This document shows positions 1 through 64,000 of a DNA stretch of 64,000 nucleotides, one piece after another. The notes under the pieces are model-generated. The model had not been told where the DNA came from, searched no databases, and saw only the letters and a list, made by a program, of their open reading frames with translations. How positions within the stretch are numbered: position 1 is the stretch's first letter; every line of letters begins with the position of its first letter. The position numbers and the translations under genes are program-made. This DNA is from Alphaproteobacteria bacterium (GTDB lineage: Bacteria; Pseudomonadota; Alphaproteobacteria; VGEJ01), in assembly GCA_965219135.1 (NCBI GenBank), contig CBDCMV010000002.1, forward strand, positions 737,092-801,091, given 5' to 3'.

Positions 1-691
1 ACGCCAAAATGAGGACGCGCGGCACCCGAACGCCGGCGAGCTGCGCGGCCTCGCGGTTGCCACCGGTGGCGTAGAGCTGGACGCCGAAGCTGGTCCTACG
101 GAGCACGAAGAAGAGAAGCGCATAGACGCAGGCGGCGATTATGATCGGCAGCGGAACCGGGCCCACCAGACCCTGCCCGATGACGCGAAAGGAGTCGGGG
201 AAGCCGGCGACCGGCCGCCCCGCGGTAAGCAAGAGCCCGGCGCCGTGCGCGATCCCAAGCGTCGCCAACGTGACCACGAACGAAGGCATCCTGAAGAAGA
301 CGGTGACATAGCCGTTGAAGAGACCCAGCGCGAGCCCCACACAGAGCGCAATCACGATTCCCGCCGACACGGTCATCCCCTCGCGAATGATCATGATGGA
401 GACCACCGAGGCGGTGAGCCCGATCGCCGAGCCGATCGAGAGGTCGATCTCGCCGGCGATGAGAACGACCGTGAACCCGGCGGCGATGATCGAGATCGTC
501 GCCGCCTGCAAGAGCACGTTCAAGAGGTTGTTGGCGGTGAAAAAATAGGGCGACGCAAAACTCAGACCGAGACCGATCACGAACAGGGCGACGAAGATGC
601 TGCCGGCACGCAGGTACTCCGCCGCTCGCGCCCGGCCTGGGGTCCGATCCGACCTGGCCGAATCCCTGAGATCGGTGTCCACGGTTCGCAC
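1..691 (-). CDS. Sugar ABC transporter permease (RbsC/AraH-like, CUT2 family), N-terminal part; the C-terminus lies beyond the window start
   Basis: Reverse-strand translation from a GTG at 689-691 gives VRTVDTDLRDS...FVALFVIGLGLSFASPYFFTANNLLNVLLQAATISIIAAGFTVVLIAGEIDLSIGS...GNREAAQLAGV, a typical polytopic ribose/xylose-type permease. It is not in the ORF track because it has no ATG and runs off the window edge. Confidence 0.7.
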   Translation of the reverse strand, partial: MRTVDTDLRDSARSDRTPGRARAAEYLRAGSIFVALFVIGLGLSFASPYFFTANNLLNVLLQAATISIIAAGFTVVLIAGEIDLSIGSAIGLTASVVSIMIIREGMTVSAGIVIALCVGLALGLFNGYVTVFFRMPSFVVTLATLGIAHGAGLLLTAGRPVAGFPDSFRVIGQGLVGPVPLPIIIAACVYALLFFVLRRTSFGVQLYATGGNREAAQLAGVRVPRVLILA

Positions 692-837
692 TAGCCCGCC
701 CTAATCCAACGCGCCCACATGCGGCGCGGGAGGCTATGCGGGCCCCCGCGCCCGCCGAATGCCACCGTGCCCGTGCGCGGCGGCGCGCCCGCCGGCCCGG
801 ACGATGACCGACCCGGCGAGCGCCTTTCCGTCGCTGG

Positions 838-1839
838 CTAGTTGCAGCCTGCCTTGGCGGCCTCCAACCGCGTCTTGATTTCGCCCGCGATGTTGGCCGG
901 CGGGTCTTCGCGCGATCCGTCGAGGATTCCATTGGCCCAGTCGGTATCCATGCCGATCGTAGGCATGGGCACGAAGTCCGGAACCTCTTCACCCGCGTGC
1001 ACCTTTACGGCGAGGTTCACCATTTCCGCGCCGAGCGCCTGGGAGAACAGCATGACAGTGAAGTCGAGCTCGCCCTCGAGCACGCTGGCCAGCGCCTCGC
1101 ATGTGCCGTTGTGTCCGCCGACGAGGATATCGTCCATTCGACCCGCAGCCCGGACCGCCTGCACCGCCCCCATGGCAACGTCGTCGATGATGCCGTAGAT
1201 GCCCTGAAGGTTGGGGTTCGCGGTGACCATATCGGTGGCCGCGGCGAGCCCCTCCTCGCGCGCGAAGTTCATCGCCGGCGACTGGGCGACGATATTCGTG
1301 ATGCCGTTTTCGGCCAGCCCCTCGGTGAAGCCCTGCGTCAACTCGATGCCCGCGACCGTACTTGGATTTCCCTCTACGTGCGCGACCACGCCGTCCTTGC
1401 CGAGCGTCTTCGACATCCACCTGCCGACCTTGCGGCCATTCTCGGTCCAGTCCGCCGACATGAAGCTCAGGTGCTCGCCGGTCGAGCCGCACGAGAACAC
1501 GCAGATGACCGGGATTCCCGCCTCGTTGGCTTTGACGATTGCCGGACCCACCGCCGCCGCGTCGATGGTGTCGTAGGCGAGCACGTCGACCCCTGCGGCG
1601 ATGTAGTTCTCGACCGCCGCCGCCTGGTCTTCTCCGCTGTACGACCCATTGGTCAGTATCTCGATGCCGCCCAGTTCATCGGCCCGGGCGCGCGCCCCGA
1701 TGTCGAGATCGAGGATCGCCTCGTTGGAAAGCTCAGGCAGCACGAAACCGATTCGGATGTCCTGTGCATGGGCCACCGACCCCAACGCAAGCGTCGCTGC
1801 CATGCCAAACGCAGACAAGAGCTTGTGCTCTACACGCAT
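838..1839 (-). CDS. Periplasmic sugar-binding protein of an ABC transporter (RbsB-like, SBP family 2)
   Basis: C-terminal 333 aa of the merged 556-aa ORF. Signal peptide MRVEHKLLSAFGMAATLALGSVAHAQ, then a LacI/RbsB-type periplasmic binding fold (GFVLPELSNEAILD...VDVLAYD...). GGGAGG SD 8 nt upstream of the ATG at 1839. TAG stop. Confidence 0.85.
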   Translation of the reverse strand: MRVEHKLLSAFGMAATLALGSVAHAQDIRIGFVLPELSNEAILDLDIGARARADELGGIEILTNGSYSGEDQAAAVENYIAAGVDVLAYDTIDAAAVGPAIVKANEAGIPVICVFSCGSTGEHLSFMSADWTENGRKVGRWMSKTLGKDGVVAHVEGNPSTVAGIELTQGFTEGLAENGITNIVAQSPAMNFAREEGLAAATDMVTANPNLQGIYGIIDDVAMGAVQAVRAAGRMDDILVGGHNGTCEALASVLEGELDFTVMLFSQALGAEMVNLAVKVHAGEEVPDFVPMPTIGMDTDWANGILDGSREDPPANIAGEIKTRLEAAKAGCN

Positions 1840-1949
1840 GATGGTCCTCCCTATGTACGCTAGCCTTATCGCCGAGCGCTCGATGGAGCGAAGTGTAGGC
1901 AGGGCCGCGGGGTCGCGCAACCCGGCGCCCGGCAGCCCGCCGTTGTCGC

Positions 1950-3598
<1,649 letters not shown>

Positions 3599-3713
3599 GG
3601 CCCCCTCCCTTGGATGCGACGGCGGCCGCACCTTTTCATGGTCCTGCGCTCGATGTCGAGAGCGCATTCGCCGCGGGCCAGCGCCCCGGCGTGCCCGACC
3701 CCGCTTCGCCGAT

Positions 3714-4346
3714 CTATTTGGTGCCGTAGAGGCGGTCTCCGGCGTCTCCGATACCGGGCACGATGTAGCCGTGGTCGTTGAGCCGCTCGTCCACCGCGGC
3801 GGCGAACAGCGGCACTTCGGGGTGCGCCCCGTGGAAGGCCGCGATGCCCTCGGGCGCGGCCAGCAAGCAAACGAACTTCACCGCGCCGGCGGCGTCCTCC
3901 TTGAGGCGCTGGACCGCGGCCACCGCCGAGTTGCCGGTGGCCAGCATCGGATCGACGACGATCACCTGTCGCTTCTCGAGGTCGGTGGGCACCTTGTAGT
4001 AATACTCCACCGCGACCAGGCTGACCGGATCACGGTAGAGCCCGATATGGCCGACCGGTGCGCTCGGCAGCAGGTCGAGCATGCCATCGAGAATGCCGGT
4101 CCCCGCGCGCAGGATGGAGACGATGCAAAGCTCCTCGCCGCTCAGGACCGGCGCCTTCATCGCGGCGATCGGGGTCTCGATCTCATGCTCGGTTAGCGGC
4201 AGGTCGCGGGTCACCTCGTAGGCCAACAGCAGGCTGATCTCGCGCAGCAACCGCCTGAAGTCGGCGGGCGGGGCGTCCTTGCGGCGCATCAGCGTCAATT
4301 TGTGCTGGACCAGCGGGTGATCGACGATGGTCACGGCTTGCGGCAT
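3714..4346 (-). CDS. upp: Uracil phosphoribosyltransferase
   Basis: 210 aa with the canonical UPRT sequence ([12 protein letters not shown]...[12 protein letters not shown]...[17 protein letters not shown]). TAG stop. Confidence 0.9.
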
Positions 4347-4376
4347 GGAACGATCCTTCCCCGGGCTTGCCTCACA

Positions 4377-5684
4377 CTAGAACACGGTTCCGTCGCTAGC
4401 GACGCGAATGGGTGGCCCGCCCTCCGGTCGGCGCTCAAGGGCGATCCGACGCCCGGCGCGCCAGGTACCGCCCTCCAACACTCGGGCCAACGGAAAGGCG
4501 TGCGCATCAAGCCCCAGACGCTCTCGCACCGCAACCGCCAGCCGGTCCAAAAGAGCCACCGTCAGTGCGCGCCACTCTACGACGACCTCGGAACCCGTGC
4601 CATGTTCCAGCGCCGTGACGGCCTCGTGTTTGGGCCGAAGGACGCCGCTGTCGATCAGTAGTCCGCCGTTTCGGTATTCGGCAAGCCCGGTGAGCGAATC
4701 CAGCCCCGTCACCACCAAGCCGGCCTCGCTCAGCGGCTCCACCAGCGAATAGGTCAACCACTGCGCAAGCTTGTGGAAGGGGACCAGGCCGCGCGTGAGA
4801 CCGTCGCCGCCAATGATCGGGTGCCGCCATACATCGCCCAGATTGGCGCCGGCGATGTCGATCCGACGGGGCCACACCGGACCCAGCGCCTCGTGCACCG
4901 CACCCAGGACGGTCGGCGCCGCAAGTCGGGAATCGCGGGCCTCGCCGGCCAGGTAGTCGAACAGATTGCCGAGCCGCGGCGCGGAGTCTCCGAAAAGACG
5001 GGGCGCGGTTGTCATGGCCTGGCCGAGCCGGCGCAGAAGCCTCGCGCGCTCGGCCAGGCCGACCAACGGATTGTCCTCACCCACCTGAAACGCCGTTCCC
5101 AGCGTTGGCATCTCGATCCGACGCAGCGCCTCGGAATCCGCGCGTAAGCGCGTGTCCGACGCCGACAACGCGCCAGAGGCGTAAAGACGAAGGCTCGCGA
5201 GCGCGAGGCCCTCCGATCGCGCATAGGTTTTACCGGCCTCGCGATAGCGCCACGATTCGCCGGCCCCGGCATCGAGGATTACGCTCACCAGGACGACTTC
5301 GGTGCGAACCCGGGCGATCTCATCGCGCTCGACCTCCGTAAGTCCGGCCGCGATCGTGCCCCAGCGGTCGACGCCGCCGGTGGCGAAATGCCTCCAGCGG
5401 CTGTGGTAAGGGACCTCGAGGTCGGGGTAGGCGGTCTTTACGGTGTCAACGACATAGTCGGCGCAGCTACCCAGGCGCGATTCGTCCAGCGCAAAATGCT
5501 CCAACGCGTCGTGTCCGGCGGTGGCGTACAAATCGCCACAACGTTCGCGCACCGCATCGACCGAGCGCAGCCACGCGATGGCCCCGGCGGCGTCGTGCAA
5601 GTTCGATCCGATTGCCCGTCCAGCGCTAGGCGGCGCCGTCGTAGTAGCCGGCGGCCTTCTTGGCGTCGATTTCCACCCGCGCAT
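4377..5684 (-). CDS. DUF1688-family protein (URC4-like, uracil catabolism-associated). The true start may be the TTG near 5600.
   Basis: 435 aa with the conserved ...VPFHKLAQWLTYSLVEPL... region, co-clustered with a URC1-like cyclohydrolase and upp. Overlaps the URC1-like stop by 26-59 nt depending on start choice. Confidence 0.65.
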   Translation of the reverse strand: MRGWKSTPRRPPATTTAPPSAGRAIGSNLHDAAGAIAWLRSVDAVRERCGDLYATAGHDALEHFALDESRLGSCADYVVDTVKTAYPDLEVPYHSRWRHFATGGVDRWGTIAAGLTEVERDEIARVRTEVVLVSVILDAGAGESWRYREAGKTYARSEGLALASLRLYASGALSASDTRLRADSEALRRIEMPTLGTAFQVGEDNPLVGLAERARLLRRLGQAMTTAPRLFGDSAPRLGNLFDYLAGEARDSRLAAPTVLGAVHEALGPVWPRRIDIAGANLGDVWRHPIIGGDGLTRGLVPFHKLAQWLTYSLVEPLSEAGLVVTGLDSLTGLAEYRNGGLLIDSGVLRPKHEAVTALEHGTGSEVVVEWRALTVALLDRLAVAVRERLGLDAHAFPLARVLEGGTWRAGRRIALERRPEGGPPIRVASDGTVF

Positions 5685-6833
5685 GGGCGGGGACGAGGGC
5701 GTCCGGAATCGGCACCCGCTCGACGATCTCGATGTCCTGGCGGACGATCGCGTCGTGCTTTGAATCGCTCATCGAGACGAAGCGGTCGATGCGGCGAATG
5801 CCGAGCCAGTGCAGGACATCGGGCATCAACTCTTGAAACCGCACGTCCTGAACGCCGGCAATGCACTCGGTGCGCTCGAAGTAGGCCTCGGCGCGATCGC
5901 CGCCAGCCTGTCGCTTGCGCGCGTTATAGACCAGGAACTTGGTCACCTCGCCCAGTGCCCGCCCTTCTTTGCGGTTGTAGACGATCAACCCGGCGCCGCC
6001 CGCCTGCGCCTCGGCAACGCACGCCTCGATACCGTGAACCAAATAGGGGCGGCAGGTGCATATGTCGGAGCCGAATACATCCGAACCGTTGCACTCGTCG
6101 TGGACCCGACAGGTCAGGCGTCGTCCGGGATCGGCGATCGCGGCGACCTCGCCGAAACAGTAAATGGTGATGCCGCCGATTGGCGGCAGGAAGATCTTGA
6201 GATCGGGCCGGGTCACCATTTCGGGGAACATGCCGCCGGTCTCCTCGAACAGCGAGCGGCGCAGGTCGTTCTCTTCGATCGCGCAGCGTCGCGCCACGCC
6301 AGGCAGATACCAGACCGGCTCGATGGCCGCCTTGACGACCCGGGCTTCACCGTTCTCGCCGAGTATTTCGCCGTCGGGCCGAAGCCGTCCGGCGGCGATC
6401 GCCTCCTTGAGTTCGGGCAGATGGATGCGGGCCCGGGCCACCGCGATGGTTGGCGGATGTTCCAACCCTCGGCCAGCCGCTCGCCGAAGACCTCGCTGAC
6501 CAAGTGGCCATAGGGGTCAAGCGAGACGATCTTGTCGACGTCCGCCCATTCGGAATGCGGGCCGATGGCTGCCGCGGGCGCGGTATCGGTGAGATCGGGC
6601 ACGTGCACCCGGTCCAGGCTGCCGGCGGCAACGGCAAGCGCGCGGTAGAGCGCGTAACTGCCGGCATGGGCCCCGATCGCGTTGCGTCGCGCCGGATCGG
6701 TGAGTGAGCCGATGATCGGACCGCGTGCCTCGGGCGTAGCCGCGCCCCACTCCACCGGGGGCGGCTCGTGCGCGCCGGACCGGGGGTGCGAGGTCAGGAC
6801 GATGTGTTTTTGGGGGCTCTTGTGATTGCGCAT
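5626..6833 (-). pseudogene. URC1-like GTP cyclohydrolase II-family protein (N-terminal GTP_CH_N domain plus C-terminal cyclohydrolase II domain), split by a frameshift near 6465-6500
   Basis: C-terminal 279-aa ORF carries the zinc motif CRVHDECNGSDVFGSDICTCRPYL. The N-terminal domain (MRNHKSPQKHIVLTSHP...RNAIGAHAGSYALYRALAVAAG...SEVFGERLAEG) is in the -1 frame upstream (track ORF 6213..6938, start at the ATG at 6833). Confidence 0.65.
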
Positions 6834-6943
6834 GGCGTGCGGCGCCTGGGTTCCCGACCATACAGCGAATCCACCAACCGGTACACCGGACGCCCCGCGC
6901 GCGTGGCGTTGACACCGCCTTTTGCCGGCCCGTAGCATCGCGC

Positions 6944-8419
6944 ATGAATCTCGATTCCAGCGACGAACTCAGGGACCTTCAGGCGTTCGACGACCCCGTG
7001 GCGGCGATCGATCGGGTTACCGAGATCTATGTCGAGGGGCGCGCGCTCCTCAAGGAGCATTTCGACCGCTTTGTCGGCGGAGAGCGGAACGTACCCAAGG
7101 TTGACGCCTGCTATCCCTACCTGCAGCTCAAGGTGGTTTCGGTACCGGCGGGAGGCGCCCGGGGGCCGCTTTCCTACGGCGCCGTCGCCGAACCCGGCGT
7201 CTATGGCACCACGCTCACCGAGCCGGCGCTGTTCCGCAGCTATTACGAGGAACAAGTTCGCCTCCTGATCGGCAGCCACAATGTGCCGGTCCGCGTCGGC
7301 ATCTCGAATCGGCAGATTCCCTTTACCTTCGCCCTGGAGGAATTGACCGCCGACCTCGACGCCGAAGGCGTCGCGCGGCTGCCCGAGGCCTTCCACCTGC
7401 CCGACCTGTCCGAGATCGACGACCGCATCGCCAATGGCGCGCGGCAGAATGGACAGGGCGGCGTCCGCCCGCTCTCGCTCTTTCCCGCCGAGCGCGTGGA
7501 CTATTCGCTATCGCGTCTCCGCCACTACACCGGCACCGCGCCGGACCACTTCCAACGCTTCGTCCTTTTCACCAACTATCAGCGCTACGTCGACGAGTTC
7601 GTCGAGTACGGCCGTGACGCGGTGACCAACGGCGCGGAGTTCCGTGCCTTCGTCGAGCCGGGCAACGCGGTCCGAACCAATGCGCGGCTGACCGACGTGG
7701 CGTCCGGGGGCACGCCGGCCGAGAAACTGCCGCAGATGCCGGCCTATCACTTGGTCAAGGACCGTCACATGGGGGTCAGCCTGATCAACATCGGGATCGG
7801 CCCCTCGAACGCCAAGACCATCACCGACCACGTCGCGGTGCTGCGTCCCCACTGCTGGCTGATGATCGGCCACTGCGGCGGCCTGCGCCGCACCCAGCGG
7901 CTGGGCGATTATGTTCTGGCCCATGCCTACGCGCGGCTCGATCACGTCCTGGACAACGATTTACCGCCCGTGGTTCCCATTCCCGCCATCGCCGAGGTGC
8001 AGGTGACGCTGAGCGACGCGGTCGCGCGAATCACCGGCCTCGAAGGCGCGGAGATGAAGCAGCGCCTGCGCACCGGCACCGTGGTGACCACCGACGACCG
8101 CGACTGGGAGCTTCGCTACGACGAACTCGCTACCTTCTTCAACCAATCGCGCGCCATCGCCATCGACATGGAATCGGCGACCATCGCGACCAACGGCTTT
8201 CGCCTGCGCGTGCCCTACGGCACCCTTCTCTGCGTGTCCGACAAGCCGCTCCACGGCGAGATCAAGCTGCCGGGCATGGCCAACGCGTTCTACCGCGAGC
8301 GGGTAAGCCAGCACCTGAAGATCGGCCTTGCCGCGCTCGACGAGATGCGCGACGACGTCACGCGCCAAGCCCTGCACTCACGCAAGCTCCGAAGTTTCGA
8401 CGAGCCCGCGTTTCGCTGA
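6944..8419 (+). CDS. amn: AMP nucleosidase
   Basis: 491 aa. N-terminal AMN domain plus PNP/UDP phosphorylase fold (GIGPSNAKTITDH...IDMESATIA). Confidence 0.85.
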   Translation: MNLDSSDELRDLQAFDDPVAAIDRVTEIYVEGRALLKEHFDRFVGGERNVPKVDACYPYLQLKVVSVPAGGARGPLSYGAVAEPGVYGTTLTEPALFRSYYEEQVRLLIGSHNVPVRVGISNRQIPFTFALEELTADLDAEGVARLPEAFHLPDLSEIDDRIANGARQNGQGGVRPLSLFPAERVDYSLSRLRHYTGTAPDHFQRFVLFTNYQRYVDEFVEYGRDAVTNGAEFRAFVEPGNAVRTNARLTDVASGGTPAEKLPQMPAYHLVKDRHMGVSLINIGIGPSNAKTITDHVAVLRPHCWLMIGHCGGLRRTQRLGDYVLAHAYARLDHVLDNDLPPVVPIPAIAEVQVTLSDAVARITGLEGAEMKQRLRTGTVVTTDDRDWELRYDELATFFNQSRAIAIDMESATIATNGFRLRVPYGTLLCVSDKPLHGEIKLPGMANAFYRERVSQHLKIGLAALDEMRDDVTRQALHSRKLRSFDEPAFR

Positions 8420-8434
8420 CTCCGGGATCAATCC

Positions 8435-9808
8435 ATGGCCGACACGAGCGAGTTGGCGCACCTGTCCGCGGCCGAACTCGGTCGCCGTCTTACCGCCGGC
8501 GAACTCGATCCCGTGCGCCTTGCCGAGTTCTACCTCGAACGCATCGAGGGTTACGCCGACGATAGCGTGTTCCCGACCGTGACCGCCGAACGCGCCCGCC
8601 GCGAGGCCGGGGCGAGCACCGCGCGCCACCGCGCGGGCCACCCGCTCGGGCCGCTCGACGGCGTGCCCACGGTGTGGAAGGACATCGTCGATGTCGCCGA
8701 CACCGTGACCACGGCGGGCTCCGATTTGTTCCGCGACAATCCGCCCGCGGGAGCCGATGCGCCGGTCGTCGCCAACGCCACCGCCGCCGGCATGGTCAGC
8801 CTCGCCAAGACCACGTTGCCCGAATTCGCATTCTCCGGGCTCGGCCAGAACCCGCATTTTGGAACCCCGCGCAATCCCCACGATCCGACGCGGATGACCG
8901 GCGGCTCGTCGTCGGGCTCGGCGGTGGCGGTGGCGGCGGGCCTCGCGCCCTGTGCGCTGGGCACCGATACCGGCGGCTCGATCCGCATCCCCGCCGCGTT
9001 TTGCGGCATCGTCGGGTTCAAGACCACCGAGCGGCGCATCGACAAGACCGGCGTCGTGCCGCTTTCCCGCACCCTCGATACCCTGGGTCCGCTTGCGCGG
9101 ACGGTCGAGGATTGCGCCCTTCTCGACGCGGTCTATCGTGGCATCGCGCCCTCCGCGATGTCCCCGCCATCGATCGCCGACCTCTCGGTATTGGCGCCGC
9201 CTGCGACAAGCATCGTCATCGCCCAGGCCGAGGACGCGGTGGTCGCCAACTTCGAAGCCGCGCTCGATACGCTGGCCCGCGCCGGGGCTCGCATCGAGCG
9301 CCGGCCCTTCGACATGTTCGAAGCGGTCCATGCCTTGACGCCGAAACGCGGCACCATTCTCGCCGCCGAGTCTTACTATCAGCACAAGGACCGGGTGGAG
9401 GGCGCGGACGCGGCGCGCATCGACCGCCGGGTCATGGCTCGAATCTGGCGCGGCACCGAGATGAGCGCGTGCGACCTGGTCGCCATCGGGGTCGAGCGCG
9501 AGCGGTTGATCGCCGATTTCGAACGCGCCCTCGACGGCGGCCACTTCGTGGCCATGCCGACCGCGCTGATCACCGCGCCTGAGATTGCCGCCATCGAGGC
9601 CGACGATGCGCTCTTTCACGCAACCAACCTGCGGGCGTTGCACAACACGATGATCGGAAATTTCCTGCGCACCTGCGGTCTGGCGCTGCCCTCGGGCCGC
9701 GATTCCGACGGTTTGCCGACCGGCATCCTCTTCACCGGTCCGGCCGGCGCCGACGCCGCGCTGCTGCGCGCCGGCCTCGCCATTCAGCCGGCGCTGGCCG
9801 GCGAGTAG
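8435..9808 (+). CDS. Amidase (amidase-signature family)
   Basis: 457 aa with the [14 protein letters not shown]...[13 protein letters not shown] signature. Confidence 0.85.
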
Positions 9809-9810
9809 TC

Positions 9811-10713
9811 GTGCCCGAGCTTCCCGACGTCGCCGTCTATGTCGCGTGTCTGGAGCCCCGCATCCTCGGCCAGGCGTTGAACGGCGTCCGCGTCGGCAAC
9901 CCCTTCCTGGTGCGTACCGTCGAGCCGCCGCTTGCCTCGGCAGCGGGGCGCCGCGTCCTCGGCCTGCGCCGACTCGGCAAGCGCATCGCCATCGGCCTGG
10001 AGGGCGAACTCCACCTCGTCATCCACCTGATGATCGCCGGGCGCCTGCACTGGAAGGATCCAGGCGCGAGCTTGCCCAAGCGGCGTGGCCTGGCCGCATT
10101 CGACTTCCCGGCCGGCACCCTAACCCTAACCGAAGCGGGATCGAAGCGCCGCGCCTCGCTCCACGTGGTCTCCGGCGAGGCGGGGCTTGCCGCCCTCGAT
10201 CCCGGCGGTGTGGAGGTCCTCGACGTGGACCTCGAAACCTTCGCGCGGGTCCTCACCAATCGCAATCACACGCTCAAGCGGGCGCTCACCGATCCCCACC
10301 TCTTCAGCGGCATCGGCAATGCCTACTCGGACGAGATCCTGCACCGCGCCCGCCTCTCGCCGGTGAAGCTCACCGACAGCATGACCGCCGGCGAGATCGG
10401 CCGCCTCCACGGCGCCGTGCGCACCACCTTGACCGAGTGGACCGCGCGTTTGCGCGCCGAGGTCGGCGAGAACTTCCCCGAAAAGGTCACCGCGCTTCGC
10501 CCCGACATGGCCGTGCACGGACGCTACGGCGAGCCCTGCCCGGACTGCGGGTCGGCGGTCCAACGCATTGTCCACGGGGCGCACGAGACCAACTATTGCG
10601 CGCGCTGCCAGACCGGCGGCAAGCTCTTGGCCGACCGGGCGTTGTCGCGGCTGCTCAAAAAGGACTGGCCGCGCACGCTCGAAGAGCTGGAGAAGATGCG
10701 CCCGCCCCCATAG
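9811..10713 (+). CDS. Fpg/Nei-family DNA glycosylase/AP lyase
   Basis: Starts MPELPDV (catalytic Pro2/Glu3), H2TH, and a C-terminal zinc finger CPDCGSAV...CARCQ. Confidence 0.8.
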
Positions 10714-10763
10714 ACGTCGCGTGCTATGATCGGGGAAATTTGTGCGCTTGCGGGAGGACTCCG

Positions 10764-12284
10764 ATGCCGCCACCTCTGACGATCCGTCTCAACGAGGCCG
10801 ACAACGTCGTCGTCGCCCGCGCCGACCTTCTCGCCGGCGTCGAGATTGACGGCGAATCGGTGAAGTCGAGAGCGCCCATTCCGGCCGGTCACAAAGTGGC
10901 CACCGGTGCCATCGCCGCGGGCGAGCCTGTGCGCAAGTACAACCAGATCATCGGCTTCGCCAGCCAGCCGATCGCGCCCGGCGAGCACGTCCATACCCAT
11001 AACGTCGAGATGAAAGACTTCGACCGCGAGCACGAAATCGGCGTTGACGCCGTCGCCACCGCCCACGTGCCGGAACCGCACCGCGCCAGTTTCGCTGGCA
11101 TCGTGCGCGCCGATGGCCGGGTTGCCACCCGCAACTACATCGGCGTCATCACTACCGTCAATTGCTCGGCCACGGTCGCGCGCCACATCGCCGATCAATT
11201 TCGCGGACCGGCGCTCGATGCCTTCCCCAACGTCGACGGCGTGGTGGCGCTGTGCCACGGCTCCGGCTGCGGCTTGGCCGGCGCCGAGACCGGCGACGCG
11301 ATCGCCCGCACGATCCACGGCTACGCCCGCCACCCCAATTTCGGCGGGGTGCTTCTCCTCGGCCTCGGCTGTGAGGACAACCAGATCAGCAAGATCATCG
11401 ACCGCTACGACATGGAGCCGGGCGAAACGCTGCAGGCGATGACCATCCAAAGTTCCGGCGGCACCAGCGCCACGGTGCGTCAGGGCACCGAATTCATTCG
11501 CGACATGCTGCCGCGGGTGAACGAGGTGCAGCGCGAGCTGGTACCGGCCAGCCACCTTGTGCTCGCCCTGGAATGCGGCGGCTCGGACGGCTACTCCGGA
11601 ATCTCAGCCAACCCAGCCCTGGGCGCGGCGACCGACATCCTGGTGCGCCACGGCGGCACCGCCATCCTCGGCGAGACGCCCGAGATTTATGGCGCCGAGC
11701 ACCTCTTGACCCGGCGCGCGGTAAGCACCGAGGTCGGCGAAAAGCTGACCGGGTTCATCGACTGGTGGGTCGACTACACCGGCCGCAACGGCGGCGAGAT
11801 GAACAACAATCCATCGCCCGGAAACAAAGACGGCGGGCTGACCACGATCCTCGAAAAATCGCTCGGCGCCGCGGCCAAGGGCGGTACCACCAACCTGGTC
11901 GACGTCTACGACTACGCCCAGCTGGTCGAAGCCAATGGCTTCGTGTTCATGAACACGCCGGGCTACGATCCGGTATCGGTCACCGGAATGGTCGCGGGCG
12001 GCGCCAATACGGTCTGCTTCACCACCGGGCGCGGTTCGGTTTTCGGCTGCAAGCCGGTTCCCAGCCTCAAGCTCGCGACCAACAGCGCGGTCTACACCGC
12101 GATGACCGAGGACATGGACATCAACTGTGGCCTGGTGGTGGACGGCGAGGTTACGGTGCCCGAAATGGGTCAGCGCATCTTCGAGACGATTCTCAAGACC
12201 GCTTCCGGCGCCCAAACCAAAAGCGAAGCGCTCGGCTTCGGCGAGGATGAGTTCGCGCCCTGGCACATCGGCGCGGTGATGTAG
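10764..12284 (+). CDS. Altronate/galactarate dehydratase family (UxaA/GarD; SAF N-domain plus D-galactarate dehydratase C-domain)
   Basis: 506 aa from the ATG at 10764 with a GGGAGGA SD. The 812-aa track ORF is an upstream read-through. Confidence 0.8.
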   Translation: MPPPLTIRLNEADNVVVARADLLAGVEIDGESVKSRAPIPAGHKVATGAIAAGEPVRKYNQIIGFASQPIAPGEHVHTHNVEMKDFDREHEIGVDAVATAHVPEPHRASFAGIVRADGRVATRNYIGVITTVNCSATVARHIADQFRGPALDAFPNVDGVVALCHGSGCGLAGAETGDAIARTIHGYARHPNFGGVLLLGLGCEDNQISKIIDRYDMEPGETLQAMTIQSSGGTSATVRQGTEFIRDMLPRVNEVQRELVPASHLVLALECGGSDGYSGISANPALGAATDILVRHGGTAILGETPEIYGAEHLLTRRAVSTEVGEKLTGFIDWWVDYTGRNGGEMNNNPSPGNKDGGLTTILEKSLGAAAKGGTTNLVDVYDYAQLVEANGFVFMNTPGYDPVSVTGMVAGGANTVCFTTGRGSVFGCKPVPSLKLATNSAVYTAMTEDMDINCGLVVDGEVTVPEMGQRIFETILKTASGAQTKSEALGFGEDEFAPWHIGAVM

Positions 12285-12321
12285 CCGGCGGCACTTCGCC
12301 GCTCGGCAGGCCTGACACCCC

Positions 12322-13689
12322 TTGGACCCGACGGCAACCCGCGCGCTCGGGCGCGCCGGAGTGGCGCTGACGCAGCTCGGTTTTGGGAGCGCCCACCTCG
12401 GCGAGATCTACGCGCGATTGCCCGAGGACGATGCCCAGGCGGCGCTCGCCGCCGCACACGAGGGTGGGATCGCCTATTTCGATACCTCGCCATGGTACGG
12501 ACGAGGCCTGAGCGAGCACCGCGTGGGCCACTTCCTGCGCGGCCGGCCGCTCGCGAGTTTCGTCGTCTCGACCAAGGTCGGGCGGGTGCTGTCTCGACCC
12601 TCCAATCCCGATTCCTTCGACACCGGCCCCTGGACCGGCGGACTCCCCTTCGAGATCACCTTCGACTACACCGCCGAGGGCATCACTCGATCGTATGAGG
12701 ACAGCCTGCAGCGGATGGGGCTCACCCGGGTCGACCTGTTGCTGATCCACGACCTCGACATCCGCCACCACAGGCGCGTGGACCAAGTGGTGGCCTACCT
12801 CGATCAGCTCTCCGAGGCCGGCGGGTGGTCGGTGCTCGAGGGCCTGCGGCGGCGGGGCGAGATTGCCGCCATCGGCGCCGGTATCAATGAACTCGGCATG
12901 ATCCCTCGCTTTCTCGAGCGTTTCGAGATCGACTTCTTCCTCGTCGCGATGCCCTATACGCTGTTGGACCAAGATGCGCTGGACGAAGAACTCGCGCGTT
13001 GCGCCGAACGCGGCCTCGGCATTGTCATCGGCGCGCCCTACGCTTCCGGCATCCTCGCCGCGGGCCCGGGAGACGCCACGATGTACCGCTACGAACCCGC
13101 GGGTGACGAGGCGATCGAGAGGGTGGAGCGACTGCGCGCGGTGTGCGAGCGATTCGAGGTCCCGCCCAAAGCGGCGGCGCTACAGTTCCCGCTCGGCCAC
13201 CCCTCCGTCGCTTCCGTGATTCCTGGCGCGGTGTCCGCCGCGATGGGGGCCTGTCTCGACCACATGCGATTCGCCGCGGAAATACTGGCGCGCGAAGTGA
13301 ACGGGGTGTGCGACAATCCGCTGGTGTTCGCCGAGGACCGGGAGATTCTGTCGGGCGGCAACTTTCACGCCCAGCCCGTGGCCATGGCCGCCGATACCCT
13401 GGCGCTCGCCATCGCCGAGACCGGCTCGCTCTCGGAGCGTCGGACCGCGCTTCTCGTCGACCCGCAACTCAGCCAGCTGCCGCCCTTCCTGGTTCGCGAC
13501 AGCGGGCTCAACTCGGGCTGCATGGTCCCCCAAATTACAGCGGCGGCACTGGTCAGCGAGAACAAGGCGCTTGCCCATCCCGTCAGCGTCGATTCGATTT
13601 CCACCTCGGCCAACCAGGAAGACCACGTCAGCATGGCCACCTATGCTGCCCGGCGTCTCGGCGACATGGCGGACAACGCGGCCGCCTAA
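12322..13689 (+). pseudogene. Chimeric ORF: aldo/keto reductase (aa 1 to about 305, C-terminally truncated) fused in frame to an internal fragment of histidine ammonia-lyase (HutH-like, about 145 aa)
   Basis: AKR homology (...[13 protein letters not shown]...[23 protein letters not shown]) ends at about 13240. The ORF continues as ...[36 protein letters not shown]...[16 protein letters not shown]..., which is the C-terminal-half core of HAL/PAL-family lyases, lacking both HAL ends. Confidence 0.6.
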
Positions 13690-13909
13690 GGGGGTCACCG
13701 TCAATTGCGTCGTCCCCGGACTGATCCGCCGCGACTGGCAGGATCGCGACGGCCTCAGCGCCGAGCGCATGCAGAGTTGGCAGGACAAGATCCCGATGGG
13801 ACGCCTCGGCGAGCCCGATGAGGTCGCCGCGGTGGTTGCCTTCTTGGCCTCGGCCGATGCAAGTTACCTCACCGGCCAGCGGGTACACGTCAACGGGGGG
13901 TTCATTTGA
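13690..13909 (+). pseudogene. Short-chain dehydrogenase/reductase, C-terminal fragment only (about 70 aa)
   Basis: GVTVNCVVPGLI...MGRLGEPDEVAAVVAFLASADASYLTGQRVHVNGGFI* is an SDR C-terminus with no upstream Rossmann part. It abuts the HAL fragment and overlaps the next gene's start. Confidence 0.5.
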
Positions 13910-15075
13910 AGATCGTCGCGCTCGAGTGGTTCCGCCTCCATCCCAAGATCATCAAGGAGGCGTGGCAGGACGACGAGTACGTCTGGCCCTCCACGGTCCC
14001 CTCGTTTCTCGTCAAGGTGACTGCGGAGGATGGCACCTACGGCCTCGGCGAGGCATCGAGCCAGGTCTGGTACCTCGGCGAGACTGCCGAGCAGATGGAA
14101 TCCTTCCTGACGCTCTACGATGGCGCGCTCAAGGGCCACGACGCCGACAATATCGGGCGCGCGCACCAGCTGATGGAGGGGGCGGTCGGCGGTGGGATGC
14201 CGGGCGGCCGCGGCGCCCGCGCCGGCGTCGATATGGCGCTTTACGACCTGGTTGGCAAGGCGCGTGGCGTGCCGGTGCACACGCTCCTGGGCGGCGCCTA
14301 CCGAACCGAGATCGAACTCCTGACCAACCTCTATCACAAGACGCCGGAGGAAATGGTCGAGGCGAGCCGCGACTTCGTCGCGCGCGGATTCAAGGGACTG
14401 AAGGTCAAGGTCGGCGACGTGCTCCTGGCCGAGGGCTGGAACCGCGACAATTTCGAAACCGAGCTCGACAAGCTGGTGGCCGCGCTCGCAGTGGTGCCGC
14501 GCGGCGTTTACGTCGATGCCGACGCCAACCAGGGCTGGCGTAGCGCGCAGTGGACGGTAAGCTTGCTGCGGCGCTTCGCGGCGCACGATAATCTCTCGAT
14601 CGAGCAACCCTTGCCCTACGCCGACATCACCGGCGCCGCGTTCGTCCGCCGCCATGCCGGGGTGCCGGTGATCCTCGATGAATCGGTCTATTCCCCCGAA
14701 GCGGTCATGCAACTCATTCGCGCCGAAGCGTGCGACCGCGTTGTGCTCAAGCTCAACCGCGTCGGCGGGCTCATGCCCGGGCTGCAGATCGTCAACATGT
14801 GCGAGGCCGCGGGCGTCGGCGTGAGCGTCGATACCAATCCGTACACCGTCCTTGGCGACACCGCGTCATGCCACATGGCGGCGGTCGCGCCCACCGCCTA
14901 TCCCGTCGATTGCGAGGGCCACGTCTCGTTCCTCACCATCGGCGAGCCCAATCCGTTTCGCGGCGGCATCACCTTCGATGGCGCGCGCGCCAAGTTGCCC
15001 GATGCCCCGGGACTTGGCGTCGACGTCGACTGGGACGCGCTTCGCACCCACCAGACCGCCCACGCGCCGCAATGA
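13906..15075 (+). CDS. Enolase-superfamily enzyme (mandelate racemase/muconate lactonizing enzyme family)
   Basis: 389 aa. MR/MLE N- and C-domains (KVKVGD..., metal-ligand D/E/D pattern). Confidence 0.85.
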   Translation: MKIVALEWFRLHPKIIKEAWQDDEYVWPSTVPSFLVKVTAEDGTYGLGEASSQVWYLGETAEQMESFLTLYDGALKGHDADNIGRAHQLMEGAVGGGMPGGRGARAGVDMALYDLVGKARGVPVHTLLGGAYRTEIELLTNLYHKTPEEMVEASRDFVARGFKGLKVKVGDVLLAEGWNRDNFETELDKLVAALAVVPRGVYVDADANQGWRSAQWTVSLLRRFAAHDNLSIEQPLPYADITGAAFVRRHAGVPVILDESVYSPEAVMQLIRAEACDRVVLKLNRVGGLMPGLQIVNMCEAAGVGVSVDTNPYTVLGDTASCHMAAVAPTAYPVDCEGHVSFLTIGEPNPFRGGITFDGARAKLPDAPGLGVDVDWDALRTHQTAHAPQ

Positions 15076-15111
15076 ACCGGGACCCGGCTTCTCAACAGAA
15101 GGTGACGTGAG

Positions 15112-16340
15112 ATGGGGGATCGTCCCGTCGTCCGGGTCTATCAAGAGGATTGGTGGCCCTTCCAGAACCTTCCCAATGCCCTGCGGCGAATCGAGCAGGA
15201 GACGGGAATCAAGACCGAGCTTAGCTGGGACGTCATCGGTGTCGGCACCATCGATACGATGTTCGACAAGATGACCGCCAGCTTCGCCGACGATGAGCCA
15301 CCCTACGACCTGGTGTGCACCGACGAGATCATGTTGCGACACTATGCTTCCTTGGGTCGTGTTCAGGCGCTGGACGATTTCATCGCCCGGGACAACTGCG
15401 ACATTGGCGCGGTGACGCCGGCCACAATCGAGGTCACCCGTTGGAACGATCAGACGATTGCACTGCCCTGTGTCAACGTAACGAACATGCTGCTGTACCG
15501 CCGTGATCTGTTCGATCGGCATGGCTTTGCGGCTCCCAATACCTTTGCCGAGGTGAGCGGGATCGGCGCCGCGCTGCAAGAAGCGGTGCGGGCCGACGGC
15601 ACGTCCGATTTCTTCGGCTTCGCGACGCGTGGCGCCGACGGCGGCGGACACGCCGTTTGGACGATAGCTTCATGCGGTCCCACGGCGCCCGCTGGTTCGA
15701 TGAATCCGGCAGGCCAGCGGTCCAGACCGACCGGCACCGGCAGGCGCTAACCACCTATGTCGATCTGTTGCATCGCGTGGGACCACCTGAACAGCCGGAC
15801 ATGAGCTTCCCTGAGCTGATGCGCAACTATCGGGCCGGTCGCGTCGCCATGATCCTCGAGGTGGGGATGGAGTACGCGAACCTGCTTCATGATGACCCGG
15901 ACCTTGCGGAACGAACCGGGGTGGCCCTTATTCCCGCCGGCCCGGCGGGGCGATTCTCCAATCTCTACTGCCCGCCCTTCGCCATCCCCGCCCGGTCTCA
16001 GGTCAAGGACGAGGCCTGGGAAGTCGCCAAGTTCCTCTGTTCGCCGGAGCAACTGTTGGCGGACGGCATCGCCGCCAAAGCATTGGAAACCTCGTCACTG
16101 CCCGTTCTGTACTCGCCCGAGTTCGATCGTCACTTCCGCGACGATCTGCTTTCGGTGGCGCGCGCCAGCCGGGCCATTTGCTTCGAGGAACGACCTATTT
16201 CGAGCCTGGGCCTGGATGCATGCGTCGTCGTTGGCGATGCGACGAGTAGCGCCCTGCGCGGAACGCTGACCGTCGATGCCGCGCTGGCCGCCATGCAGAG
16301 CGGTTTGGACGACCTGATGGCGCGGGCGCCGGCGCAGTGA
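15112..16340 (+). pseudogene. ABC transporter solute-binding protein (SBP family 1, sugar type) remnant: no signal peptide and a frameshift at about 15655-15672
   Basis: Two consecutive ORFs (15112..15750 and 15657..16340) together cover an SBP_bac_1 fold (...GGHAVWTIAS / SFMRSHGARWFDESG...). The ORF opens only 7 codons upstream of the first Met, directly after the MR/MLE gene, so no leader can be encoded. Confidence 0.6.
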
Positions 16341-16362
16341 CGCCGATAGAGGAGACGCTATC

Positions 16363-17802
16363 TTGACCGCGCATCCGAACTACATCGCCGGCGAATGGGT
16401 CGATTCGGGCGAGCACGCGAAGAACGTCAATCCTTCCAACCTCGACGACGTGATCGGCGAGTATGCCCAGGCCGACCGCGCCCAGACCGAGCAGGCGATC
16501 GCGGCGGCGCGCGCCGTCTTCGCGGGGTGGTCGGCGACCACGCTGCAGGAGCGATCCGACGTCCTCGACCGCGCCGGCGCCGAGATTCTCGCCCGCCGCG
16601 AGGAACTGGGCCGACTGCTGGCGCGCGAGGAGGGCAAGATCCTTGCCGAGGCGACCCTGGAGGCGGGCCGGGCCGGGCAGGTTTTCAAGTACTTCGCCGG
16701 CGAGACGCTGCGCATTGCCGGCCAACATATGCAATCGGTGCGTCCCGGAATCGACGTCGAGGTGACGCGCGAACCCCTGGGCGTCATCGGAACGATCACG
16801 CCGTGGAATTTCCCGATCGCCATGCCGGCGTGGAAGATCGCGCCGGCGCTCGCCTACGGAAACTGCGTAGTCTTCAAGCCCGCATCGCTGGTTCCGGGCT
16901 CGGCCTGGGCGCTGGCCGAGATTCTGTCGCGCGCCGGGCTGCCGGACGGCGCGTTCAACCTGGTCATGGGCCCGGGCGCCGCGGTCGGCGAGACGATTCT
17001 CGCCAGTCCCGCGGTCGATGGCGTGAGCTTCACCGGCTCGGTCGATACCGGCGATACCGTGCTCAAGACGGTGTCCGGCCGCCACGGCAAGGTCCAGCTC
17101 GAAATGGGCGGTAAGAACCCGCTCGTCGTGCTTGACGATGCCGACCTCGACGTGGCCGTGGCCGCGGCCGTAAACGGCGCCTGTTTTTTGACCGGTCAGC
17201 GCTGTACCGCATCGAGCCGGCTGATCGTCACCGAGCACATCCACGATGCCTTCGTGCAGGAGATGACCGCCAAGGTCGCCGCCCTGAACGTCGGCGACGC
17301 CCTCGAGCCCGGTACCGAAATGGGCCCGGTGGTCGATTCCGCTCAGCTTGACCAGGACCTGTCCTACATCGATATCGGCAGCGCCGAGGGCGCCACCCTC
17401 GCGTGCGGTGGCCAGCGCCTCAACCGCGATCACGACGGCTTCTACCTAGCGCGGGCGCTCTTCACCGCGACCACCAACGACATGCGCATCAATCGCGAGG
17501 AGGTGTTCGGCCCGGTGGCCTCAGTGATCCGCGCCACCGATTACGACCACGCGCTCGAGCTGGCCAACGACACCGACTTCGGCCTGTCCGCGGGCATCTG
17601 CACCGGCTCGCTCAAGAATGCGACGCACTTCAAAAAGAACGCCAAGGCCGGCATGGTGATGGTAAATCTGCCGACCGCGGGGGTCGATTATCACGTTCCT
17701 TTTGGCGGTCGTAAGGGCTCGAGCTATGGCGCCCGCGAGCAGGGCGCCTACGCGGCCGAGTTCTTCACCGTCGTCAAGACAGCCTACACGGCGGCGTTGT
17801 AA
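16363..17802 (+). CDS. NAD(P)-dependent aldehyde dehydrogenase (2,5-dioxovalerate/alpha-ketoglutarate-semialdehyde dehydrogenase-like)
   Basis: 479 aa. ALDH motifs (FTGS...ELGGKNP, catalytic Cys in GQRCTA). Stop overlaps the next start (TAATG). Confidence 0.85.
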   Translation: MTAHPNYIAGEWVDSGEHAKNVNPSNLDDVIGEYAQADRAQTEQAIAAARAVFAGWSATTLQERSDVLDRAGAEILARREELGRLLAREEGKILAEATLEAGRAGQVFKYFAGETLRIAGQHMQSVRPGIDVEVTREPLGVIGTITPWNFPIAMPAWKIAPALAYGNCVVFKPASLVPGSAWALAEILSRAGLPDGAFNLVMGPGAAVGETILASPAVDGVSFTGSVDTGDTVLKTVSGRHGKVQLEMGGKNPLVVLDDADLDVAVAAAVNGACFLTGQRCTASSRLIVTEHIHDAFVQEMTAKVAALNVGDALEPGTEMGPVVDSAQLDQDLSYIDIGSAEGATLACGGQRLNRDHDGFYLARALFTATTNDMRINREEVFGPVASVIRATDYDHALELANDTDFGLSAGICTGSLKNATHFKKNAKAGMVMVNLPTAGVDYHVPFGGRKGSSYGAREQGAYAAEFFTVVKTAYTAAL

Positions 17803-18518
17803 TGGCGCCGACGATCATCGCTGGCGCCTCGGGCTTCGCCTACAAGCCCTGGAAGGGCCCGTTCTATCCCGACGATCTGCCCGATTCCGAGATGCTGACG
17901 TATTACGCCGGCCAGCTCCCAGCGGTCGAGATCAACAACACCTTCTACCGCATGCCCAAGGCCAGCGTCATGGAGGACTGGGCCGCCAAGACCCCGGCGG
18001 CGTTCACCTTCGCCGTGAAGGCCTCGCGCCGGATCACCCATTTCGCCCGTCTCAAGAACGCCGGCGAGCACGTGGACTACTTGTTCGACAACCTCGTCGG
18101 GCTCGGCGATAAGGCGGGTCCGGTGCTCTTCCAGCTGCCGCCCAATTTCAAGAAAGACCTCGATCGGTTGAAGGGATTCCTCGCCATCCTGCCGCCCAAG
18201 CGCCGCGTGACCTTCGAGTTCCGCCATCCCTCGTGGTTCGAAGACGACGTGGTGGCCGCCCTCTCGCAAGCCGGTGCGGCATTGTGCGTCGCTGAGACCA
18301 ACGCCGACGAGAAAAGGCCCGCCATCACCGTCACTGCGGGCTGGGGGTATCTCCGGCTGCGCCGCGAGGGCTATACCAAGGCGAAGCTGCGCGCCTGGGC
18401 CAAGGCGATCGCCAAGCAGCCGTGGTCCGAGGCGTACGTCTTCTTGAAGCACGAAGACAAGGGCATGGCGCCCAAGCTCGCGCGCGAGCTCATGGACGAA
18501 ACGGAAAAGGGAGGCTGA
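17802..18518 (+). CDS. DUF72-family protein (YecE-like)
   Basis: 238 aa, full-length similarity to DUF72. Translationally coupled to the ALDH. Confidence 0.75.
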   Translation: MAPTIIAGASGFAYKPWKGPFYPDDLPDSEMLTYYAGQLPAVEINNTFYRMPKASVMEDWAAKTPAAFTFAVKASRRITHFARLKNAGEHVDYLFDNLVGLGDKAGPVLFQLPPNFKKDLDRLKGFLAILPPKRRVTFEFRHPSWFEDDVVAALSQAGAALCVAETNADEKRPAITVTAGWGYLRLRREGYTKAKLRAWAKAIAKQPWSEAYVFLKHEDKGMAPKLARELMDETEKGG

Positions 18519-18519
18519 G

Positions 18520-18855
18520 ATGAAGCGGCTGGATATATCGACCCGCATGAGCCAGGCGGTGATCCACGGTGATACCATCTACCTGGCGGGCCAGGTCGCC
18601 GAGGGCGCGAGCGTGGGCGAGCAGGCCCAAGGGATCGTCGATAAGATCGACCGCCTCTTGGCCGAAGCCGGGACCGACAAATCAAAGGCGATGTCGGCGC
18701 AGGTTTGGCTCACCGACATCGCCACCTTCGATGAGTTCAACGCGGTTTGGGATGCCTGGGTGACGCCGGGCAGCCCGCCGGCCCGCGCCTGCGTCGAAGC
18801 GACCCTCGCCGCGCCACAGTACCAGGTCGAGGTCATGGTCGTCGCCGCGCTGTAG
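18520..18855 (+). CDS. RidA/YjgF-family enamine/imine deaminase
   Basis: 111 aa, Rid family (…IYLAGQVA…VWLTDIATFDEFNAVW…). Confidence 0.8.
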   Translation: MKRLDISTRMSQAVIHGDTIYLAGQVAEGASVGEQAQGIVDKIDRLLAEAGTDKSKAMSAQVWLTDIATFDEFNAVWDAWVTPGSPPARACVEATLAAPQYQVEVMVVAAL

Positions 18856-18872
18856 CTGCTTCGGGCCACGAC

Positions 18873-19310
18873 GTGGAGGTGTTCACGATCGGCTTCACTA
18901 GAACCTCGGCCGAGAGATTTTTCGGCAGGTTGCAACGCGCCGGGGTGCGAGGCGTGATCGACGTCCGCTTGAACAACACCTCTCAGCTCGCGGGTTTCGC
19001 CAAAGCGCGGGATCTCGAGTTCTTTCTCAAGGCCGTCGGCGACATCGAGTACTCTCACGAGCCGCTGCTCGCGCCGAGCCGGGCGATCTTCGAGGTCTAC
19101 AAGAGGCTCAGGGGAAGCTAGGCCGAATTCGAGCGCCGGTTTCTTGGCCTAATGGAGGCGCGCGAGATCAAGCGCCGGCTGGACCCGAGTCTCTTCGATC
19201 GAGCCTGTCTGTTGTGCAGCGAGGACAGGCCCCACTACTGTCATCGCCGGCTGGTCGCGGAGTATCTAGCCAAGCGGTGGGACGCACCAGTCCGTATCGC
19301 GCATCTCTAG
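18873..19310 (+). pseudogene. DUF488-family protein interrupted by an in-frame TAG (19119-19121) at the conserved Trp position
   Basis: GTG start, FTIGFTRTSAERFF...VIDVR..., then TAG, then the same frame continues AEFERRFLGLME...ACLLCSEDRPHYCHRRLVAEYL (DUF488 C-terminal CHR motif). The family consensus at the stop is ...S-W-EEFE..., so this is TGG to TAG. Confidence 0.6.
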
Positions 19311-19330
19311 GCGATGCGCGGCGGGAGGCT

Positions 19331-19355
19331 AAGGGCCCGTGTCAGGCGGGCCCTT
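19331..19355. terminator. Probable bidirectional intrinsic terminator between the convergent DUF488 gene and cspA
   Basis: Perfect 9-bp stem AAGGGCCCG-tgtcagg-CGGGCCCTT, followed on the + strand by a U-rich stretch (GATTTTGGGG). Confidence 0.4.
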
Positions 19356-19373
19356 AGCGGGATTTTGGGGTCG

Positions 19374-19583
19374 TCAGTCGACGACTTTTAGGTTCTCGGC
19401 CGAGCTCTTGCCGTTCTGGCCGCGCTGCAACTCGTATTCAACGTTCTGGCCCTCGCTAAGGCTGGAGATGCCGGCGCGCTCCACCGCGGAAATGTGGACG
19501 AAGGCGTCCTTGGAGCCGTCCTGGGGTTCGATAAAGCCATACCCCTTGACGGGGTTGAACCATTTTACGGTACCTGTTGGCAT
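19374..19583 (-). CDS. cspA: Cold-shock protein (CspA family)
   Basis: [34 protein letters not shown]... with RNP1/RNP2 motifs. The 13 N-terminal codons of the track ORF are an extension. Confidence 0.9.
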
Positions 19584-19844
19584 AGTGTCGTTCCTTGTCA
19601 ATCGTTGTGGGCGTCCGCACACGCTGCGCGAACGGGTCTCAGCTCACCGAAATCTGAGGAGTATTTTCGCTCTGTCGGCGTGACGAAGCAGCATACGCCG
19701 GGGGTCTCTTAGAACTGATGCAGCCCATATAGGCCCCGGCCGCCGCGATTGCAACCCATTCCCCGACCGGGGGACCTCTACACGGCCTCCTGGGCCGAGG
19801 GCTCCCAGTGAAGCGCGGGCCCGCGGCGCATCATTTCTTCCAAT

Positions 19845-21131
19845 GGGCACCTCTAAGAATTCTCCTTTTTCGGGCGTCGTCGATTTAGAATCGGGTTGCC
19901 GATTTGTTGATAGCGGGAGGCGTGGTTGATGGGTCAGATGGGGTTTTTCGATCTTGGGAACCGGTATTCCGGTCTTGACGCCAAGAACGAGCCGCTTTTG
20001 AAGATCGACGGGGTGGTTCCGTGGGAAGACTTGCGCGCGCGTCTTGAGGCGGTGTGGCGGCGTGCGGACAAGGCGCGTAAATCGCGGGCGGGACGCAAGC
20101 CGTGGGATGCGATTGTGATGTTCAAGACGATCATTCTGTGCGCGCTCTACAATCTCTCGGACGACCAAGTTGAGCATCAGATCCGTGACCGCCTGTCGTT
20201 CATGCGATTTCTGGGGTTGGGTCTGGAGGGCCGGGTTCCCGACGCCAAGACGGTGTGGCTGTACCGCGAACAGTTAACGCAAGCTGGCGTGATCGAGGCC
20301 TTATTCGAGACGTTCGATGGCTACCTGAAGGATCAGGGCTATCTGGCGATGGGCGGCCAGATCATCGACGCCTCGATTGTGGCGGTACCCAAACAGCGCA
20401 ACAGCCGCGAGGAGAACGCGCGGATAAAGGCGGGCGAGACGCCGGCAGGCTGGGAGGACAAGCCGGCAAAGCGGCGCCAAAAGGATGTCGAGGCGCGGTG
20501 GACTAAGAAGCACGGCAAGAGCCATTACGGTTACAAGAACCATGTCAACGTGGACCGTCGGCACAAGCTGGTGCGGCGCTATCATGTGAGCGACGCGGCG
20601 GAGCACGACAGCCAAGTCCTCGACGATATCCTGGATGGGGACAACACGGCTTTGGGTGTGTGGGCGGACAGCGCTTACCGCTCGGCGGAGATCGAGGCGG
20701 TGCTGAAGGAGAAGGGGTTGCGGAGCCGGATCCATCGCAAGGGCCGCCGCAACAAGCCGCTGAGCGAGCGCGAGAAGCAGGGCAACAAGACCCGTTCGTC
20801 GGTTCGGGTCCGCGTCGAGCATGTCTTCGGGGCCCAGAGCAACGACATGGGCGGGACGCTGGTGCGTAGTGTCGGGCTGGTGCGGGCGAAGGCGCGGATC
20901 GGGTTGAAGAACCTCGCCTACAACATGCGCCGCCTGGTCCAACTGGAGCGTCTCGCGGCGGCCGTGTGACGATACTCGGAGAAGGAGACCGCCTGGGGAC
21001 GGTCTTGTGGCGGAAATAACTCAATTGGAGCGTGGAAGACCCCGAAAATCTCGGCTCCGGCATGGCTGGAGCTGGTGACAGCCTGGTTAAACAATATCCT
21101 CCGACAACTCACCAATTCTTAGAGGTGCCCC
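19845..21131 (+). mobile_element. IS5-family insertion sequence (about 1.29 kb) with 16-17-bp terminal inverted repeats and a 5-6-bp target-site duplication
   Basis: IRL GGGCACCTCTAAGAATT at 19845-19861 and IRR AATTCTTAGAGGTGCCC(C) at 21114-21131. Flanking direct repeat CCAATG/CAATG on both sides. Single DDE transposase ORF inside. Confidence 0.8.
19926..20969 (+). CDS. IS5-family DDE transposase
   Basis: 347 aa (TTG start) with the typical IS5/IS1031-group sequence (...IIDASIVAVPKQRNSREEN...WADSAYRSAEIEAVL...). Confidence 0.9.
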   Translation: MMGQMGFFDLGNRYSGLDAKNEPLLKIDGVVPWEDLRARLEAVWRRADKARKSRAGRKPWDAIVMFKTIILCALYNLSDDQVEHQIRDRLSFMRFLGLGLEGRVPDAKTVWLYREQLTQAGVIEALFETFDGYLKDQGYLAMGGQIIDASIVAVPKQRNSREENARIKAGETPAGWEDKPAKRRQKDVEARWTKKHGKSHYGYKNHVNVDRRHKLVRRYHVSDAAEHDSQVLDDILDGDNTALGVWADSAYRSAEIEAVLKEKGLRSRIHRKGRRNKPLSEREKQGNKTRSSVRVRVEHVFGAQSNDMGGTLVRSVGLVRAKARIGLKNLAYNMRRLVQLERLAAAV

Positions 21132-21504
21132 AATGTTATCGATGGACAGACGTGCCTTTCAACGTAGGCGATCAAACTGGTGGCCACCGACCGCACATTC
21201 GTCTCGACGTCGGGCTCGGTGCATCGGCCCGCCTCGTCGAATGCGCTTTGGACGCCGGGGACCGACACCCCGCCGGGAAGGCGCCCGCAACCCGTTCGCG
21301 CAGCGCCCGCATGGGCTGCGAATCGGCGCCGCTGCCCGGAAGCGGCAGGTCCACGTCCCCGGGGTCGAATTCGTGGACCGAGAAGCGACCGTGGTTGATG
21401 ACCTCGTCGATCGCCAGCGCCAGCGCTTTGGCGGTGTAGTTGCCGGGACGGGCGGTGCCCAATATGGCCACGATACTCGGGCCATCGTTTCCTCGATCGC
21501 TCAT
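21132..21504 (-). pseudogene. NADPH-dependent FMN reductase-family gene, frameshifted (about 21285) and truncated at its 3' end by the IS5 insertion; the last about 19 codons lie left of the IS (19787-19844)
   Basis: N-terminus MSDRGNDGPSIVAILGTARPGNYTAKALALA...MRALRERVAGA is a flavodoxin-like FMN_red fold. A probable continuation (...VSVPGVQSAFDEAG...) is in another frame and runs into the IRR. Joining the flanks after removing the IS and one copy of the duplicated CAATG extends the ORF (...CPSITLEEMMRRGPALHWEPSAQEAV*). Confidence 0.5.
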
Positions 21505-21507
21505 CGG

Positions 21508-21918
21508 TTAGTCCTCCGTTGCCGCCGGTGATTCGACCGGCCAGTGATCTGCCACGCGTACCGCTTCGGTCGCGCCCGGCCACGGCGGCATCGTGACGAG
21601 CACGAAGACCAAGGGCTCTACCCCGGCGCGGAACTGAAACTCAGTACCAAGCGGAATCGTCAGCCCCATGCCGGGGCCGACCTCGACGACTTCTTGGCGA
21701 CCGTCGCGCTTGCGCCACACCTCTCCTTGGCCCGAGACGACGTACCAGATTTCTTCGACACTTCGATGAATCACGGCCTTCGACGTGTCTCCGGCGGGCA
21801 GGGTGCAGTGGGCCATGCTGCCGCCGGCGAGGACCGGCAAGACGCGGATCTCGGATCCGTCCGGCGCCAGCGCGTCATAGTCGGCGCCGACGCGGATCGT
21901 GGCGAAGTGCTCGCCCAT
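21508..21918 (-). CDS. Cupin-domain protein
   Basis: 136 aa with a cupin_2 beta-barrel signature (...GEVWRKRDGRQEVVEVGPGMGLTIPLGTEFQFRA...). Confidence 0.65.
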   Translation of the reverse strand: MGEHFATIRVGADYDALAPDGSEIRVLPVLAGGSMAHCTLPAGDTSKAVIHRSVEEIWYVVSGQGEVWRKRDGRQEVVEVGPGMGLTIPLGTEFQFRAGVEPLVFVLVTMPPWPGATEAVRVADHWPVESPAATED

Positions 21919-21924
21919 CGGGTG

Positions 21925-22374
21925 CTAGCGGCGCCTGGAAATGCGTGTGTGCAGGGCGCGCAGGTATTTGCGGTCGGCCTCGTCGAGTTCGCCCTCGGCG
22001 ATATCCTCTTTGTAGCCCTTGAGTTCTTCCCGTGTTGCCTCCCCAAGCTGACGTCGCGCCAGCATCTTCTCGATCATCGCCAGGGGCTCTGCGTCGCGGG
22101 CATCGCGGACCTTGCCCGTAAGCGCCTCGGCGTCGATCTCGACCTCGGGCTCCGCCTCCGCCTCGTCCTCGTCAACGTCGTCGTCAACGTCGTCGTCGAC
22201 GTCCTCGAACGCCGGCTCCTCGGCATCCTCGGGCGTGAGCAACGCGTCCCAGCCCAAGCCCGATTCGCTGACCTCCTTTTGAAGCGTCCGAGCCGCTTCG
22301 AGGACATCGGCGTCGTCTTCGCTGCCCAAGCGATCGAGTAGTTCAATGATTCGCTCGCGGTTTAGTTCCGGCAT
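21925..22374 (-). CDS. Hypothetical acidic protein (Asp/Glu-rich central tract)
   Basis: 149 aa from the internal ATG (MPELNRERIIELLDRLG...DVDDDVDDDVDEDEAE...). I recognise no domain. Confidence 0.45.
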   Translation of the reverse strand: MPELNRERIIELLDRLGSEDDADVLEAARTLQKEVSESGLGWDALLTPEDAEEPAFEDVDDDVDDDVDEDEAEAEPEVEIDAEALTGKVRDARDAEPLAMIEKMLARRQLGEATREELKGYKEDIAEGELDEADRKYLRALHTRISRRR

Positions 22375-22438
22375 TGCGACCGGCCCCTTTGCCCGTAGCT
22401 CGAAACGCGGCCAACAATGCCTGCCAACGGGACCGGCG

Positions 22439-23596
22439 TCAAAAGAACACCTCGATCCGGCTGAAGAGAATATGTTCGCCGTCGCCGTACTCGCTCGCCG
22501 GGTCGCCGGCGAAGAACTGCAGCGCGAAAACCGCCTCGATCTCCTCCGCCGCTGACCAGGTGAGCGAGGGCGCCAGGGCATAGGAGTGTTTCTCGAAGTC
22601 CGCGAGTACCAATCCGTCGATCCGCCACAGCGGTGTCGCATCGATGCCGGCCGCGAATCCGGCGAAATGCCGACGTCGGGTCTCCAGCCGATCCGAAGGG
22701 ATCGCCGACGGCGCCGAGCCGTCCGCGGCGCCGTTGTAGAAATATTCGAACAGCAAATAAAGCCCGTTTGGAAACGCGCCGTTGGTCAGGGTGAAGTCGT
22801 AGCCTCCGGAGATTTGCTGGAAATCGCGGCCCGTGTCGGGCCAGCTCTGCGCCATTTCAAGCCGCGCGCCCCCGCCATAGAGGTTCGTCGTCAGGTCGAC
22901 GCCGATGAGGTCTTCATCGCCGATGCGCCCGGCCAACAACGCATAGTCGGTCTCGGCGATGGTGTCGCGCCAGCGAAGCGCCACCTTGCGGGTCACGTTG
23001 CGCTCGCCTCGGCCCGGCCCGGCCACCAGCTCCAGCGCGGCGAACGGCGGCACACGGAAGGAAACCGCGCCAGCATCGACGCCAATCTTCTCGGCCGGTT
23101 CCAGGGCCAATGGCGCGACTGGATTGAAGCGGTCGGTCGGGTTCCATATCCGCCCCGAACCCCAGGCGACGCGCTGGCGCCCCAGGCGCACCACGCCGCC
23201 GCCCCAGTCAAACGACGCGATCGCGCGGTAGAGCCGATGCCGCCACCGATGCGAGCCGCCCTCGGCGATCGCGCCCTCGAGGTCGAGGCGGGTCGGCTCG
23301 GGGATCGCCGCGAGTGCGGCAAAGTCGGGGCTTTCCACCAGCCCTCCGGCCAGGACCTCGTGGTCGTAGACGGCGAACCACGAGAGATCGCCGAATTCGA
23401 ACGCGCCGGCAGCGCCTAGCGTTCCCCGCGTGGTCAGCCGCAACCGCGCAAGGTTGGTCAGGATGACGTCGTCGCCGGAATCGCGTGTGCGGAAGGTGAG
23501 GTTGGTCGCGTTGGCGCTTACCTCGTCCAACACATCGGCCGCCGCTCCTCCGGTGGCGAGCAGCGCTCCCGCCAGGAACAGCGCGTGCGACTTCAC
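22439..23596 (-). CDS. Putative outer-membrane beta-barrel protein (signal peptide, C-terminal aromatic residue)
   Basis: GTG start overlapping the upstream ATPase stop (GTGA). Leader KSHALFLAGALLATGGAAA. Alternating beta-strand pattern and terminal ...FSRIEVFF*. Last gene of the LolA-like/FtsX operon. Confidence 0.55.
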   Translation of the reverse strand: MKSHALFLAGALLATGGAAADVLDEVSANATNLTFRTRDSGDDVILTNLARLRLTTRGTLGAAGAFEFGDLSWFAVYDHEVLAGGLVESPDFAALAAIPEPTRLDLEGAIAEGGSHRWRHRLYRAIASFDWGGGVVRLGRQRVAWGSGRIWNPTDRFNPVAPLALEPAEKIGVDAGAVSFRVPPFAALELVAGPGRGERNVTRKVALRWRDTIAETDYALLAGRIGDEDLIGVDLTTNLYGGGARLEMAQSWPDTGRDFQQISGGYDFTLTNGAFPNGLYLLFEYFYNGAADGSAPSAIPSDRLETRRRHFAGFAAGIDATPLWRIDGLVLADFEKHSYALAPSLTWSAAEEIEAVFALQFFAGDPASEYGDGEHILFSRIEVFF

Positions 23597-24279
23597 GCGT
23601 GGGATTTGCCGTTCACGACCTTGCCGTCGTCCATGCGGATCAGCGGGCGCGCCCGCGCAATCACCATCGGATCGTGCGAGGCGAGCACGAACGTCGTGCC
23701 CCGGTCGCGGCACAGGTCGGCCATCAGGTCGATCAGCTGCTCGCCGGTCGCCGAATCGAGGTTTGCCGTCGGCTCGTCGGCAAGCACCAGGTCGGGTTCG
23801 GTGGCCAGGGCGCGTGCCACCGCCACTCGTTGTTGTTGGCCGCCCGAGAGCTGGTCGGGGCGACGTTCCCCCAGGCCGGATAGTCCGACGGCCGCCAACA
23901 GCGCGTCGGCGCGGGCGCCGCGCTCACTCCCGCTCATCCCCTGAAGCTCCAATACGTAGGCGACGTTCTCGCGCGCCGAGAGCACGCGGATCAGGTTGTA
24001 GGCCTGGAAGACGAAGCCGACGTGGCGCAGTCTGAAGCCCGCCCGCTGGTCCTTGCCGAGCTTCAGATAGTTCTCGCCGCCGATGCGCACCACCCCGGCA
24101 TCGGGCACATCGAGCGCACCCAGCATGTTGAGAAGCGTCGTTTTCCCCGAGCCCGAGCGGCCGGCAAGGACGGCGAACTCGCCGGCCTCCAGTGAAAGAT
24201 CGACGCCGTCCAGCGCCCGCACCTCGACCTCGCCGCTGCGGTATACCTTGTGAAGGGCCTCGGCCTCGATCAATGCCAT
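23593..24279 (-). CDS. ABC transporter ATP-binding protein (LolD/MacB/FtsE-like)
   Basis: 228 aa from the internal ATG. Walker A GRSGSGKTT, signature LSGGQQQRVAVARAL, Walker B LVLADEPT. Confidence 0.85.
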   Translation of the reverse strand: MALIEAEALHKVYRSGEVEVRALDGVDLSLEAGEFAVLAGRSGSGKTTLLNMLGALDVPDAGVVRIGGENYLKLGKDQRAGFRLRHVGFVFQAYNLIRVLSARENVAYVLELQGMSGSERGARADALLAAVGLSGLGERRPDQLSGGQQQRVAVARALATEPDLVLADEPTANLDSATGEQLIDLMADLCRDRGTTFVLASHDPMVIARARPLIRMDDGKVVNGKSHA

Positions 24280-24296
24280 TGCTCGACGGTCCTCCC

Positions 24297-25547
24297 TCAG
24301 ATCTGGCGCATCGCCTCGACGGGATTGAGCCGTGCCGCCCGCAGCGCCGGGTAAATGCCCGCCAGCACGGCGGTGATCGCCATGGTCACGAGTATCATGA
24401 TGATCGAATCGGCCGCCAGGACCGGCCGCATGACCGAGTCCATGTAAAAGAGCGAGGTGGCCTCGGCGAAGTTCGACAGGTCGATCCCTACCCGGCCCCA
24501 GTACAACGTCGCAGCGACGCCAAGAAGGCAGCCCGCACTGCCGCCGATGGCGACCAGGACGATTCCCTCCCACAGCACCATGGCGAACAGCTGGATGCGC
24601 CGCGTTCCCAACGCGTCCATCAGCCCGAATTCCCGTACCCGTTCGTAGAACGACATCAGCATCGTGTTGATGATCTGGGCCAGGACCACCGATATGACGA
24701 CCCCCAGCACGATCACGGTGCTGGCTCCCGAGAGCTCTAGGGTCTGCTGGACGAAGGGGTCGAGATCGTACCAGCGCATCACCTCATAAGACTCTGGGTC
24801 GAGGCGCGCGGAAAGGCCGGCGGCGATGGCCTCGGTCCGCTCGTGGTCGTGGGCGCGGATCACGACGTCGGTGAGGCCGGCGCCGATGCCGAGCCACGAT
24901 TGCGCGCTCCCCAGCGGGATGATTGCCGTGAACTGATCGATCTCGGGGACGCCGGCGCGCAACGTACCGCGCATCAGAAAAGCCTCGGACGCGATATCGC
25001 CCTCCGGCGACTGCGTCATCAGCACCACCTTCTCGCCCAGCCGCACCCCAAGATTCTCGGCCAGCGTGCCGCCCAAAAGCAGGCCGCGCGAATCGTCGGG
25101 CTCGAGCCACGCACCCTCGGCGACGAACTGCGCCAGCCGCGTTACCGCCGGCTCGGCCTTCACGTCAACGCCCATGATGATCGCTGCGGTCGAGGCGCTG
25201 GCGACGCTGGCGAGCCCGGGCATGCGGACCCGCCGCGTCCAGGCGCGTACGTCGCCATTCTCGGCCACCGCCGTGGTTACCGGGCCGGGCTCAGGGATAC
25301 GGTCCTGGATCTGCAGGCTCTCCTCGAAGCCCGCGCCGTGCACCTGGACGTGCGCGGTCGAGGTCAACACGAAGTTCTCGCGCATGCTGGTCAGCCAGCC
25401 CTCCTGGATGCCCATGAGGAAGGTCAACGCCCCGATACCGACGACCAGCGAGCCCAGCGTGAGCCCGGTGCGCCAGCGGTGGCGGGCCAGGTTGCGCAGG
25501 CCGATCGCGAGGTAGGTTCTGGGTGAGAGCCCGGCCCGGTCAGACAT
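24297..25547 (-). CDS. ABC transporter permease, FtsX/MacB/LolC-E-like (4 TM, large periplasmic loop)
   Basis: About 416 aa from the internal ATG (MSDRAGLSPRTYLAIGLRNLARHRWRT...). C-terminal FtsX domain. Confidence 0.8.
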   Translation of the reverse strand: MSDRAGLSPRTYLAIGLRNLARHRWRTGLTLGSLVVGIGALTFLMGIQEGWLTSMRENFVLTSTAHVQVHGAGFEESLQIQDRIPEPGPVTTAVAENGDVRAWTRRVRMPGLASVASASTAAIIMGVDVKAEPAVTRLAQFVAEGAWLEPDDSRGLLLGGTLAENLGVRLGEKVVLMTQSPEGDIASEAFLMRGTLRAGVPEIDQFTAIIPLGSAQSWLGIGAGLTDVVIRAHDHERTEAIAAGLSARLDPESYEVMRWYDLDPFVQQTLELSGASTVIVLGVVISVVLAQIINTMLMSFYERVREFGLMDALGTRRIQLFAMVLWEGIVLVAIGGSAGCLLGVAATLYWGRVGIDLSNFAEATSLFYMDSVMRPVLAADSIIMILVTMAITAVLAGIYPALRAARLNPVEAMRQI

Positions 25548-26763
25548 GGGCGATCGCCTCGACCGGCTCCAGCCGCATGGCGCGGAAGGCGGGATAGAGC
25601 GAGCTGACCACGCTCGCGCCAAACAGGCTCAGGACGGTGACCAGCAGGTGGTCGGTATCGATCTCGGTGCGAATCACCGGATCGAAGTAGAACCGCTGGA
25701 AGCTCTCGGCCATGTCGGAAAGGTCAATCCCCACCCATCCGAAATAGCTCACGCCGCCTAAGCCGATCAGCGTACCCGCCGCGGTGCCCATCAGCCCCAC
25801 GATCAACGATTCCGTGACCACCATCGCGCCGATCTCGATACGACGGGTCCCGAGCGCCATCAGAATCCCGAACTCGCGGGTACGCTGGATCATCGAAACC
25901 AGGACCGTATTGACCACGCCGGCGACGACGATCACCAGGACGATGCCGAGGAAGAAGTAATTAAAGCCGTTGTCGAGCGCGATCCCCTCTTCGAACCAGG
26001 GAAACATGTCCGACCAGCGCAGAACTTCGAGCGTACCATCGCCGAGGTCGGCGCGCAGGCGGGCGGTCACGGCATCGAGTTCGCGCGGCTCGATCCGGGC
26101 GACGACTTCGGTTACCCGGTTTTCCATACTCAGGATCGTCTGCACCGTCTGAAGCGGCACGATCGCGATCCCCCGCTCGGCGTCCTCTCCCGCGTCGCCC
26201 AGGATTCCGATCAACGTCAAGCGATCAGCGGCAAGCCCGCCAAACCGGTCCTGGCCCACGACGACGAAGGTTTCGCCCAGCTCGACTTCGAGGCGGCGGG
26301 CGGCGCCGGCGCCCAGCAGTCCCACCAGGCCATCGCCGGCGGCGATGAAGCGACCCTCTTCCACGCGCCCGGCCAAGCCGGTGACGTCGCGCTCGCGATC
26401 GGGCTCCATGCCGACCAAAAGCACGCCCGAGGAGGTCTCCTCGCCGGCCGCCAGGACGAAGCTCGATAGCCTTCGCGACCAGCGCTCGACGCCGGCGCCT
26501 TGCAGCGCGGCCAGGATCGGCGCCGTGTCCTCGATATGGGATTCGAGCCGAGGACGGCGGAAGTATCCGTCCCGGTGCACCTGCAGGCTGCCGACGAAGG
26601 CATCCTGGAAGTTGCGGGTCATGCCGTTGTGGCCGCCATCGTTGAAGCCCCACAGAAAGAGAAGCGCGGTCAGGCCGATGGCGAACGCGGCTGACGTAAT
26701 GATGCTGCGGCGCCAGTTGCGGGCGACGTTGCGCCAGGCGATGGCAAGCACCAGTCCGCTCAC
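25540..26763 (-). CDS. ABC transporter permease, FtsX/MacB/LolC-E-like (second copy)
   Basis: GTG start overlapping the LolA-like stop (GTGA). VSGLVLAIAWRNVARNWRRS... with a C-terminal FtsX domain. The 8-nt overlap ATGTCTGA couples it to the next permease. Confidence 0.8.
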   Translation of the reverse strand: MSGLVLAIAWRNVARNWRRSIITSAAFAIGLTALLFLWGFNDGGHNGMTRNFQDAFVGSLQVHRDGYFRRPRLESHIEDTAPILAALQGAGVERWSRRLSSFVLAAGEETSSGVLLVGMEPDRERDVTGLAGRVEEGRFIAAGDGLVGLLGAGAARRLEVELGETFVVVGQDRFGGLAADRLTLIGILGDAGEDAERGIAIVPLQTVQTILSMENRVTEVVARIEPRELDAVTARLRADLGDGTLEVLRWSDMFPWFEEGIALDNGFNYFFLGIVLVIVVAGVVNTVLVSMIQRTREFGILMALGTRRIEIGAMVVTESLIVGLMGTAAGTLIGLGGVSYFGWVGIDLSDMAESFQRFYFDPVIRTEIDTDHLLVTVLSLFGASVVSSLYPAFRAMRLEPVEAIAHV

Positions 26764-27548
26764 CGCTCGCCCCGCGACAGGTTGGCGCGCTGGAAGGTCC
26801 GCTCGGCGATGGGGACGTCGAACTCTGCCTCTTCGATAACCAACACCGTCCGGGTCTCGGGCGCGTCCAGGGGTACGATCGTCCACTGGGTCGGCGTGCG
26901 GCGCCCGCCCAATGTCCCCACCTTCTCGAAGACCAGCCGGCGGACCGCGCTGCCGCGTTCGTCGAAGAACACCTGGTCGAGCGGCATCCCGTCGGGTCGC
27001 AGGCGCAGGACCAGCTTGCCCCACACCACCGGCGCTTCGGGCTTGGGCAGCGATTCGACGGTGATGATGCTTGCCTCGCCCTCGCCCTCGCGGTCGATGA
27101 TGCGGTGGGTGTAGTCCTCGACGGTCGAGGATTGCTTGACCAGATCGTCGTTGGTGAAATCCGAGCCCATCCACGAGTTCAACATCATCGAGGGCGGCAG
27201 TTTGATGTCGCGCTCCAGCTTGGGCAGGTACATCCACATGTTTCCGCCGACCTTGAGAAAGGTCGTGTCCTTGTCCTTCTTGGGCGCCAGGAGCCGGATG
27301 AAGAAGCGATCGCTGGTGCGGTCGTCCCAGTATTTCATGCGTATAACCCGGCTCCAGCTCGGGCGGATCACCTCGACACGGTAGACGCCGACGCTCGAAT
27401 TGGAGCGCAGCACTTCCTCGAGCATGCGCACCAAGGCCTCGGCTTCCGGATCCGCCGCCGCCTCCGCGCCAGCCAAGACAATCGCAAAAAGGCCCAGGAC
27501 GGCGGCAGTTCCCAGCCGCGCCATACGTGCTCTCGACACCGTGGTCAT
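26760..27548 (-). CDS. Outer-membrane lipoprotein-sorting (LolA-like) periplasmic protein
   Basis: 262 aa from the internal ATG. Signal peptide MTTVSRARMARLGTAAVLGLFAIVLAGAEAAA. LolA-like beta-barrel family sequence (…WDDRTSDRFFIRLLAPKKDKDTTFLKVGGNMWMYLPKL…). Confidence 0.7.
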   Translation of the reverse strand: MTTVSRARMARLGTAAVLGLFAIVLAGAEAAADPEAEALVRMLEEVLRSNSSVGVYRVEVIRPSWSRVIRMKYWDDRTSDRFFIRLLAPKKDKDTTFLKVGGNMWMYLPKLERDIKLPPSMMLNSWMGSDFTNDDLVKQSSTVEDYTHRIIDREGEGEASIITVESLPKPEAPVVWGKLVLRLRPDGMPLDQVFFDERGSAVRRLVFEKVGTLGGRRTPTQWTIVPLDAPETRTVLVIEEAEFDVPIAERTFQRANLSRGER

Positions 27549-28150
27549 GAACGTTGCCTCGCGTTCTCGAGTACCGCGGCGAAGGCGTCCGCGGCCACCG
27601 GCCATGCCTTGCGAAAGCGCGCGTTGTCGCACACTAGCAAGGCGTGAAGGCTCATGCCGTCCAACAAGGCGGCCACCGAGGTTGCCAGGGCATCGAGGTG
27701 GGCACGGGGAAGCGCATCGCCACCGTGCGCCGCCAGGCCCGCGCGAACCTCGTCCAGCGCGTGCAAGTACGTTCTGGCCGCCGCTTCTCGGTACCCCTCG
27801 TTGAAGAATGCTTCGGCGAGATACGCGTTCAGCGCCTTCATCAGCTCGGCGTTCTCCTCCATGAGCCTCAAGCTCGCCCGGCCCAGCGCACGCAGGTAGC
27901 CGCGCGCGTCTTTGTACGCCTTGGGATCTACGCTCTCGGTCAGATCGGTGGCCAAGAGTTCCGTGGCGGCGAGCGGAATCGCGTCCAGGGTGGCGAAGTG
28001 GTGAAACAGCGTTCCCTTGCTCACCCCGGCGAGTTCGGCAACGGCGCGCGCGGTAAGGCCGCGGCGGCCGCGTTCCCCCAGAATCTGTAGGCTGGCCTCG
28101 AGGATACGCCGGCGCGTCGTCGCTCCCCGATCGCGTGAGCGCCCGCCACG
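27545..28150 (-). pseudogene. TetR-family transcriptional regulator with an apparent N-terminal frameshift (HTH region and start codon in different frames)
   Basis: Track ORF begins inside the HTH (MSKGTLFHHF). Upstream in the same frame reads ...RDRGATTRRRILEASLQILGERGRGRLTARAVAELAGV with no start codon before an in-frame stop. An ATG (MTAAVTPRRR...) is present only in the +1 frame (28021..28218). Stop overlaps the LolA-like start. Confidence 0.55.
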
Positions 28151-28274
28151 GGCCCGCGTCGGGCGCGGCGTGGCGGAGAGATTCGACTCCGCCGTCTCGG
28201 CGTCACGGCAGCCGTCATGGTTCCTATATAAGATTGACCGACCGGTCGGTCAATGGAGGGCCCGCGGCCACGCC

Positions 28275-30039
28275 TTACTCCGTGGCGCCGGCCTTGCGCA
28301 GACCTTCGAGGTAAAGCGACAGATCATCGCGATCGCTGATCAGATGGGTTTCCCGCACGAAGCCCAGGCTGAAATCGGGGCGCAGGCGGTGCAGCTCGTC
28401 GAGTGCCTCGCGGGCCGAGTCGAGCCGCCCCAAGTGGCCGAGCGCCGAGATCGTCACGGCATGTCGCGACCACTGAAAACCCGATTGGCGAAGCGCTTTC
28501 TGCGCCCACATCAGCGAATCCTCGTAACGCCCCATTAACAGGCTGGCATCGGCAAGCCGCACCAGGAACGAGCCCATGGCAGGATCGTGCGGGCTGAGAC
28601 GGATCGCCATCTCGAGGTGCGCAAGCGATTCCTCGGCCCGTCCCGAAAAGACCAGCGCGGCGCCCAGCCCGTAGTGCGCCAGCGCCAGGCTAGGGTTGAG
28701 CGAGCTGGCGGTTTCGAGCTCGGGTATGGCGCGGTCGTGCTCGCGCCTCAGGTAATGGACCCGACCCAGCGTGCAATGCGCCGCGGCGTCTTCGCCGTCG
28801 AGCTCGACCGCGCGCCGTGCCGAGACAAGCGCGCGTTCCCAGCACTCGGCCTGGGACTCTGCGTGGCCGTACAACCGCGTAGTAGTTGGCTTCCGCCAAG
28901 CCGGCGTGGGCGAGGCCGAGGTTGAGGTCGATGTCCGCAGCCTGCTGAAACAGCCGGCGCGCCTGCGAGATGTCGTCTTTGGTGTATCGATACAGGTGCC
29001 ACAGGCCGCGCTGGTAAGCCTCCCAAGCGCCCATGTCGTCGGTCCTCTGCGCTCGCGCGCGCCGCCGTTCGGCCTTGCCCATTTCCGGGTCGATCTCGCC
29101 GACGATGGCCTCGGTGATCTCGTCCTGTACCGCGAACACGTCCTCCAACTCGCGGTCGTAGCGCTTGGCCCACACATGATTCCCGGTCCCGCCCTCGACG
29201 AGCTGGGAGGCGATGCGGACACGCTTTTCGGCCTTGCGGACGCTGCCCTCGAGCACATAGCGCAGGCCCAGATCGCGTGCCACCTCTCGCACGTCCGCGC
29301 TCCGGCCCTTGTAGGCGAACGACGAGTTCCGGGCGATCACGAAGAACCAGTGCACCCTGGAAAGCGCGGTGATGATCTCTTCGGTAATCCCGTCCGCGAA
29401 GTATTCCTGTTCGGCGTCGCCGCTCATGTTGTCGAACGGCAGCACCGCGATGGAAGGTTTCTCGGGAAGCGGCGGCGGCTCGACAGGGGCCTGGTGCGCG
29501 GCCTGCGCATCGGGCGCCCAGCGCCAGATTCGAATGGGCCGCGCGACGTTCTTGACCTGTTGTGCCCCGCCGTCCGCGAAGCGAACGCTTGTCTTGCCTT
29601 CGAGTTGGTCATGCACGGTCGCTGAGATCGCGATCCCACCCGGTTCGGCGCATTCCTGGACGCGGGCCGCGAGGTTGACGCCATCCCCGTACACATCGTC
29701 GTCGTCGTCGACGATCACGTCTCCGAGGTTGACCCCGATGCGGAAGACAATCCGCCGGTCCTCCGCCACGTCGGCGTTTCGCGCGTGCATCGCCTCCTGC
29801 GCCTCGACGGCGCAGCGCACCGCGTCGACCACGCTCGCGAACTCGGCCAGCACGCCATCGCCGGTGGTCTTGAAGACCCGGCCGTGGTGATCGGCGACCT
29901 TGGGGTCGATGACCTCGGTGCGGTGGGATTTGAGGGCGGCCAAGGTCGCTTCCTCGTCGGCCGCCATGAGGCGGGTATAACCGGCCACGTCGGCGCTGAG
30001 GATCGCCGCGAGCCGGCGCTGTGTCGCGCCTGGGGCCAC
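28275..30039 (-). pseudogene. Class III adenylate/guanylate cyclase with C-terminal TPR domain, frameshifted at about 28865-28885
   Basis: 449-aa ORF: CHD cyclase domain (LAAILSADVAGYTRLM...FKTTGDGVLAEF...GVNLAARVQ) plus a TPR start (...GLAHAGLAEANYYAVV). The TPR continuation and conserved C-terminus (...ECWERALVSARRAVELD...YLEGLRKAGATE*) are in the overlapping 28275..29258 ORF. Confidence 0.7.
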
Positions 30040-30228
30040 CGAGGACTAGGAGCGTGCGCCGTAGAAGTTTTGATGTTGGGCGATTGGCGCGCGGCCGCCG
30101 GAGAGGTTGGATTTTGGCCCGAGTGTGGACATCTGGCCCGCCCGACTCTGGGATGGAAAGCCCGGACCGGAAGGCCGGAACGGAAGAGATTCGCGTTTCA
30201 TACGCGGTCGATGGGCACTGCGCGCCCC

Positions 30229-31697
30229 GGAGCAAGTGCGTTGGCAGGCCAGCACCTGCCTCAGCACGTGGCCACCGTCCCCATCCGCTTGATGTTCAAC
30301 GCCAAGCACACGAGGTCCCACTCGCCGCGCACCTTCGCCAAGCCTCGCAGGCTGAATCGTCGGAATCCGAGCACCTCCTTGATCCACCCGTTCGGCGCCT
30401 CCGAGAGCCACTTGCGTTGCGCGTACCGGGCTTTGCCCGCGGGGCTCGCCAGTTTCTCACCCATGCGGTGCGTGGCAGGGAGCCGGGCCGGGTCGACCGC
30501 CACCTGGGACTTGCCTTCACGCCCCAGCGCTACGTGCGCGTCGATGCCGCGATCTTCCAGCTCCAACAGATCCGGCTCGTTGCAGTAGCCCGCATCGGCC
30601 AGTACCACCGCAGGCTCGACCCCAAACGTCTCGTTGATCTCGTCGAGCATCCCCACCAGCTGACCCTGGTCGCTGGCCTGTGGCCCCACCTGAGTCGCGA
30701 CGATGATCTGGTGCTCCCCATCGACCGCCATCTGCGCGTTGGAGCACTGCTGGAATCCCTCGCTGCTGGTCTTCATGATCTGGCTCTCGGGATCGGTGAA
30801 ATTGCTCTGCGCCTTCGGCTCGGGCTCGCCGTAGGCCCGCTTGTAGGGCCGCCCGCCCCGGGGATTGCGGTCCTGCCCAGGCTCGCGCCCGCGCTCATCG
30901 TCGCGCCCGCGTTGCGCCGCCTCCAAACGCGCTTTGGCTGCCTGGATCGCCGCCAGGCGCTTCTCCCTGCGTTGCAACTCCTCGGGCAACTCGTCGCCCC
31001 GGAAATCCTCGCCCCAACGCTCGTCTTCTTCGGCGTCCACCATCCCCGCCTTCGTCAGCAGCGCCTCGATCTCCGCCTGCAAGCGAGCCGCCTCTTTGCC
31101 CATCCGCTCATAGCTCATCGCCTTGCGCTTGCTCGCGTTCGCTCGCACCTTCGTCCCGTCGACCGAGAGCTTGCCGAACCGCGCCAGTCCCATCTCGCGC
31201 GCCACCTGCACCACCCCCACAAACAGCTCGCTGAACTCCGCCAGATGTCGGCGTCGGAACTCACATACCGTGCGATGTTGCGGGAAGTTGCCCGCCGCGA
31301 GCATCCGAAACGCTACTTCCTCCTCCAGCTTCCTCGCCACCGCGCGCGAGGAGAATGTGCCCGTCGCGTAGGCATAGATCAGCACCTTGACCATCATCGA
31401 CGGCTCGTAGGGGGCGTTGCGTCGACCGTCCCCCTCGTTGGGCGCATAGAACGCCGTCAAGTCCAGTGCATCGACCACATCGCTGACGTGATGAGCCAGG
31501 TGCCCTGGGGGAACCCACTCCTGCAAGTCCAGCGGCAAAAGCAAGGGTTGGTCCGGCTGGTAGGCACGAAACGTGGTCGGCATCTGGAGTTCCCATACGC
31601 AACTGGCGTATCGGATCATACTTCCCCCTGCGCAAATCCACCCACAACCCGTCCGCTATCAACTTTGCCGCGCGGACCTTTCTGCAGCGCACGCTCC
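30229..31697 (-). mobile_element. IS1182-family insertion sequence (about 1.47 kb); ends approximate (imperfect inverted repeats GGAGCaaGTGCGtTGgCAG / CTGCAGCGCACGCTCC)
   Basis: Single 440-aa transposase with 30-115 bp non-coding ends. Degenerate inverted repeats at 30229-30248 and 31682-31697. No clear target duplication. Confidence 0.45.
30261..31583 (-). CDS. IS1182-family transposase
   Basis: MPTTFRAYQPDQPLLLPLDLQEWVPPGHLAHHVSDVVDALDL... is the characteristic IS1182/IS5-superfamily N-terminus. DDE region ...VLADAGYCNEPDLLELEDRGIDAHVAL... Confidence 0.85.
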   Translation of the reverse strand: MPTTFRAYQPDQPLLLPLDLQEWVPPGHLAHHVSDVVDALDLTAFYAPNEGDGRRNAPYEPSMMVKVLIYAYATGTFSSRAVARKLEEEVAFRMLAAGNFPQHRTVCEFRRRHLAEFSELFVGVVQVAREMGLARFGKLSVDGTKVRANASKRKAMSYERMGKEAARLQAEIEALLTKAGMVDAEEDERWGEDFRGDELPEELQRREKRLAAIQAAKARLEAAQRGRDDERGREPGQDRNPRGGRPYKRAYGEPEPKAQSNFTDPESQIMKTSSEGFQQCSNAQMAVDGEHQIIVATQVGPQASDQGQLVGMLDEINETFGVEPAVVLADAGYCNEPDLLELEDRGIDAHVALGREGKSQVAVDPARLPATHRMGEKLASPAGKARYAQRKWLSEAPNGWIKEVLGFRRFSLRGLAKVRGEWDLVCLALNIKRMGTVATC

Positions 31698-31716
31698 TAG
31701 AAGCCGAATCGGCCGC

Positions 31717-31923
31717 TCATTGTCCCTCGAGCCAGAACGTGACCTCGATGGTGGCGTGGTACTCGGCGATCTTGCCCTCGACCACGGTCGCCTTCTGGCT
31801 GACGACTTCCAGTCCGGTGATTCCGCGTAGCGTCGCCGAGGCGCGCTCCAGCCCGAGATCGACTGCCTCTTGGAAGCTGTTCGACGATGACGCGGTTATT
31901 TTGGTGACCCGTCCGACGGCCAT
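31717..31923 (-). CDS. Dodecin-family flavin-binding protein
   Basis: 68 aa with a dodecin fold signature (...FQEAVDLGLERASATLRGITGLEVV...GKIAEYHATIEVTFWLE). Confidence 0.7.
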   Translation of the reverse strand: MAVGRVTKITASSSNSFQEAVDLGLERASATLRGITGLEVVSQKATVVEGKIAEYHATIEVTFWLEGQ

Positions 31924-32032
31924 GGTGTCCTCCCTTGTGGGCTATGGCGGACATGCTAGCCCATGACCCAGTCCGCGCCCACCGTCGGACGCTTGCGAGC
32001 GGCCCGCGGACCGGCCTATATAGAGACCGACG

Positions 32033-32431
32033 ATGGGCAAATCGATCAAATCCGAGACCGAATGGCGGGCCCAGCTGACGCGCGAGCAATACCGCGTGTG
32101 CCGCGAGGCGGGCACCGAGGCGCCGTTCAGCGGCGCCTATGTCAACGACAAGACGACCGGAACCTACGCCTGCGTGTGCTGCGGGCAGCCGCTTTTCGAC
32201 GCCGCGACCAAGTACGATTCGGGCACCGGCTGGCCGAGCTTTTCGCGCCCTCTGGCCGAAGACGCGGTGGACGCCGCTCCCGACCACAGCCTCGGGCGCA
32301 CCCGTACCGAGGTCACCTGCAGCCGCTGCGATTCGCACCTCGGCCATGTCTTCGACGACGGACCGCCGGAGACCGGCTTGCGCTACTGCATGAACTCGGT
32401 GGCGCTAATACTGGAACCGGACGCAGAATGA
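32033..32431 (+). CDS. msrB: Peptide-methionine (R)-S-oxide reductase
   Basis: 132 aa. SelR domain with CxxC...CxxC zinc site and RYCMNS catalytic motif. Confidence 0.9.
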
Positions 32432-32441
32432 GCGCACCGCC

Positions 32442-32800
32442 ATGAGCGAATTCGTTGCCCTGGCCGAGGCCTCTCGGGTTTCGCCCGGCACCATGCAGCC
32501 CTTCGACCTCTCCGGCCGCGAGATCGTCATCGCCAACGTCGGCGGCGATTACTTCGCGTTCAGCAACAAGTGCACGTGCATCGCCCACTTCGCCGGGCAC
32601 GTCGAGGGATCCAGCGACGACGGCCACAGCCACGTCGGTGATTACGGCCATCTGATCGAGGGCGAACTTAAGGACGGCACCGTCGTGCCCGATTCACACC
32701 ACCGTCTACGACGTCAAGACCGGCGGTCCACTCAAGGGAGACCCGGCGAGATTCCGATCTCGACGTGGCCCCCTGGCGGATGCCGTGGCGGTACTGCCGG
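32442..32800 (+). pseudogene. Rieske [2Fe-2S] ferredoxin-like protein disrupted by a 2-nt deletion in a GTGTG run (about 32682-32692); 3' end uncertain
   Basis: Box 1 CTCIAHF...H in the track ORF. Box 2 (C)PIHTTVYDVKTGGPLKGDPA is only in the +1 frame. Restoring ...GTCGTG[TG]CCCGATT gives ...DGTVVCPIHTTVYD... Confidence 0.45.
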
Positions 32801-32969
32801 CCGGGCGCGGGATCGGCAGTGCGTTGGCCTACCCTCGGCTTCCCCGTGTCGCTCAATCGCCCACGACGCTCGAAGGATCGCTGGCCGGGGTCTTCAATCG
32901 CCTTGAGCCTGTTGCCGTCTTTCCCCGGCGCGCCGCGATATTTCGTAGTCATTGAGTCGCGCCATGAGA

Positions 32970-34387
32970 TCAGTAGCTTGCACTCGCGGAGCGATGCCGG
33001 GTAGTGCCGTTCGGCGAATCGTACGCTTCGCAGGCGAATTCTGCGTGCCAGCCGGAGACGTTCCACATCTTGCCCACGGGCTTGAGGATGATCGCGACCC
33101 CCGTTCCGTGGGTTGCGCACTTATCCAGGCTAACATCGTAGCAAACCGCGAAGCGGAGATCGACGTAGCCGGGGCGGAACCACGTCTGGTCCGGCGACAG
33201 CCTCACGAGTCGGTTCTCGATGTCAGCAAGATGGCGGCCTTCGATTTCCAGCATGTCATAGGGTTGGTAGGTGTACACCCAGCTCGCGCCCTCGCCTTCG
33301 CCTCCGCTCCGCGGAATTCCTTTCCCTCCAGGCCGACCAGCTTGCACAGTGACGGCTGACGCCACACGAAGTACGCCTCCCACGTATCGAGCGCACACAG
33401 CGGGATTCGTGGATCGCCGATGCACGCGCTCGATGCCTCGCCGGTCGAGGCGATGGTCCGTATCTCCGCCGCGCCCGCTGCTGGGAAGCAAGCAACGAAA
33501 GAATCAGGCCCGCCCAGATCCGGAAGATCGAGCGCGGCAACTCGATCTGTGTCATCCGGTGTCTCATTCCATTCCCTACCGAGGCGGGCGCCTGACCTCG
33601 AACGGCCACGGCCACGAGAAGAGGTTGGTCGGATCGACCCGCGGGGACATATGGTGATAGTCGATCTTGGATTGCTCGTACGTTCTCGCCATGATCTGGT
33701 CCATGGTCGACAGCGGCTTGCCCGAGTTCCGCATCTCGAGTGAACGTGGTACGGATTGTCAGGGTAGCGTAGCGTGATGTCCTGCGCCACGCCGATCTGC
33801 GTCTCCCCCGCCCGTACGCGGTCGCCTAGCTTGACCGAAGGGTCGACGTAGTGGAGCCGTGTCACGTGGCCATCGGCGGTGGTGACATCGACGTAGTGGT
33901 AAGTGGGCTCTCCCGCGTTTTTCGCGCCCGGGTACGGCCGGCCGACCATCGTTACGACGCCGTCGACGGTGCTCACCACCGGAGTCCCGGGCGTCGCCTC
34001 GAAATCGATTCCGTTGTGCAACCGCGCGCCGCCATCTCTCGAGGCGTTGAACCAGCGGCCGCCCGCCACATCGGGAGCAATCCGACCGCTCGGTGTTGGA
34101 GACGCGAGCTCTGGCCGCGGTCGGGAGTAACCCTCCCGCACCATGTGCGGCGGCGCCATTAGCGCGGTGTAGCCCGGCCCAAAGGGATTGACGGCATCGT
34201 ATCGCGCACCGCCCGAGCCACCGCTGAGCCGCCCGAACAAATACGGGTTCTCCGCCATGCCGAAGCGCCACGGCGGGTACCGGGTTCCGAACGATGACGT
34301 CGCCACGTCCGGCACGGCGCCGTCGCGTCCCCGTGGCGGCCAGGCCGTATGCCAAGCCTGGTGCTGATACCCGCTCGGCGCAGTCAC
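32970..34387 (-). pseudogene. M23-peptidase-domain protein (N-terminal LytM-like domain plus unknown C-terminal domain), apparently frameshifted at least once (about 33300; possibly also about 33740)
   Basis: 394-aa ORF contains HNGIDFEATPGTPVVSTVDGVVTMVG...GETQIGVAQDITLRYPDNPYHVH (M23 HxxxD/HxH). The distal part (...SWVYTYQPYDMLEIEGRHLADIENRLVRLSPDQTWFRPGYVDLRF...) is in the overlapping 32970..33491 ORF. The track ORF's Arg-rich middle looks like off-frame translation. Confidence 0.45.
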
Positions 34388-34590
34388 GCCGATCGATTAC
34401 CATATAGATGGGATACGGCGCTGCCCGTCGCAAGGTCGTTTATTGGGATCGTGCTACAGGATCTGCCGCTTGGATGCCGCCATCCCGCGTTACGAGTGCC
34501 TCGCGCCATCCGGCGGCCGGGAACGCGGTGACCCCGGGGTGCGGCTGACCGCGGCGGCTCGCGCTGTCTCCGCCCGCCGCAGGCGCGTGC

Positions 34591-35586
34591 CTACAGCACC
34601 GTGGCGTTGACCACCAGGCGCGGCTCGATGGTGCCGTCGAAGACGGCGAGGACGTTCTCGGCGCAGGCCACCGCCATGCGTTCGCGGCACTCCATGCTCA
34701 GGCCGGCGCTGTGCGGGCTCAGGATGACGTTGTCGAGGGCGAGCAGGGGGTTGTCGGCTGGCGGCGGCTCGCTGCCAAAGACGTCGAGCCCGGCGCCGGC
34801 GATGCGGCCCTCGCGCAGCGCCGCCGCCAGCGCCGCCTCGTTGGCCAGTCCGCCGCGGGCGACGTTGATCAATACCGCGCCCGGCTTCATCGCCGCCAAC
34901 TCGTCGGCGCCGATCATGTCCTTGGTCTCCGGCCCCAACGGCATGTGCAGCGTCACGACGTCGGCCTCGACCAGCGCGTCTCGGAAGTCCGCCACCGCGC
35001 GAACGCCCGCGGCCTCGATCGTGGCCGCGTCGATATAGGGATCGTAGGCCAGCACCGTCATGTCGAAGGCCTGGCAACGGGCCGCCACCTGCCGGCCGAT
35101 GCGGCCGAAGCCGAGAATCAGGATCGACTTGCGCCAGAGCTCGGTGATAGGGCTCGAATCGCGCCTGGCGAAATCGCCCGCGCGCACCGCGCGGTCGAGC
35201 GCCGCCCCGTTCTTGGCCAGCGTCAACATCATGAAAAGCGCCTGCTCGGCCACCGGGACGGCGTTGACATCGCCGACGATCGTCAGCGGCACCTTGCGCT
35301 CGTCGAGCGCATCCACGTCCACGTTGTCGTAGCCGACGCCGTGGCGCGAAACCACCTCGAGCATCGACGCCGCCTCGATCAACGGCCGGTCGATGGGAAA
35401 CGTGCGGACAATGACGCCGTGGGCGGCGGCGAGTTCTTCACCCACCCGATCGGCGTCGGGCTCGGCCACCACCACAAGCTCGACATCCTCGCGCGCCTGC
35501 AAAACGCGCAACCCGGCCTCGTGGATCGCGTTGATGACGACGACCTTCTTCACGGCGGCGCGATTAGGACGCGTCGGCCCGGGCAA
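34591..35586 (-). CDS. D-isomer-specific 2-hydroxyacid dehydrogenase (SerA/GhrA-like)
   Basis: 331 aa. NAD-binding GFGRIGRQVA and the catalytic R/E/H pattern of the 2-Hacid_dh family. Confidence 0.85.
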   Translation of the reverse strand: MPGPTRPNRAAVKKVVVINAIHEAGLRVLQAREDVELVVVAEPDADRVGEELAAAHGVIVRTFPIDRPLIEAASMLEVVSRHGVGYDNVDVDALDERKVPLTIVGDVNAVPVAEQALFMMLTLAKNGAALDRAVRAGDFARRDSSPITELWRKSILILGFGRIGRQVAARCQAFDMTVLAYDPYIDAATIEAAGVRAVADFRDALVEADVVTLHMPLGPETKDMIGADELAAMKPGAVLINVARGGLANEAALAAALREGRIAGAGLDVFGSEPPPADNPLLALDNVILSPHSAGLSMECRERMAVACAENVLAVFDGTIEPRLVVNATVL

Positions 35587-35599
35587 GTCAACTCCGGGC

Positions 35600-36562
35600 T
35601 CAGCTCAGTCCGTACGCCCCGGCTCCAGAGGCCGCGCGATGGAACTCGAGCCGCTTGAGATAGTCGAGCGGCTCCTTGGGTTCGACCAGCGCGCCCTGCG
35701 GTGGGTGCAAGGTGTCGTAAACGCGCGTGAGCAAGAAGCGGACGGCGGCGCCGCGCGCCAATCGTGGAAACGCCGCGACTTCCGGCGCCGACAACGCGCG
35801 CACCGATCCGTAGCCGGCAAAGAGTTGCGCGGCCCGTGCGGGATGGAAAACACCGGTGCGGTCGAAGCACCAGGCGTTGAGGCAGATCGCGACGTCGTAG
35901 ACCAGCGCATCCTCGCAGGCGAAGTAGAAATCGATGATCCCGGACAGACGCTCGCCTCGGAAGAAGACATTGTCCGGGAACAGGTCGCCGTGAATGATCC
36001 CCGACGGCAAGTGGCCGGGCCATGCCGATTCCAGCGCCGCGATCTCGGCCTCGATGGTCTCGACCAGGTTCGGCGCGATCTCGTGGGCGCGCCCCGCGGT
36101 CGCCGCCAATAGTGTGCGCCAGCCGGCGACCGACAGGCTGTTGGCCCGGCGCAACGGGTACGAGGCGCCGCTTTTGTGCAGCGCCGCCAACGCCGCCCCC
36201 ACCTGGCGGCAGTGCGGGTCCGAAATGCGATTGACTTGGCGGCCCTCGAGGAACGAGGTGATGGCCGCGGGCCGTCCGCACAACCTGCGCAGCGAACGCC
36301 CGTCGCGCCCGCGTATCGGGACCGGGCAAGCGATGCCATGGGCCGCCAGGTGCTCCATCAATCCGAGGAAGAACGGCAGATCCTCGGCGGCGACACGCTT
36401 TTCGTACAACGTCAACACATAGCGGCCGCTCTCGGTTTGCAGCGTGTAGTTGGTGTTCTCGACACCCTCGAGGATGCCCTCGAACGCGATCACCGGGCCA
36501 AGGTCGTACTCGGCGATGAAATCGTCTAGGTCGCGCCTGGTGATCGGGGTGAATACCGCCAT
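35600..36562 (-). CDS. thrB: Homoserine kinase, type II (APH-fold ThrB)
   Basis: 320 aa. Pseudomonas-type ThrB (...IIHGDLFPDNVFF...). Immediately downstream of thrC. Confidence 0.8.
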   Translation of the reverse strand: MAVFTPITRRDLDDFIAEYDLGPVIAFEGILEGVENTNYTLQTESGRYVLTLYEKRVAAEDLPFFLGLMEHLAAHGIACPVPIRGRDGRSLRRLCGRPAAITSFLEGRQVNRISDPHCRQVGAALAALHKSGASYPLRRANSLSVAGWRTLLAATAGRAHEIAPNLVETIEAEIAALESAWPGHLPSGIIHGDLFPDNVFFRGERLSGIIDFYFACEDALVYDVAICLNAWCFDRTGVFHPARAAQLFAGYGSVRALSAPEVAAFPRLARGAAVRFLLTRVYDTLHPPQGALVEPKEPLDYLKRLEFHRAASGAGAYGLS

Positions 36563-36574
36563 CGCAATCCGGGC

Positions 36575-37981
36575 TCACGCAGTGCTCGAGAGCCTCGCCC
36601 GCGCGCGCACCAGGTCCTTCACCGCCGCGAGGTCGTTCGGCAGCACGCTCAGGTGCTCGGGCCTCTCGAACAGATCGCCGAGGCGCGGCGGCAGTGCCGG
36701 CCGCACCCCGGTTGCCGTGGCCACCGCGTCAGGAAACTTCGCGGGATGCGCGGTGGCCAGCGCAACTACCGGGGTTGCTTCATCCGACTTGATCGCCCGT
36801 GCCGCGGCGATCCCGACCGCGGAATGTGGGTCCACCAACGCGCCGGTCTCGCGATAGATCGCGGCGATCGCCGCGGTGGTCTCGGCGTCGTCCACGCGAT
36901 GGCCGGCGAACACCGCGCGCGCCGCCTCGAGCGGGCCGCCGCCGACGGCCAGCATTCCGTCGCGCCGGGAACGATCCATGATCGCCTTCGCCGCCATCCC
37001 GTCGCGCCCGCAAAGTTCGAACACCAAGCGCTCGATGTTGCTGGGAAGCTGTATGTCCATGCTCGGCGAAAGGCTCGGCACGACCTCGGCGAGCCGAAGC
37101 TCGCCGGAATCGAAGAATCGCACCAGGGCGTCGTTCTGATTTGAGCCGACGATGATTCGGGCGATGCCAAGTCCCATCGCGCGGGCGGCGAAGCCGGCGA
37201 AGGCGTTGCCAAAATTCCCGCTGGGCACCGCGAAGGCGACCCGGGCCTCGGGCGCGCCCAGCGCGAGCGCGGCGTGGAAGTAATAGACGATCTGGGCGAC
37301 GACGCGCGCCCAGTTGATGGAGTTTATGGTCGACAGCCGCATTTTCTCGGCGAAGCGGGAATCGCCGAACATCGCTTTGACCAGCGCCTGGCAGTCGTCG
37401 AAGGTGCCCTCGATGGCGATGTTGTGAATGTTCGCGGCGTCCACGGTCGTCATCTGGCGCCGCTGCACCTCGGATATGCGCCCCCGCGGGTGGAGGATGA
37501 AAACGTCCATACTGGTGCGGTCGCGGCAGGCTTCGATCGCCGCCGAACCGGTGTCGCCCGAGGTGGCGCCGACAATCACCACGCGCTCGGCCCGCCGGTG
37601 CAACGCGCGGTCGAACAAGCGTCCCAGCAATTGCAGCGCAACGTCCTTGAACGCCAGCGTCGGTCCGTGGAAAAGCTCCATGAGCCACAGATCGTCCGCA
37701 AGCTGTTTGAGCGGGGCGACCACCGCATCATCGAAAGCGCGATAGGATTCCTCGATTAAAGCGTGGAGTTCGGCCGCTGGGATACACTCGCTGACGTACG
37801 GAGCGATCACCCGGCCCGCGATCTCGGTGTACGTCAGACCGCGGAGCTCGCCGATGCCGGCAGGCGAAACGCGTGGCCATTCCTCGGGCACGTAAAGGCC
37901 TCCGTCCGGGGCCAGCCCGGACAAGAGCGTGCCGTCGAAATCGCACGCTGACGCGCCGCCTCGTGTGCTGACGTAGCGCAC
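36575..37981 (-). CDS. thrC: Threonine synthase
   Basis: 468 aa. PLP-dependent TS (FHGPTLAFKD lysine motif). Confidence 0.9.
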   Translation of the reverse strand: MRYVSTRGGASACDFDGTLLSGLAPDGGLYVPEEWPRVSPAGIGELRGLTYTEIAGRVIAPYVSECIPAAELHALIEESYRAFDDAVVAPLKQLADDLWLMELFHGPTLAFKDVALQLLGRLFDRALHRRAERVVIVGATSGDTGSAAIEACRDRTSMDVFILHPRGRISEVQRRQMTTVDAANIHNIAIEGTFDDCQALVKAMFGDSRFAEKMRLSTINSINWARVVAQIVYYFHAALALGAPEARVAFAVPSGNFGNAFAGFAARAMGLGIARIIVGSNQNDALVRFFDSGELRLAEVVPSLSPSMDIQLPSNIERLVFELCGRDGMAAKAIMDRSRRDGMLAVGGGPLEAARAVFAGHRVDDAETTAAIAAIYRETGALVDPHSAVGIAAARAIKSDEATPVVALATAHPAKFPDAVATATGVRPALPPRLGDLFERPEHLSVLPNDLAAVKDLVRARARLSSTA

Positions 37982-38100
37982 CCTCCGGAAGCCCCCGTAG
38001 TGGTCGTGGATCGTGGCTATCGTAGCGAGAATCGGATGGACTGCAAACGCGAACTTCGCCAGTCTCGGGCCCCACGAGGCGGGTCAGCGGAGGGAAACGA

Positions 38101-38844
38101 ATGAGCGGGCGGCTGGCGGGAAAGCGGGCGGCAGTCACGGCGGCGGGGCAGGGGATCGGCCGGGCCACCGCCCTTGCCTTTGCCGCCGAAGGCGCGAGTG
38201 TGTGGGCCGCCGATATCAACGACACGACGCTGGCGCGGGTGGCGGCGGAGCATCCCGCCATCACCGCGCATCATCTCGACGTCACCTCAGGCGATCAGGT
38301 CGCGGCGTTCGCCGGCGAGTTGGGCGCGGTCAACGTTTTGTTCAACTGCGTCGGGCTAGTGCACGTAGGCACGATCCTCGATTGTGACGAGGCCGATTGG
38401 GCGCGCTCGTTCGATATCAACGTGACCGCGATGTATCGCCTCGTCCGCGCCTTCCTGCCGGCGATGATCGAGGCCGGCGGCGCCAGCATCGTCAACGTCG
38501 GCTCGGTGGCCTCGAGCGTGAAGGGCGTTCCCAACCGCTTCGCCTATAGCGCCTCAAAGGCGGCGGTGATCGGATTCACCAAGGCGCTAGCGGTCGATTT
38601 CGTCGGCCACGGCGTGCGCTGCAACGTGATCTGCCCCGGCACCGTCCATACGCCCTCGTGGGAAGCGCGTGCCGCCGGTGCGCCCGATCCCGAGCAGGCG
38701 CGCAAGGACTTCATCGCCCGTCAGCCGATGGGTCGCCTTGGGACCGCCGAGGAGGTCGCGGCGCTCGCCGTTTACCTGGCCTCCGACGAATCCTCGTTCA
38801 CCACCGGGGCGGTGCACGTCATCGACGGCGCCATGGCCGCGTAA
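38101..38844 (+). CDS. Short-chain dehydrogenase/reductase
   Basis: 247 aa. TAAGQGIGRA cofactor site and catalytic YSASK. Confidence 0.85.
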   Translation: MSGRLAGKRAAVTAAGQGIGRATALAFAAEGASVWAADINDTTLARVAAEHPAITAHHLDVTSGDQVAAFAGELGAVNVLFNCVGLVHVGTILDCDEADWARSFDINVTAMYRLVRAFLPAMIEAGGASIVNVGSVASSVKGVPNRFAYSASKAAVIGFTKALAVDFVGHGVRCNVICPGTVHTPSWEARAAGAPDPEQARKDFIARQPMGRLGTAEEVAALAVYLASDESSFTTGAVHVIDGAMAA

Positions 38845-38847
38845 GCG

Positions 38848-39168
38848 TTGGGACGTGCTATAGTCGCCAATCCCTGGCAAACCTTCGCCCGCGTGGCGCT
38901 GCCGCTCTCGGTGCCGGCGGTCGCGGCGTTCACGATCTTCCAGTTCATGTGGGTGTGGAACGACCTGCTGGTGGCGCTGGTGATCATGAACAACCCCGAA
39001 TCCCAGCCGATGACGGTGCGCATCCAGGCGCTGTTGGGTACCTACGCCACCGAGTGGCACATCATGAGCTCGGCCGCGTTTATCTCGATGGCCGTGCCCT
39101 TGATCGTCTTCTTCTCGCTGCAACGCTTCTTCATCACCGGTATCACCGCCGGTGCGGTCAAGGGCTGA
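38848..39168 (+). pseudogene. C-terminal about 105 aa stub of a CUT1 ABC permease (UgpE/MalG-like); the 5' four-fifths of the gene and its partners are missing
   Basis: ...FTIFQFMWVWNDLLVALVIMNNPESQPMTVRIQAL...AAFISMAVPLIVFFSLQRFFITGITAGAVKG* is the last two TM helices of a MalG-type permease. It starts 4 nt after the SDR stop and ends 10 nt before the UgpC-like ATPase. Confidence 0.6.
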
Positions 39169-39178
39169 GGGGGGCTGT

Positions 39179-40276
39179 ATGGTCGACGTCGTTCTCAAGG
39201 GAATCCGCAAGTCCTTCGGCAAGGTCGATGTCATCAAGGGCGTCGATTTCACCGTCGAGGACCGCGAGTTCGCGGTGTTTGTGGGACCCTCGGGCTGCGG
39301 CAAGACCACGCTCTTGCGACTTGTCGCGGGGCTCGAGGACATCACTTCGGGCGAACTCTCGATCGACGGCCAGCTGGTCAACGATCGCTCGCCGGTCAAG
39401 CGCGGCGTCGCGATGGTCTTCCAATCCTATGCGCTCTACCCGCACATGTCGGTGTACGGGAACATGTCGTTCGGGCTCAAGCTTGCCAAGATGCCGCGCG
39501 ATGAGATCGATCGCCGGGTTCGCCATGCCGCCGAGATCTTGCAAATGGGCGACCTTCTCGAGCGCAAGCCCAAAGAGCTTTCGGGCGGTCAGCGCCAGCG
39601 AGTGGCCATCGGCCGCGCCATCGTTCGCGAGCCCAAGGTGTTCTTGTTCGACGAGCCGCTATCGAACCTGGATGCCGCGCTCCGCGTGCAGATGCGCATC
39701 CAAATCACCAAGCTGCACGAAGATCTTGAGGCGACCATGATTTACGTCACCCACGACCAGGTCGAGGCGATGACGCTGGCCGACAAGATCGTGGTGTTGA
39801 ACGCCGGCAACGTCGAACAGGTGGGGCCGCCGCTCGAGCTTTATCGCCGGCCGCGCAATCTCTTCGTCGCCGGTTTCATTGGCTCGCCCAAGATGAACTT
39901 CCTCCACGGCACCGTCGCCGCCCTACAAGAACGGGTCGCGACGGTCCGTCTTGCCGGCGGCGCCGAGGTCGCTGTGGCAACCACGGGCAACGGCATCCAG
40001 GCCGGGGCCGAGGTGACGCTCGGCGTGCGGCCCGAACACATGGTCGAGGGCGGCGACGGTGGTGCCGAGATCCGCGGTCAGGTCGAGGTGATCGAACGCC
40101 TGGGCGACGAGAGCTATCTCTACGTTCAACTCGGCGAACACGGTAGCGTGGTGGTCCGCGGCGAGGGCGATACGCCGGCCAAGAAGGGCGAGACGATCGC
40201 CATCGGTCTGCCGGCCGCGGCGTGCCATCTCTTCGACGCCGCCGGCTTGGCCATCGATCGCGCCGCCCAGGATTGA
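39179..40276 (+). CDS. ABC transporter ATP-binding protein, CUT1 family (UgpC/MalK-like, with C-terminal TOBE domain)
   Basis: 365 aa from [14 protein letters not shown]. Walker [25 protein letters not shown]-terminal transport-associated OB domain. Confidence 0.85.
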
Positions 40277-40338
40277 CGCCCCCGGCTGTACCATCGACAA
40301 TGGCGCCGCGCGCGAGGGAACGACGCCCGAGGATCGAC

Positions 40339-41115
40339 ATGGCCGATACGCCGCTCATCGAGATGCGCAACATCTACAAGAGCTTCGGCGGCATTCACGC
40401 CGTCGAGGACGTGTCCGTTGAGGTCGCGCCGGGGGAGGTGCTGGGTATAGTCGGTCACAACGGCGCCGGCAAATCGACGCTCGTCAAAATGCTGTCGGGC
40501 GCCTACCAGATGGATAGCGGCGAGATCTATGTCAACGGCGAACGGGTGACGATCAACACGCCTCGCGATGCGCGCCAGTATGGGATCGAAACCCTGTATC
40601 AGCATCTAGCGCTCGCCGATAACCTCGATTCGGCCGCCAACCTGTTCCTCGGCCGGGAAATCCTCACCCGATACGGCACCCTCGACAACGACGCGATGCA
40701 CAGCGCGACGCGCGGGGTGATCGACCGCATCAACCCGAACTTCCGCACGCTCAAGGAACCGGTTCTCAATCTCTCGGGCGGCCAGCGCCAGTCGATTGCC
40801 ATCGGTCGCGCGCTCTACTTCAACGCCAAATTCCTCATCATGGACGAGCCGACCGCAGCGCTCGGGCACCGTGAAAGTGCGATGTTCAAGGAACTGGTCC
40901 TGCGCCTGAAGTCCGAAGGCATCGGTATGTTCATGATCAGCCACGACATTCATGACGTTTTCGACATCTCCGATCGCATCACGGTGATGACCAACGGCCG
41001 CCTGGTCGGCACCCGCGCCACCGCCCAGGTGACCAAGGATCAGGTGCTCGGCATGATCATCCTGGGCAAGCAGCCCGAGGATGAGACCGCCGAGGACATC
41101 GCCCAGCTGCACTGA
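40339..41115 (+). CDS. ABC transporter ATP-binding protein, single-NBD CUT2 type (FrcA-like); orphan, with no permease or binding protein adjacent
   Basis: 258 aa from [18 protein letters not shown]. Walker [25 protein letters not shown], Walker [11 protein letters not shown]. Confidence 0.8.
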
Positions 41116-41146
41116 TCGCTCCCCGCGACGGGGTGGGCGTCAACTC

Positions 41147-41761
41147 GTGACCAGCTCGCCGCCCGCGCAACGGGCCTCCGCGCTCGAGGTTTCGATCGGT
41201 CGGCAGGTGCGCCTCTTTCGCAAGAAGCTCGACATGACCGTCGCCGAACTCGCGCGCCAGGCTGGCCTTTCGGCGGGCATGCTCTCCAAGGTGGAGAACG
41301 GGCGTACCTCGGGGCGTACCTCGCCTTCGTTGGCGACCCTGCACGCGTTGTCGGCCGCGCTCAACGTCCCGGTGACCGCTTTCTTCCGCCGCTTCGAGGA
41401 ACAGCGGGCCGCGACCCACGTGCAAGCGGGCCAAGGTCTCAAGATCGATCGCCGCGGCACCCGAAGCGGTCACGAGTACCGGCTCTTGGGCCATTCGTTC
41501 GCCAAGTCCGTGACCATGGAACCTCACATCGTCACGTTGACCGAGCCGTCCGAGGTCTTCCCGCTCTTTCAGCATGCCGGAACTGAGTTGATCTACATGC
41601 TGGAGGGCGAAATGGAGTACCGCCACGCCGGCGCGGTCTACCGGCTGGCCGCCGGCGATTCGCTCTACTTCGACGGAGAGGCGCCGCACGGGCCCGAGAA
41701 TCTCCTCAACCTACCGATCCGCTTTCTCTCGGTGATCGCTTACGCTCCGGCCAGCCCATGA
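41147..41761 (+). CDS. XRE-family HTH plus cupin-domain transcriptional regulator
   Basis: GTG start. HTH_XRE (IGRQVRLFRKKLDMTVAELARQAGLSAGMLSKVENG) then cupin (...LIYMLEGEMEYR...GDSLYFDGEAPHG). Confidence 0.7.
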   Translation: MTSSPPAQRASALEVSIGRQVRLFRKKLDMTVAELARQAGLSAGMLSKVENGRTSGRTSPSLATLHALSAALNVPVTAFFRRFEEQRAATHVQAGQGLKIDRRGTRSGHEYRLLGHSFAKSVTMEPHIVTLTEPSEVFPLFQHAGTELIYMLEGEMEYRHAGAVYRLAAGDSLYFDGEAPHGPENLLNLPIRFLSVIAYAPASP

Positions 41762-42531
41762 CGCCGCTGCCCCGATTCGATTCCAACTGGGCGTTGTTTC
41801 TCGATTTCGACGGCACACTGGCCGAGATCGCCGATGCGCCCGAACGGGTTCAGGTCGAGGCCCGCCTCGGGCCCAGCCTGCGCGCGATGCACGAGGCGCT
41901 GTGCGGCGCCGTCGCCATCATCAGCGGCCGGCCCATTGCCGAGATCGATGACTTTCTCGATCCGCTGGTTCTGCCCGTGGCGGGACTACACGGGCTGGAG
42001 CGGCGCGCGCCCGACGGCTCGATCGTGCGCGAGGAGCGGCGGGATGGTGCGCTAACGGCAGCGCGCCACGGGCTCGACGCGCTCGCCCGCACCGTTCCCG
42101 GTATTCGGATCGAGGACAAGCACCTCACTATCACGGTGCACTACCGGGCCGCGCCGCAGGCCGCCGAGATCTGCCGCCGCGCCGTCGAACAGGTTGTACG
42201 GGGTGGCGACGGCGGTCTGCAGGCGCTCGAGGGCAAGATGGTTCTCGAGGTCAAGCCGCGAGGGACGGACAAGGGCACGGCGATCGCGGCTTATCTGGCG
42301 GAACCCCCGTTCACCGGGCGCACGGCGGTCTTCGTCGGCGACGATGCATCCGATGAGGACGGTTTCGAAACGGTCAGCCGCATGAGTGGCCGGACCATCC
42401 GTGTGGGTGACGGCGCGCGGACCGCGGCCCGCCAACGGGTGCCCGCCGTCAGCGACGTGCTGAATTGGTTGGATGGCCTGTCGGCGGTGGCGGGCGAGAC
42501 CATGAATCGGAGGCACCGCGATGGCCGATGA
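41758..42531 (+). CDS. otsB: Trehalose-6-phosphate phosphatase
   Basis: 257 aa. HAD-IIB motifs FLDFDGTL...GDDASDE. Confidence 0.85.
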   Translation: MTPLPRFDSNWALFLDFDGTLAEIADAPERVQVEARLGPSLRAMHEALCGAVAIISGRPIAEIDDFLDPLVLPVAGLHGLERRAPDGSIVREERRDGALTAARHGLDALARTVPGIRIEDKHLTITVHYRAAPQAAEICRRAVEQVVRGGDGGLQALEGKMVLEVKPRGTDKGTAIAAYLAEPPFTGRTAVFVGDDASDEDGFETVSRMSGRTIRVGDGARTAARQRVPAVSDVLNWLDGLSAVAGETMNRRHRDGR

Positions 42532-44311
42532 TCTGCATCTCGGCGTGATCGGCAACTGCGCCTTCGGCGCGCTCATCGACCGAAGCGGCGACATCGTCTG
42601 GTGCTGTTTGCCGCGATTCGACGGGGACCCGGTGTTCTGTCGGCTACTCGACGGCGCCGGCGCCGCCGAGAACGACGGCGCGTTCAGGATCGAACTCGCC
42701 GGGTTCGCCCGCGCCGAGCAGGAGTATCTTGCGAACACCGCCGTCCTGGCTACCCGCCTCTTCGCCGACGATGGCTCGGCCGTCGAGCTCACCGATTTCG
42801 CGCCCCGATTCTTTCAGTTCGGGCGAACCTATCGGCCGACGATGATCGTCCGCATGATCCGCCCCATCGCCGGAGTGCCGCGGGTCCGGATCGCGGTCCG
42901 GCCGCGTTACGAATACGGCGCTCTGGCGCCCGAGATCACCCACGGCTCCAATCACATACGCTATGTCGGTCCCGATTTCGCGATGCGCCTGACCACCGAC
43001 GCGCCGTTGGCCTACGTTCTCGACGAGACGCCGTTCATCCTCGAGGAGCCGGTCAGTCTCATCTTCGGCCCCGACGAGACCCTGCAGCGTTCGATCGCCG
43101 ACACCAGCCGTTTGTTCTTGGACATGACGGTGAGCTATTGGCGTGACTGGGTTCGGCAGTTGACGGTGCCGCTCGAGTGGCAGGACGCGGTCATCCGTGC
43201 CGCGGTCACGCTGAAGCTTTCAAGCTTCGAGGAGACCGGCGCCATCGTCGCCGCGATGACGACGTCGATTCCCGAGATCGCCGATAGCGGCCGCAACTGG
43301 GACTATCGCTACTGCTGGCTGCGCGATGCCTTCTTCGTCGTTCGCGCCTTGAATCGGCTGGGCGCGGCGAGCTTTCTGGAAAACTACCTTCGCTATCTCC
43401 TCAACATTCTGGTGGTCTCGGACGGCGGGGCGCTGCAGCCGGTGTACGGCATCGCGCTCGAATCGCGCCTGGTCGAACGCGAGGTCGCCTCGCTCTCGGG
43501 CTATCGCGGCATGGGACCGGTGCGAGTCGGCAATCAGGCCTTCGAGCACAGGCAGCACGACACGTATGGCCACGTCGTCTGCGCCGCGACCCAGGCGTTC
43601 TTCGATCGCCGCCTGGTTCGGCCCGCCGATCGCGATGACTTCGATCGACTTGAGGCGGCAGGCGAGCAAGCGTTTCGCCTTCACGATGTGCCCGACGCCG
43701 GCATGTGGGAGATGCGCACCCGCGCCCGCGTGCACACCTCGTCCAGCGTCCTGTGCTGGGCCGCGTGTGACCGGTTGGCCAAGATCGCCGCCCACCTCGG
43801 CCTCGATCAGCGCGCCGCCTTGTGGGGCGATCGCGCCGACCGGGTGCGCGGCAAGATCCTGGACCGGGCCTGGAACCCCGAGCTTGCGAGCTTCGCCGAG
43901 AGCTTCGACGGTCTCGATCTCGATGCCGGGCTCCTGCTGATGTCCGAGGTCGGTTTCCTGCGCCCGACGGACGAGCGCTTTGCCTCGACGGTTGCCGCGA
44001 TGGAGAAGGTGTTGCGCCGCGGCGATCATCTCATGCGCTACGTCGCCGCCGACGATCTCGGCCGGCCGCAGAACGCCTTCAACATCTGCACTTTCTGGTA
44101 CATCGAGGCTCTGGTAGGCTTGGGCCGGATCGACGAGGCCAGGGACATATTCGCCCGCACGCTGAGGTCCCGGAACCATCTGGGGCTCTTGTCCGAGGAT
44201 ATCGATCCCACCAGTGGCGAACTGTGGGGGAACTTTCCCCAGACGTACTCGCTCGTCGGCGTAATCAACGTCGCCATGCAGTTGAGCGAGGGCTGGGAAA
44301 CCATCCTATGA
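42521..44311 (+). CDS. Glycoside hydrolase family 15 protein (glucoamylase-like; a trehalase in some otsB-GH15-otsA clusters)
   Basis: 596 aa. GH15 (alpha/alpha)6 catalytic domain (...NWDYRYCWLRDAFF..., ...LSEDIDPTSGELWGNFPQTYS...). Confidence 0.85.
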   Translation: MADDLHLGVIGNCAFGALIDRSGDIVWCCLPRFDGDPVFCRLLDGAGAAENDGAFRIELAGFARAEQEYLANTAVLATRLFADDGSAVELTDFAPRFFQFGRTYRPTMIVRMIRPIAGVPRVRIAVRPRYEYGALAPEITHGSNHIRYVGPDFAMRLTTDAPLAYVLDETPFILEEPVSLIFGPDETLQRSIADTSRLFLDMTVSYWRDWVRQLTVPLEWQDAVIRAAVTLKLSSFEETGAIVAAMTTSIPEIADSGRNWDYRYCWLRDAFFVVRALNRLGAASFLENYLRYLLNILVVSDGGALQPVYGIALESRLVEREVASLSGYRGMGPVRVGNQAFEHRQHDTYGHVVCAATQAFFDRRLVRPADRDDFDRLEAAGEQAFRLHDVPDAGMWEMRTRARVHTSSSVLCWAACDRLAKIAAHLGLDQRAALWGDRADRVRGKILDRAWNPELASFAESFDGLDLDAGLLLMSEVGFLRPTDERFASTVAAMEKVLRRGDHLMRYVAADDLGRPQNAFNICTFWYIEALVGLGRIDEARDIFARTLRSRNHLGLLSEDIDPTSGELWGNFPQTYSLVGVINVAMQLSEGWETIL

Positions 44312-45696
44312 GCAGGCTCATCGTCGTCTCCAATCGCGTCGCGCCCATTGGCGAGGGGCAGGCGGTCGGCGGCATGGCGGTGGCCCTTCAGGCGGCGTTG
44401 AGGGAATCGTGCGGTCTCTGGTTCGGCTGGAGCGGCGAGATTTCCAAGCGCCGCGCGCGCAAGCCCAAGATGGCCGCCGACGGGTCGATGAATCAGGCGA
44501 CCATCGATCTCACGGCGGCCGATTACGAGGGCTACTACCAGCGCTTCTCCAATCACACGCTGTGGCCGGTGTTCCACTACCGCCTCGACCTCTGTGAGTT
44601 CGAACGCAGGGCCTGGGAATCTTATCTCGACGTCAACGCCCAGTTCGCCCGCCACCTGATGCGACTTCTCCGGCGCGGCGATCTCGTGTGGGTGCACGAT
44701 TACCACTTGATTCCGCTTGCGCGGGCGCTGCGCAAGCTGGGGTGCCGCGCGCCGATCGGCTTCTTTCTTCATATCCCGTTTCCCGCGGCCGAGGTCTTGG
44801 CGGCGGTCCCGACCCATCACCAGTTGGTGCGCGCGCTCTTCGACTACGACGTGGTGGGCTTCCAGACGGCGGGAGACCGCCGCCGGTTCGAGGACTACGT
44901 GGTCCACGAAGCGGGCGGCAAGACCGTGCGCGGCGCCATCGCCAAGGCCTTCGACCGTTCGTTGGGGCTTGGCGTCTTCCCGGTCGGGATTGACGCCGAG
45001 GCGTTCGCCCGCGTCGCGGCCGCGCCCGCGACCCTGCGCCGCGCCCAGAGGGTCGAGCGTAGCCTCAATCGGCGTAGCATGATCATCGGCGTCGATCGGC
45101 TCGACTACACGAAGGGAATCGCCGAACGCCTCGATGCGTACGCCCGTTTGCTCGAAACCTACCCCGAGTATCGCGGGCGGGTCGTTTTCCTGCAGGTCGC
45201 GCCGCCCAGCCGCTCCGAGGTGCCGGGCTATCGCGAAACGCGTCGCGTTCTGGAAACCAGGACCGGGCACATCAATGGCCGGTACGCGGACGTCGACTGG
45301 GCGCCGATCCGCTATCTCAATCGCTCCTGCAGCCAGCAAGCGTTGGCTGGCATGTACCGGGCCGCCCGCATCGGCCTCGTCACACCGCTGCGCGACGGTA
45401 TGAACCTGGTGGCAAAGGAGTACGTCGCGGTCCAGGACGGTGAGGATCCCGGGGTCCTGGTTTTGTCGCGGTTCGCGGGTGCCGCCTCGCAGCTTTCCGC
45501 GGCCTTGATCGTCAATCCTCACGATATCCAAGGCGTGGCTGAGGCGCTGAGGCGCAGCCTCGAGATGCCGCTCGCGGAACGTCAGGAGCGTTGGCGCACC
45601 ATGATGGACGCCATCAAGAAGTCCGATCTCGATGCCTGGCGGAACGGCTTCACGGACGCGCTCCGCGGGGCTCGGGCCAGGCTCGCGGCCGCGTGA
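44308..45696 (+). CDS. otsA: Alpha,alpha-trehalose-phosphate synthase (UDP-forming)
   Basis: 462 aa from [13 protein letters not shown] (ATGA overlap with the GH15 stop). GT20 family. Confidence 0.9.
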
Positions 45697-45701
45697 GGGC
45701 C

Positions 45702-46673
45702 ATGTCGAAACCGCAGTCGCTAAGACTCGTGGCCGACGTCGGGGCGACCAACGTCCGATTCGGCCTGTGCGCCGCGGATGGACCTCTATGCGCCCGCGAC
45801 TCCTTCGCTTGTGCCGACTTCGACGGCATCGAATCGGCGGCCCGCGCGTTCCTCGATCGGGCAGATTCGCGGGCTCGGCCGGATCAAGGCTTCCTTGCCG
45901 TGGCCGGGCCGGTCACCGGCGACACGGTTTCGCTGACCAACCACGCGTGGCGGTTCTCGCTCGACGATCTGACCGTTGCGCTGGGACTGAAGCGCATGGT
46001 CGTCGTCAACGATTTCACCGCCGTCGCGCTGTCCCTGCCGCATCTCGGGCCGGACGGCCTGCGCCGGATCGGGGCGGGATCGCCGATCGCGGAAACGCCC
46101 ATGGCGGTCATTGGGCCGGGAACGGGGCTCGGCGTGTCCGCCCTGATCCCGGCCGCAAAGTCGTGGATTCCGATCGCCGGCGAGGGCGGCCATCGTGACT
46201 TCGCCGCAAGCGGCGAGGACGAGCTAGCGCTGCTCCGATACCTGCAGGCGCGCCACGATCACGTCTCGCTTGAACGTGTTCTGTCGGGGGCCGGCCTCGT
46301 CGCCTGTTTTCTCGCGTTCGGCGGGAGCGACGATACCGCGCCCAGTCCGGCAAGCATCGCCGCCGCCGCCGCCGGCGGCGATGCGAACGCCAGTGCCGCC
46401 GTCGGTCTATTCGCCGAGGTCTTGGGCGCGGCCGCCGGCGACCTCGCGTTGACGCTGGGCGCCCGCGGCGGCGTATTCGTGGCCGGCGGCATCGTGCCCA
46501 AGCTGGGCGCCGCCTTCGATTCGGATCGCTTCCGCCGGCGCTTCGAGGCCAAGGGACGGTTTCGCAACTACCTTGCCGAGATTCCCACCTACGTCATCAC
46601 CGCCGAGGTCCCGGCCCTCGTCGGTCTCGCCCACTATTCCCCGCCCGACACGGCGACAGCGAAAGGACAATGA
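45702..46673 (+). CDS. glk: Glucokinase
   Basis: 323 aa from MSKPQSLRLVADVGATNVRFGL (ROK/Glk family). Confidence 0.85.
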   Translation: MSKPQSLRLVADVGATNVRFGLCAADGPLCARDSFACADFDGIESAARAFLDRADSRARPDQGFLAVAGPVTGDTVSLTNHAWRFSLDDLTVALGLKRMVVVNDFTAVALSLPHLGPDGLRRIGAGSPIAETPMAVIGPGTGLGVSALIPAAKSWIPIAGEGGHRDFAASGEDELALLRYLQARHDHVSLERVLSGAGLVACFLAFGGSDDTAPSPASIAAAAAGGDANASAAVGLFAEVLGAAAGDLALTLGARGGVFVAGGIVPKLGAAFDSDRFRRRFEAKGRFRNYLAEIPTYVITAEVPALVGLAHYSPPDTATAKGQ

Positions 46674-47575
46674 CGATGAAGGAACTCGCCAAGATCGATT
46701 CCCACTTCCACTTTTTCGACTACAGCCTGCACCCCTCGGCCACAGACGGTGGCGGGAAAGCCGAATCCGCGCTTCTCGGCGATTTTTCGCCCCTGCTCGT
46801 CGACTACGGGGTCGATGACTACAAGGCCGACCTGGCCGGCCACAACGTCGTCAAGATGGTGCACGAAGAGGCCGACTGGGATCCCAACGATCCCATCGGC
46901 GAGACGCGGTGGCTACAGGGCATCGCCGATCAGCATGGATTCCCGCACGGCATCGTCGGCAAGGCCGACCTTGCCGCCTCCGATCTCGAATCGGTGCTTG
47001 AACGCCAGTGCGAGTTCGCCAATTTCCGCGGCATTCGCCAGTGCGCCAACTGGGACGACGACCCCGGGTTCTGTCTAACCGACCGCCCCCACCTGATGCG
47101 CGAGCCGGCGTGGCGTAGTGGCTATCCCATGCTCGCCAAGCACGGTCTCAGCTTTGACCACAACGTCAACTACCACCAGCTCTCCGAGGTCGCCGCGCTG
47201 ATGCGCGAGGTTCCCGAGGTGCCCGCCGTAATCTGCCACCTTGGCTTTCCCATCCACCGCACCCCCGAGGCGCTCGAGGTGTGGCGCGCCGGCATCGCCG
47301 ACGTCGCGGCGTGTCCCAACGCGTTCATGAAGCTTTCCGGCATCACCATGACAGACCACGACTGGACCACCGATTCCATCCGCCCCTTCTTTCTCGAAGG
47401 GATCGAGGCGTTCGGACCGGCGCGCTGCATGTTCGGCTCGAATTTCCCGGTCGATAAACTGTACGGCAGCTTCGATCGGATTATGGGGGCCTACTACGAG
47501 ATCGTCGCCGGGTTCTCGGACGACGAAAGGCGGGCGATGTTTCACGACACCGCCGCCGCCGTCTATCGCCTGTAG
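46670..47575 (+). CDS. Amidohydrolase-2 family metal-dependent hydrolase (LigI/lactonase-like)
   Basis: 301 aa. IDSHFHFF metal-binding start, PF04909-type TIM barrel. Confidence 0.75.
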   Translation: MTMKELAKIDSHFHFFDYSLHPSATDGGGKAESALLGDFSPLLVDYGVDDYKADLAGHNVVKMVHEEADWDPNDPIGETRWLQGIADQHGFPHGIVGKADLAASDLESVLERQCEFANFRGIRQCANWDDDPGFCLTDRPHLMREPAWRSGYPMLAKHGLSFDHNVNYHQLSEVAALMREVPEVPAVICHLGFPIHRTPEALEVWRAGIADVAACPNAFMKLSGITMTDHDWTTDSIRPFFLEGIEAFGPARCMFGSNFPVDKLYGSFDRIMGAYYEIVAGFSDDERRAMFHDTAAAVYRL

Positions 47576-47587
47576 CCTTGCCCCCGT

Positions 47588-47690
47588 TATAACAAGAATT
47601 CAGTGTTATTAATGATAAAATCCATAAAAGTATGGATAAAATGGGCGCTCGCGTCTAGTTTTCTCGCGTATACTTGGGAGCGAAGCCATG
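47588..47690. promoter_or_regulatory. AT-rich (about 35% GC) control region with direct repeats (GATAAAAT x2) and palindromes (CCATA-aaag-TATGG; TTATAAC...GTTATTAA) upstream of yeeE/yedE
   Basis: Sharp compositional break in a 68% GC background, immediately 5' of the YeeE/YedE-family membrane protein gene. Confidence 0.4.
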
Positions 47691-48113
47691 GAAAACTTCA
47701 CCCCGATTTCGGCGCTCGTCGGCGGCGCCTTGATTGGCGCTGCCGCGGCGATTCTCTTGCTGCTCAACGGCCGGCTTGCCGGCGTTTCAGGCATTGCCGG
47801 CGGGCTCACCGCGCTCGCCAAGGGCGACATGGCGTGGCGCATCTTCTTCCTCGGCGGTCTCGTCATCGGGGCGCTCGCCTACGGCCTCGGAGAACCCGCG
47901 AGCACGTCGATCACCATCCGCGATTCGTTGCCCGTTCTGATCCTCGGCGGCCTGGCGGTCGGATTCGGCACACGCATGGGCGGCGGCTGCACCAGCGGCC
48001 ACGGGGTCTGCGGCCTCGCGCGGGTCTCGGTCCGCTCGCTGGCGGCGACCGGGACTTTCATGGTGGTCGCGATGATCACGGTGTTTCTCATGCGCCACGT
48101 GGCGGGGTCTTGA
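47688..48113 (+). CDS. YeeE/YedE-family (sulfur transport-like) membrane protein, first half-gene
   Basis: 141 aa, 4 TM, conserved ...GFGTRMGGGCTSGHGVCGLAR... motif. Confidence 0.75.
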   Translation: MENFTPISALVGGALIGAAAAILLLLNGRLAGVSGIAGGLTALAKGDMAWRIFFLGGLVIGALAYGLGEPASTSITIRDSLPVLILGGLAVGFGTRMGGGCTSGHGVCGLARVSVRSLAATGTFMVVAMITVFLMRHVAGS

Positions 48114-48115
48114 CG

Positions 48116-48391
48116 ATGGTGCGCAATCTGGCCGCCGGCGTCGCCGGCATCGTTTTCGGCCTGGGCCTCGCCGTGTCCGGGATGACCGACCCGGCGAAGG
48201 TGCTTGGCTTCCTCGATGTTGCCGGGGCCTGGGACCCCAGCCTGATCCTGGTCATGGGCGGCGCCGTCGTCGTCGCGTTCTTCGCTTTCAGCGTCATTTA
48301 CGGGCGCGGCCGGGACCGCGCGCCGCCGAGGCCTAGACCGGCCCTCCGCGGGCGGCTTGCGACTGGGGTCGCGGCTCGGGCCGTGCCATAA
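48116..48391 (+). pseudogene. YeeE/YedE-family second half-gene, C-terminally truncated (homology ends about 48320)
   Basis: MVRNLAAGVAGIVFGLGLAVSGMTDPAKVLGFLDVAGAWDPSLILVMGGAVVVAFFAFSVI then an Arg/Pro-rich non-homologous tail. The second GxGxxxGGxCPG motif expected in this family is absent. Confidence 0.5.
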
Positions 48392-48990
48392 TAGCGCGTG
48401 CGTTCGATGTCCGGTGCCCACGAGCGTTTCGCCGCGCGCGAGCCGGCGGTGTTCCTGCTGCAGGTCATGGATGGCCGCGGCGTTTGGCGCACCCGCGAAC
48501 GACTCCGCAGCGTTGTTGCCGCCTTGCGCGTGGTCGCCGGGGCGCCCTTGACCTATGCGGGCGGGCGTCTCCGCCTCGTCGAAGTGGGACGCGAACCGTC
48601 CACCGGCGCGACCGCCCACCGCGAGGTGTTGCGGGCGGGCGGCGGCGCCTCGTCGGCGGCGATTCTGCGCGGCGAAGGCAACCCCGATGCGCGGGCGCTG
48701 GTATCGGCGCTACGGCGCGGTGGCGAATGGGCGCGCCACCCGCGTCGCCGCCGCCGGGAAGGGCCCGCCCGTCGAGCCCTGCGCGCGGTCGCGGCAATTG
48801 TTGTCGTGCTGGCGCTTGGCGCGACGCTTCTGGGCGATGAGGTGTGGGAAACGCCGGAGCGTGGACCCAGCGGGACCGCATCCCTGGCGGCGGCGCTGGG
48901 ATCGGTTCTCGAGGCGGCCCGCCCCTCGATCGAGATCGTCGGCGCCGCGTTCGCGCGCGAGATGGCGCCGGAGCGCGCGGCGCTGCCGAA

Positions 48991-49838
48991 TCCCCTGGGC
49001 GTCGATAAGGAACTCGCCGTAAAACTCGGGCGCGCCGGTCGAGGGGTCCCGGGTGAAGGCGACGCCGGTGGCCGAATCGGCACCCATGTTGCCGAACACC
49101 ATGGCCTGGACGGTCACCGCCGTGCCCCACGAATCGGGTATGCCATGAAGGTGGCGATAGGTGACGGCGCGCGGGTTCGACCACGAGTCGAATACCGCGC
49201 CGATGGCCGCCCACAACTGGCGGTGGGGATCCTCGGGGAACGGCGCCCCGGTGGCGGTGCGAACGTGATCTTTGAACGCGGTGACGATCGCGCGCCAGTC
49301 CTCGGCGCCGAGCGCGCGATCTTCCTTGAGGCCACGTGAAACCTTGTACTCACCAAGAATGTCCTCGAAACGCTCGCGGTTCACGCCGAGGACGACGTCG
49401 CCGAACATCTGCACGAAGCGGCGGTAGCTGTCATAGGCGAACCGTTCGTCGCCGGCGCTTGTGGCCAGGCCCTCAACGGTAACGCTGTTGAGGCCGAGGT
49501 TGAGGACCGTGTCCATCATGCCGGGCATCGAGGCGCGCGCGCCCGAGCGTACCGACAACAAGAGCGGGTTCTCGGCATCGCCGAGACGAGCGCGGACAGT
49601 CTCCTCGAGGCCCGACATCGCCCGGGCCACGCCTTCCTTCAGGCCGGCGGGAAAGCGCCCCTTCGGCGGAGATGCCGGCACACACCTCGGTGGTGATGGT
49701 GAAGCCCGGCGGCACCGGCAGGCCGAGATTGCACATCTCGGCGAGGTTCGCGCCCTTGCCTCCCAGCCGCGCCTTCATTTCGGCGGAACCCTCGGCCCGC
49801 CCGTCGCCGAAGCTATAAACCAGCTTTGCCATGCTCAT
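48991..49838 (-). pseudogene. ppdK: Pyruvate, phosphate dikinase: N-terminal about 280-aa fragment only, with a frameshift at about 49660-49680
   Basis: [53 protein letters not shown] (49838 frame), then RFPAGLKEG...[28 protein letters not shown]...GEFLIDAQG in the overlapping ORF. The about 600 aa that should follow are absent, with about 0.6 kb of featureless DNA to the left. Confidence 0.7.
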
Positions 49839-51889
49839 CCTTCGATCTCAGAAAAATCCGCCACCGCGCCGATCGTTTCACGCACCCTGGCAAGAAGCCG
49901 GAGTCGGTTCTCTCGTACCGCCGGGTCATCGGTGTTGACCGTCACCTGGTCGAAGAATCGGTCCACCGGTCCGCGCAGCGTCGATAGGCTCATCACCGCC
50001 GCAAGGGTGTCCTCTTCGCCGGACCGCGTGGCGCTGGCGCGCCCGATCTCGATCAACCGGTCGTAAAGCTCGCCCTCCTCGGACTGGCGAAAATGGACCC
50101 GAACCGCACCACTGTCATACCTGGTGTCGTCCTTGCGCTCTTCGATTCTTACGATATTGGCGGCCCGCTGATAGGCGGTCAGTAGGTTCGCGCCGTCGTC
50201 GGTGTCGAGGAAGCGCTTGAGCGCCTCCACCCGTCTTAACAAGAGTACGAGGTCGTCCTCGCCGCGCGCGAAAACCGCGGCGATCAGATCGTGGCGCACG
50301 CCCTGGGCCCGCAGATGGACCTTGAGACGGTCGGCGAAGAAGTCGAGGAGCGTGGCGACTACCGCCTCGGTTTCGGCTCCGCCGCCGCGCGCGGGAAAGA
50401 GTGAATGCGAGAACCGCAGCAATCCGGCCAAGCGCACACGAACGTCGTTCTCGATGATCAGGCGGATGACCCCGAGTGCGGCGCGGCGAAGCGCGTAGGG
50501 GTCCTTCGATCCGGTCGGCTTTTCGCCGAGCGCAAACAGGCCCACCAGCGTGTCGATCTTGTCGGCGAGCGCGAGCGCGATGCTGAGCGGGGCGGAAGGG
50601 CAGCGGTCGTCGGGGCCCCTCGGCGCGTGGTGCTCGGCGATCGCCTCGGCCACTTCGGCGTGCTCGCCATCGGCCAGTGCATAGTATCGACCCACGACGC
50701 CTTGCAGCTCGGGGAACTCGCCCACCATCTCGGTGGTGAGGTCTGCCTTGCACAGCCGGGCCGCCGATCGCGCGCGGTCCCTGTCGGCGCCGGCGATGTG
50801 CCCGGCGATTTCCGCCGCCAGTGCCTGCACACGGTCGATCTTCTCGTCGAGCGTGCCGAGCTTGGCGTGGAAGACGATTTCCTTCAGCCACGGCGCGCGC
50901 GCCGCCAGCGATTGCTTGCGGTCGGTGTCCCAAAAGAAGCGGGCGTCGGCCAACCGCGCGCGCAGCACCCGCTCGTTGCCGGCGACGACTCGGCGGCCGC
51001 GGTCCTTGGGCTTGCCGTCGGCGACGATGATGAAGCGCGGTGCAAGCTCGCCCGCGGGGGTCTGGAGCGACAGATACTTCTGGTGGTGGCGCATCGCCGT
51101 CGTCAGGACTTCGGGTGGCAGCGTCATGAAGTCCGCGTCCATGCTGCCGATCAGCACCTCGGGCCATTCGACAAGGCCCGCGAGCTCGTCGAGCAGCGCC
51201 GGATCGGGCTTGATCTCAAGTTCCTCCTTCTCCGCGAGCCCATGCGCCCTGCTCTCGATCAGCGCCCGGCGTTTTTCAAACTCCAAGATCACGCGCGCCT
51301 TGCGGAGCTTCTTCTTGTAGTCGGCGAAGCCGGTCACGGTGAAGGGCTCGGGCGCGTGGACGCGGTGACCCACCGTCGTCGCGTCGCTGGGCGCTTCGGC
51401 GATGTCGAGCGCGAGCGGTTTTCCGTCGAACAGGCATAGGACGTGACGCAGCGGGCGCACCCAGCGCGCCGGTCCCGATCCCCAGCGCATCGTCTTGGGC
51501 CAGGCGAGGCCGTGAACGAGATCGGGAAGCGTCTCCGCCAGCACGTCCGCCGTGGCCCGGCCCTTGCGGGTCCAGGTGGCGATGTGGAAATCGCCCTTCG
51601 CCAAGGTCTCCACTGCGAGGTCGCCAACGCTTAGGTCGAGCGAGCGTGCGAAGGCCTCGACCGCGGCGTCCGGCGCGCCGACCCGCGGTCCCTTGCGGCT
51701 CTCCTCGGTATCGGATTGCCGAGTCGGCAGGCCGCGCACCACCCCGACCAGTCGGCGCGGCGTGACGTGGGTTTCGACCTTACACGCCCCGAGTTTTTCG
51801 CTGAGGGCGATGCGCAGCCGATCGGCCGCGGCCGATTGCATGCGAGCCGGGACCTCTTCGGAAAGAAGTTCGAGCAGAAGCTCAGGCAT
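49835..51889 (-). CDS. glyS: Glycine--tRNA ligase beta subunit
   Basis: 684 aa, full-length GlyS. Confidence 0.9.
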
Positions 51890-52772
51890 CGCGCTCGGGC
51901 GCCGACCCCGCCAGCCACGTCTCGCAGCACGCCTTGGCCAGCGCGCGGACGCGTCCGATGTAGGAGGCGCGTTCGGTGACGCTGATCAGGCGGCGCGAGT
52001 CCAACAGGTTGAACAGATGGCTCGCCTTCATGCACTGGTCATAGGCGGGAAGCGCCAGGCGCACGGCGATCAATGCCTCGCACTCGGCCTCGGCGTCGGC
52101 GAAGTGCTGGAAAAGGCGGGTCGAATCGGCGTGCTCGAAATTGTAGGCCGAGAACTCGCGCTCGGCGCGCCGGAAGACGTCGCCATACCGCACGCCGGCC
52201 CCGTTCCAGTCCAGGTCGTAGACGTCGTCGACGCCCTGGACGAACATCGCCAGGCGTTCGAGACCGTAGGTGATCTCGCCCGGCACCGGGACGCACTCGA
52301 TGCCGCCGATCTGCTGCATGTAGGTGTACTGGGTGATCTCCATGCCGTCGCACCACACTTCCCAGCCGAGGCCCGAGGCACCCAGGGTCGGGCTCTCCCA
52401 GTCATCTTCGATGAAGCGAACGTCGTGAACCTGCGGGTCGATGTCCAGCTCGGCTAGGCTTTCGAGGAAGGTGTCCTGCATGTCCGGCGGCGAGGGCTTG
52501 AGGATGACTTGAAACTGGTAATAGTGCTGCAACCGGTTGGGGTTCTCGCCGTAGCGGCCGTCGGCGGGCCGCCGCGAGGGCTGGACGTAGGCGGCCCGCC
52601 AATGGTTCTCGGGACCGAGCGCACGTAACGTGGTCGCCGGATGAAAGGTGCCGGCCCCCATCTCCAGGTCATAGGGCTGCAGGATCGTGCAGCCGCGGCC
52701 GGCCCAGAATCGCTGAAGGGTGAGGACGAGGTCTTGGAACGAGAGGGGCGCGGAGGCGCGCGATGCCGCCAT
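51882..52772 (-). CDS. glyQ: Glycine--tRNA ligase alpha subunit
   Basis: 296 aa, highly conserved GlyQ (...[12 protein letters not shown]...). Confidence 0.9.
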
Positions 52773-52854
52773 CGTCCGCCGGCTTCCGAAGTGGTGTTGG
52801 ACTTGGCCCGAACCTAACCAGCACCCCGAATCCGGTCAAGGCCGGATCGGCGCA

Positions 52855-53079
52855 TCAGGCGGGGTAAGGGCAGTCGGCGCGGCCGCAAGTGGTGGCGCTC
52901 TCGGCGGGGACGTAGGTCTCGCAGGCGGCGCACCGCACCATCGGTTGCGATTTGTCGGCGGGCCGGGATTCGTTGCGCGCTGCCGGGGTTCCGGGGCCCT
53001 TCATTCGGCGATCGATGATGCGGTAGCCCACGAACACCGCGGCGATAATCGCGGCGAGCACGAGCAGCTTCAACACCAT
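52855..53079 (-). CDS. Small membrane-anchored protein with a C-terminal Cys-rich zinc-ribbon-like motif
   Basis: 74 aa. N-terminal TM (LKLLVLAAIIAAVFVGY), then CAACETYVPAESATTCGRADCPYPA. Confidence 0.45.
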   Translation of the reverse strand: MVLKLLVLAAIIAAVFVGYRIIDRRMKGPGTPAARNESRPADKSQPMVRCAACETYVPAESATTCGRADCPYPA

Positions 53080-53094
53080 GCGAGGGCTCCCCCG

Positions 53095-53967
53095 CTACAG
53101 GCCGTAGCGGCCCCAGTGCTCGCGCACCTCGACCGCTGCCATCACGTCCTCGGCCCAGCCGGCGGCGCGGCCCTCGCCAATGCCGAACGCGAGGCGGCGC
53201 TGCAACCAGTGCCGGCGGGGCTCGATCGGGCGCAGCCGGACGCGCTCGCCATAGCGCTCCCGGATCACCGTGCGGACGTCGCCGATGCCGTCCACCAAGC
53301 CGAGCTTGAGGGCTTGGCCGCCGGTCCAGAACTCGCCCGAGAACAGCTTCTTCGCGCTGCCCTTGAGCTTGTCGCCGCGGCGCTCCTTGACCAGTGCGAT
53401 GAAGCTGTCGTGAATGTCCTTTTGCAGCGCGGTCAGACGGGCCACGTCCTCCGCCTTTTCCGGGGCGAAGGGATCCAACAGCGTCTTCTTTTCGCCCCGG
53501 CTGTGGACCCGCCGTTCGACGCCGACCTTGTCCAGCAACGCGGTGAATCCGAAGCTGGCTGAGATCACGCCGATCGAGCCGATGATCGAGTTCTCGTCGG
53601 CGAAGATCTCGTCTCCCGCGCAGGCGATCCAATACCCGCCCGAGGCCGCGACGTCTTCGGCAAAGGTGAGTACCGGAACCTTCTTTTCGGTCGCCAAGGC
53701 GCGGACGCGCTTGTAGATGAGCGCCGATTGCACCGGTGAGCCGCCCGGCGAGTTGATCACTAGTGCCACCGCCGAAAGCCGTTTCATACGGAACGCGCGC
53801 TCGATCGGACCGGCGAGGGCGGCAATGTTGAGGCCCCCACGCAGGCGCGAACCGGCGCTGATCACGCCGCCAAGACGCAGCACGGCGACCGTCGGCCGGC
53901 GGCCGCGGAATCGGCTCAAAAGTCCGCCCTCACGCAATTTCGGCGCCTTCAGCCATGCCTTGAACAT
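53095..53967 (-). CDS. sppA: Signal peptide peptidase SppA (S49, 36K type)
   Basis: 290 aa. S49 catalytic Ser region (...AASGGYWIA...) and Lys. Confidence 0.8.
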   Translation of the reverse strand: MFKAWLKAPKLREGGLLSRFRGRRPTVAVLRLGGVISAGSRLRGGLNIAALAGPIERAFRMKRLSAVALVINSPGGSPVQSALIYKRVRALATEKKVPVLTFAEDVAASGGYWIACAGDEIFADENSIIGSIGVISASFGFTALLDKVGVERRVHSRGEKKTLLDPFAPEKAEDVARLTALQKDIHDSFIALVKERRGDKLKGSAKKLFSGEFWTGGQALKLGLVDGIGDVRTVIRERYGERVRLRPIEPRRHWLQRRLAFGIGEGRAAGWAEDVMAAVEVREHWGRYGL

Positions 53968-53995
53968 AGGTTGCCGGTGCGTGCGCTACAACCGC

Positions 53996-54784
53996 TCACG
54001 GCTTGAGCGCACCGCCGTGGCGCAGGATGGCCTCCGCCGCCTCGGTATAGCCGCCCGCCGGCCGGTGTAGCGTCAGGCCGCGGCACAGCTGTAGCGGCGC
54101 GGCGCTTCCCTTGATGGCGCGCACGATCACCAGCTTTGCCGCCGCGTCACCGCCGGGCCACAGCGGCACCACGCGAATCCCACCGCCACCCGCGCCAAGG
54201 TGCGCCACCAGGTCGCCCAGGCGCTCGGCGCGATGGATCACCGTGACCGTACCGCCGGGCAGCACCCGATCAACGCAAAAGGCGACCCAGCGCCCGAGGC
54301 TACCGACGCCGGCGTGATGGGCGGCGGCGCGCGCGGGCTTGGACGGCGGCTGGTGGCGGGCGGCGTCGAAGTAGGGTGGGTTGGCCATCGCGTGATCGTA
54401 GTCCGTTGCCAGGTCCGACGGCGGCGCCGCAATGTCACCCTCGATCACGCGCACGCGTTCGGCGAGCCCGTTGAGTGCGATGCTCTCGGCCGCCGCCGCG
54501 ACCAGCTCGGGCCGGAGCTCGATACCTTCGACCCGTACCTGCGCCACCCGCGCGGCGAGGCACAGCGCCGCCGCCCCGGCGCCGGCGCCGGCCTCGAGAA
54601 CGGTTTCGCCTGCCGCGGCCGGCACCGCTGCGGCCAGCAGCGCGGGATCGACGCCGGGCCGCGGCGCGCTCGGCGCAAGCCGCACCCGGCCGCCGAGGAT
54701 GGCGGCGCCGGCCCCCGGTGGCGCCGTCGCGCTAGACCCCGGCGACATCGGCCTCGCGCAAGATCTGGCGCGCTTGATCGGCAT
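53996..54784 (-). CDS. Class I SAM-dependent methyltransferase with NPPY motif (TrmN6/YfiC-like)
   Basis: GxGxG SAM motif (LEAGAGAGAAAL) and ANPPYF. Confidence 0.6.
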   Translation of the reverse strand: MPIKRARSCARPMSPGSSATAPPGAGAAILGGRVRLAPSAPRPGVDPALLAAAVPAAAGETVLEAGAGAGAAALCLAARVAQVRVEGIELRPELVAAAAESIALNGLAERVRVIEGDIAAPPSDLATDYDHAMANPPYFDAARHQPPSKPARAAAHHAGVGSLGRWVAFCVDRVLPGGTVTVIHRAERLGDLVAHLGAGGGGIRVVPLWPGGDAAAKLVIVRAIKGSAAPLQLCRGLTLHRPAGGYTEAAEAILRHGGALKP

Positions 54785-54944
54785 CGGAATTGGCGACCAT
54801 CAGGCGGCGCGGCAGCGCCCCGATCGAGCCCTCGAGCACGCTCGTGTGGGTGTCCAAGACGACCGCGTGGACTTTCGAATCCGCCAACAGCGCGACCAGC
54901 CATGAAAGCAGCACAGCGTCATTGGTGCGAAACAGCTCTACCAA
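54732..54944 (-). CDS. DUF2007-like small protein
   Basis: 70 aa (MVELFRTNDAVLLSWLVALLADSKVHAVVLD...). Overlaps the methyltransferase start. Confidence 0.4.
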   Translation of the reverse strand: MVELFRTNDAVLLSWLVALLADSKVHAVVLDTHTSVLEGSIGALPRRLMVANSDADQARQILREADVAGV

Positions 54945-55060
54945 TTCCCCACGGACCTCGCTGGTGGCGACTCGCGCGTGCGCCAGGGTTGACCCTCGAA
55001 CCGCGCCACTTCTATGCTCGCCGCAGCCCGAACCGGGGTCAAGGCAGGGGGGAACAAGCC

Positions 55061-56080
55061 GTGGGGCTCGTCGTCCCGCTCGAAAAGGAGCGGCCGCACG
55101 CCTCGTCGTCGATCGAGCCGCTGCAGCGGCTGGTGGCCGAGGATCTGGCCGCGGCCAACGGCGTGATCGTCGCGCGCATGGACAGCCGGGTCGCGTTGAT
55201 CCCCGAACTCGCCGGCTATATCGTCGCAGCGGGGGGCAAGCGTATCCGCCCCATGCTGACGGTCGCGGGCGCCAAGATTTGCGGTTACGCCGGCGACCGC
55301 CACGTCAAGCTCGCCGCCTGTGTGGAGTTTATTCACACCGCGACACTCTTGCATGACGACGTGGTCGACGAGAGCGACCTGCGCCGCGGCAATGCCGCAG
55401 CGCACGCGGTGTGGGGCAACGCAGCCAGCGTGCTGGTCGGCGACTTCCTCTTCAGCCGCGCCTTCCAGCTCATGGTCGAAGACGGCTCGCTCCGGGTTCT
55501 CGACATCCTCTCTCGGGCGTCGGCGGTGATCGCCGAGGGCGAGGTGTGGCAGCTCGCAACCACCAACAACCCCGAGACCAGCGAGGATGCCTACCTCGAA
55601 GTGATCACCGCCAAGACCGCGGCGCTGTTTGCCGCCGCTTGCCGCATCGGCGCGGTGTTGGCCGAGCGGCCGCGGCCCGAGGAAGAAGCGCTGGAGAGCT
55701 ACGGACGCAACCTCGGCGTCGCCTTCCAGCTGGTCGACGACGCGCTAGATTACACGGCCCCGCAGGCAGGGTTCGGCAAGACCGTGGGCGATGATTTCCG
55801 CGAGGGCAAGATGACCCTGCCGATCCTCCTCGCCTATCGCCGCGGGAGCACTGAGGAGCGCGAGTTCTGGCGCCGCACTCTCGAACGCGGCGAGCAAGCG
55901 GACGGCGACCTCGAAGCCGCGTGCGCGATCCTCGAGCGTCATGGCGCGCTCCGCGACACCGTCGAGCGGGCGCGCCACTACGGCGCCATCGCCCGCGACG
56001 CGCTCGGCATCTTCGGCGGCGGCGAGGCCAAGCGCGCCATGATGGAGGTCGTCGACTTCTGCATCGACCGCGCCCACTAG
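55061..56080 (+). CDS. ispB: Polyprenyl-diphosphate synthase (octaprenyl/solanesyl diphosphate synthase)
   Basis: 340 aa from a GTG. FARM LLHDDVVDESDLRRG and SARM FQLVDDALD. Confidence 0.85.
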   Translation: MGLVVPLEKERPHASSSIEPLQRLVAEDLAAANGVIVARMDSRVALIPELAGYIVAAGGKRIRPMLTVAGAKICGYAGDRHVKLAACVEFIHTATLLHDDVVDESDLRRGNAAAHAVWGNAASVLVGDFLFSRAFQLMVEDGSLRVLDILSRASAVIAEGEVWQLATTNNPETSEDAYLEVITAKTAALFAAACRIGAVLAERPRPEEEALESYGRNLGVAFQLVDDALDYTAPQAGFGKTVGDDFREGKMTLPILLAYRRGSTEEREFWRRTLERGEQADGDLEAACAILERHGALRDTVERARHYGAIARDALGIFGGGEAKRAMMEVVDFCIDRAH

Positions 56081-56142
56081 GGCCCGCGCGCTCGAATTGC
56101 ACGCTTCGGGCGATGGCGCTATAACGGCGCCCCGGCGTCACG

Positions 56143-56219
56143 CGGAGTGTAGCTCAGCCTGGTAGAGCACCGTCTTCGGGAGGCGGGGGCCCGCGGTTCA
56201 AATCCGCGCACTCCGACCA
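56143..56219 (+). tRNA. tRNA-Pro (anticodon CGG)
   Basis: Cloverleaf: acceptor CGGAGTG/CACTCCG (7 bp), D-arm GCTC/GAGC, anticodon stem CCGTC/GGCGG with loop TTCGGGA (CGG, G37), T-arm CGCGG-TTCAAAT-CCGCG, encoded CCA. Confidence 0.85.
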
Positions 56220-56334
56220 CGCTGGTCGCGCGTTAGTCGTTGATCTCGCGGGAAGGGCCGGTATTCTACTGGACCCTCGGACTCTCGTGCGATCTACCAC
56301 CATGGCTCGGAAGAAGCCTATCCAAGGAGGAACC

Positions 56335-57129
56335 ATGAAAAAAACCCGCAACACCGTCTACGACATGCTCGCGCTGAAGGGCAAGCGCCAGATTTCCATG
56401 CTCTACGTCGACAACCTCGACGAGGGACGGGCGGCGAGCGCCGCTGGCATCGACATGCTGTCAATCGCCGAGACATTGTGGACGCCCGAGATGCGCGAAG
56501 CCGTAGGCAACTGCTTCGTACAGGTCGGCCTAGTCTACGGCGAGCGTTGCACTTACGAGGACTATGTCCGGGCGGCGCACAAGGCGATCCAGCTTGGCGG
56601 CGATTGCGTATACACCTCCGCCAGCATGGAGATCATCCGCGGGCTGGCCGCCGAAGGCATCCCGGTCGTGAGCCATGTCGGGCTGATCCCGGCGAAATGC
56701 ACTTGGACGGGCGGGTTCGTGGCCGTCGGCAAGACCGCCGACAGCGCCATGATGGTGTACGAACAGACCAAGGCGCTGGAAGAGGCGGGAGCCTTCGCGG
56801 CCGAGCTCGAGGTTGTGCCCGACCGGGTCGCGGCGGAGATCTCCAAGCGCACCTCGCTGCTGATGCTCTCGATGGGCGCGGGACCCGGCGGCGACGCGCA
56901 GTACCTCTTCGCCGAAGATGTGCTCGGCTATACCCGCGAGCATCGACCGCGCCACGCCAAGGTCTATCGCGATTTCCAGGCCGAATACGATCGGCTGCAG
57001 AAAGAGCGTATCGCCGCTTTTAAGGAATACGCGGCCGATGTGGACTCGGGCGCCTATCCCGCCGCGGAACACCTGGTGCCGATCGCCGACGACGAGTTCG
57101 ACGCGTTCCTCGGTCGACTGCCGTCGTAG
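56335..57129 (+). CDS. 3-methyl-2-oxobutanoate hydroxymethyltransferase-family protein (PanB-like)
   Basis: 265 aa from MKKTRNTVYDML. AAGGAGG SD. KPHMT/ICL-PEPM TIM-barrel fold. Confidence 0.75.
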   Translation: MKKTRNTVYDMLALKGKRQISMLYVDNLDEGRAASAAGIDMLSIAETLWTPEMREAVGNCFVQVGLVYGERCTYEDYVRAAHKAIQLGGDCVYTSASMEIIRGLAAEGIPVVSHVGLIPAKCTWTGGFVAVGKTADSAMMVYEQTKALEEAGAFAAELEVVPDRVAAEISKRTSLLMLSMGAGPGGDAQYLFAEDVLGYTREHRPRHAKVYRDFQAEYDRLQKERIAAFKEYAADVDSGAYPAAEHLVPIADDEFDAFLGRLPS

Positions 57130-57179
57130 CGGGCTCGGGGCGCTTCCCCGACCGGGGTGGCGCGGGCGTCTGCTGGAGG

Positions 57180-58265
57180 CCGGGGCCCGCGCACGCCGGG
57201 GCCGCCTTCGCCGGCGGGTCGAGCGCTCACGAGTCGTCGGTAGGCGGTTTGGCCGTCGCGCCAAAGGCATCGCCAGCGCTCGGCGCGGCCGCGAAGCCCG
57301 TCGCCATATTGCGCAGGGGCGCTCCTCCACTGGTGGGAGCCCGGCTTTGCGCAAGCCGCCAAGCAGCCGCTCAAGATACCCGGGATGGCGAAAATGATCC
57401 CAATGCGATCGCGCCCGGGCCAGCGTGGGCGCCACGCCAAAACGGTTCTCGAACCGCTGCGTCCACGCCGCGATGGCGGGGCCGGCCTCTCCGTCGCGGC
57501 CCAGATAGCCATAGGTCGCCACTAGCGGGGCAATCGAGGAAAGACATTCGAAAAGGAGGACCGTATAGCATCCCTCCGCCATGCCCTTGGGGTTTCGCGC
57601 CACCTCGCTGGCAAGCAGCGCCGCCGCCTCTTCAAACTCCTCCAGGTGGAATTTTGCCATCCCGAGCCAGTAGAGGTATCGCGGGGGGTAGTCGGGATCG
57701 AGCCGCATTGCGGTTTCCACCGCAGCGGCGGCTTCGGCGGGCCTCCCGTCGTGAAGGAGAGCGTGGGCCAGCGTGATGAAGGCCTCGGGATCGTCGGGGT
57801 CCATCGCTATGGCGGTCCGCGCGCTGACCGCCGCGCGCTCGTAGTCGTGCTGATCGGCGTACCACCAGGCATCGAATTGGAAGAGCAGCGGCGTCGGCCG
57901 TTTTTCTTGGCTAGCATCACGTCGTATCCCACCTCGCCGAGCCTCCCCGACAGCCCCAGCGATTCGGACCAGCCAAACCGCCTGGCCCAAAGGTAGGTGA
58001 ATGCCAGCGCCGCATAGGCGTTGCCGTACCCGGGATCAAGCTCGACAGCCCGGTTCAAGGACACGATCGCCGCCGCGGTGTCTTCGACCGTAAACTTTCG
58101 AAAATGCTGCCAGCCCATGCGGAAGGCTTCGTCTGCCTCGCTACGATCGGTGCCCGCGCCTGCGATCTCGTGCCGGGTTTCGCCAGCACACCCGGTGATC
58201 AGCGCGGCGGCGGCCACCGATATCGCGAGTGCGAGAGCGATCGTCCGCGCCTGGTTCATCGGCAT
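57180..58265 (-). pseudogene. TPR-repeat lipoprotein with a frameshift in an A5 (T5 on +) homopolymer at 57901-57905 and apparent loss of the stop codon
   Basis: Lipoprotein leader MNQARTIALALAISVAAAALITGC plus TPR (...AIVSLNRAVELDPGYGNAYAAL...DVMLAKK). Continues as (K)RPTPLLFQFDAWWYADQ...YLERLLGGLRKAGLPP in the +2 frame (track ORF 56530..57990). Adding one A restores ...AKKKRPTPLLF... The paralogous cyclase-TPR ends right after ...GLRKAGATE*, whereas here the frame reads on into panB antisense. Confidence 0.5.
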
Positions 58266-58278
58266 TCGCTCGCCCCGG

Positions 58279-59190
58279 CTAATCCTCCGCCCGCGCCAGG
58301 TCGAAGTCCCACCTACAGCCGCCCCGCAGCTTCCAGTCGCCCTCTATCTCGCCGTCGTCGTAGGTTCCGCGAACCTCGATCATCGCCCAGGTTTCCAACG
58401 TACCCGTCAGAACGCCATCCGCATCGATGGCGCCCGAAAACACTACTTTTTGTCCGCCGCCGCCGCTGCCGGTCGCCTTGCCGCCGGTGATGGTCACCTG
58501 CCACCGCATAGTGGTCGGGCAGGGGCCCAACCCAGAGGAAAGTCTCGCGCGGCCGCGCCACTCGCCATCGAATTTAGTCATCGCGGGCGGCGGCGCCGGG
58601 CCCTCCTCGAGGATCGTTAGTCGGCGGCGGGCGAGTGCCGCAAGCGCGCCGTCGGGGTACTGTTCAAGGTAGGACTCGATGCTCGCCGTGTCCTGCGATT
58701 CCTTGACCGATTCCCAGTAGGCAAGCTCGATCTCGCGGGCGTCGAACGTCGGCTGCGGCGCTTCGTCCTCGGCGTCGAGCGATCCGCTTAAGCTGATGGG
58801 CACGAAAAGGAAGTCGCCACCCTCGTGGCCGGCCAGCCGGATGTCGGAGTATTGCGGGGTCTGCTCGGCGTTCACCACCACCGGCCGGCGGATCGCAGTA
58901 AACAGACCATTGCCGTCGATGATCTCGTCTCTCTCGCGCAGCGTGTGGTGAACACCGAATGGCCGTCGCCACCGCCGTCGTAGACCGGCTCCAGCCCGCC
59001 CGAGACCAGGGCGGTGCGCGAGCGCTTGGCGGCGAGCCGGCGTAGCTCGGCCGTTCGCTCCGCGTTGGTTTCGAGCCGGGCCGGCGCGCTCCGCACCAGC
59101 GCGCCCGAATAGCACGAATCGGCGATCACCATTACATGCTTGGCCGAAATTCCCCGAGTCGAACGCGTCACGGTGGAGATGGCGATCCAA
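58279..59190 (-). pseudogene. Caspase (peptidase C14)-domain protein remnant: N-terminal half of the caspase domain is missing, with a frameshift at about 58945-58960
   Basis: Frame opens just upstream of ...SAKHVMVIADSCYSGALV (second caspase catalytic motif) with no p20 His region. After ...GGGDGHSVF the conserved continuation (...LRERDEIIDGNGLFTAIRRPVVVN...EIELAYWESVKESQDTASIESYLEQYPDGALAALARRRL...) is in the -1 frame (track ORF 58279..59205). Confidence 0.5.
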
Positions 59191-59653
59191 TTGGCCTGGG
59201 TTCAAACTGAGACACTACCCAGCTTGCTTGTTCGACGGCGCCGCCGAACCGCGACCACGCGTCCATGCCGCCGACGATGTGGCAGACGTCGCCAAGGCCC
59301 ATCTCTTGCGAGGTCCTAACCGCGAGCGCGGAGCGTTCGCCAAAGGTGCAATAATAGACCAAGCGCTTGCGGGCGGTGGCCCCTTCGTAGTGCAGGATGC
59401 CGCCGGGGCTCAAGAGTCGCTCGAGATCGCCGTACGGCGCATGCAGCGAGCCCGGGATGACGCCGTCGCGTCGGCGCTCTGCGTCCTCGCGTAGATCGAC
59501 CAGCACCACCTCGGCGCGGCTCATTTCCCGCGCCGCGTCCGCGCACTCCAGGCACCATGCTTGGTCGGCCGCACCTTGGGTTGCTCCGATGGAAAGGTTG
59601 GCCGGCACGGCGATGTCCATCATCTTGGGGTTGGGCAGGTTGAGCGCCGCCAT
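59168..59653 (-). CDS. Rhodanese-domain sulfurtransferase
   Basis: About 160 aa. ...VVLVDLREDAERRRDGVIPGSLHAP...RLVYYCTFGERSALAVRTSQEMGLGDVCHIVGGMDAW (active-site Cys loop CTFGERS). Confidence 0.65.
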   Translation of the reverse strand: MAALNLPNPKMMDIAVPANLSIGATQGAADQAWCLECADAAREMSRAEVVLVDLREDAERRRDGVIPGSLHAPYGDLERLLSPGGILHYEGATARKRLVYYCTFGERSALAVRTSQEMGLGDVCHIVGGMDAWSRFGGAVEQASWVVSQFEPRPIGSPSPP

Positions 59654-59739
59654 CCGCTCGCCATACTCCTCGGGCGATTTGACCTGCAGACGTGGGTTGT
59701 GGGCGCGCTCGCCGCAGGCCCGGGGCCGCTCGGAGCGCA

Positions 59740-60149
59740 TGTTCGGGACCTTGCAGAAGCGCCTGCCCCAGGAGCTGCGCCTCGCCGGGATCGCCACCAT
59801 GGCCGAGGCCAATCGCTTTCTCGAGGAGCTCTTCTGGCCGGCGCACAACGCCCGCTTCGCCCGCCCGGCCGCGGACACCGGCTCGGCCTTCGTGGCTTTT
59901 GCCGGCACGCTCGAGGACATCCTCTGCGCCCAGGAGGACCGCGTCGTCGCGGGCGACAACACCGTGCGCTACAAGAACCGCACGCTGCAGATCCCGGCCG
60001 ATCGCCACCGCCACCACTACGTCAAGGCGCAGGTCCGGGTGCACGAATATCCCGACGGCCACCTGGCCGTCTTCCACGGACCCAGGTGTCTGGCGCGCTA
60101 CCGCGCCGACGGCGAAACCATCGACGACGACAGGCTCCAGGCCGCGTGA
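59740..60149 (+). pseudogene. C-terminal fragment (about 135 aa) of an IS1202/ISNCY-like transposase
   Basis: ...MFGTLQKRLPQELRLAGIATMAEANRFLEELFWP...NTVRYKNRTLQIPADRHRHHYVKAQVRVHEYPDGHLAVFHGPRCLARY... No N-terminal HTH or DDE region. Confidence 0.45.
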
Positions 60150-60316
60150 CCCGCTTCGACGCGACCGAGCCAAACCACCACAACAGAAGCGGTCAATTCA
60201 TATGGTACATAAAGCGGTCAACTCAGTTTGTTATCGACACGCTCGGGCGCGAAGCCTCTTCGCACGAGCGCTCGCGCGAACTACACTCCGCCGGGTGGCG
60301 CCGCCGCACCAAGAGC

Positions 60317-60721
60317 ATGCCGGAGACGGAGAAAATCCTGTTCGCCAACGAGGCGTTTTACCGCGCCTTCGCTGACCGCGATCTCGAGGCGATGGATGGG
60401 CTGTGGTCGCGGTCGGCGCCGGTGGCGTGCATTCATCCCGGCTGGGACGTCTTGACCGAACGCGACGCGATAATGGATAGCTGGCGCGCGATCTTCTCTA
60501 ACCCGGACCAGCCGCCGATCCGCTTCGGCAACGCGCTGGCGCACGTCTACGGCCCGCTCGCCTTCGTGACCTGCAACGAAGCCTTGGCCGAGTCCTTTCT
60601 GGTCGCAACCAATTTCTTCCGCGGCGAGGATGGTGCGTGGAAACTCGTCCATCATCAGGCATCGCCATTGCCCGGTCCGCCGCCCTCCTTTGACCAGGAA
60701 TCGCGTCCGGTGCGGCACTAA
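60317..60721 (+). CDS. SnoaL-like / DUF4440 (NTF2-fold) protein
   Basis: 134 aa (MPETEKILFANEAFYRAFADRDLEAMDGLWS...). Confidence 0.65.
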   Translation: MPETEKILFANEAFYRAFADRDLEAMDGLWSRSAPVACIHPGWDVLTERDAIMDSWRAIFSNPDQPPIRFGNALAHVYGPLAFVTCNEALAESFLVATNFFRGEDGAWKLVHHQASPLPGPPPSFDQESRPVRH

Positions 60722-60743
60722 ATTGGCGCAGTCGGTCGAAGCG

Positions 60744-61994
60744 ATGGCGACAGCGGATGGAGTCTGTCGCGACTGCGGCGCGCTGGTCGACCTCGGCCCA
60801 TCCTGTGCGTGCGGCTCCAGCCGGTTGGTTCGGCACGCCGAGCTCGCCACGCTCTCGATCGCCCACATTGACTGCGACGCATTCTACGCGGCGGTGGAGA
60901 AGCGGGACGACCCCGCGCTTGCCGAGCGCCCGGTGCTGGTCGGTGGCTTGGGCCGCGGCGTCGTCATGTCGGCGTGCTATCTGGCCCGGCGTCACGGCGT
61001 TCGCTCGGCGATGCCGATGTTCGAGGCGCTGCGCCGCTGCCCCGACGCGGTGGTGGTACGCCCGAACATGGAAAAATATAGCGCCGCCGGCGCCGAGGTG
61101 CGCACCGCCATGCGCAAGCTGACGCCGATCGTCGAGCCGATCTCGATCGACGAGGCGTTTCTCGACCTCTCCGGTACCGAGGTCGTGCACGTCGCGATGC
61201 CCGCACAATCCCTCGCCCGCCTAGCGCTCGAGATCGAGCGCACCGTGGGCATCACGGTCTCGATCGGGCTGAGCTACAACAAATTCCTGGCCAAGCTTCT
61301 GTCCGCCGACTGCAAGCCTCGGGGATTCGCCGTCGTCGGATGCGCCGATGCGCTTGATTTTCTCGCCGACAAGCCGGTGCGGGCACTGTGGGGGGTTGGC
61401 CCGGTGCTCGGCGCGCGGTTCAAGCGCGACGGCCTCGAGACCATCGGCGCGCTTCGCGACCTGCCCGAGGCCGAGTTGGTGGCGCGCTACGGTCGCATCG
61501 GCGCGCGGCTCAAGCGCTTCTCGGACGGGCGCGACGGCCGCACTGTCAGCACCAGCCGCTCCGCCAAGAGCATCTCCGCCGAGACCACGTTTGCCGAGGA
61601 CATCGCCGATGCGGACGCGCTCGCCGAGCGCTTACGGACGCTGTGCGAGCGCCTATCGCGCCGCCTAAAGCGCGCCGAGCTGGGCGCGGGAACGATCACC
61701 CTCAAGCTCAAGTCGTCCGATTTCCGGATTCGCACGCGCAGCCGACGGCTGCGTGCCTCGACCCAGCTCGCGCGCACCATTTTCGAGGTTGCCGAGGCGC
61801 TGCTAAGGGCCGAGGCACGAGGTCAGCGGTTCCGGCCAATCGGAATCGGCGGCTCGAGGTTGGTGGCCGCGGACTCGGCCGACCCGGCGGATCTGTTCGA
61901 CGCCGGCGGGGCCCTGCTCGAACGGACCATCGATAACGTCCGCGCCCGGTTCGGCGAAGGGGCGCTCACAAGCGGTCGCATGACGGCCAAATAG
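60744..61994 (+). CDS. dinB: DNA polymerase IV with a short N-terminal Cys-rich extension
   Basis: 416 aa. Y-family core from ...IAHIDCDAFYAAVE... Preceded by MATADGVCRDCGALVDLGPSCACGSSRL (CxxC-x9-CxC). Confidence 0.85.
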   Translation: MATADGVCRDCGALVDLGPSCACGSSRLVRHAELATLSIAHIDCDAFYAAVEKRDDPALAERPVLVGGLGRGVVMSACYLARRHGVRSAMPMFEALRRCPDAVVVRPNMEKYSAAGAEVRTAMRKLTPIVEPISIDEAFLDLSGTEVVHVAMPAQSLARLALEIERTVGITVSIGLSYNKFLAKLLSADCKPRGFAVVGCADALDFLADKPVRALWGVGPVLGARFKRDGLETIGALRDLPEAELVARYGRIGARLKRFSDGRDGRTVSTSRSAKSISAETTFAEDIADADALAERLRTLCERLSRRLKRAELGAGTITLKLKSSDFRIRTRSRRLRASTQLARTIFEVAEALLRAEARGQRFRPIGIGGSRLVAADSADPADLFDAGGALLERTIDNVRARFGEGALTSGRMTAK

Positions 61995-62005
61995 GGGAGC
62001 TGGGA

Positions 62006-63169
62006 ATGGCAAAAGAAACGGCTGCGCGACGGCTGCGCTTGGGAATGGTTGGCGGCGGGGTCGGCAGCTTTATCGGCGAGTCTCACCGTATCGCAGCGCG
62101 CATGGACGACCGCTATACGTTGGTCGCGGGGTGCCTCGGTTCGAGCCCTGATTCGGCGGCGCGAGGCGCGGCTCAGATTGGCCTCGAGCGTTCCTATCCG
62201 ACCTATGACGAGATGCTCGAAGGCGAGACGGGTCGTGAGGACGGCATCGAGGTAGTGATGGTCGTGACCCCCAACAACTCACACCACGTGATCTGTAAGG
62301 CCTTTCTCGAAGCCGACATCGACGTGATTTGCGACAAGCCGCTGACGATCAGCGTGGCCGAGGCCCGCGATCTGGTACAGACAGTGCGGCGAACCGGCCG
62401 CTTCTTGGGGGTCACGTACACCTACTGCGGCTACGCGATGGTGCGTGAGGCTCGCTCGTTGATCGCCGACGGAGCGCTGGGCCCGATCCGCGTCGTCCAG
62501 AGCGAGTTCGTCAGCGGTTGGATGTCCACCGCGGTCGAGGCGGAAGATCAGAAGCAGGCGGCGTGGCGGGCCGACCCCGCCATCAGCGGGCCGACGCTGG
62601 TGGTCGGCGACCTCGGCTCTCACGCCTTCCACTTGGGCGAGTACGTATCGAGCTGCCGCGCCACGACGCTCTCGGCCGACCTCCACACCTTCGTCGAGGG
62701 GCGCGAGCTAGAGGACAACGCGCAGATTCTGCTCCACTACGAAAACGGCGCCCGCGGTGCGCTTTGGACTTCGGTCGTGGCGGCCGGCGAGAATGTAGGC
62801 CTGCGCTTCCGCGTTTACGGCGAGAAGGGACACCTCGCGTGGGACCAGCGCGCGGCCAACCAGTTGACGCTGGCGTTGAATGGCCAGCCGCCGCGGCTCC
62901 TGGATCGGGGTGAAGGCACAGCGCCGGCCACCCAGCGGGCGTCGCGCGTCTTCGCGGGCCTATCGGAAGGCTTCTTCGAGGCCTTCGCCAACCTCTACAC
63001 GGACTATGCCGACGTGATCATCGCACACCGCGCCGAGACCGACCCCGACCCGCTGGCGCTGTGGTCGCCCGATGTCGAAGATGGGGCGCGCGGGATGGGC
63101 TTCGTTGAGACGGTCCTCGAATCGGCCGGCAACGGCGGCGCTTGGACCGATTTCGGGTCGCTGTTCTAG
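62006..63169 (+). CDS. Gfo/Idh/MocA-family NAD(P)-dependent oxidoreductase
   Basis: 387 aa. N-terminal Rossmann LRLGMVGGGVGSFIG. GFO_IDH_MocA N and C domains. Confidence 0.85.
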   Translation: MAKETAARRLRLGMVGGGVGSFIGESHRIAARMDDRYTLVAGCLGSSPDSAARGAAQIGLERSYPTYDEMLEGETGREDGIEVVMVVTPNNSHHVICKAFLEADIDVICDKPLTISVAEARDLVQTVRRTGRFLGVTYTYCGYAMVREARSLIADGALGPIRVVQSEFVSGWMSTAVEAEDQKQAAWRADPAISGPTLVVGDLGSHAFHLGEYVSSCRATTLSADLHTFVEGRELEDNAQILLHYENGARGALWTSVVAAGENVGLRFRVYGEKGHLAWDQRAANQLTLALNGQPPRLLDRGEGTAPATQRASRVFAGLSEGFFEAFANLYTDYADVIIAHRAETDPDPLALWSPDVEDGARGMGFVETVLESAGNGGAWTDFGSLF

Positions 63170-63408
63170 CCGGTGCCTGCAAGCTCTTCATAGAGGCTTT
63201 CGCCGGCCTCGGTCGGGATCCACACCGCGCCCGGCCCCACGTCCCAACCGCGCTCTTCGATCAGCCCGGCCTCGGCCAAGGTCTCGATCGCGGCGGGCGC
63301 GTCGAAGGCACGGTTGAGCATGACCGCCGAGACGCCGCGCACGGGCCGCGGCGCGATACACAGCTTTTCAAGTATTTTGAACTGGGCGCTGTCGCGTTTG
63401 ATCTGCAT
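63166..63408 (-). CDS. Hypothetical small protein
   Basis: 80-aa ORF convergent with the oxidoreductase. No recognisable domain. Coding status uncertain. Confidence 0.3.
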   Translation of the reverse strand: MQIKRDSAQFKILEKLCIAPRPVRGVSAVMLNRAFDAPAAIETLAEAGLIEERGWDVGPGAVWIPTEAGESLYEELAGTG

Positions 63409-63561
63409 CCGTGTGGGTTAGCATGCGTGCGCCGGGTTCCGCAACGCGCGAGCCGGCGGCACGCTGGGCTGGCGATCGCGGTTCCCAACCGTTCGCGTCC
63501 ACGGTACAGTGTCGCGCAAGCCCGGCGCGGCTCGGGCACCATCCGCTGGGGGACCCGAAGC

Positions 63562-63878
63562 ATGCCAGACATCAAGCAAACTGTGACCTTCAACGGGCGG
63601 CCAAGGGCGGCAAGACCAAGCTTAGCTTCAGCCACACCGGCGTGCCGGCGGCCTCGCTCAAGGGGATCACGACGGGCTGGAAGGGATCGTACTGGACGCC
63701 GCTGAATACCGCGCTAAAGCCAACCGCCGCCGCCAAGCCCAAAAAGAAGGTCGCCCCCGCGCGGCGTGCCAGGGCCGCGGCCGCGCGCAAGCCCCCGGCA
63801 AGCGCGCGCGGCTCTAAATCCGCGGCGGCTCGGACCAGCCGAGTCCGTGCGGCCGCGCGCGCTCGCCGCCGCAAATAG
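63562..63878 (+). pseudogene. SRPBCC/AHSA1-family protein with an internal out-of-frame deletion (N-terminal 11 aa joined to the last about 35 aa), carrying a Lys/Ala/Pro-rich histone-H1-like C-terminal tail
   Basis: MPDIKQTVTFN (canonical AHSA1-family start) in one frame. After about 40 nt the +1 frame reads ...GGKTKLSFSHTGVPAASLKGITTGWKGSYWTPLNTALK (the family's C-terminal strand/helix), then PTAAAKPKKKVAPARRARAAAARKPP...RARRRK*. About 100 aa of the fold's middle are absent. Confidence 0.5.
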
Positions 63879-63902
63879 ACGTCCTCACCGGGCGCGGCAG
63901 GC

Positions 63903-64000
63903 GTCCATGTTCTCGATCGGCTTCGCGATGACGCTGCGGCCCGGCGCCTATGATGAATACAAACGCGCGCACGACGATCCGTGGCCGGAACTGGTGGAGG
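63903..64000 (+). CDS. L-rhamnose mutarotase-like protein, N-terminal part (continues beyond the window)
   Basis: MFSIGFAMTLRPGAYDEYKRAHDDPWPELVE matches the RhaM N-terminus. Confidence 0.55.

Follow-up and report, generated by a model that had tools for sequence, protein, structure and literature searches.

Deletional bias of bacterial genomes and the erosion of pseudogenes that accompanies it were reportedly laid out by Mira, Ochman and Moran in 2001. The erosion of bacterial pseudogenes by deletional bias has been described by Kuo and Ochman in 2009 (PMC2817411) and 2010 (PMC2916853). The locus analysed here lies in a 64,000-nucleotide stretch of DNA from a soil alphaproteobacterium (the window) and resembles this process in the piecemeal removal of inactivated genes, in the presence of young, strain-specific pseudogenes, in remnants that abut each other, and in a mixture of lesions (deletion, IS insertion and small frameshifts) within a dispensable cluster. 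Nothing essential sets it apart from described pseudogene erosion; less common is a near-identical sister strain that preserves an intermediate, with the order of events directly readable.

Three further groups of described systems are close to the locus. Gene fusions made by deletion, known as chimeric or 'Rosetta stone' proteins, share with it the in-frame join and the single open reading frame (ORF) with two Pfam domains; here, however, each partner is cut off inside its fold, only one strain has the fusion, and there is no sign of selection. Illegitimate, microhomology-poor deletion, as brought about by Ku/LigD end joining or replication slippage, is alike in its junctions of one base and of zero to three bases and in repeat-free breakpoints, and microhomology-poor breakpoints are typical of illegitimate recombination. 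A classical IS-adjacent deletion differs in that the IS1595 element of the sister strain lies inside the segment lost from the window, while both window breakpoints are away from the IS ends. In comparison with hut systems, the intact hutH and hutF genes of the relatives likewise exceed the NCBIfam equivalog cutoffs, whereas the pair of this clade has no hutU or hutI nearby and is embedded in a cluster of aldo-keto reductase (AKR), lactonase-like, SDR, MR/MLE and aldehyde dehydrogenase genes; of hutH, the window retains only 148 internal codons.

Results

A chimeric ORF made of two truncated genes

A reading of the DNA from its letters alone (the sequence-only reading) had described a 455-residue ORF composed of an AKR and part of a histidine ammonia-lyase (HAL), followed by the orphan C-terminus of an SDR. 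Domain searches bore this out at the same positions. The ORF occupies 12322-13689 of the + strand, starts with TTG, and consists of AKR codons 1-307 joined in frame to hutH codons 290-437. The features of the region and its neighbours are as follows.

10764..12284, + strand: garD/UxaA-family dehydratase-like gene, 506 aa, intact, upstream neighbour
12322..13242, + strand: AKR remnant, codons 1-307 of a 341-codon L-galactose / D-threo-aldose dehydrogenase-like AKR (PF00248 profile and alignment to P0001, the intact AKR of the sister strain)
13243..13244, no strand: junction 1, younger, window-specific and in frame; 4,348 bp deletion relative to the sister assembly L081
13243..13686, + strand: internal hutH fragment, codons 290-437 of about 512-516 (TIGR01225 and collinearity with the relatives L001 and L081)
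13643..13909, + strand: incidental 88-aa ORF (P0121), which starts out of frame in the hutH remnant and crosses junction 2 into the SDR tail
13685..13689, no strand: junction 2, older and common to L081; ~763 bp deletion, with breakpoints placed against the relatives L001, L082 and L086
13688..13909, + strand: SDR 3' remnant, last 73 codons and stop, in a frame that differs from that of the chimera
13906..15075, + strand: MR/MLE (enolase-superfamily) gene, 389 aa, intact, downstream neighbour (Pfam MR_MLE_N and MR_MLE_C)
15112..16340, + strand: solute-binding protein (transporter) gene, frameshifted by the loss of 4 bp after 15665 (aligned with L001 and L081)

In the Pfam search, Aldo_ket_red (PF00248) was assigned to residues 19-305 of the chimera (profile positions 2-263 of 291, E=1e-36) and Lyase_aromatic (PF00221) to residues 306-453 (positions 278-429 of 466, E=3e-60). 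The HAL-like nature that had been proposed for residues 306-455 was thereby confirmed, and the NCBIfam model identified this part as hutH (TIGR01225 positions 285-432 of 506), with 228 bits against a cutoff of 539.15 for the full-length protein. Right after the chimera stop, 13688-13906 encodes 73 SDR-like residues (adh_short_C2 positions 163-235 of 236, E=2e-19). The matches of all three pieces are far beyond chance. As had been noticed before, the pieces abut, with no intergenic DNA between any two of them; the junction that had been put at about 13240 lies, to the base, at 13243/13244. The stop codon of the SDR remnant shares bases with the TTG that starts the MR/MLE gene, an arrangement that is also seen in intact relatives.

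GC content and composition are continuous over both joins. A scan of both strands across the scar for RNA families, promoters, terminators and repeats gave nothing meaningful. The whole window holds no second HAL copy, and its only other SDR is a distant paralogue; no local donor for the HAL piece, be it a second HAL, a close SDR or an IS copy, was found within the window.

Intact relatives and the ancestral gene order

When species-representative genomes were scanned with the AKR part, one close relative emerged, the uncultured alphaproteobacterium L001 (79% protein identity). There, Fpg and a garD-like dehydratase gene are followed by an intact AKR gene, an amidohydrolase gene of 453 codons, hutH and SDR genes that are both intact, and MR/MLE. 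The window aligns to this locus in three collinear blocks, and L001 positions 6923-9268 and 9713-10484 are missing from it. The hutH remnant is collinear with L001 9269-9712 and with L081 15271-15713, and its identity to close relatives equals that of its flanks. The SDR remnant aligns to L001 10485-10706 and to intact 252-aa orthologues.

Further relatives (L082-L086) were obtained via a protein search, and among the relatives examined L086 has the fullest version of the cluster: garD-like dehydratase (506 codons), AKR (341), Amidohydro_2 (343), Amidohydro_1 (422), HAL (516), SDR (252), MR/MLE (387) and aldehyde dehydrogenase (479), followed by DUF72. Its Amidohydro_2 product is weakly similar to L-fucono-1,5-lactonase. 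In NCBIfam, its HAL scores 677 bits against the hutH equivalog cutoff of 539 and its Amidohydro_1 499 bits against the hutF cutoff of 413. Full-length hutH stands at precisely the same position in all close relatives, and the hutF-hutH arrangement was found at one of 80 species-representative loci with a related AKR, that of L001. The two are genuine hut genes, resident in the cluster within a narrow clade. The ancestral order, which relatives still have in full, was garD-like dehydratase, AKR, lactonase-like Amidohydro_2, hutF, hutH, SDR, MR/MLE and onward. The lineage of L082-L085 carries an independent internal deletion in hutF, and therefore the hut pair has been lost repeatedly within the clade.

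These loci also bear on what the sequence-only reading had made of the scar. Its claim that successive deletions left the chimera and the SDR tail is supported by the intact genes of L001 and L086 and by the intermediate seen in L081. Its suggestion that a separate hut locus had collapsed into a sugar-acid cluster does not hold, since hutF and hutH are resident in every close relative examined. Of the genes whose loss it proposed to check (hutH, perhaps hutU, an SDR), parts of hutH and of the SDR gene are indeed gone, and hutU was not involved; the 3' end of the AKR gene, the lactonase-like Amidohydro_2 gene and hutF were hit in addition.

A sister assembly separates the two deletions in time

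A protein search with the whole chimera returned P0001, an intact AKR of 341 residues encoded in the assembly L081 (ENA ERZ25067264, a 569 kb contig); over the common part, it matches the AKR of the window with 100% identity. Window positions 2323-13243 correspond to L081 1-10922 (99.94% identity) and 13243-18994 to L081 15271-21026 (99.79%), with 4,348 bp of L081 absent from the window in between. Over about 21.6 kb, 21 SNPs and two small indels separate the two sequences; they are therefore independent assemblies of distinct strains. In L081, the AKR gene is intact, and hutH is truncated at codon 437 and followed by the SDR tail; junction 2 is present and junction 1 is absent. The two junctions therefore stem from two separate deletion events at different times, junction 2 being older and junction 1 younger and specific to the window. 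The 4,348-bp segment of L081 is collinear with L001 at 79-84% identity, the same as its flanks, and this orthology of the missing segment to outgroup sequence sets the polarity as a deletion and not an insertion.

At junction 1, the L081 sequence ...GCCGCGA/ACGTT... is joined to ...CAGGTC/ATGGGG... (slashes at the breakpoints), with a microhomology of 1 nt, the base A at 13243, and no similarity between the flanks. The breakpoint is the same when mapped against L001, and the deletion spans AKR codon 308 to hutH codon 289. The in-frame join is most simply explained by chance, with a prior of one in three. Junction 2 joins hutH codon 437 out of frame to SDR codon ~180 with a microhomology of 0-3 nt. 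Measured against L082 and L086, this deletion comprises 763 bp and removed about 75-79 codons from the 3' end of hutH and about 179 codons from the 5' end of the SDR gene; the TAA stop at 13687-13689 was formed by the join itself. A scan of the scar revealed neither repeats nor mobile-element or IS ends flanking either breakpoint. IS-mediated adjacent deletion was considered and rejected, as neither breakpoint is located at an IS1595 end.

The segment that was later deleted from the window lineage is already mostly dead in L081. It contains the 3' end of the AKR gene (which belongs to an otherwise intact gene), the lactonase-like gene, hutF and the first 289 codons of the truncated hutH. The lactonase-like Amidohydro_2 gene is frameshifted by an extra 8-bp unit, (CATGCCGG)x3 instead of x2 in the relatives, and hutF is interrupted by an IS1595-family element with terminal inverted repeats and an 8-bp target duplication (TCCTCGAA).

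Neighbouring genes and sequence evolution

The garD-like neighbour scores below the cutoff of the NCBIfam galactarate dehydratase model, and the MR/MLE product is identical in L081. Both genes had been listed as intact in the sequence-only reading, and both are; the same cannot be said of all surrounding genes, since the downstream solute-binding protein gene, intact and 410 aa long in L081 and in L001, carries the 4-bp frameshift. Its halves are recorded as separate products of 212 and 179 aa (P0140 and P0142), gene-called beside the chimera on the contig of the window. This frameshift adds a third lesion to the cluster.

Relaxed selection on the remnants was sought by dN/dS and by lineage-specific counts, and neither gave a signal. 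Against L001, pairwise dN/dS lay at 0.08-0.15 in the intact neighbours and at 0.07-0.17 in the three remnants, with a dS of about 0.3-0.9. In a lineage-specific count with three outgroups, the branch leading to L081 and the window carried no surplus of amino-acid change in hutH. The low and similar ratios, together with the lack of a hutH excess, show both deletions to be young relative to the divergence from other species. The low values in the remnants speak of recency only, and are neither an independent sign of pseudogene status nor evidence of function.

Between the window and L081, three of the 14 SNPs counted in 16,672 bp fall into the 444-bp hutH remnant (expected 0.37, P about 0.006). 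Of these, F382C (13520) and P409S (13600) are nonsynonymous changes derived in the window at sites that are identical in all relatives, and the third is derived in L081. Such a pattern is expected from neutral drift of dead sequence in both strains. Eleven of the 14 SNPs are nonsynonymous, a near-neutral proportion. Such a share is common between very close strains.

What the remnants retain

The AKR remnant falls short of a full-length profile match (positions 2-263 of 291) and of the 341-aa P0001 by 34 C-terminal residues. The catalytic Asp-Tyr-Lys-His motifs are kept: fDTSpwYg, sTKvg and lliHD align with solved L-galactose dehydrogenases. The break lies inside the conserved G-x-x-S-x-x-x-V/L-x-E-N segment after strand beta-8, which we take to have a role in cofactor binding. 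The remnant keeps VIPGAVSAA and then continues into hutH sequence; NVRENL..., which aligns to vkqvgEN of 8scc in the PDB alignment, is deleted. The hutH fragment stays below the equivalog cutoff and lacks both the C-terminus and the MIO-forming Ala-Ser-Gly triad of the N-terminal third; GASGDLAPL, found in the hutH of L001, falls into the deleted part, the fragment beginning at codon 290. Likewise, the SDR remnant (PF13561/PF00106) has neither the Rossmann glycine motif nor the catalytic Ser / Tyr-x-x-x-Lys region; it starts at KGVTVN, which in the 252-aa orthologue lies 3' of the ...AASKAG segment. Because conserved parts are missing from each piece, the product of the chimera, if made, should have no AKR, HAL or SDR activity.

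A full-length fusion conserved among relatives would have spoken against a deletion scar. None exists among them, and P0139, the sole record of 455 aa, comes from the contig of the window itself. In a search of 5.8 billion sequences, no protein covered both halves of the chimera; coverage reached at most 74%, by the AKR alone.

Discussion

The region is very probably a composite scar of pseudogenes, produced when two independent deletions struck a catabolic gene cluster. Intact orthologues occupy the same position, the flanks are collinear in L001, L082-L086 and L081, both breakpoints are mapped to the base, and outgroups give the polarity of the deletions. In a first step, before the split from L081, a deletion of ~763 bp fused hutH codon 437 to SDR codon ~180 and killed both genes. 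In a second step, confined to the window lineage, a 4,348-bp deletion joined AKR codon 307 to hutH codon 290, probably by an illegitimate route such as non-homologous end joining or a replication slip. The 3' end of the AKR gene, the lactonase-like gene, hutF and the 5' part of hutH were lost with it, as well as the IS1595 copy if it was already present. Between them, the two steps took away most of five neighbouring genes. The 455-codon ORF would then be a by-product of the chance in-frame join that gene finders call as a protein. Such a scar fits a wider relaxation of selection and deletional erosion of the cluster.

How well the two junctions are supported by assemblies differs: junction 2 occurs in two (that of the window and L081) and junction 1 in one. 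Gene finders called the 88-aa ORF in both assemblies, and this ORF across junction 2 is on record for a contig of 569 kb and for another of 1.03 Mb. A 1,033,643-bp NCBI/ENA contig, evidently the source of the window, has records of both transporter halves and of the chimera P0139, which is identical to the ORF of the window. Exact scans of JGI metagenome contigs for both junctions returned no match; the ENA-derived population is probably absent from that collection, so the lack of a match carries little weight. Junction 1 might be an artefact of assembly or of the reads, due for instance to a mis-join or a chimeric long read, and the true genome would then resemble L081, with intact AKR and a truncated, 437-codon hutH. 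Its presence in a single assembly and its absence from the JGI metagenome contigs and from L081 are compatible with such an error, as is the 1-bp homopolymer difference at window position 6451 (G3 to G2), which could be a sequencing error. We nevertheless consider an artefact improbable. Both sides of the junction come from one locus, in the same orientation and 4.3 kb apart, and the one shared nucleotide gives neither an overlap nor a de Bruijn/k-mer assembler a reason to join them. The assembly is not noisy, as small indels between it and L081 are rare (2 over about 21.6 kb); independent derived changes in the cluster (the 4-bp deletion, F382C and P409S) occur on its contig, and junction 2 is independently confirmed in L081.

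Selection might also have had a part in the younger event. The 4.35-kb deletion may have been favoured for removing an IS1595-disrupted and frameshifted block on downstream expression, or the chimera may be a two-domain protein that has only just arisen, with some residual or new activity; we regard this pair of ideas as a long shot. The downstream genes in a reading as operon repair are those for MR/MLE, the transporter and the aldehyde dehydrogenase. If either idea were true, the strain pair would be a natural snapshot, before and after, of operon repair or of the birth of a protein by deletion.

Even harder to credit is the idea that the AKR-HAL chimera functions as a new fusion protein and was kept because the join preserved the frame. 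The frame is kept at the junction, the AKR catalytic motifs are retained, and the ORF is part of an operon-like array in which it would be co-transcribed and is gene-called as P0139. An in-frame join alone, however, is a one-in-three chance, and the fusion is known from one strain only, being absent from a 99.9%-identical sister and from the database matches. Its AKR part has lost the last 34 residues with a conserved motif and its HAL part the MIO region, the HAL part has gained two nonsynonymous changes since the split at sites that all relatives conserve, and the stop codon of the chimera is an accident of junction 2.

Two other explanations have next to nothing left in their favour. A single complex rearrangement, for instance by replication template switching, that deleted AKR-to-SDR while sparing a 444-bp internal piece would suit two breakpoints less than 450 bp apart with little microhomology each, but it is refuted by L081 with its junction 2 and without junction 1, and a 4.3-kb segment regained there by recombination would show a divergence unlike that of its flanks, whereas its 79-84% matches them. 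The idea that horizontal transfer or a mobile element, and not deletion, placed a foreign HAL fragment between AKR and SDR could appeal to how unusual hutF-hutH is beside sugar-acid genes (one in 80 species-representative loci with a related AKR), but is equally remote given full-length hutH at this position in all close relatives, a collinear fragment with flank-level identity, continuous composition over the joins, and breakpoints free of flanking repeats and mobile-element ends.

The composite deletion scar is textbook pseudogene erosion, already known in kind, and involves no new type of protein. For annotation, the 455-aa P0139, the 88-aa ORF and the 212- and 179-aa transporter halves should be flagged as pseudogene fragments, which would stop the spread of a supposed novel "AKR-HAL fusion". 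Together, the window and L081 provide a base-resolved and ordered example of a dispensable cluster being dismantled, with an IS insertion, an 8-bp tandem duplication and deletions of 763 bp, 4.3 kb and 4 bp all on display; the example illustrates known principles and challenges none.

The hutF-hutH pair in relatives of the window

In a narrow clade of relatives, hutF and hutH lie within a sugar-acid cluster at the following loci:

L086, 8001-16247: cluster bearing hutF and hutH
L001, 5980-11872: cluster bearing hutF and hutH
L082, 8001-15858: cluster bearing hutF and hutH

Both genes are genuine, as they exceed the NCBIfam equivalog cutoffs, and neither hutU nor hutI was found near the pair at these three loci. 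The pair is surrounded by genes for a garD-like dehydratase, an L-galactose-dehydrogenase-like aldo-keto reductase, a lactonase-like amidohydrolase, an SDR, an MR/MLE protein, a 2,5-dioxovalerate-dehydrogenase-like aldehyde dehydrogenase, DUF72 and RidA.

A hutF lesion and possible further lesions in the clusters of relatives

In relatives L082-L085, hutF is a pseudogene with an internal deletion of approximately residues 194-283 and a change of frame (about 10074-10957 in L082), while hutH and the SDR gene of this lineage are unbroken; the loss of hutF here was a separate, independent event. In L084 and L085, two assemblies of the lineage of protein P0002, the SDR and MR/MLE genes were called as a single fused ORF (639 aa at 12504-15685 and 518 aa at 8524-11342, respectively), and the aldehyde dehydrogenase region carries no forward-strand gene call. 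These features may represent additional cluster lesions or assembly errors.

The window compared with the sister strain

15112-16340: solute-binding protein gene (SBP_bac_1/8), lesion after 15665
about 5626-6833, minus strand: GTP_CH_N/GTP cyclohydrolase II-like gene, 1-bp deletion at 6451
19926-20969: IS-type transposase gene (DDE_Tnp_1/DUF772), about 346 aa

Downstream of the scar, the solute-binding protein gene has lost 4 bp and now reads as two ORFs. Alignment to the sister strain L081 and to L001, both of which retain CTCA, reveals the deletion; the sister-strain copy is unbroken and encodes 410 aa. This gene was not mentioned in the sequence-only reading. At position 6451, where L081 has GGG, the window has GG; the change could be a genuine frameshift or an error in sequencing the homopolymer. 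The affected gene adjoins DUF1688 and UPRTase genes, and the trio resembles a URC-type pyrimidine degradation locus. Among the 14 classified SNPs that distinguish window positions 2323-23905 from L081/L088, there are 13 transitions, and 11 of the 14 changes are nonsynonymous. The aldehyde dehydrogenase gene carries three of these SNPs, at 16824, 17300 and 17536, each of which alters the protein. The transposase gene occupies the identical location in the sister strain, and no counterpart of the IS1595 copy from L081 hutF is present across the 64-kb window.

The lost SDR and lactonase-like genes

protein P0123, and L086, 12893-13651: intact orthologues of the SDR remnant in the window

In the HMMER alignment, where FabG structures show the canonical NY---xASK, the clade SDR reads NF-SLS-AASK. 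Phe occupies the position of the usual catalytic Tyr, followed by a three-residue insertion, in P0123, in L086 and also in L001. The SDR lost from the window was possibly a non-canonical enzyme. In L081, the lactonase-like Amidohydro_2 gene is itself frameshifted (11600-11680) by an extra 8-bp unit, (CATGCCGG)x3 compared with two units in relatives, and the three units form a 24-nt palindrome. An Amidohydro_2 paralogue at window positions 46670-47575, whose nucleotide sequence is approximately 68% identical to stretches of the cluster's deleted lactonase-like gene, might compensate for the loss of the latter.

Follow-up and report, generated by a model that had tools for sequence, protein, structure and literature searches.

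An IS5-group insertion sequence with a 4-bp target duplication in an FMN_red-family pseudogene of an alphaproteobacterium

Genes and insertion sequence at the locus

The analyzed stretch of alphaproteobacterial DNA, here referred to as the window, is 64 kb in size. It carries a complete insertion sequence (IS) of the IS5 family, IS5 group, which spans positions 19845–21130 on the plus strand, is 1286 bp in size and is bounded by perfect inverted repeats of 17 bp. To the left and outside of the element a cold-shock protein gene of 69 aa, here named csp, is located at 19374–19583 on the minus strand (Pfam CSD, 4.5e-24). On the right side the element is followed by the 5' part of an FMN_red-family pseudogene (21131–21504, minus strand). 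The displaced 3' end of the same gene is found between the element and csp (19778–19844, minus strand).

The left terminal inverted repeat (IRL, GGGCACCTCTAAGAATT) covers positions 19845–19861 and the right one (IRR, AATTCTTAGAGGTGCCC) positions 21114–21130, both on the plus strand. IRR is the exact reverse complement of IRL. Even when up to three mismatches were allowed, these were the only two matches within the 64-kb window, compared with 0.04 expected from shuffled sequences. Short terminal inverted repeats of this kind (17 bp, perfect) are in accordance with the IS5 family. The element had a lower G+C content (60.9%) than the window (66.7%). Neither blastn nor tblastn revealed a second copy or a fragment of the element within the 64-kb window, and there is therefore no composite transposon within these 64 kb.

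A single long ORF (19926/19929–20969, plus strand) runs uninterrupted and without frameshift through the element and ends with a stop codon at 20967–20969. The ATG at 19929 is the start used in public gene calls and results in a transposase of 346 aa plus stop (19929–20969). Exactly this protein is recorded on approximately 15 public contigs, while the TTG-initiated form of 347 aa was absent from the public collection. The sequence GGGAGG is located at 19914–19919, 9 nt 5' of the ATG.

The transposase consists of a DUF772 region (residues 56–129; 5e-20, 72 bits) and a DDE_Tnp_1 domain (residues 144–334; 1.7e-24, 87 bits) according to Pfam. The NCBIfam model NF033581 ('IS5 family transposase') was matched with 282.3 bits at a cut-off of 140, whereas the models for IS1182, ISNCY and IS982 as well as the other IS5 sub-models of NCBIfam all remained under their cut-offs. 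NF033581 was also the best model for the E. coli IS5 (366 bits), ISKpn26 (368 bits) and ISAba23 (286 bits) proteins, so that the window protein and canonical IS5 have their best profile in common, as expected for a member of the IS5 group. The original prediction had described an IS5-family element of 1.29 kb with one DDE transposase between perfect terminal inverted repeats of 16–17 bp. All of this was confirmed, with the repeats being 17 bp long.

In an alignment of five sequences (the window protein, IS5, ISKpn26, ISAba23 and a homologue from Pseudosulfitobacter) the residues D147 (IIDASIV), D247 (WADSAY) and E297 (RVEHVF) were invariant. Based on this conservation and on the motifs of the family we take these three residues to be the catalytic DDE triad. 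At position +7 from E297 the protein carries a serine (S304) in place of the K or R of IS5, ISKpn26 and ISAba23, and this serine was kept in all 83 relatives checked. Taken alone, such a replacement might suggest an impaired catalysis; the existence of many identical copies of the element argues against this.

The interrupted FMN_red gene and its two lesions

The interrupted ORF starts at 21504 on the minus strand, three bases after the stop codon of a cupin gene (21508–21918), and begins with MSDRGNDGPSIVAILGTARPGNYT. Its frame reads to ...CPSITL and then continues with GHL* into the IS. The remnant matched the Pfam profile FMN_red (PF03358) with 20.9–21.6 bits only, which is under the gathering cut-off of 24, since a deletion removed the profile positions from approximately 72 onward. 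A conceptual protein joining both reading frames and the restored C-terminus was used as a query for homologues. This search led to a compact family of proteins of 211–215 aa with an FMN_red domain. The best match, here named P0001, is a syntenic ortholog with approximately 85% identity; it is intact (211 aa) and matched FMN_red with 93.8 bits. Judged by its orthology with P0001, the window gene is a pseudogene of the NAD(P)H-dependent FMN reductase family.

The gene for P0001 is located on a contig of 14.7 kb (L080), on which the genes for cupin, FMN_red, CSD, RidA and DUF72 are arranged in the same order as in the window. Three segments could be aligned: window 25439–21281 with L080 1–4224 (84% identity), window 21280–21130 with L080 4424–4574 (82%) and window 19844–19316 with L080 4570–5100 (88%). 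Exactly at the position that is taken up in the window by the IS and one copy of CAAT, the sequence of L080 is ...CGATAATATTGGAGGAGATGATG..., in which ATTG, the reverse complement of CAAT, is present only once; the gene for 211 aa is intact there. An empty site in a relative, one of the checks proposed initially, was accordingly present in a syntenic contig. We also searched for a close allele without the IS by using a degenerate empty-site pattern on metagenome contigs of the JGI. None of the nine matches was similar to the locus at the nucleotide or protein level, and they are therefore regarded as chance matches.

Removal of the IS together with one copy of the repeat (1290 bp) restored the reading frame ...ERHVCPSITLEEMMRRGPALHWEPSAQEAV* on the minus strand. 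The restored C-terminus LEEMMRRGPALHWEPSAQEAV matched the family consensus LEEMMRRGPALHWEPPA..., which validates the excision of 1290 bp. According to this reconstruction and to the C-termini of the homologues, the displaced 3' end comprises the last 20 codons (EEMMRRGPALHWEPSAQEAV) and the stop codon at 19778–19780. The restoration of a continuous ORF, as originally predicted, is in agreement with these data, the C-terminus being that of intact 211-aa homologues. Two details had to be corrected: 20 codons were displaced instead of about 19, and the pseudogene spans 19778–21504 instead of 19787–21504.

The second lesion is located within the 5' part. In the alignment of the homologues 66 consecutive residues from the middle of the protein (TGVIFATPEYHGTYSS...HVGAIVL), the core of the FMN_red domain, were missing from the window. 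At the nucleotide level, positions 4225–4423 of L080 were missing from the window. This clean loss of 199 bp, corresponding to 66 codons and one base, also shifts the frame; its junction lies between 21281 and 21280. An additional frameshift had been predicted in this gene. While the presence of a second lesion held true, the alignment to L080 identified it as an internal deletion of 199 bp and not as a simple frameshift. The deletion is separated from the end of the IS by 150 bp and does not abut it, and it is therefore not of the IS-adjacent type.

A sister contig of 569 kb from another sample (ERZ25067264) differed from the window by 9 substitutions in 7041 bases (99.87% identity) and contained the insertion at the identical place, again flanked by the CAAT repeats. 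This sister assembly, in which the same fragment of 110 aa was called, has both the deletion and the insertion, and L080 has neither. The deletion and the insertion are two independent lesions of a pseudogene, and either of them could be the earlier one.

For a metagenome-assembled genome it has to be considered that a repeat was wrongly placed at the locus during assembly. The closest matches are indeed metagenome assemblies, and a multicopy element is the situation in which misassembly occurs. However, the junctions show a precise duplication of 4 bp of a site which L080 has only once, and the identical insertion was also found in another assembly, which comes from a different sample and differs by 9 substitutions in the surrounding 7 kb. 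We regard an assembly artefact as extremely improbable and treat the insertion as a genuine one.

Within 2.7 kb of the FMN_red gene a neighboring DUF488 gene carries an in-frame stop. With these two genes in mind, the host lineage may be accumulating pseudogenes.

Target duplication, further copies and mobility of the element

The target duplication consists of a left copy of CAAT at 19841–19844 and a right copy at 21131–21134. The junctions of the window read ...TTCTTCCAAT|GGGCACC... on the left and ...GGTGCCC|CAATGTTATC... on the right side, and because of this reading the boundary of the duplication is ambiguous within the window copy alone. Its length was set by other copies of the element. 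By scanning one genome per species 233 stretches encoding relatives were found, 79 loci of which were kept, and an exact look-up of the transposase added seven further places. In total, 44 full-length copies besides the window locus were delimited by alignment to the window element.

Directly outside of the GGG.../...CCC ends a perfect direct repeat of 4 bp was present in 32 of these 44 copies. Repeats of 5, 6 or 9 bp in the same register were found in none of them, and repeats of 2 and 3 bp in only two and one copies, respectively. When left and right flanks were randomly re-paired, a mean of 3.2 and a maximum of 11 matches were obtained, in contrast to the 32 observed. Since the length of 4 bp recurs in 32 of the 44 other copies, the duplication is 4 bp long, and at this locus it is CAAT.

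The duplicated tetranucleotides were rich in A/T: TTAA was found six times and ATAA five times, followed by TTTA, TAAA, ATTA and others. Among the 32 copies with a 4-bp repeat, the preceding base was a C in 24 and the following base a G in 18. The preferred target is the palindrome C|TTAA|G, with the outer C and G being a target preference outside of the duplication. The CAAT of the window is unlike the usual duplications consisting of A/T only (TTAA, ATAA, TTTA etc.). Its site C|CAAT|G does carry the preferred outer bases, and for this reason a repeat of 6 bp is apparent at the window.

Such a longer repeat (CCAATG/CAATG) had been proposed originally. While the target duplication itself proved to be genuine, its length is 4 bp and not 5–6 bp. 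A duplication of 5 or 6 bp would imply true ends of GGCACC...GGTGCC with inverted repeats of 16 bp. CCAATG is indeed readable at both junctions of the window when the outermost G and C of the IS are counted as flanking sequence, and a 6-bp reading was also possible in 11 of 39 tabulated copies. However, the terminal GGG on the left and CCC on the right side were present in 45 of 45 full-length copies regardless of the flank, so that the terminal G and C belong to every copy. Furthermore, of the 32 copies in which the 4-bp repeat was perfect, at least 14 could not be read with 6 bp. The empty site of L080 reads ATTGG, and here the G after the duplication is a host base that matches the first base of the IS by chance. 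With 32 of 44 copies showing 4 bp and none showing 5 or 6 bp, the longer duplications were rejected; we consider them very improbable and keep the 4-bp CAAT duplication.

Within the IS5 family the groups differ in their target duplications, which are 9 bp for IS903, 3 bp for IS1031, 8 bp for ISH1, 2–3 bp for ISL2 and 2–4 bp for IS427. The 4 bp found here speak for the IS5 group as opposed to these five groups. The same applies to the overall layout, which in the IS5 group comprises a single ORF in an element of approximately 1.0–1.5 kb with ends starting with GG and which is represented here by 346 aa, 1286 bp and GGG.../...CCC. All structural criteria tested place the element in the IS5 group of the IS5 family.

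From what is known about DDE transposases, the insertion can be envisaged as follows. The transposase would bind both 17-bp inverted repeats and cleave at the ends of the element, and the resulting 3'-OH ends would be joined to target phosphates staggered by 4 bp. Gap filling by host repair would then lead to the 4-bp duplication, in this case CAAT. The insertion of this copy hit a 211-aa FMN_red gene, the last gene of the cupin/FMN_red pair, at a distance of 20 codons from its stop codon.

Besides the copy at the shared site (L086), the sister contig contained four more copies, all encoding an identical transposase. Three of these were full-length (99.9–100% identity) and one was interrupted (L087). 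The first full-length copy (L084) was 100% identical over 1286 bp and flanked by the duplication ATAA. The second (L085) had one substitution and the duplication TAAA. The third (L083) had one substitution as well but was without duplication and abuts an IS1595-type gene. In one further assembly two copies were found, with the duplications TTTA and CGCA. Identical copies of 1286 bp at different sites, each with its own duplication, are the pattern made by recent transposition.

More distant variants were widespread. Variants with 98% identity were found with approximately 20 copies in one alphaproteobacterial MAG (CAXXSU01) and with one to a few copies in four other species-level genomes. Another MAG contained 17 copies of a variant with 89% identity, and relatives with 80–84% identity at the protein level reached approximately 20 copies each in a Bauldia MAG and in a MAG of the Rhizobiaceae group. 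As each species is represented in the collection by one genome, the identity of 98–100% across genomes points to a recent horizontal spread.

Judged by these comparisons the element is multicopy and recently mobile, with the copy number in the genome of the window itself being deduced from the sister assembly. It had been suggested initially that the element is recent and possibly still active, and a count of similar copies elsewhere had been proposed as a check. The four more copies on the sister contig and the approximately 20 copies each in related MAGs answer the latter, and the near-identical copies at other sites with their own duplications support the former.

A more far-reaching interpretation would be that the clade represents a distinct sub-lineage, characterized by S for K/R at +7 in the C1 motif and by the palindromic C|TTAA|G target, which is currently expanding (approximately 20 copies per genome) and moving horizontally between different alphaproteobacterial species (DNA identity of 98–100%), in hosts that are possibly accumulating pseudogenes. 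We put this forward tentatively, as a possibility somewhat less probable than its opposite.

Possible effects on the neighborhood and comparison with named IS elements

A distance of 261 nt separates the start codon of csp (19583–19581) from the IS with its left end, and the transposase gene points away from csp. This agrees with the distance of about 260 bp upstream of cspA and the orientation away from it given in the original prediction. A syntenic CSD gene of 69 aa is present in L080. The approximately 194 nt between the stop codon of FMN_red and the start of csp are intact and lie within the segment with 88% identity to L080, the best conserved of the aligned segments.

At the gathering thresholds no Rfam family, the cspA leader model included, was found in or near the element; the only Rfam match was a tRNA at 56143–56216. 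In a consensus scan the left end of the IS showed neither a promoter-like site directed out of the element nor a promoter for the transposase. One promoter-like site was present in the host sequence at 21162–21133 on the minus strand, pointing into the IS; it is a consensus match only. A possible RNA pairing was considered for a perfect inverted repeat of 16 nt, one arm of which is in the csp leader and the other in the FMN_red remnant. It was rejected as a probable chance match, since the repeat is not conserved in L080 (10 of 16 positions) and 12 comparable pairs occur in the window.

Nothing found in the sequence would indicate a regulatory effect of the IS on csp. The only effect to be foreseen is that transcription reading through from the genes upstream, if there is any, would be interrupted. 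Nevertheless, IS5 of E. coli is known for promoter or bending activity at bgl, flhDC and glpFK, and the insertion could have been selected for changing the expression of csp, either by blocking read-through or by supplying such an activity. This would fit the position of the IS, which separates csp from the co-oriented upstream genes and lies 261 nt before the csp start. It would also fit the fact that the insertion has persisted for some time, being common to two assemblies with differences at 9 of 7041 positions. However, the leader and promoter region of csp downstream of the FMN_red stop codon is intact and 88% identical to a relative without the IS, and the left end of the IS is without an outward promoter-like site in the consensus scan. 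In addition, the interrupted gene was independently destroyed by the deletion, which is consistent with a relaxed selection on the locus, and the adjacent DUF488 gene also carries an in-frame stop. An adaptive insertion appears unlikely to us, and most likely the insertion was selectively neutral.

The locus represents an ordinary IS insertion in a pseudogene. We are highly confident that it consists of an autonomous IS5-group element, flanked by a 4-bp CAAT duplication, in an FMN_red-family gene that also carries an independent deletion of 199 bp. The interpretation given originally is supported apart from the length of the duplication, the nature of the second lesion and the number of codons. 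For annotation, one mobile element with 4-bp CAAT duplications should be assigned, and the two flanking ORF fragments should be combined into one FMN_red pseudogene that carries two independent lesions. From its near-identical copies the IS can be recognized as a live source of insertions as well as of breakpoints in recombination or assembly, both in this lineage and in several related uncultured alphaproteobacteria. The ends, the duplication length and the target preference are defined by the 45 collected copies, which are enough to register a named IS. Beyond annotation the significance is small.

Compared to known elements, the E. coli IS5 (InsH) and ISKpn26 likewise carry one long ORF with an N-terminal DUF772 region and DDE_Tnp_1 and have NF033581 as the best model. 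They were alignable to the window protein over 92% of its length with only 25–27% amino acid identity. IS5 shares with the window element the size class of approximately 1.2–1.3 kb, ends starting with GG and the 4-bp target duplication. Beyond GG, however, the terminal repeat of the window element is unrelated to that of IS5. The window transposase is also longer (346 aa compared to 326 aa in IS5), with an insertion of approximately 20 residues after the first catalytic D, and S is found at +7 from the catalytic E in the window clade where IS5 has K. The targets differ as well. For E. coli IS5 a 4-bp duplication with the motif YTAR has been reported (PMC5009759), whereas in the window clade the target context is C|TTAA|G and the duplications are A/T-rich, YTAR being fitted by only 6 of 32.

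The closest annotated relatives are unnamed proteins ('IS5 family transposase') on plasmids of Pseudosulfitobacter pseudonitzschiae, Cereibacter azotoformans and Sulfitobacter. They share the domain layout, the NF033581 match and the EHVFGAQSNDMGG motif with the window protein and are 71–72.5% identical to it in amino acid sequence over 99% of the length (e.g. WP_224557657.1 on NZ_CP086799.1). These relatives were found at the protein level only (at most 72.5%), and a megablast search of the plasmid collection revealed no nucleotide match to the whole IS. Among the collections searched, the closest relative with an IS name was the IS5-like ISAba23 of Acinetobacter baumannii, with 31.5–34% identity over 98% of the protein. 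It shares NF033581 with the window protein but differs by a K at +7 from the catalytic E and is without the insertion of approximately 20 residues. With the named elements being this distant (at most 34% identity), the sequence comparison suggests that the element is at most one more member of a well-known kind.

Degraded and repetitive genes around the insertion

A DUF488-family gene is located near the insertion on the plus strand (18873-19310) and carries an in-frame TAG at 19119-19121, a mid-domain position. When this TAG was taken as W, the product gave a single continuous PF04343 match of 79 bits spanning the stop. In the sister assembly (ERZ25067264) the gene call stops at the identical position. 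Syntenic comparison showed that the relative L080, which has an intact FMN_red gene and an empty insertion site, is without the entire DUF488 gene, with 62 bp there versus approximately 460 bp in the window. The DUF488 gene is a second degraded gene, at most 2.7 kb from the FMN_red pseudogene.

Furthermore, the ORF 21925-22374 encodes a hypothetical protein with a strongly acidic repetitive stretch, EDVDDDVDDDVDEDEAEAEPEVE (22120-22240, minus strand), whose coding DNA consists of GTCGTC/GACGTC repeats. For this ORF no Pfam match was found in the record of the sister assembly (149 aa).

Sequence features flanking the element

A perfect 16-nt inverted repeat has one arm in the csp leader region and the other in the FMN_red remnant (CGCTGCGCGAACGGGT, 19622-19637, and ACCCGTTCGCGCAGCG, 21290-21305), and 10 nt separate the latter arm from the FMN_red deletion junction. 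The repeat was not conserved in L080, where 10 of 16 positions match. Because 12 comparable inverted pairs (seed of at least 14 nt, spaced by at most 3 kb) occur in the window, the repeat is probably due to chance.

Host sequence immediately bordering the IS on its right contains a promoter-like site that is oriented into the element (21162-21133, minus strand; TTGAAA, 18 nt, TAACAT). Located inside a former coding region, this site is only a consensus match.

Mobile elements in the host lineage

The surroundings of other IS copies were read at loci L081-L087 of the sister assemblies ERZ25072076 and ERZ25067264. These neighbourhoods were dense in additional mobile elements, in some cases nested inside one another, and contained transposase genes of the IS1595-, IS630- (DDE_3), IS3- (rve) and IS91-type, a group II intron maturase fragment and PIN/PhdYeFM toxin-antitoxin genes. 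The host lineage appears to carry a heavy IS load.

Target preference and transposase in comparison with IS5

The flanks of the IS copies (loci L001-L044 and L081-L085) revealed that the element prefers targets with the palindrome C|TTAA|G and that its 4-bp duplications are rich in A/T. The duplication was missing in 12/44 copies, suggesting that the genomes concerned have undergone IS-IS recombination or rearrangements next to the element. The target motif of E. coli IS5 is YTAR (PMC5009759); only 6 of 32 duplications of the window-type IS matched it. The catalytic C1 motif of the transposase is EHVFGAQS (20817-20840, residues 297-304); the residue seven positions past the catalytic E is S in the window transposase and K in IS5, ISKpn26 and ISAba23. 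The motif EHVFGAQSNDMGG was identical in all 83 relatives examined.

Follow-up and report, generated by a model that had tools for sequence, protein, structure and literature searches.

By which routes hydrophobic molecules cross the periplasm, LPS and lipoproteins excepted, is largely an open question. The 64-kb stretch of alphaproteobacterial DNA analysed here (the window) contains six genes on the minus strand (22439-28218, by ORF calling) that bear on it. A preliminary description had read them as an operon for a TetR regulator, a LolA-like protein, two FtsX permeases, an ABC ATPase and an outer-membrane beta-barrel. What could such a set of proteins transport, and in which direction?

Layout and conservation of the operon

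The features of the locus are collected in Table 1. The preliminary description was right about the six minus-strand genes but not about an overlap at every junction. Four of the five junctions overlap (tetR/lolA-like by ATGA, lolA-like/ftsX1 and ATPase/barrel by GTGA, and ftsX1/ftsX2 by ATGTCTGA), while ftsX2 and the ATPase gene are separated by a 17-nt gap with a GGAGG located 8-12 nt upstream of the ATPase ATG. For a 99.8% identical contig, an independent gene caller gave the same gene models, except that FtsX1 was 4 codons shorter. The operon unit runs approximately 100 nt past position 28150, where it includes the ancestral tetR start (28218) and a palindrome.

Table 1. Features of the operon and its surroundings (positions in the window).
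Feature	Position	Strand	Remarks
Acidic 149-aa protein gene	21925..22374	-	64 nt downstream of barrel gene
Outer-membrane barrel gene	22439..23596	-	385 aa; predicted 18-strand beta-barrel
ABC ATPase gene	23593..24279	-	228 aa; LolD/DevA/MacB-NBD type
FtsX2 permease gene	24297..25547	-	416 aa; FtsX1 paralogue
FtsX1 permease gene	25540..26763	-	407 aa; 4 TM helices and MacB-type periplasmic domain
LolA-like carrier gene	26760..27548	-	262 aa; PF17131 LolA_like / TP_0789-like
tetR coding frame	27545..28192	-	TetR_N HTH and TetR_C_6; first start codon GTG 28024
tetR 5' remnant	28021..28218	-	65-codon ORF from ancestral ATG, HTH out of frame
Promoter-like TTGACC-17 nt-TATATA	28225..28253	-	read directly from sequence
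20-bp perfect palindrome TTGACCGACCGGTCGGTCAA	28234..28253	.	candidate TetR operator overlapping promoter-like site

Short gene overlaps are common in high-GC operons and, therefore, the non-chance signal lies in the conservation of the gene set rather than in the overlaps. Of the genome loci with a barrel gene, 59 could be evaluated, and in 57 of these the barrel gene is immediately preceded, in the same orientation, by lolA-like, FtsX and ATPase genes. The gene orders are LXXAB (31 loci), LAXXB (23) and LXAB (3), and the module is spread over the Alpha-, Zeta-, Beta- and Gammaproteobacteria. Relatives of the barrel are encoded at no fewer than 498 genome loci; two very distant ones (P0319 and P0370) lie within the same module, and another distant relative (P0285) forms a pair with a LolA_like gene beside PKS genes. 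Judged from these neighbourhoods, the five transport genes form a strongly co-conserved and widely conserved cassette. Its dedicated regulator is of narrower scope: a tetR gene is present here, but it is found next to the module in close relatives only, whereas the five transport genes are general.

A search for conserved flanking genes across the module loci revealed no family conserved beyond the five core genes, which indicates that these represent a self-contained unit. Biosynthetic or catabolic genes were also not consistently linked to the module, and the genomic context thus does not allow the class of cargo to be inferred. Neighbours restricted to certain lineages do occur, i.e., genes for a cNMP-binding protein, psd/pssA and leuA in Mariprofundaceae, an XFP-like gene and ftsH in some Burkholderiales, and a UbiB-type kinase gene in Ralstonia, but we take none of these as evidence for the substrate. 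The gene for the acidic protein occurs 3' of the barrel gene only in close relatives (L003-L005), a Pfam search gave no match for its product, and a terminator scan of the gap that separates it from the barrel gene called no terminator-like site. It is possibly co-transcribed with the operon, although on gene content it falls outside the conserved module. We also considered a composite-transposon origin of the locus and set it aside: the two flanking IS elements differ in transposase type and length, and in relatives the operon occupies the same dodecin...CSD neighbourhood without these two elements.

Pump, carrier and barrel

Domain searches confirmed all earlier assignments of LolA_like, FtsX and MacB_PCD domains. 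FtsX1 and FtsX2, which are 35% identical, both match PF12704 (E about 1.5e-12) as well as PF02687 (E 1e-20 and 6e-16) and have four hydrophobic segments each at the positions expected for an N-terminal TM helix, a large periplasmic MacB_PCD domain and a C-terminal FtsX bundle of 3 TM helices; by analogy with LolC/LolE, they are presumed to be heterodimer partners. The ATPase matches PF00005 (E 4.6e-32) and its motifs, as read from the sequence, are intact (Walker A GSGKT, Q-loop, LSGGQ, Walker B DEPT, H-loop SHD). By these features of both permeases and ATPase, the predicted pump is a type VII ABC transporter of the MacB/LolCDE/FtsEX fold, in agreement with the MacB/LolCE-type permeases and LolD/MacB-type ATPase described previously. 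It is not a canonical LolCDE, which had been stated as well. The lolCE model (TIGR02212) scores 89.6 bits for FtsX1 and 124.3 bits for FtsX2 against a cut-off of 362.45, the NCBIfam LolE and LolC models also remain far under their cut-offs, and LolD (TIGR02211), the best NCBIfam match of the ATPase, reaches 206.6 bits where its cut-off demands 307.75, with the DevA, MacB, YbbA and FtsE models scoring similarly. MacAB-TolC was likewise rejected, since the operon encodes neither a HlyD/MacA adaptor domain nor a TolC-family duct.

The LolA-like protein matches PF17131 (LolA_like, E 1.7e-43) in the domain search and carries a hydrophobic N-terminal segment at residues 9-32 but no Cys, by which it is predicted to be secreted and not to be a lipoprotein. 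The barrel protein also starts with a hydrophobic signal segment and contains no Cys; these N-termini indicate a soluble carrier and a barrel that is not lipid-anchored. The LolA-like superfamily fold is an unclosed antiparallel beta-barrel with helices that plug a hydrophobic groove. Sequence matches of the carrier in the PDB are 9tp6 (LolA3), 4z48, 3bk5 and 3buu, with 9tp6 (LolA3-PG) as the best. The structure prediction proposed in the preliminary description recovered this fold in its strands and helices: the AF2 model (pLDDT 80.3) consists of 11-12 strands plus helices, and Foldseek matches have E values of 1e-14 to 1e-12 at a TM of about 0.6, the top match being 4z48, deposited as DUF1329 family. 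Residues 105-141, the most conserved segment, are modelled with low confidence. On this model, the carrier belongs to the LolA-like superfamily (PF17131 / DUF1329 / LolA / LolB). We do not place it in the LolA family proper, as its TM with canonical LolA structures is only 0.25-0.36, its sole Pfam match is to PF17131 LolA_like, not to LolA, and no NCBIfam model matched.

The resemblance to Lol components might suggest a specialised second Lol pathway, in which the ABC transporter extracts a subset of lipoproteins, the carrier ferries them and the barrel replaces LolB or flips them to the surface. The nearest solved relatives of the permeases are indeed LolF, LolE and LolC (for FtsX2, LolF and LolE with E about 2e-17), the ATPase is closest to LolD among the NCBIfam models, the carrier has the LolA/LolB fold, and lipoproteins are listed as one candidate cargo of the Borrelia BBJ23-29 cluster by its authors (PMC13078400). 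However, every Lol equivalog score is far under its cut-off and the conserved module contains no lipoprotein gene. The Lol system is generally considered essential in proteobacteria, and the module is also present in Betaproteobacteria such as Ralstonia, which are expected to have the canonical Lol system as well. In addition, the solved homologue LolA3-PG lacks both the Arg of LolA (beta2-beta3 loop) and the Leu of LolB and does not bind LolB (PMC13103446), and deletion of lolA3 in F. johnsoniae gave no phenotype, leaving lipoprotein-dependent gliding and type IX secretion unaffected (PMC11885536). We therefore regard a second Lol pathway as highly improbable.

The outer-membrane barrel predicted earlier, ending in EVFF, is well supported: a signal peptide is followed by a closed, even-numbered barrel, modelled with 18 strands at a pLDDT of 90.5 and falling in the OprD/AlgE/Wzi class, and the C-terminus (...IEVFF) has the form of an aromatic beta-signal. 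No Pfam or NCBIfam model matched the protein. Its family, which has a highly conserved GRQRxAWGSGRIWNPTDRFNP loop, comprises more than 4000 sequence clusters and has no Pfam model. PF06980 (DUF1302) matched 19 of 64 family members, all below the cut-off (best E 2e-4), but not the barrel of the window, which suggests that the latter is a distant DUF1302 relative rather than a member. In structure it resembles 18-strand monomeric channels and not TolC; it is matched best by Occ/OprD uptake channels and by chitoporin, and it resembles the Occ channels as closely as the export channels AlgE and Wzi.

These structural matches would fit uptake or scavenging of a hydrophobic nutrient, which the barrel would admit, the carrier would ferry inward and the ABC transporter would insert or import. 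In P. putida, mutants in the DUF1302/DUF1329 genes fail to grow properly on Tween 20 and butyl stearate, a defect that may reflect either uptake or hydrolysis (10.1101/2020.07.04.188060), and n-C28 alkane induces both an MMPL-LolA-like fusion of T. oleivorans and the porin-like protein next to it (PMC6304351). Nevertheless, uptake seems quite improbable to us, as the module has no linked catabolic genes and regulation by a TetR is typical of efflux more than of uptake. To our knowledge, type VII (MacB/LolCDE-fold) ABC transporters act solely as exporters, or as extractors from the periplasmic side. Data on the AmeABCD system also indicate efflux (PMC6394551).

The tetR gene and its control region

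In its extended frame, tetR encodes PF00440 (E 1e-10, residues 30-68) and PF13977 (E 3.6e-6). The frame of the HTH is open upstream to a stop codon and, under the ORF rule, contains no ATG, GTG or TTG before GTG 28024, which is the start of the recognition helix; inspection by eye of the HTH frame in the likely transcript also revealed no CTG or ATT/ATC/ATA as a non-canonical start. Consequently, the longest product (159 aa) would lack HTH helices 1-2. The ATG at 28218 is homologous to the in-frame tetR start of three relatives (L003, L004 and L005), but here it lies in a different frame and opens a remnant whose terminal TGA overlaps GTG 28024 (GTGA). A single TetR polypeptide with both HTH and ligand-binding domain is intact in these relatives (about 227 aa in L003, 211 aa in L004 and L005) but not in the window. 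Relative to their sequences, the N-terminal frameshift that had been suspected is real.

The frameshift could, alternatively, be an assembly error that conceals an intact repressor in the organism. A record name (ctg835390_10x_l) suggests that the contigs are metagenome assemblies of about 10x coverage, and the shift sits in a GC-rich, low-complexity tail coding for Arg and Pro with GGG/CCC runs. Between the window and a second contig (L001) there are 25 SNPs and four indels per 20 kb, and one of the indels splits the IS transposase in L001. Yet L001, despite these 25 SNPs, has the same tetR frameshift. Adjacent genes also look decayed (a cyclase/TPR gene is split and an FMN reductase gene is truncated beside an IS element), which fits a genuinely eroding, IS-rich region. 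An assembly error is, hence, somewhat unlikely.

The palindrome occurs once in the window, where 0.01 chance matches are expected, and its first 18 bp are the same in L003, L004 and L005, the proteins of which are otherwise 70-90% identical. It is a candidate operator, to which the lineage-restricted TetR would bind and which overlaps a possible promoter. The promoter-like TTGACC-17-TATATA, which a stricter sigma-70 consensus scan did not flag because its second hexamer has no T at position 6, ends 6 nt before ATG 28218; this suggests that it may serve as the operon promoter and give rise to a leaderless transcript. With tetR frameshifted, the operon is probably derepressed and constitutive in this genome. 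For this organism the significance is modest, i.e., a lineage-specific TetR switch that is apparently broken within an IS-rich, decaying neighbourhood.

A local TetR-type repressor with a palindromic operator is typical of efflux operons. The tetR gene is also compatible with a MacB/YbbAP/BceAB-like resistance pump that would act on antimicrobial peptides, toxins or solvents and in which carrier and barrel would be accessories rather than a relay. The ATPase and permeases do score against MacB and YbbA models, and AmeABCD confers tolerance to solvents, i.e., monoterpenes (PMC6394551). However, the locus contains no gene for a membrane fusion protein or TolC, and carrier and barrel are strictly co-conserved with the pump, which argues for both being integral parts. 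We regard a resistance pump with accessory proteins as improbable. It largely overlaps with the explanation that we prefer and differs only in the cargo, which would be xenobiotic instead of endogenous.

A proposed export route and its relation to known systems

The explanation we prefer, with moderate confidence, is that the locus encodes a TetR-controlled trans-envelope exporter of a hydrophobic or amphiphilic molecule, which is relayed by the carrier to the barrel. The two paralogous permeases and two copies of the ATPase would assemble into a LolCDE-like type VII ABC transporter, in which ATP-driven motion of the periplasmic domains could pull cargo from the outer leaflet of the inner membrane or from the periplasm. 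The dedicated soluble carrier would then shield the cargo while it crosses the periplasm, much as LolCDE passes lipoproteins to LolA, and deliver it to the dedicated barrel, which may insert or release it at the outer membrane. The domain search of the six products revealed no membrane fusion protein, which makes a carrier route likelier than a TolC-type duct. A much bolder extension, which we consider unlikely, is that the cassette represents a widespread and previously unrecognised route from inner to outer membrane for an endogenous lipid or lipophilic envelope component, with ABC extractor, soluble carrier and barrel insertase forming a Lol-like relay beside Lpt, Lol and Mla, and that the barrel family constitutes a new class of outer-membrane lipid gates.

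In the literature on PF17131/TP0789 proteins and on LolA-like and FtsX combinations, we found no description of this ABC-type module. Here, a single operon provides a LolCDE-like extractor together with a carrier and a barrel dedicated to it. The module is conserved over hundreds of proteobacterial species and occurs in culturable organisms (Ralstonia, Ideonella, Piscinibacter, Mariprofundus); in Ralstonia pickettii, for example, its genes are found at N5B55_RS24790-24805. It is, therefore, a compact candidate, amenable to genetics, for a route across the envelope that relies on a carrier. Our analysis also provides a function-linked context for a large barrel family without Pfam model and for the PF17131 'LolA3'-type proteins, of which one structure (9tp6) was solved in 2026.

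The module shares with MacAB-TolC a MacB-fold permease (MacB_PCD and FtsX) and a MacB-like nucleotide-binding domain, but the latter is a separate polypeptide, and a carrier and a non-TolC barrel take the place of MacA/HlyD adaptor and TolC. Similarity to LolCDE-LolA(-LolB) is found in the two paralogous 4-TM FtsX permeases with MacB-type domains, the separate LolD-like ATPase, the soluble LolA-fold carrier and the existence of homodimeric (single FtsX) and fused variants, comparable to LolF. In contrast to that system, the carrier is a PF17131 protein and not of the LolA family, the outer-membrane partner is an 18-strand barrel instead of the lipoprotein LolB, and one operon comprises the genes for all components, in the window together with a repressor gene. 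TetR-ABC-MMPL-LolA3 operons of Bacteroidota (P. gingivalis PG1175-81, Prevotella intermedia) likewise encode a TetR, a PF17131 'outer membrane lipoprotein-sorting protein', inner-membrane transporters and hypothetical proteins, although their pump consists of an MMPL family transporter and two ABC ATPases; these operons are strongly induced by iron limitation. The Borrelia BBJ23-BBJ29 cluster combines the same kinds of parts, for which the same logic has been proposed (PMC13078400). It is, like the module, known from computational prediction and not from experiment, but its barrel is an Omp85 (BamA/TamA-like) and not of the OprD/AlgE/DUF1302 class, its permease is homodimeric, and it is plasmid-borne in spirochaetes with extra chaperone-like genes.

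The closest characterised analogue is the RND-driven hydrophobe exporter AmeABCD of Castellaniella defragrans, comprising a DUF1302 barrel, a DUF1329 LolA-superfamily protein and an HAE3 RND pump, deletion of which lowered monoterpene tolerance and increased Nile Red accumulation (PMC6394551). The same types of parts are found in the DUF1302/DUF1329/BNR/RND (HAE3) cluster of Shewanella and Pseudomonas, the genes of which are cofit. The module differs in being energised by an ATP-driven type VII ABC transporter instead of a proton-driven HAE3 RND/MMPL pump; the six products and the conserved flanks include neither such a pump nor the BNR (COG4447; Ycf48-like) propeller. Its barrel is also smaller (385 aa, with no significant Pfam match, vs about 600 aa for DUF1302), as is its carrier (262 aa, PF17131, vs about 450 aa for DUF1329). 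Like AmeABCD, it encodes an inner-membrane pump alongside a LolA-superfamily protein of the periplasm and a large outer-membrane barrel dedicated to the system. The resemblance to poorly characterised envelope export modules, noted at the outset, thus holds, the module appearing as an ABC-powered form with AmeABCD-like and BBJ23-29-like parts.

Gene layout and protein components

ORF analysis of the window yielded six ORFs on the minus strand at 22439-28218, and the independent gene call of L001, a contig 99.8% identical to the window, gives the same gene models with the exception of FtsX1, which starts 4 codons later. The six minus-strand genes of the preliminary description are thus present, and the domains it named (TetR, LolA-like, two FtsX permeases and an ATPase) are all matched by domain HMMs. 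Its overlapping junctions hold for four of the five, the other being a short gap; in gene order the junctions are ATGA, GTGA, ATGTCTGA, a 17-nt gap with GGAGG, and GTGA. A gene for a very acidic protein lies 64 nt past the barrel gene, with no terminator called in the gap; this protein has no Pfam match, is conserved at this position in the closest relatives only, and is followed after 6 nt by a cupin gene.

Coordinates of the cassette genes and other features (window positions)
Feature	Position	Strand	Remarks
Second IS transposase	19926-20969	+	IS5-like, 347 aa; different type from first
FMN_red fragment	21172-21504	-	110 aa
Cupin gene	21508-21918		
Acidic protein	21925-22374	-	149 aa; D/E runs
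Barrel	22439-23596	-	385 aa
ABC ATPase	23593-24279	-	228 aa; ABC_tran (E 4.6e-32)
FtsX2	24297-25547	-	416 aa; MacB_PCD + FtsX
FtsX1	25540-26763	-	407 aa; MacB_PCD + FtsX
LolA-like carrier	26760-27548	-	262 aa; LolA_like PF17131 (E 1.7e-43)
tetR coding frame	27545-28192	-	First usable start GTG 28024, giving 159 aa; TetR_N (E 1e-10) + TetR_C_6
Palindrome	28234-28253		20 bp, TTGACCGACCGGTCGGTCAA
Adenylate/guanylate cyclase + TPR gene	28275-30039	-	Guanylate_cyc 449-aa ORF 28690-30039; TPR frame ends 28275
IS transposase	30261-31619	-	452 aa; DUF772 + DDE_Tnp_1 + DDE_Tnp_1_6
Additional bases relative to L001	33110-33207		ca. 97 bases
tRNA-Pro (CGG)	56143-56219	+	Sole tRNA and sole Rfam match in the 64-kb window

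The two permeases are paralogues (35% identity) with four hydrophobic segments apiece, and the solved structures closest to them are LolF, LolE and LolC. Among NCBIfam models they are nearest to lolCE, with 89.6 and 124.3 bits against an equivalog cut-off of 362, whereas the ATPase, which retains the Walker A, Q-loop, LSGGQ, Walker B and H-loop motifs, is nearest to LolD, DevA and MacB (206.6 bits against a cut-off of 307.75). The LolA-like protein has a signal-like N-terminal segment and no cysteines; it is, therefore, soluble in the periplasm and not a lipoprotein. Its sequence matches four solved LolA-superfamily structures (9tp6, 4z48, 3bk5 and 3buu), and its AF2 model (pLDDT 80.3) matches these four with Foldseek E values of 1e-14 to 1e-12, more strongly than it matches canonical LolA/LolB. 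The most conserved segment of the family, with many invariant columns, is formed by residues 105-141 (window 27126-27236; WMYLPKLERDIKLPPSMMLNSWMGSDFTNDDLVK); it is also the least confident region of the model (pLDDT <50 for residues 112-139) and may be a mobile lid or partner-binding loop.

A probable tetR lesion in an eroded-looking neighbourhood

A perfect 20-bp palindrome upstream of tetR occurs once in the window, with 0.01 occurrences expected, and three relatives share its first 18 bp without a mismatch. It is overlapped by a promoter-like site, TTGACC-17 nt-TATATA, which was read by eye and not flagged by a consensus promoter scan, and which ends 6 nt upstream of ATG 28218. This arrangement suggests a transcript that would start at approximately 28218, without a leader, and be autoregulated. 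In the closer relatives L003, L004 and L005 a full-length TetR, 211 to about 227 aa long, is read in frame from the homologous ATG. In the window, ATG 28218 is out of frame with tetR and opens an ORF of 65 codons, the TGA of which overlaps GTG 28024. The HTH frame upstream of GTG 28024 contains no ATG, GTG or TTG and, since this GTG marks the start of the recognition helix, the longest possible TetR product lacks HTH helices 1-2. The N-terminal frameshift reported previously for tetR is thus confirmed; it lies at ~28135-28180, within the N-terminal tail, which is rich in Arg/Pro and varies in length.

An assembly error could mimic such a lesion: both contigs are low-coverage metagenome assemblies, and one of the indels between them, a 1-nt insertion in L001, splits the IS transposase upstream of tetR. 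However, L001 carries the same tetR lesion despite 25 substitutions and 4 indels per 20 kb relative to the window, so that the frameshift is probably real and an assembly error seems rather unlikely. A broken tetR would be expected to derepress the operon.

The neighbourhood of tetR looks eroded in further ways. An IS transposase and a split cyclase/TPR gene separate dodecin from tetR, which are adjacent in L003-L005; a homologous IS is found downstream of the operon in L004 and L005. The cyclase and TPR parts are in different frames that overlap by ~570 nt, apparently one gene that a lone frameshift near 28800 has broken in two, and the split is also present in L001. A second IS abuts an FMN-reductase gene that is apparently truncated at this element, since the syntenic gene of L003 encodes 211 aa. 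Two other differences from L001 were noted. The additional bases at 33110-33207, seen as two overlapping BLAST segments, lie upstream of a Rieske gene, with a Peptidase_M23 gene nearby, and resemble an indel polymorphism or a tandem duplication. Furthermore, collinearity stops at window 13243 and lower (L001 20358-21158), a structural difference between two strains or assemblies.

Conservation of the cassette and the barrel family

A word-indexed search gave 155 matches for the barrel family and a profile search (E<=1e-3) gave 4129 representatives of 50%-identity clusters, with at least 498 genome loci holding a barrel relative. Neighbourhoods were taken from the best 80 of these, of which 59 had at least 4.6 kb of sequence upstream of the barrel and could be evaluated. 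LolA-like, FtsX and ATPase genes lie directly upstream of the barrel on the same strand in 57 of the 59, and the five transport genes of the preliminary description are accordingly co-conserved. The order is LolA-like-FtsX-FtsX-ATPase-barrel at 31 loci (Alpha- and Zetaproteobacteria), LolA-like-ATPase-FtsX-FtsX-barrel at 23 (Beta- and some Gammaproteobacteria, the double FtsX often being fused), and LolA-like-FtsX-ATPase-barrel, with a single FtsX, at three. Much more distant barrel relatives (P0319 and P0370) are again found in the same cassette. Another, P0285, has a PF17131 gene as its partner and polyketide synthase genes next to the pair. In L086 (5636-7933) a 474-aa distant barrel relative and a PF17131 gene adjoin polyketide synthase/ACP genes and a sigma-54 activator, with no FtsX genes in view; the barrel-carrier pair has thus been recruited to a lipid/polyketide biosynthetic context as well.

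All-against-all clustering of flanking ORFs revealed no further widely conserved neighbour and recurring extras are lineage-restricted; the five transport genes are thus one self-contained unit that has been co-inherited since ancient times. Culturable species with the cassette include Ralstonia pickettii (pRp12D0, N5B55_RS24790-24805), Ideonella alba and Mariprofundus erugo. tetR accompanies the cassette in the closest relatives only.

Several lineage-specific neighbours were observed. A number of Burkholderiales have an 809-aa phosphoketolase-like (XFP/XFP_N) gene between the LolA-like and ATPase genes, and an FtsH gene directly upstream (L066, 3256-5685; also L064, L067, L073, L079, L081 and L083-L085). 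A gene for a 126-aa SirB-family membrane protein sits between ATPase and barrel in L017 (6261-6641) and six other zetaproteobacterial loci. In Mariprofundaceae, a cNMP-binding protein gene is present on the opposite strand at 17 cassette loci, and phosphatidylserine decarboxylase and PssA-like CDP-alcohol phosphatidyltransferase genes lie just past the cassette in L014 (11312-12752) and about 8-10 other loci, a lineage-restricted synteny that hints weakly, if at all, at a connection with phospholipids.

The most conserved segment of the barrel itself, GRQRxAWGSGRIWNPTDRFNP (residues 139-159), falls within a long, confidently modelled non-regular stretch between two strands. By strand counting it would be extracellular loop 3, where the constriction loop of classical porins sits. 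PF06980 (DUF1302) was matched, below cut-off, by 19 of 64 family members, which may indicate a weak relationship with DUF1302.

A putative relay and its relation to known systems

Type VII ABC transporters work by mechanotransmission from the periplasmic side: lipoproteins extracted by LolCDE are passed on to LolA, and MacB drives substrates out of the periplasm via MacA-TolC. The most economical reading of the cassette would be an ABC-carrier-barrel relay, in which the ABC transporter would extract a hydrophobic or amphiphilic cargo, the soluble LolA-fold carrier would shield it across the periplasm, and the barrel would take it over and insert or release it at the outer membrane. That this represents a novel pathway by which an endogenous lipid reaches the outer membrane seems unlikely.

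Membership of LolCDE was rejected, the permease and ATPase scores lying far under the equivalog cut-offs; together with the locus's own carrier and barrel, these scores bear out the earlier statement that this is not a canonical lolCDE. MacAB-TolC was likewise rejected, since neither adaptor nor TolC is found in the locus, which has a dedicated LolA-fold protein and a dedicated barrel instead.

A live alternative to the export relay is that the cassette takes up hydrophobic nutrients. Type VII ABC transporters are not known to import, which argues against it, but the best structural matches of the barrel are Occ-type channels. Moreover, P. putida mutants in DUF1302/DUF1329 genes are defective on Tween 20 as well as butyl stearate (10.1101/2020.07.04.188060), and T. 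oleivorans induces an MMPL-LolA-like protein, together with the porin-like protein next to it, on n-C28 (PMC6304351). A dedicated route for lipoproteins is conceivable, though not favoured: besides the low Lol scores, the closest carrier homologue with a solved structure, P. gingivalis LolA3, does not bind LolB (PMC13103446), and deletion of lolA3 in F. johnsoniae is without phenotype (PMC11885536). The groove of P. gingivalis LolA3 is hydrophobic, and the protein has no function assigned.

The overall preliminary reading, of a likeness to poorly characterised envelope lipid or lipoprotein export modules, is supported. The literature searched holds no characterisation of this ABC-type cassette, widespread though it is. 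In Bacteroidota, PF17131 genes occur in TetR-controlled MMPL/ABC operons induced by iron limitation (PMC10434189). For Borrelia BBJ23-29 the same relay logic has been proposed computationally (2026), although its barrel is an Omp85 protein (PMC13078400). Among experimentally studied systems, the best precedent for the putative relay is AmeABCD of Castellaniella defragrans, made up of a DUF1302 barrel, a DUF1329 protein of the LolA superfamily, an HAE3 RND pump and a BNR protein; when it is deleted, cells tolerate monoterpenes less well and accumulate more Nile Red (PMC6394551). In Shewanella and Pseudomonas, genes of these four families (DUF1302, DUF1329, BNR and RND) show cofitness (10.1101/072470). 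Membership of this Ame/DUF1302 cluster was rejected, as the pump of the locus is an ABC transporter and not an HAE3 RND protein. Given the weak DUF1302 kinship of the barrel and the top structural match of the carrier, a structure deposited as DUF1329 family, the cassette resembles an Ame-type machine in a version powered by ATP. The locus is an ABC-powered variant of the kind that combines an inner-membrane pump, a LolA-like carrier and a dedicated barrel.
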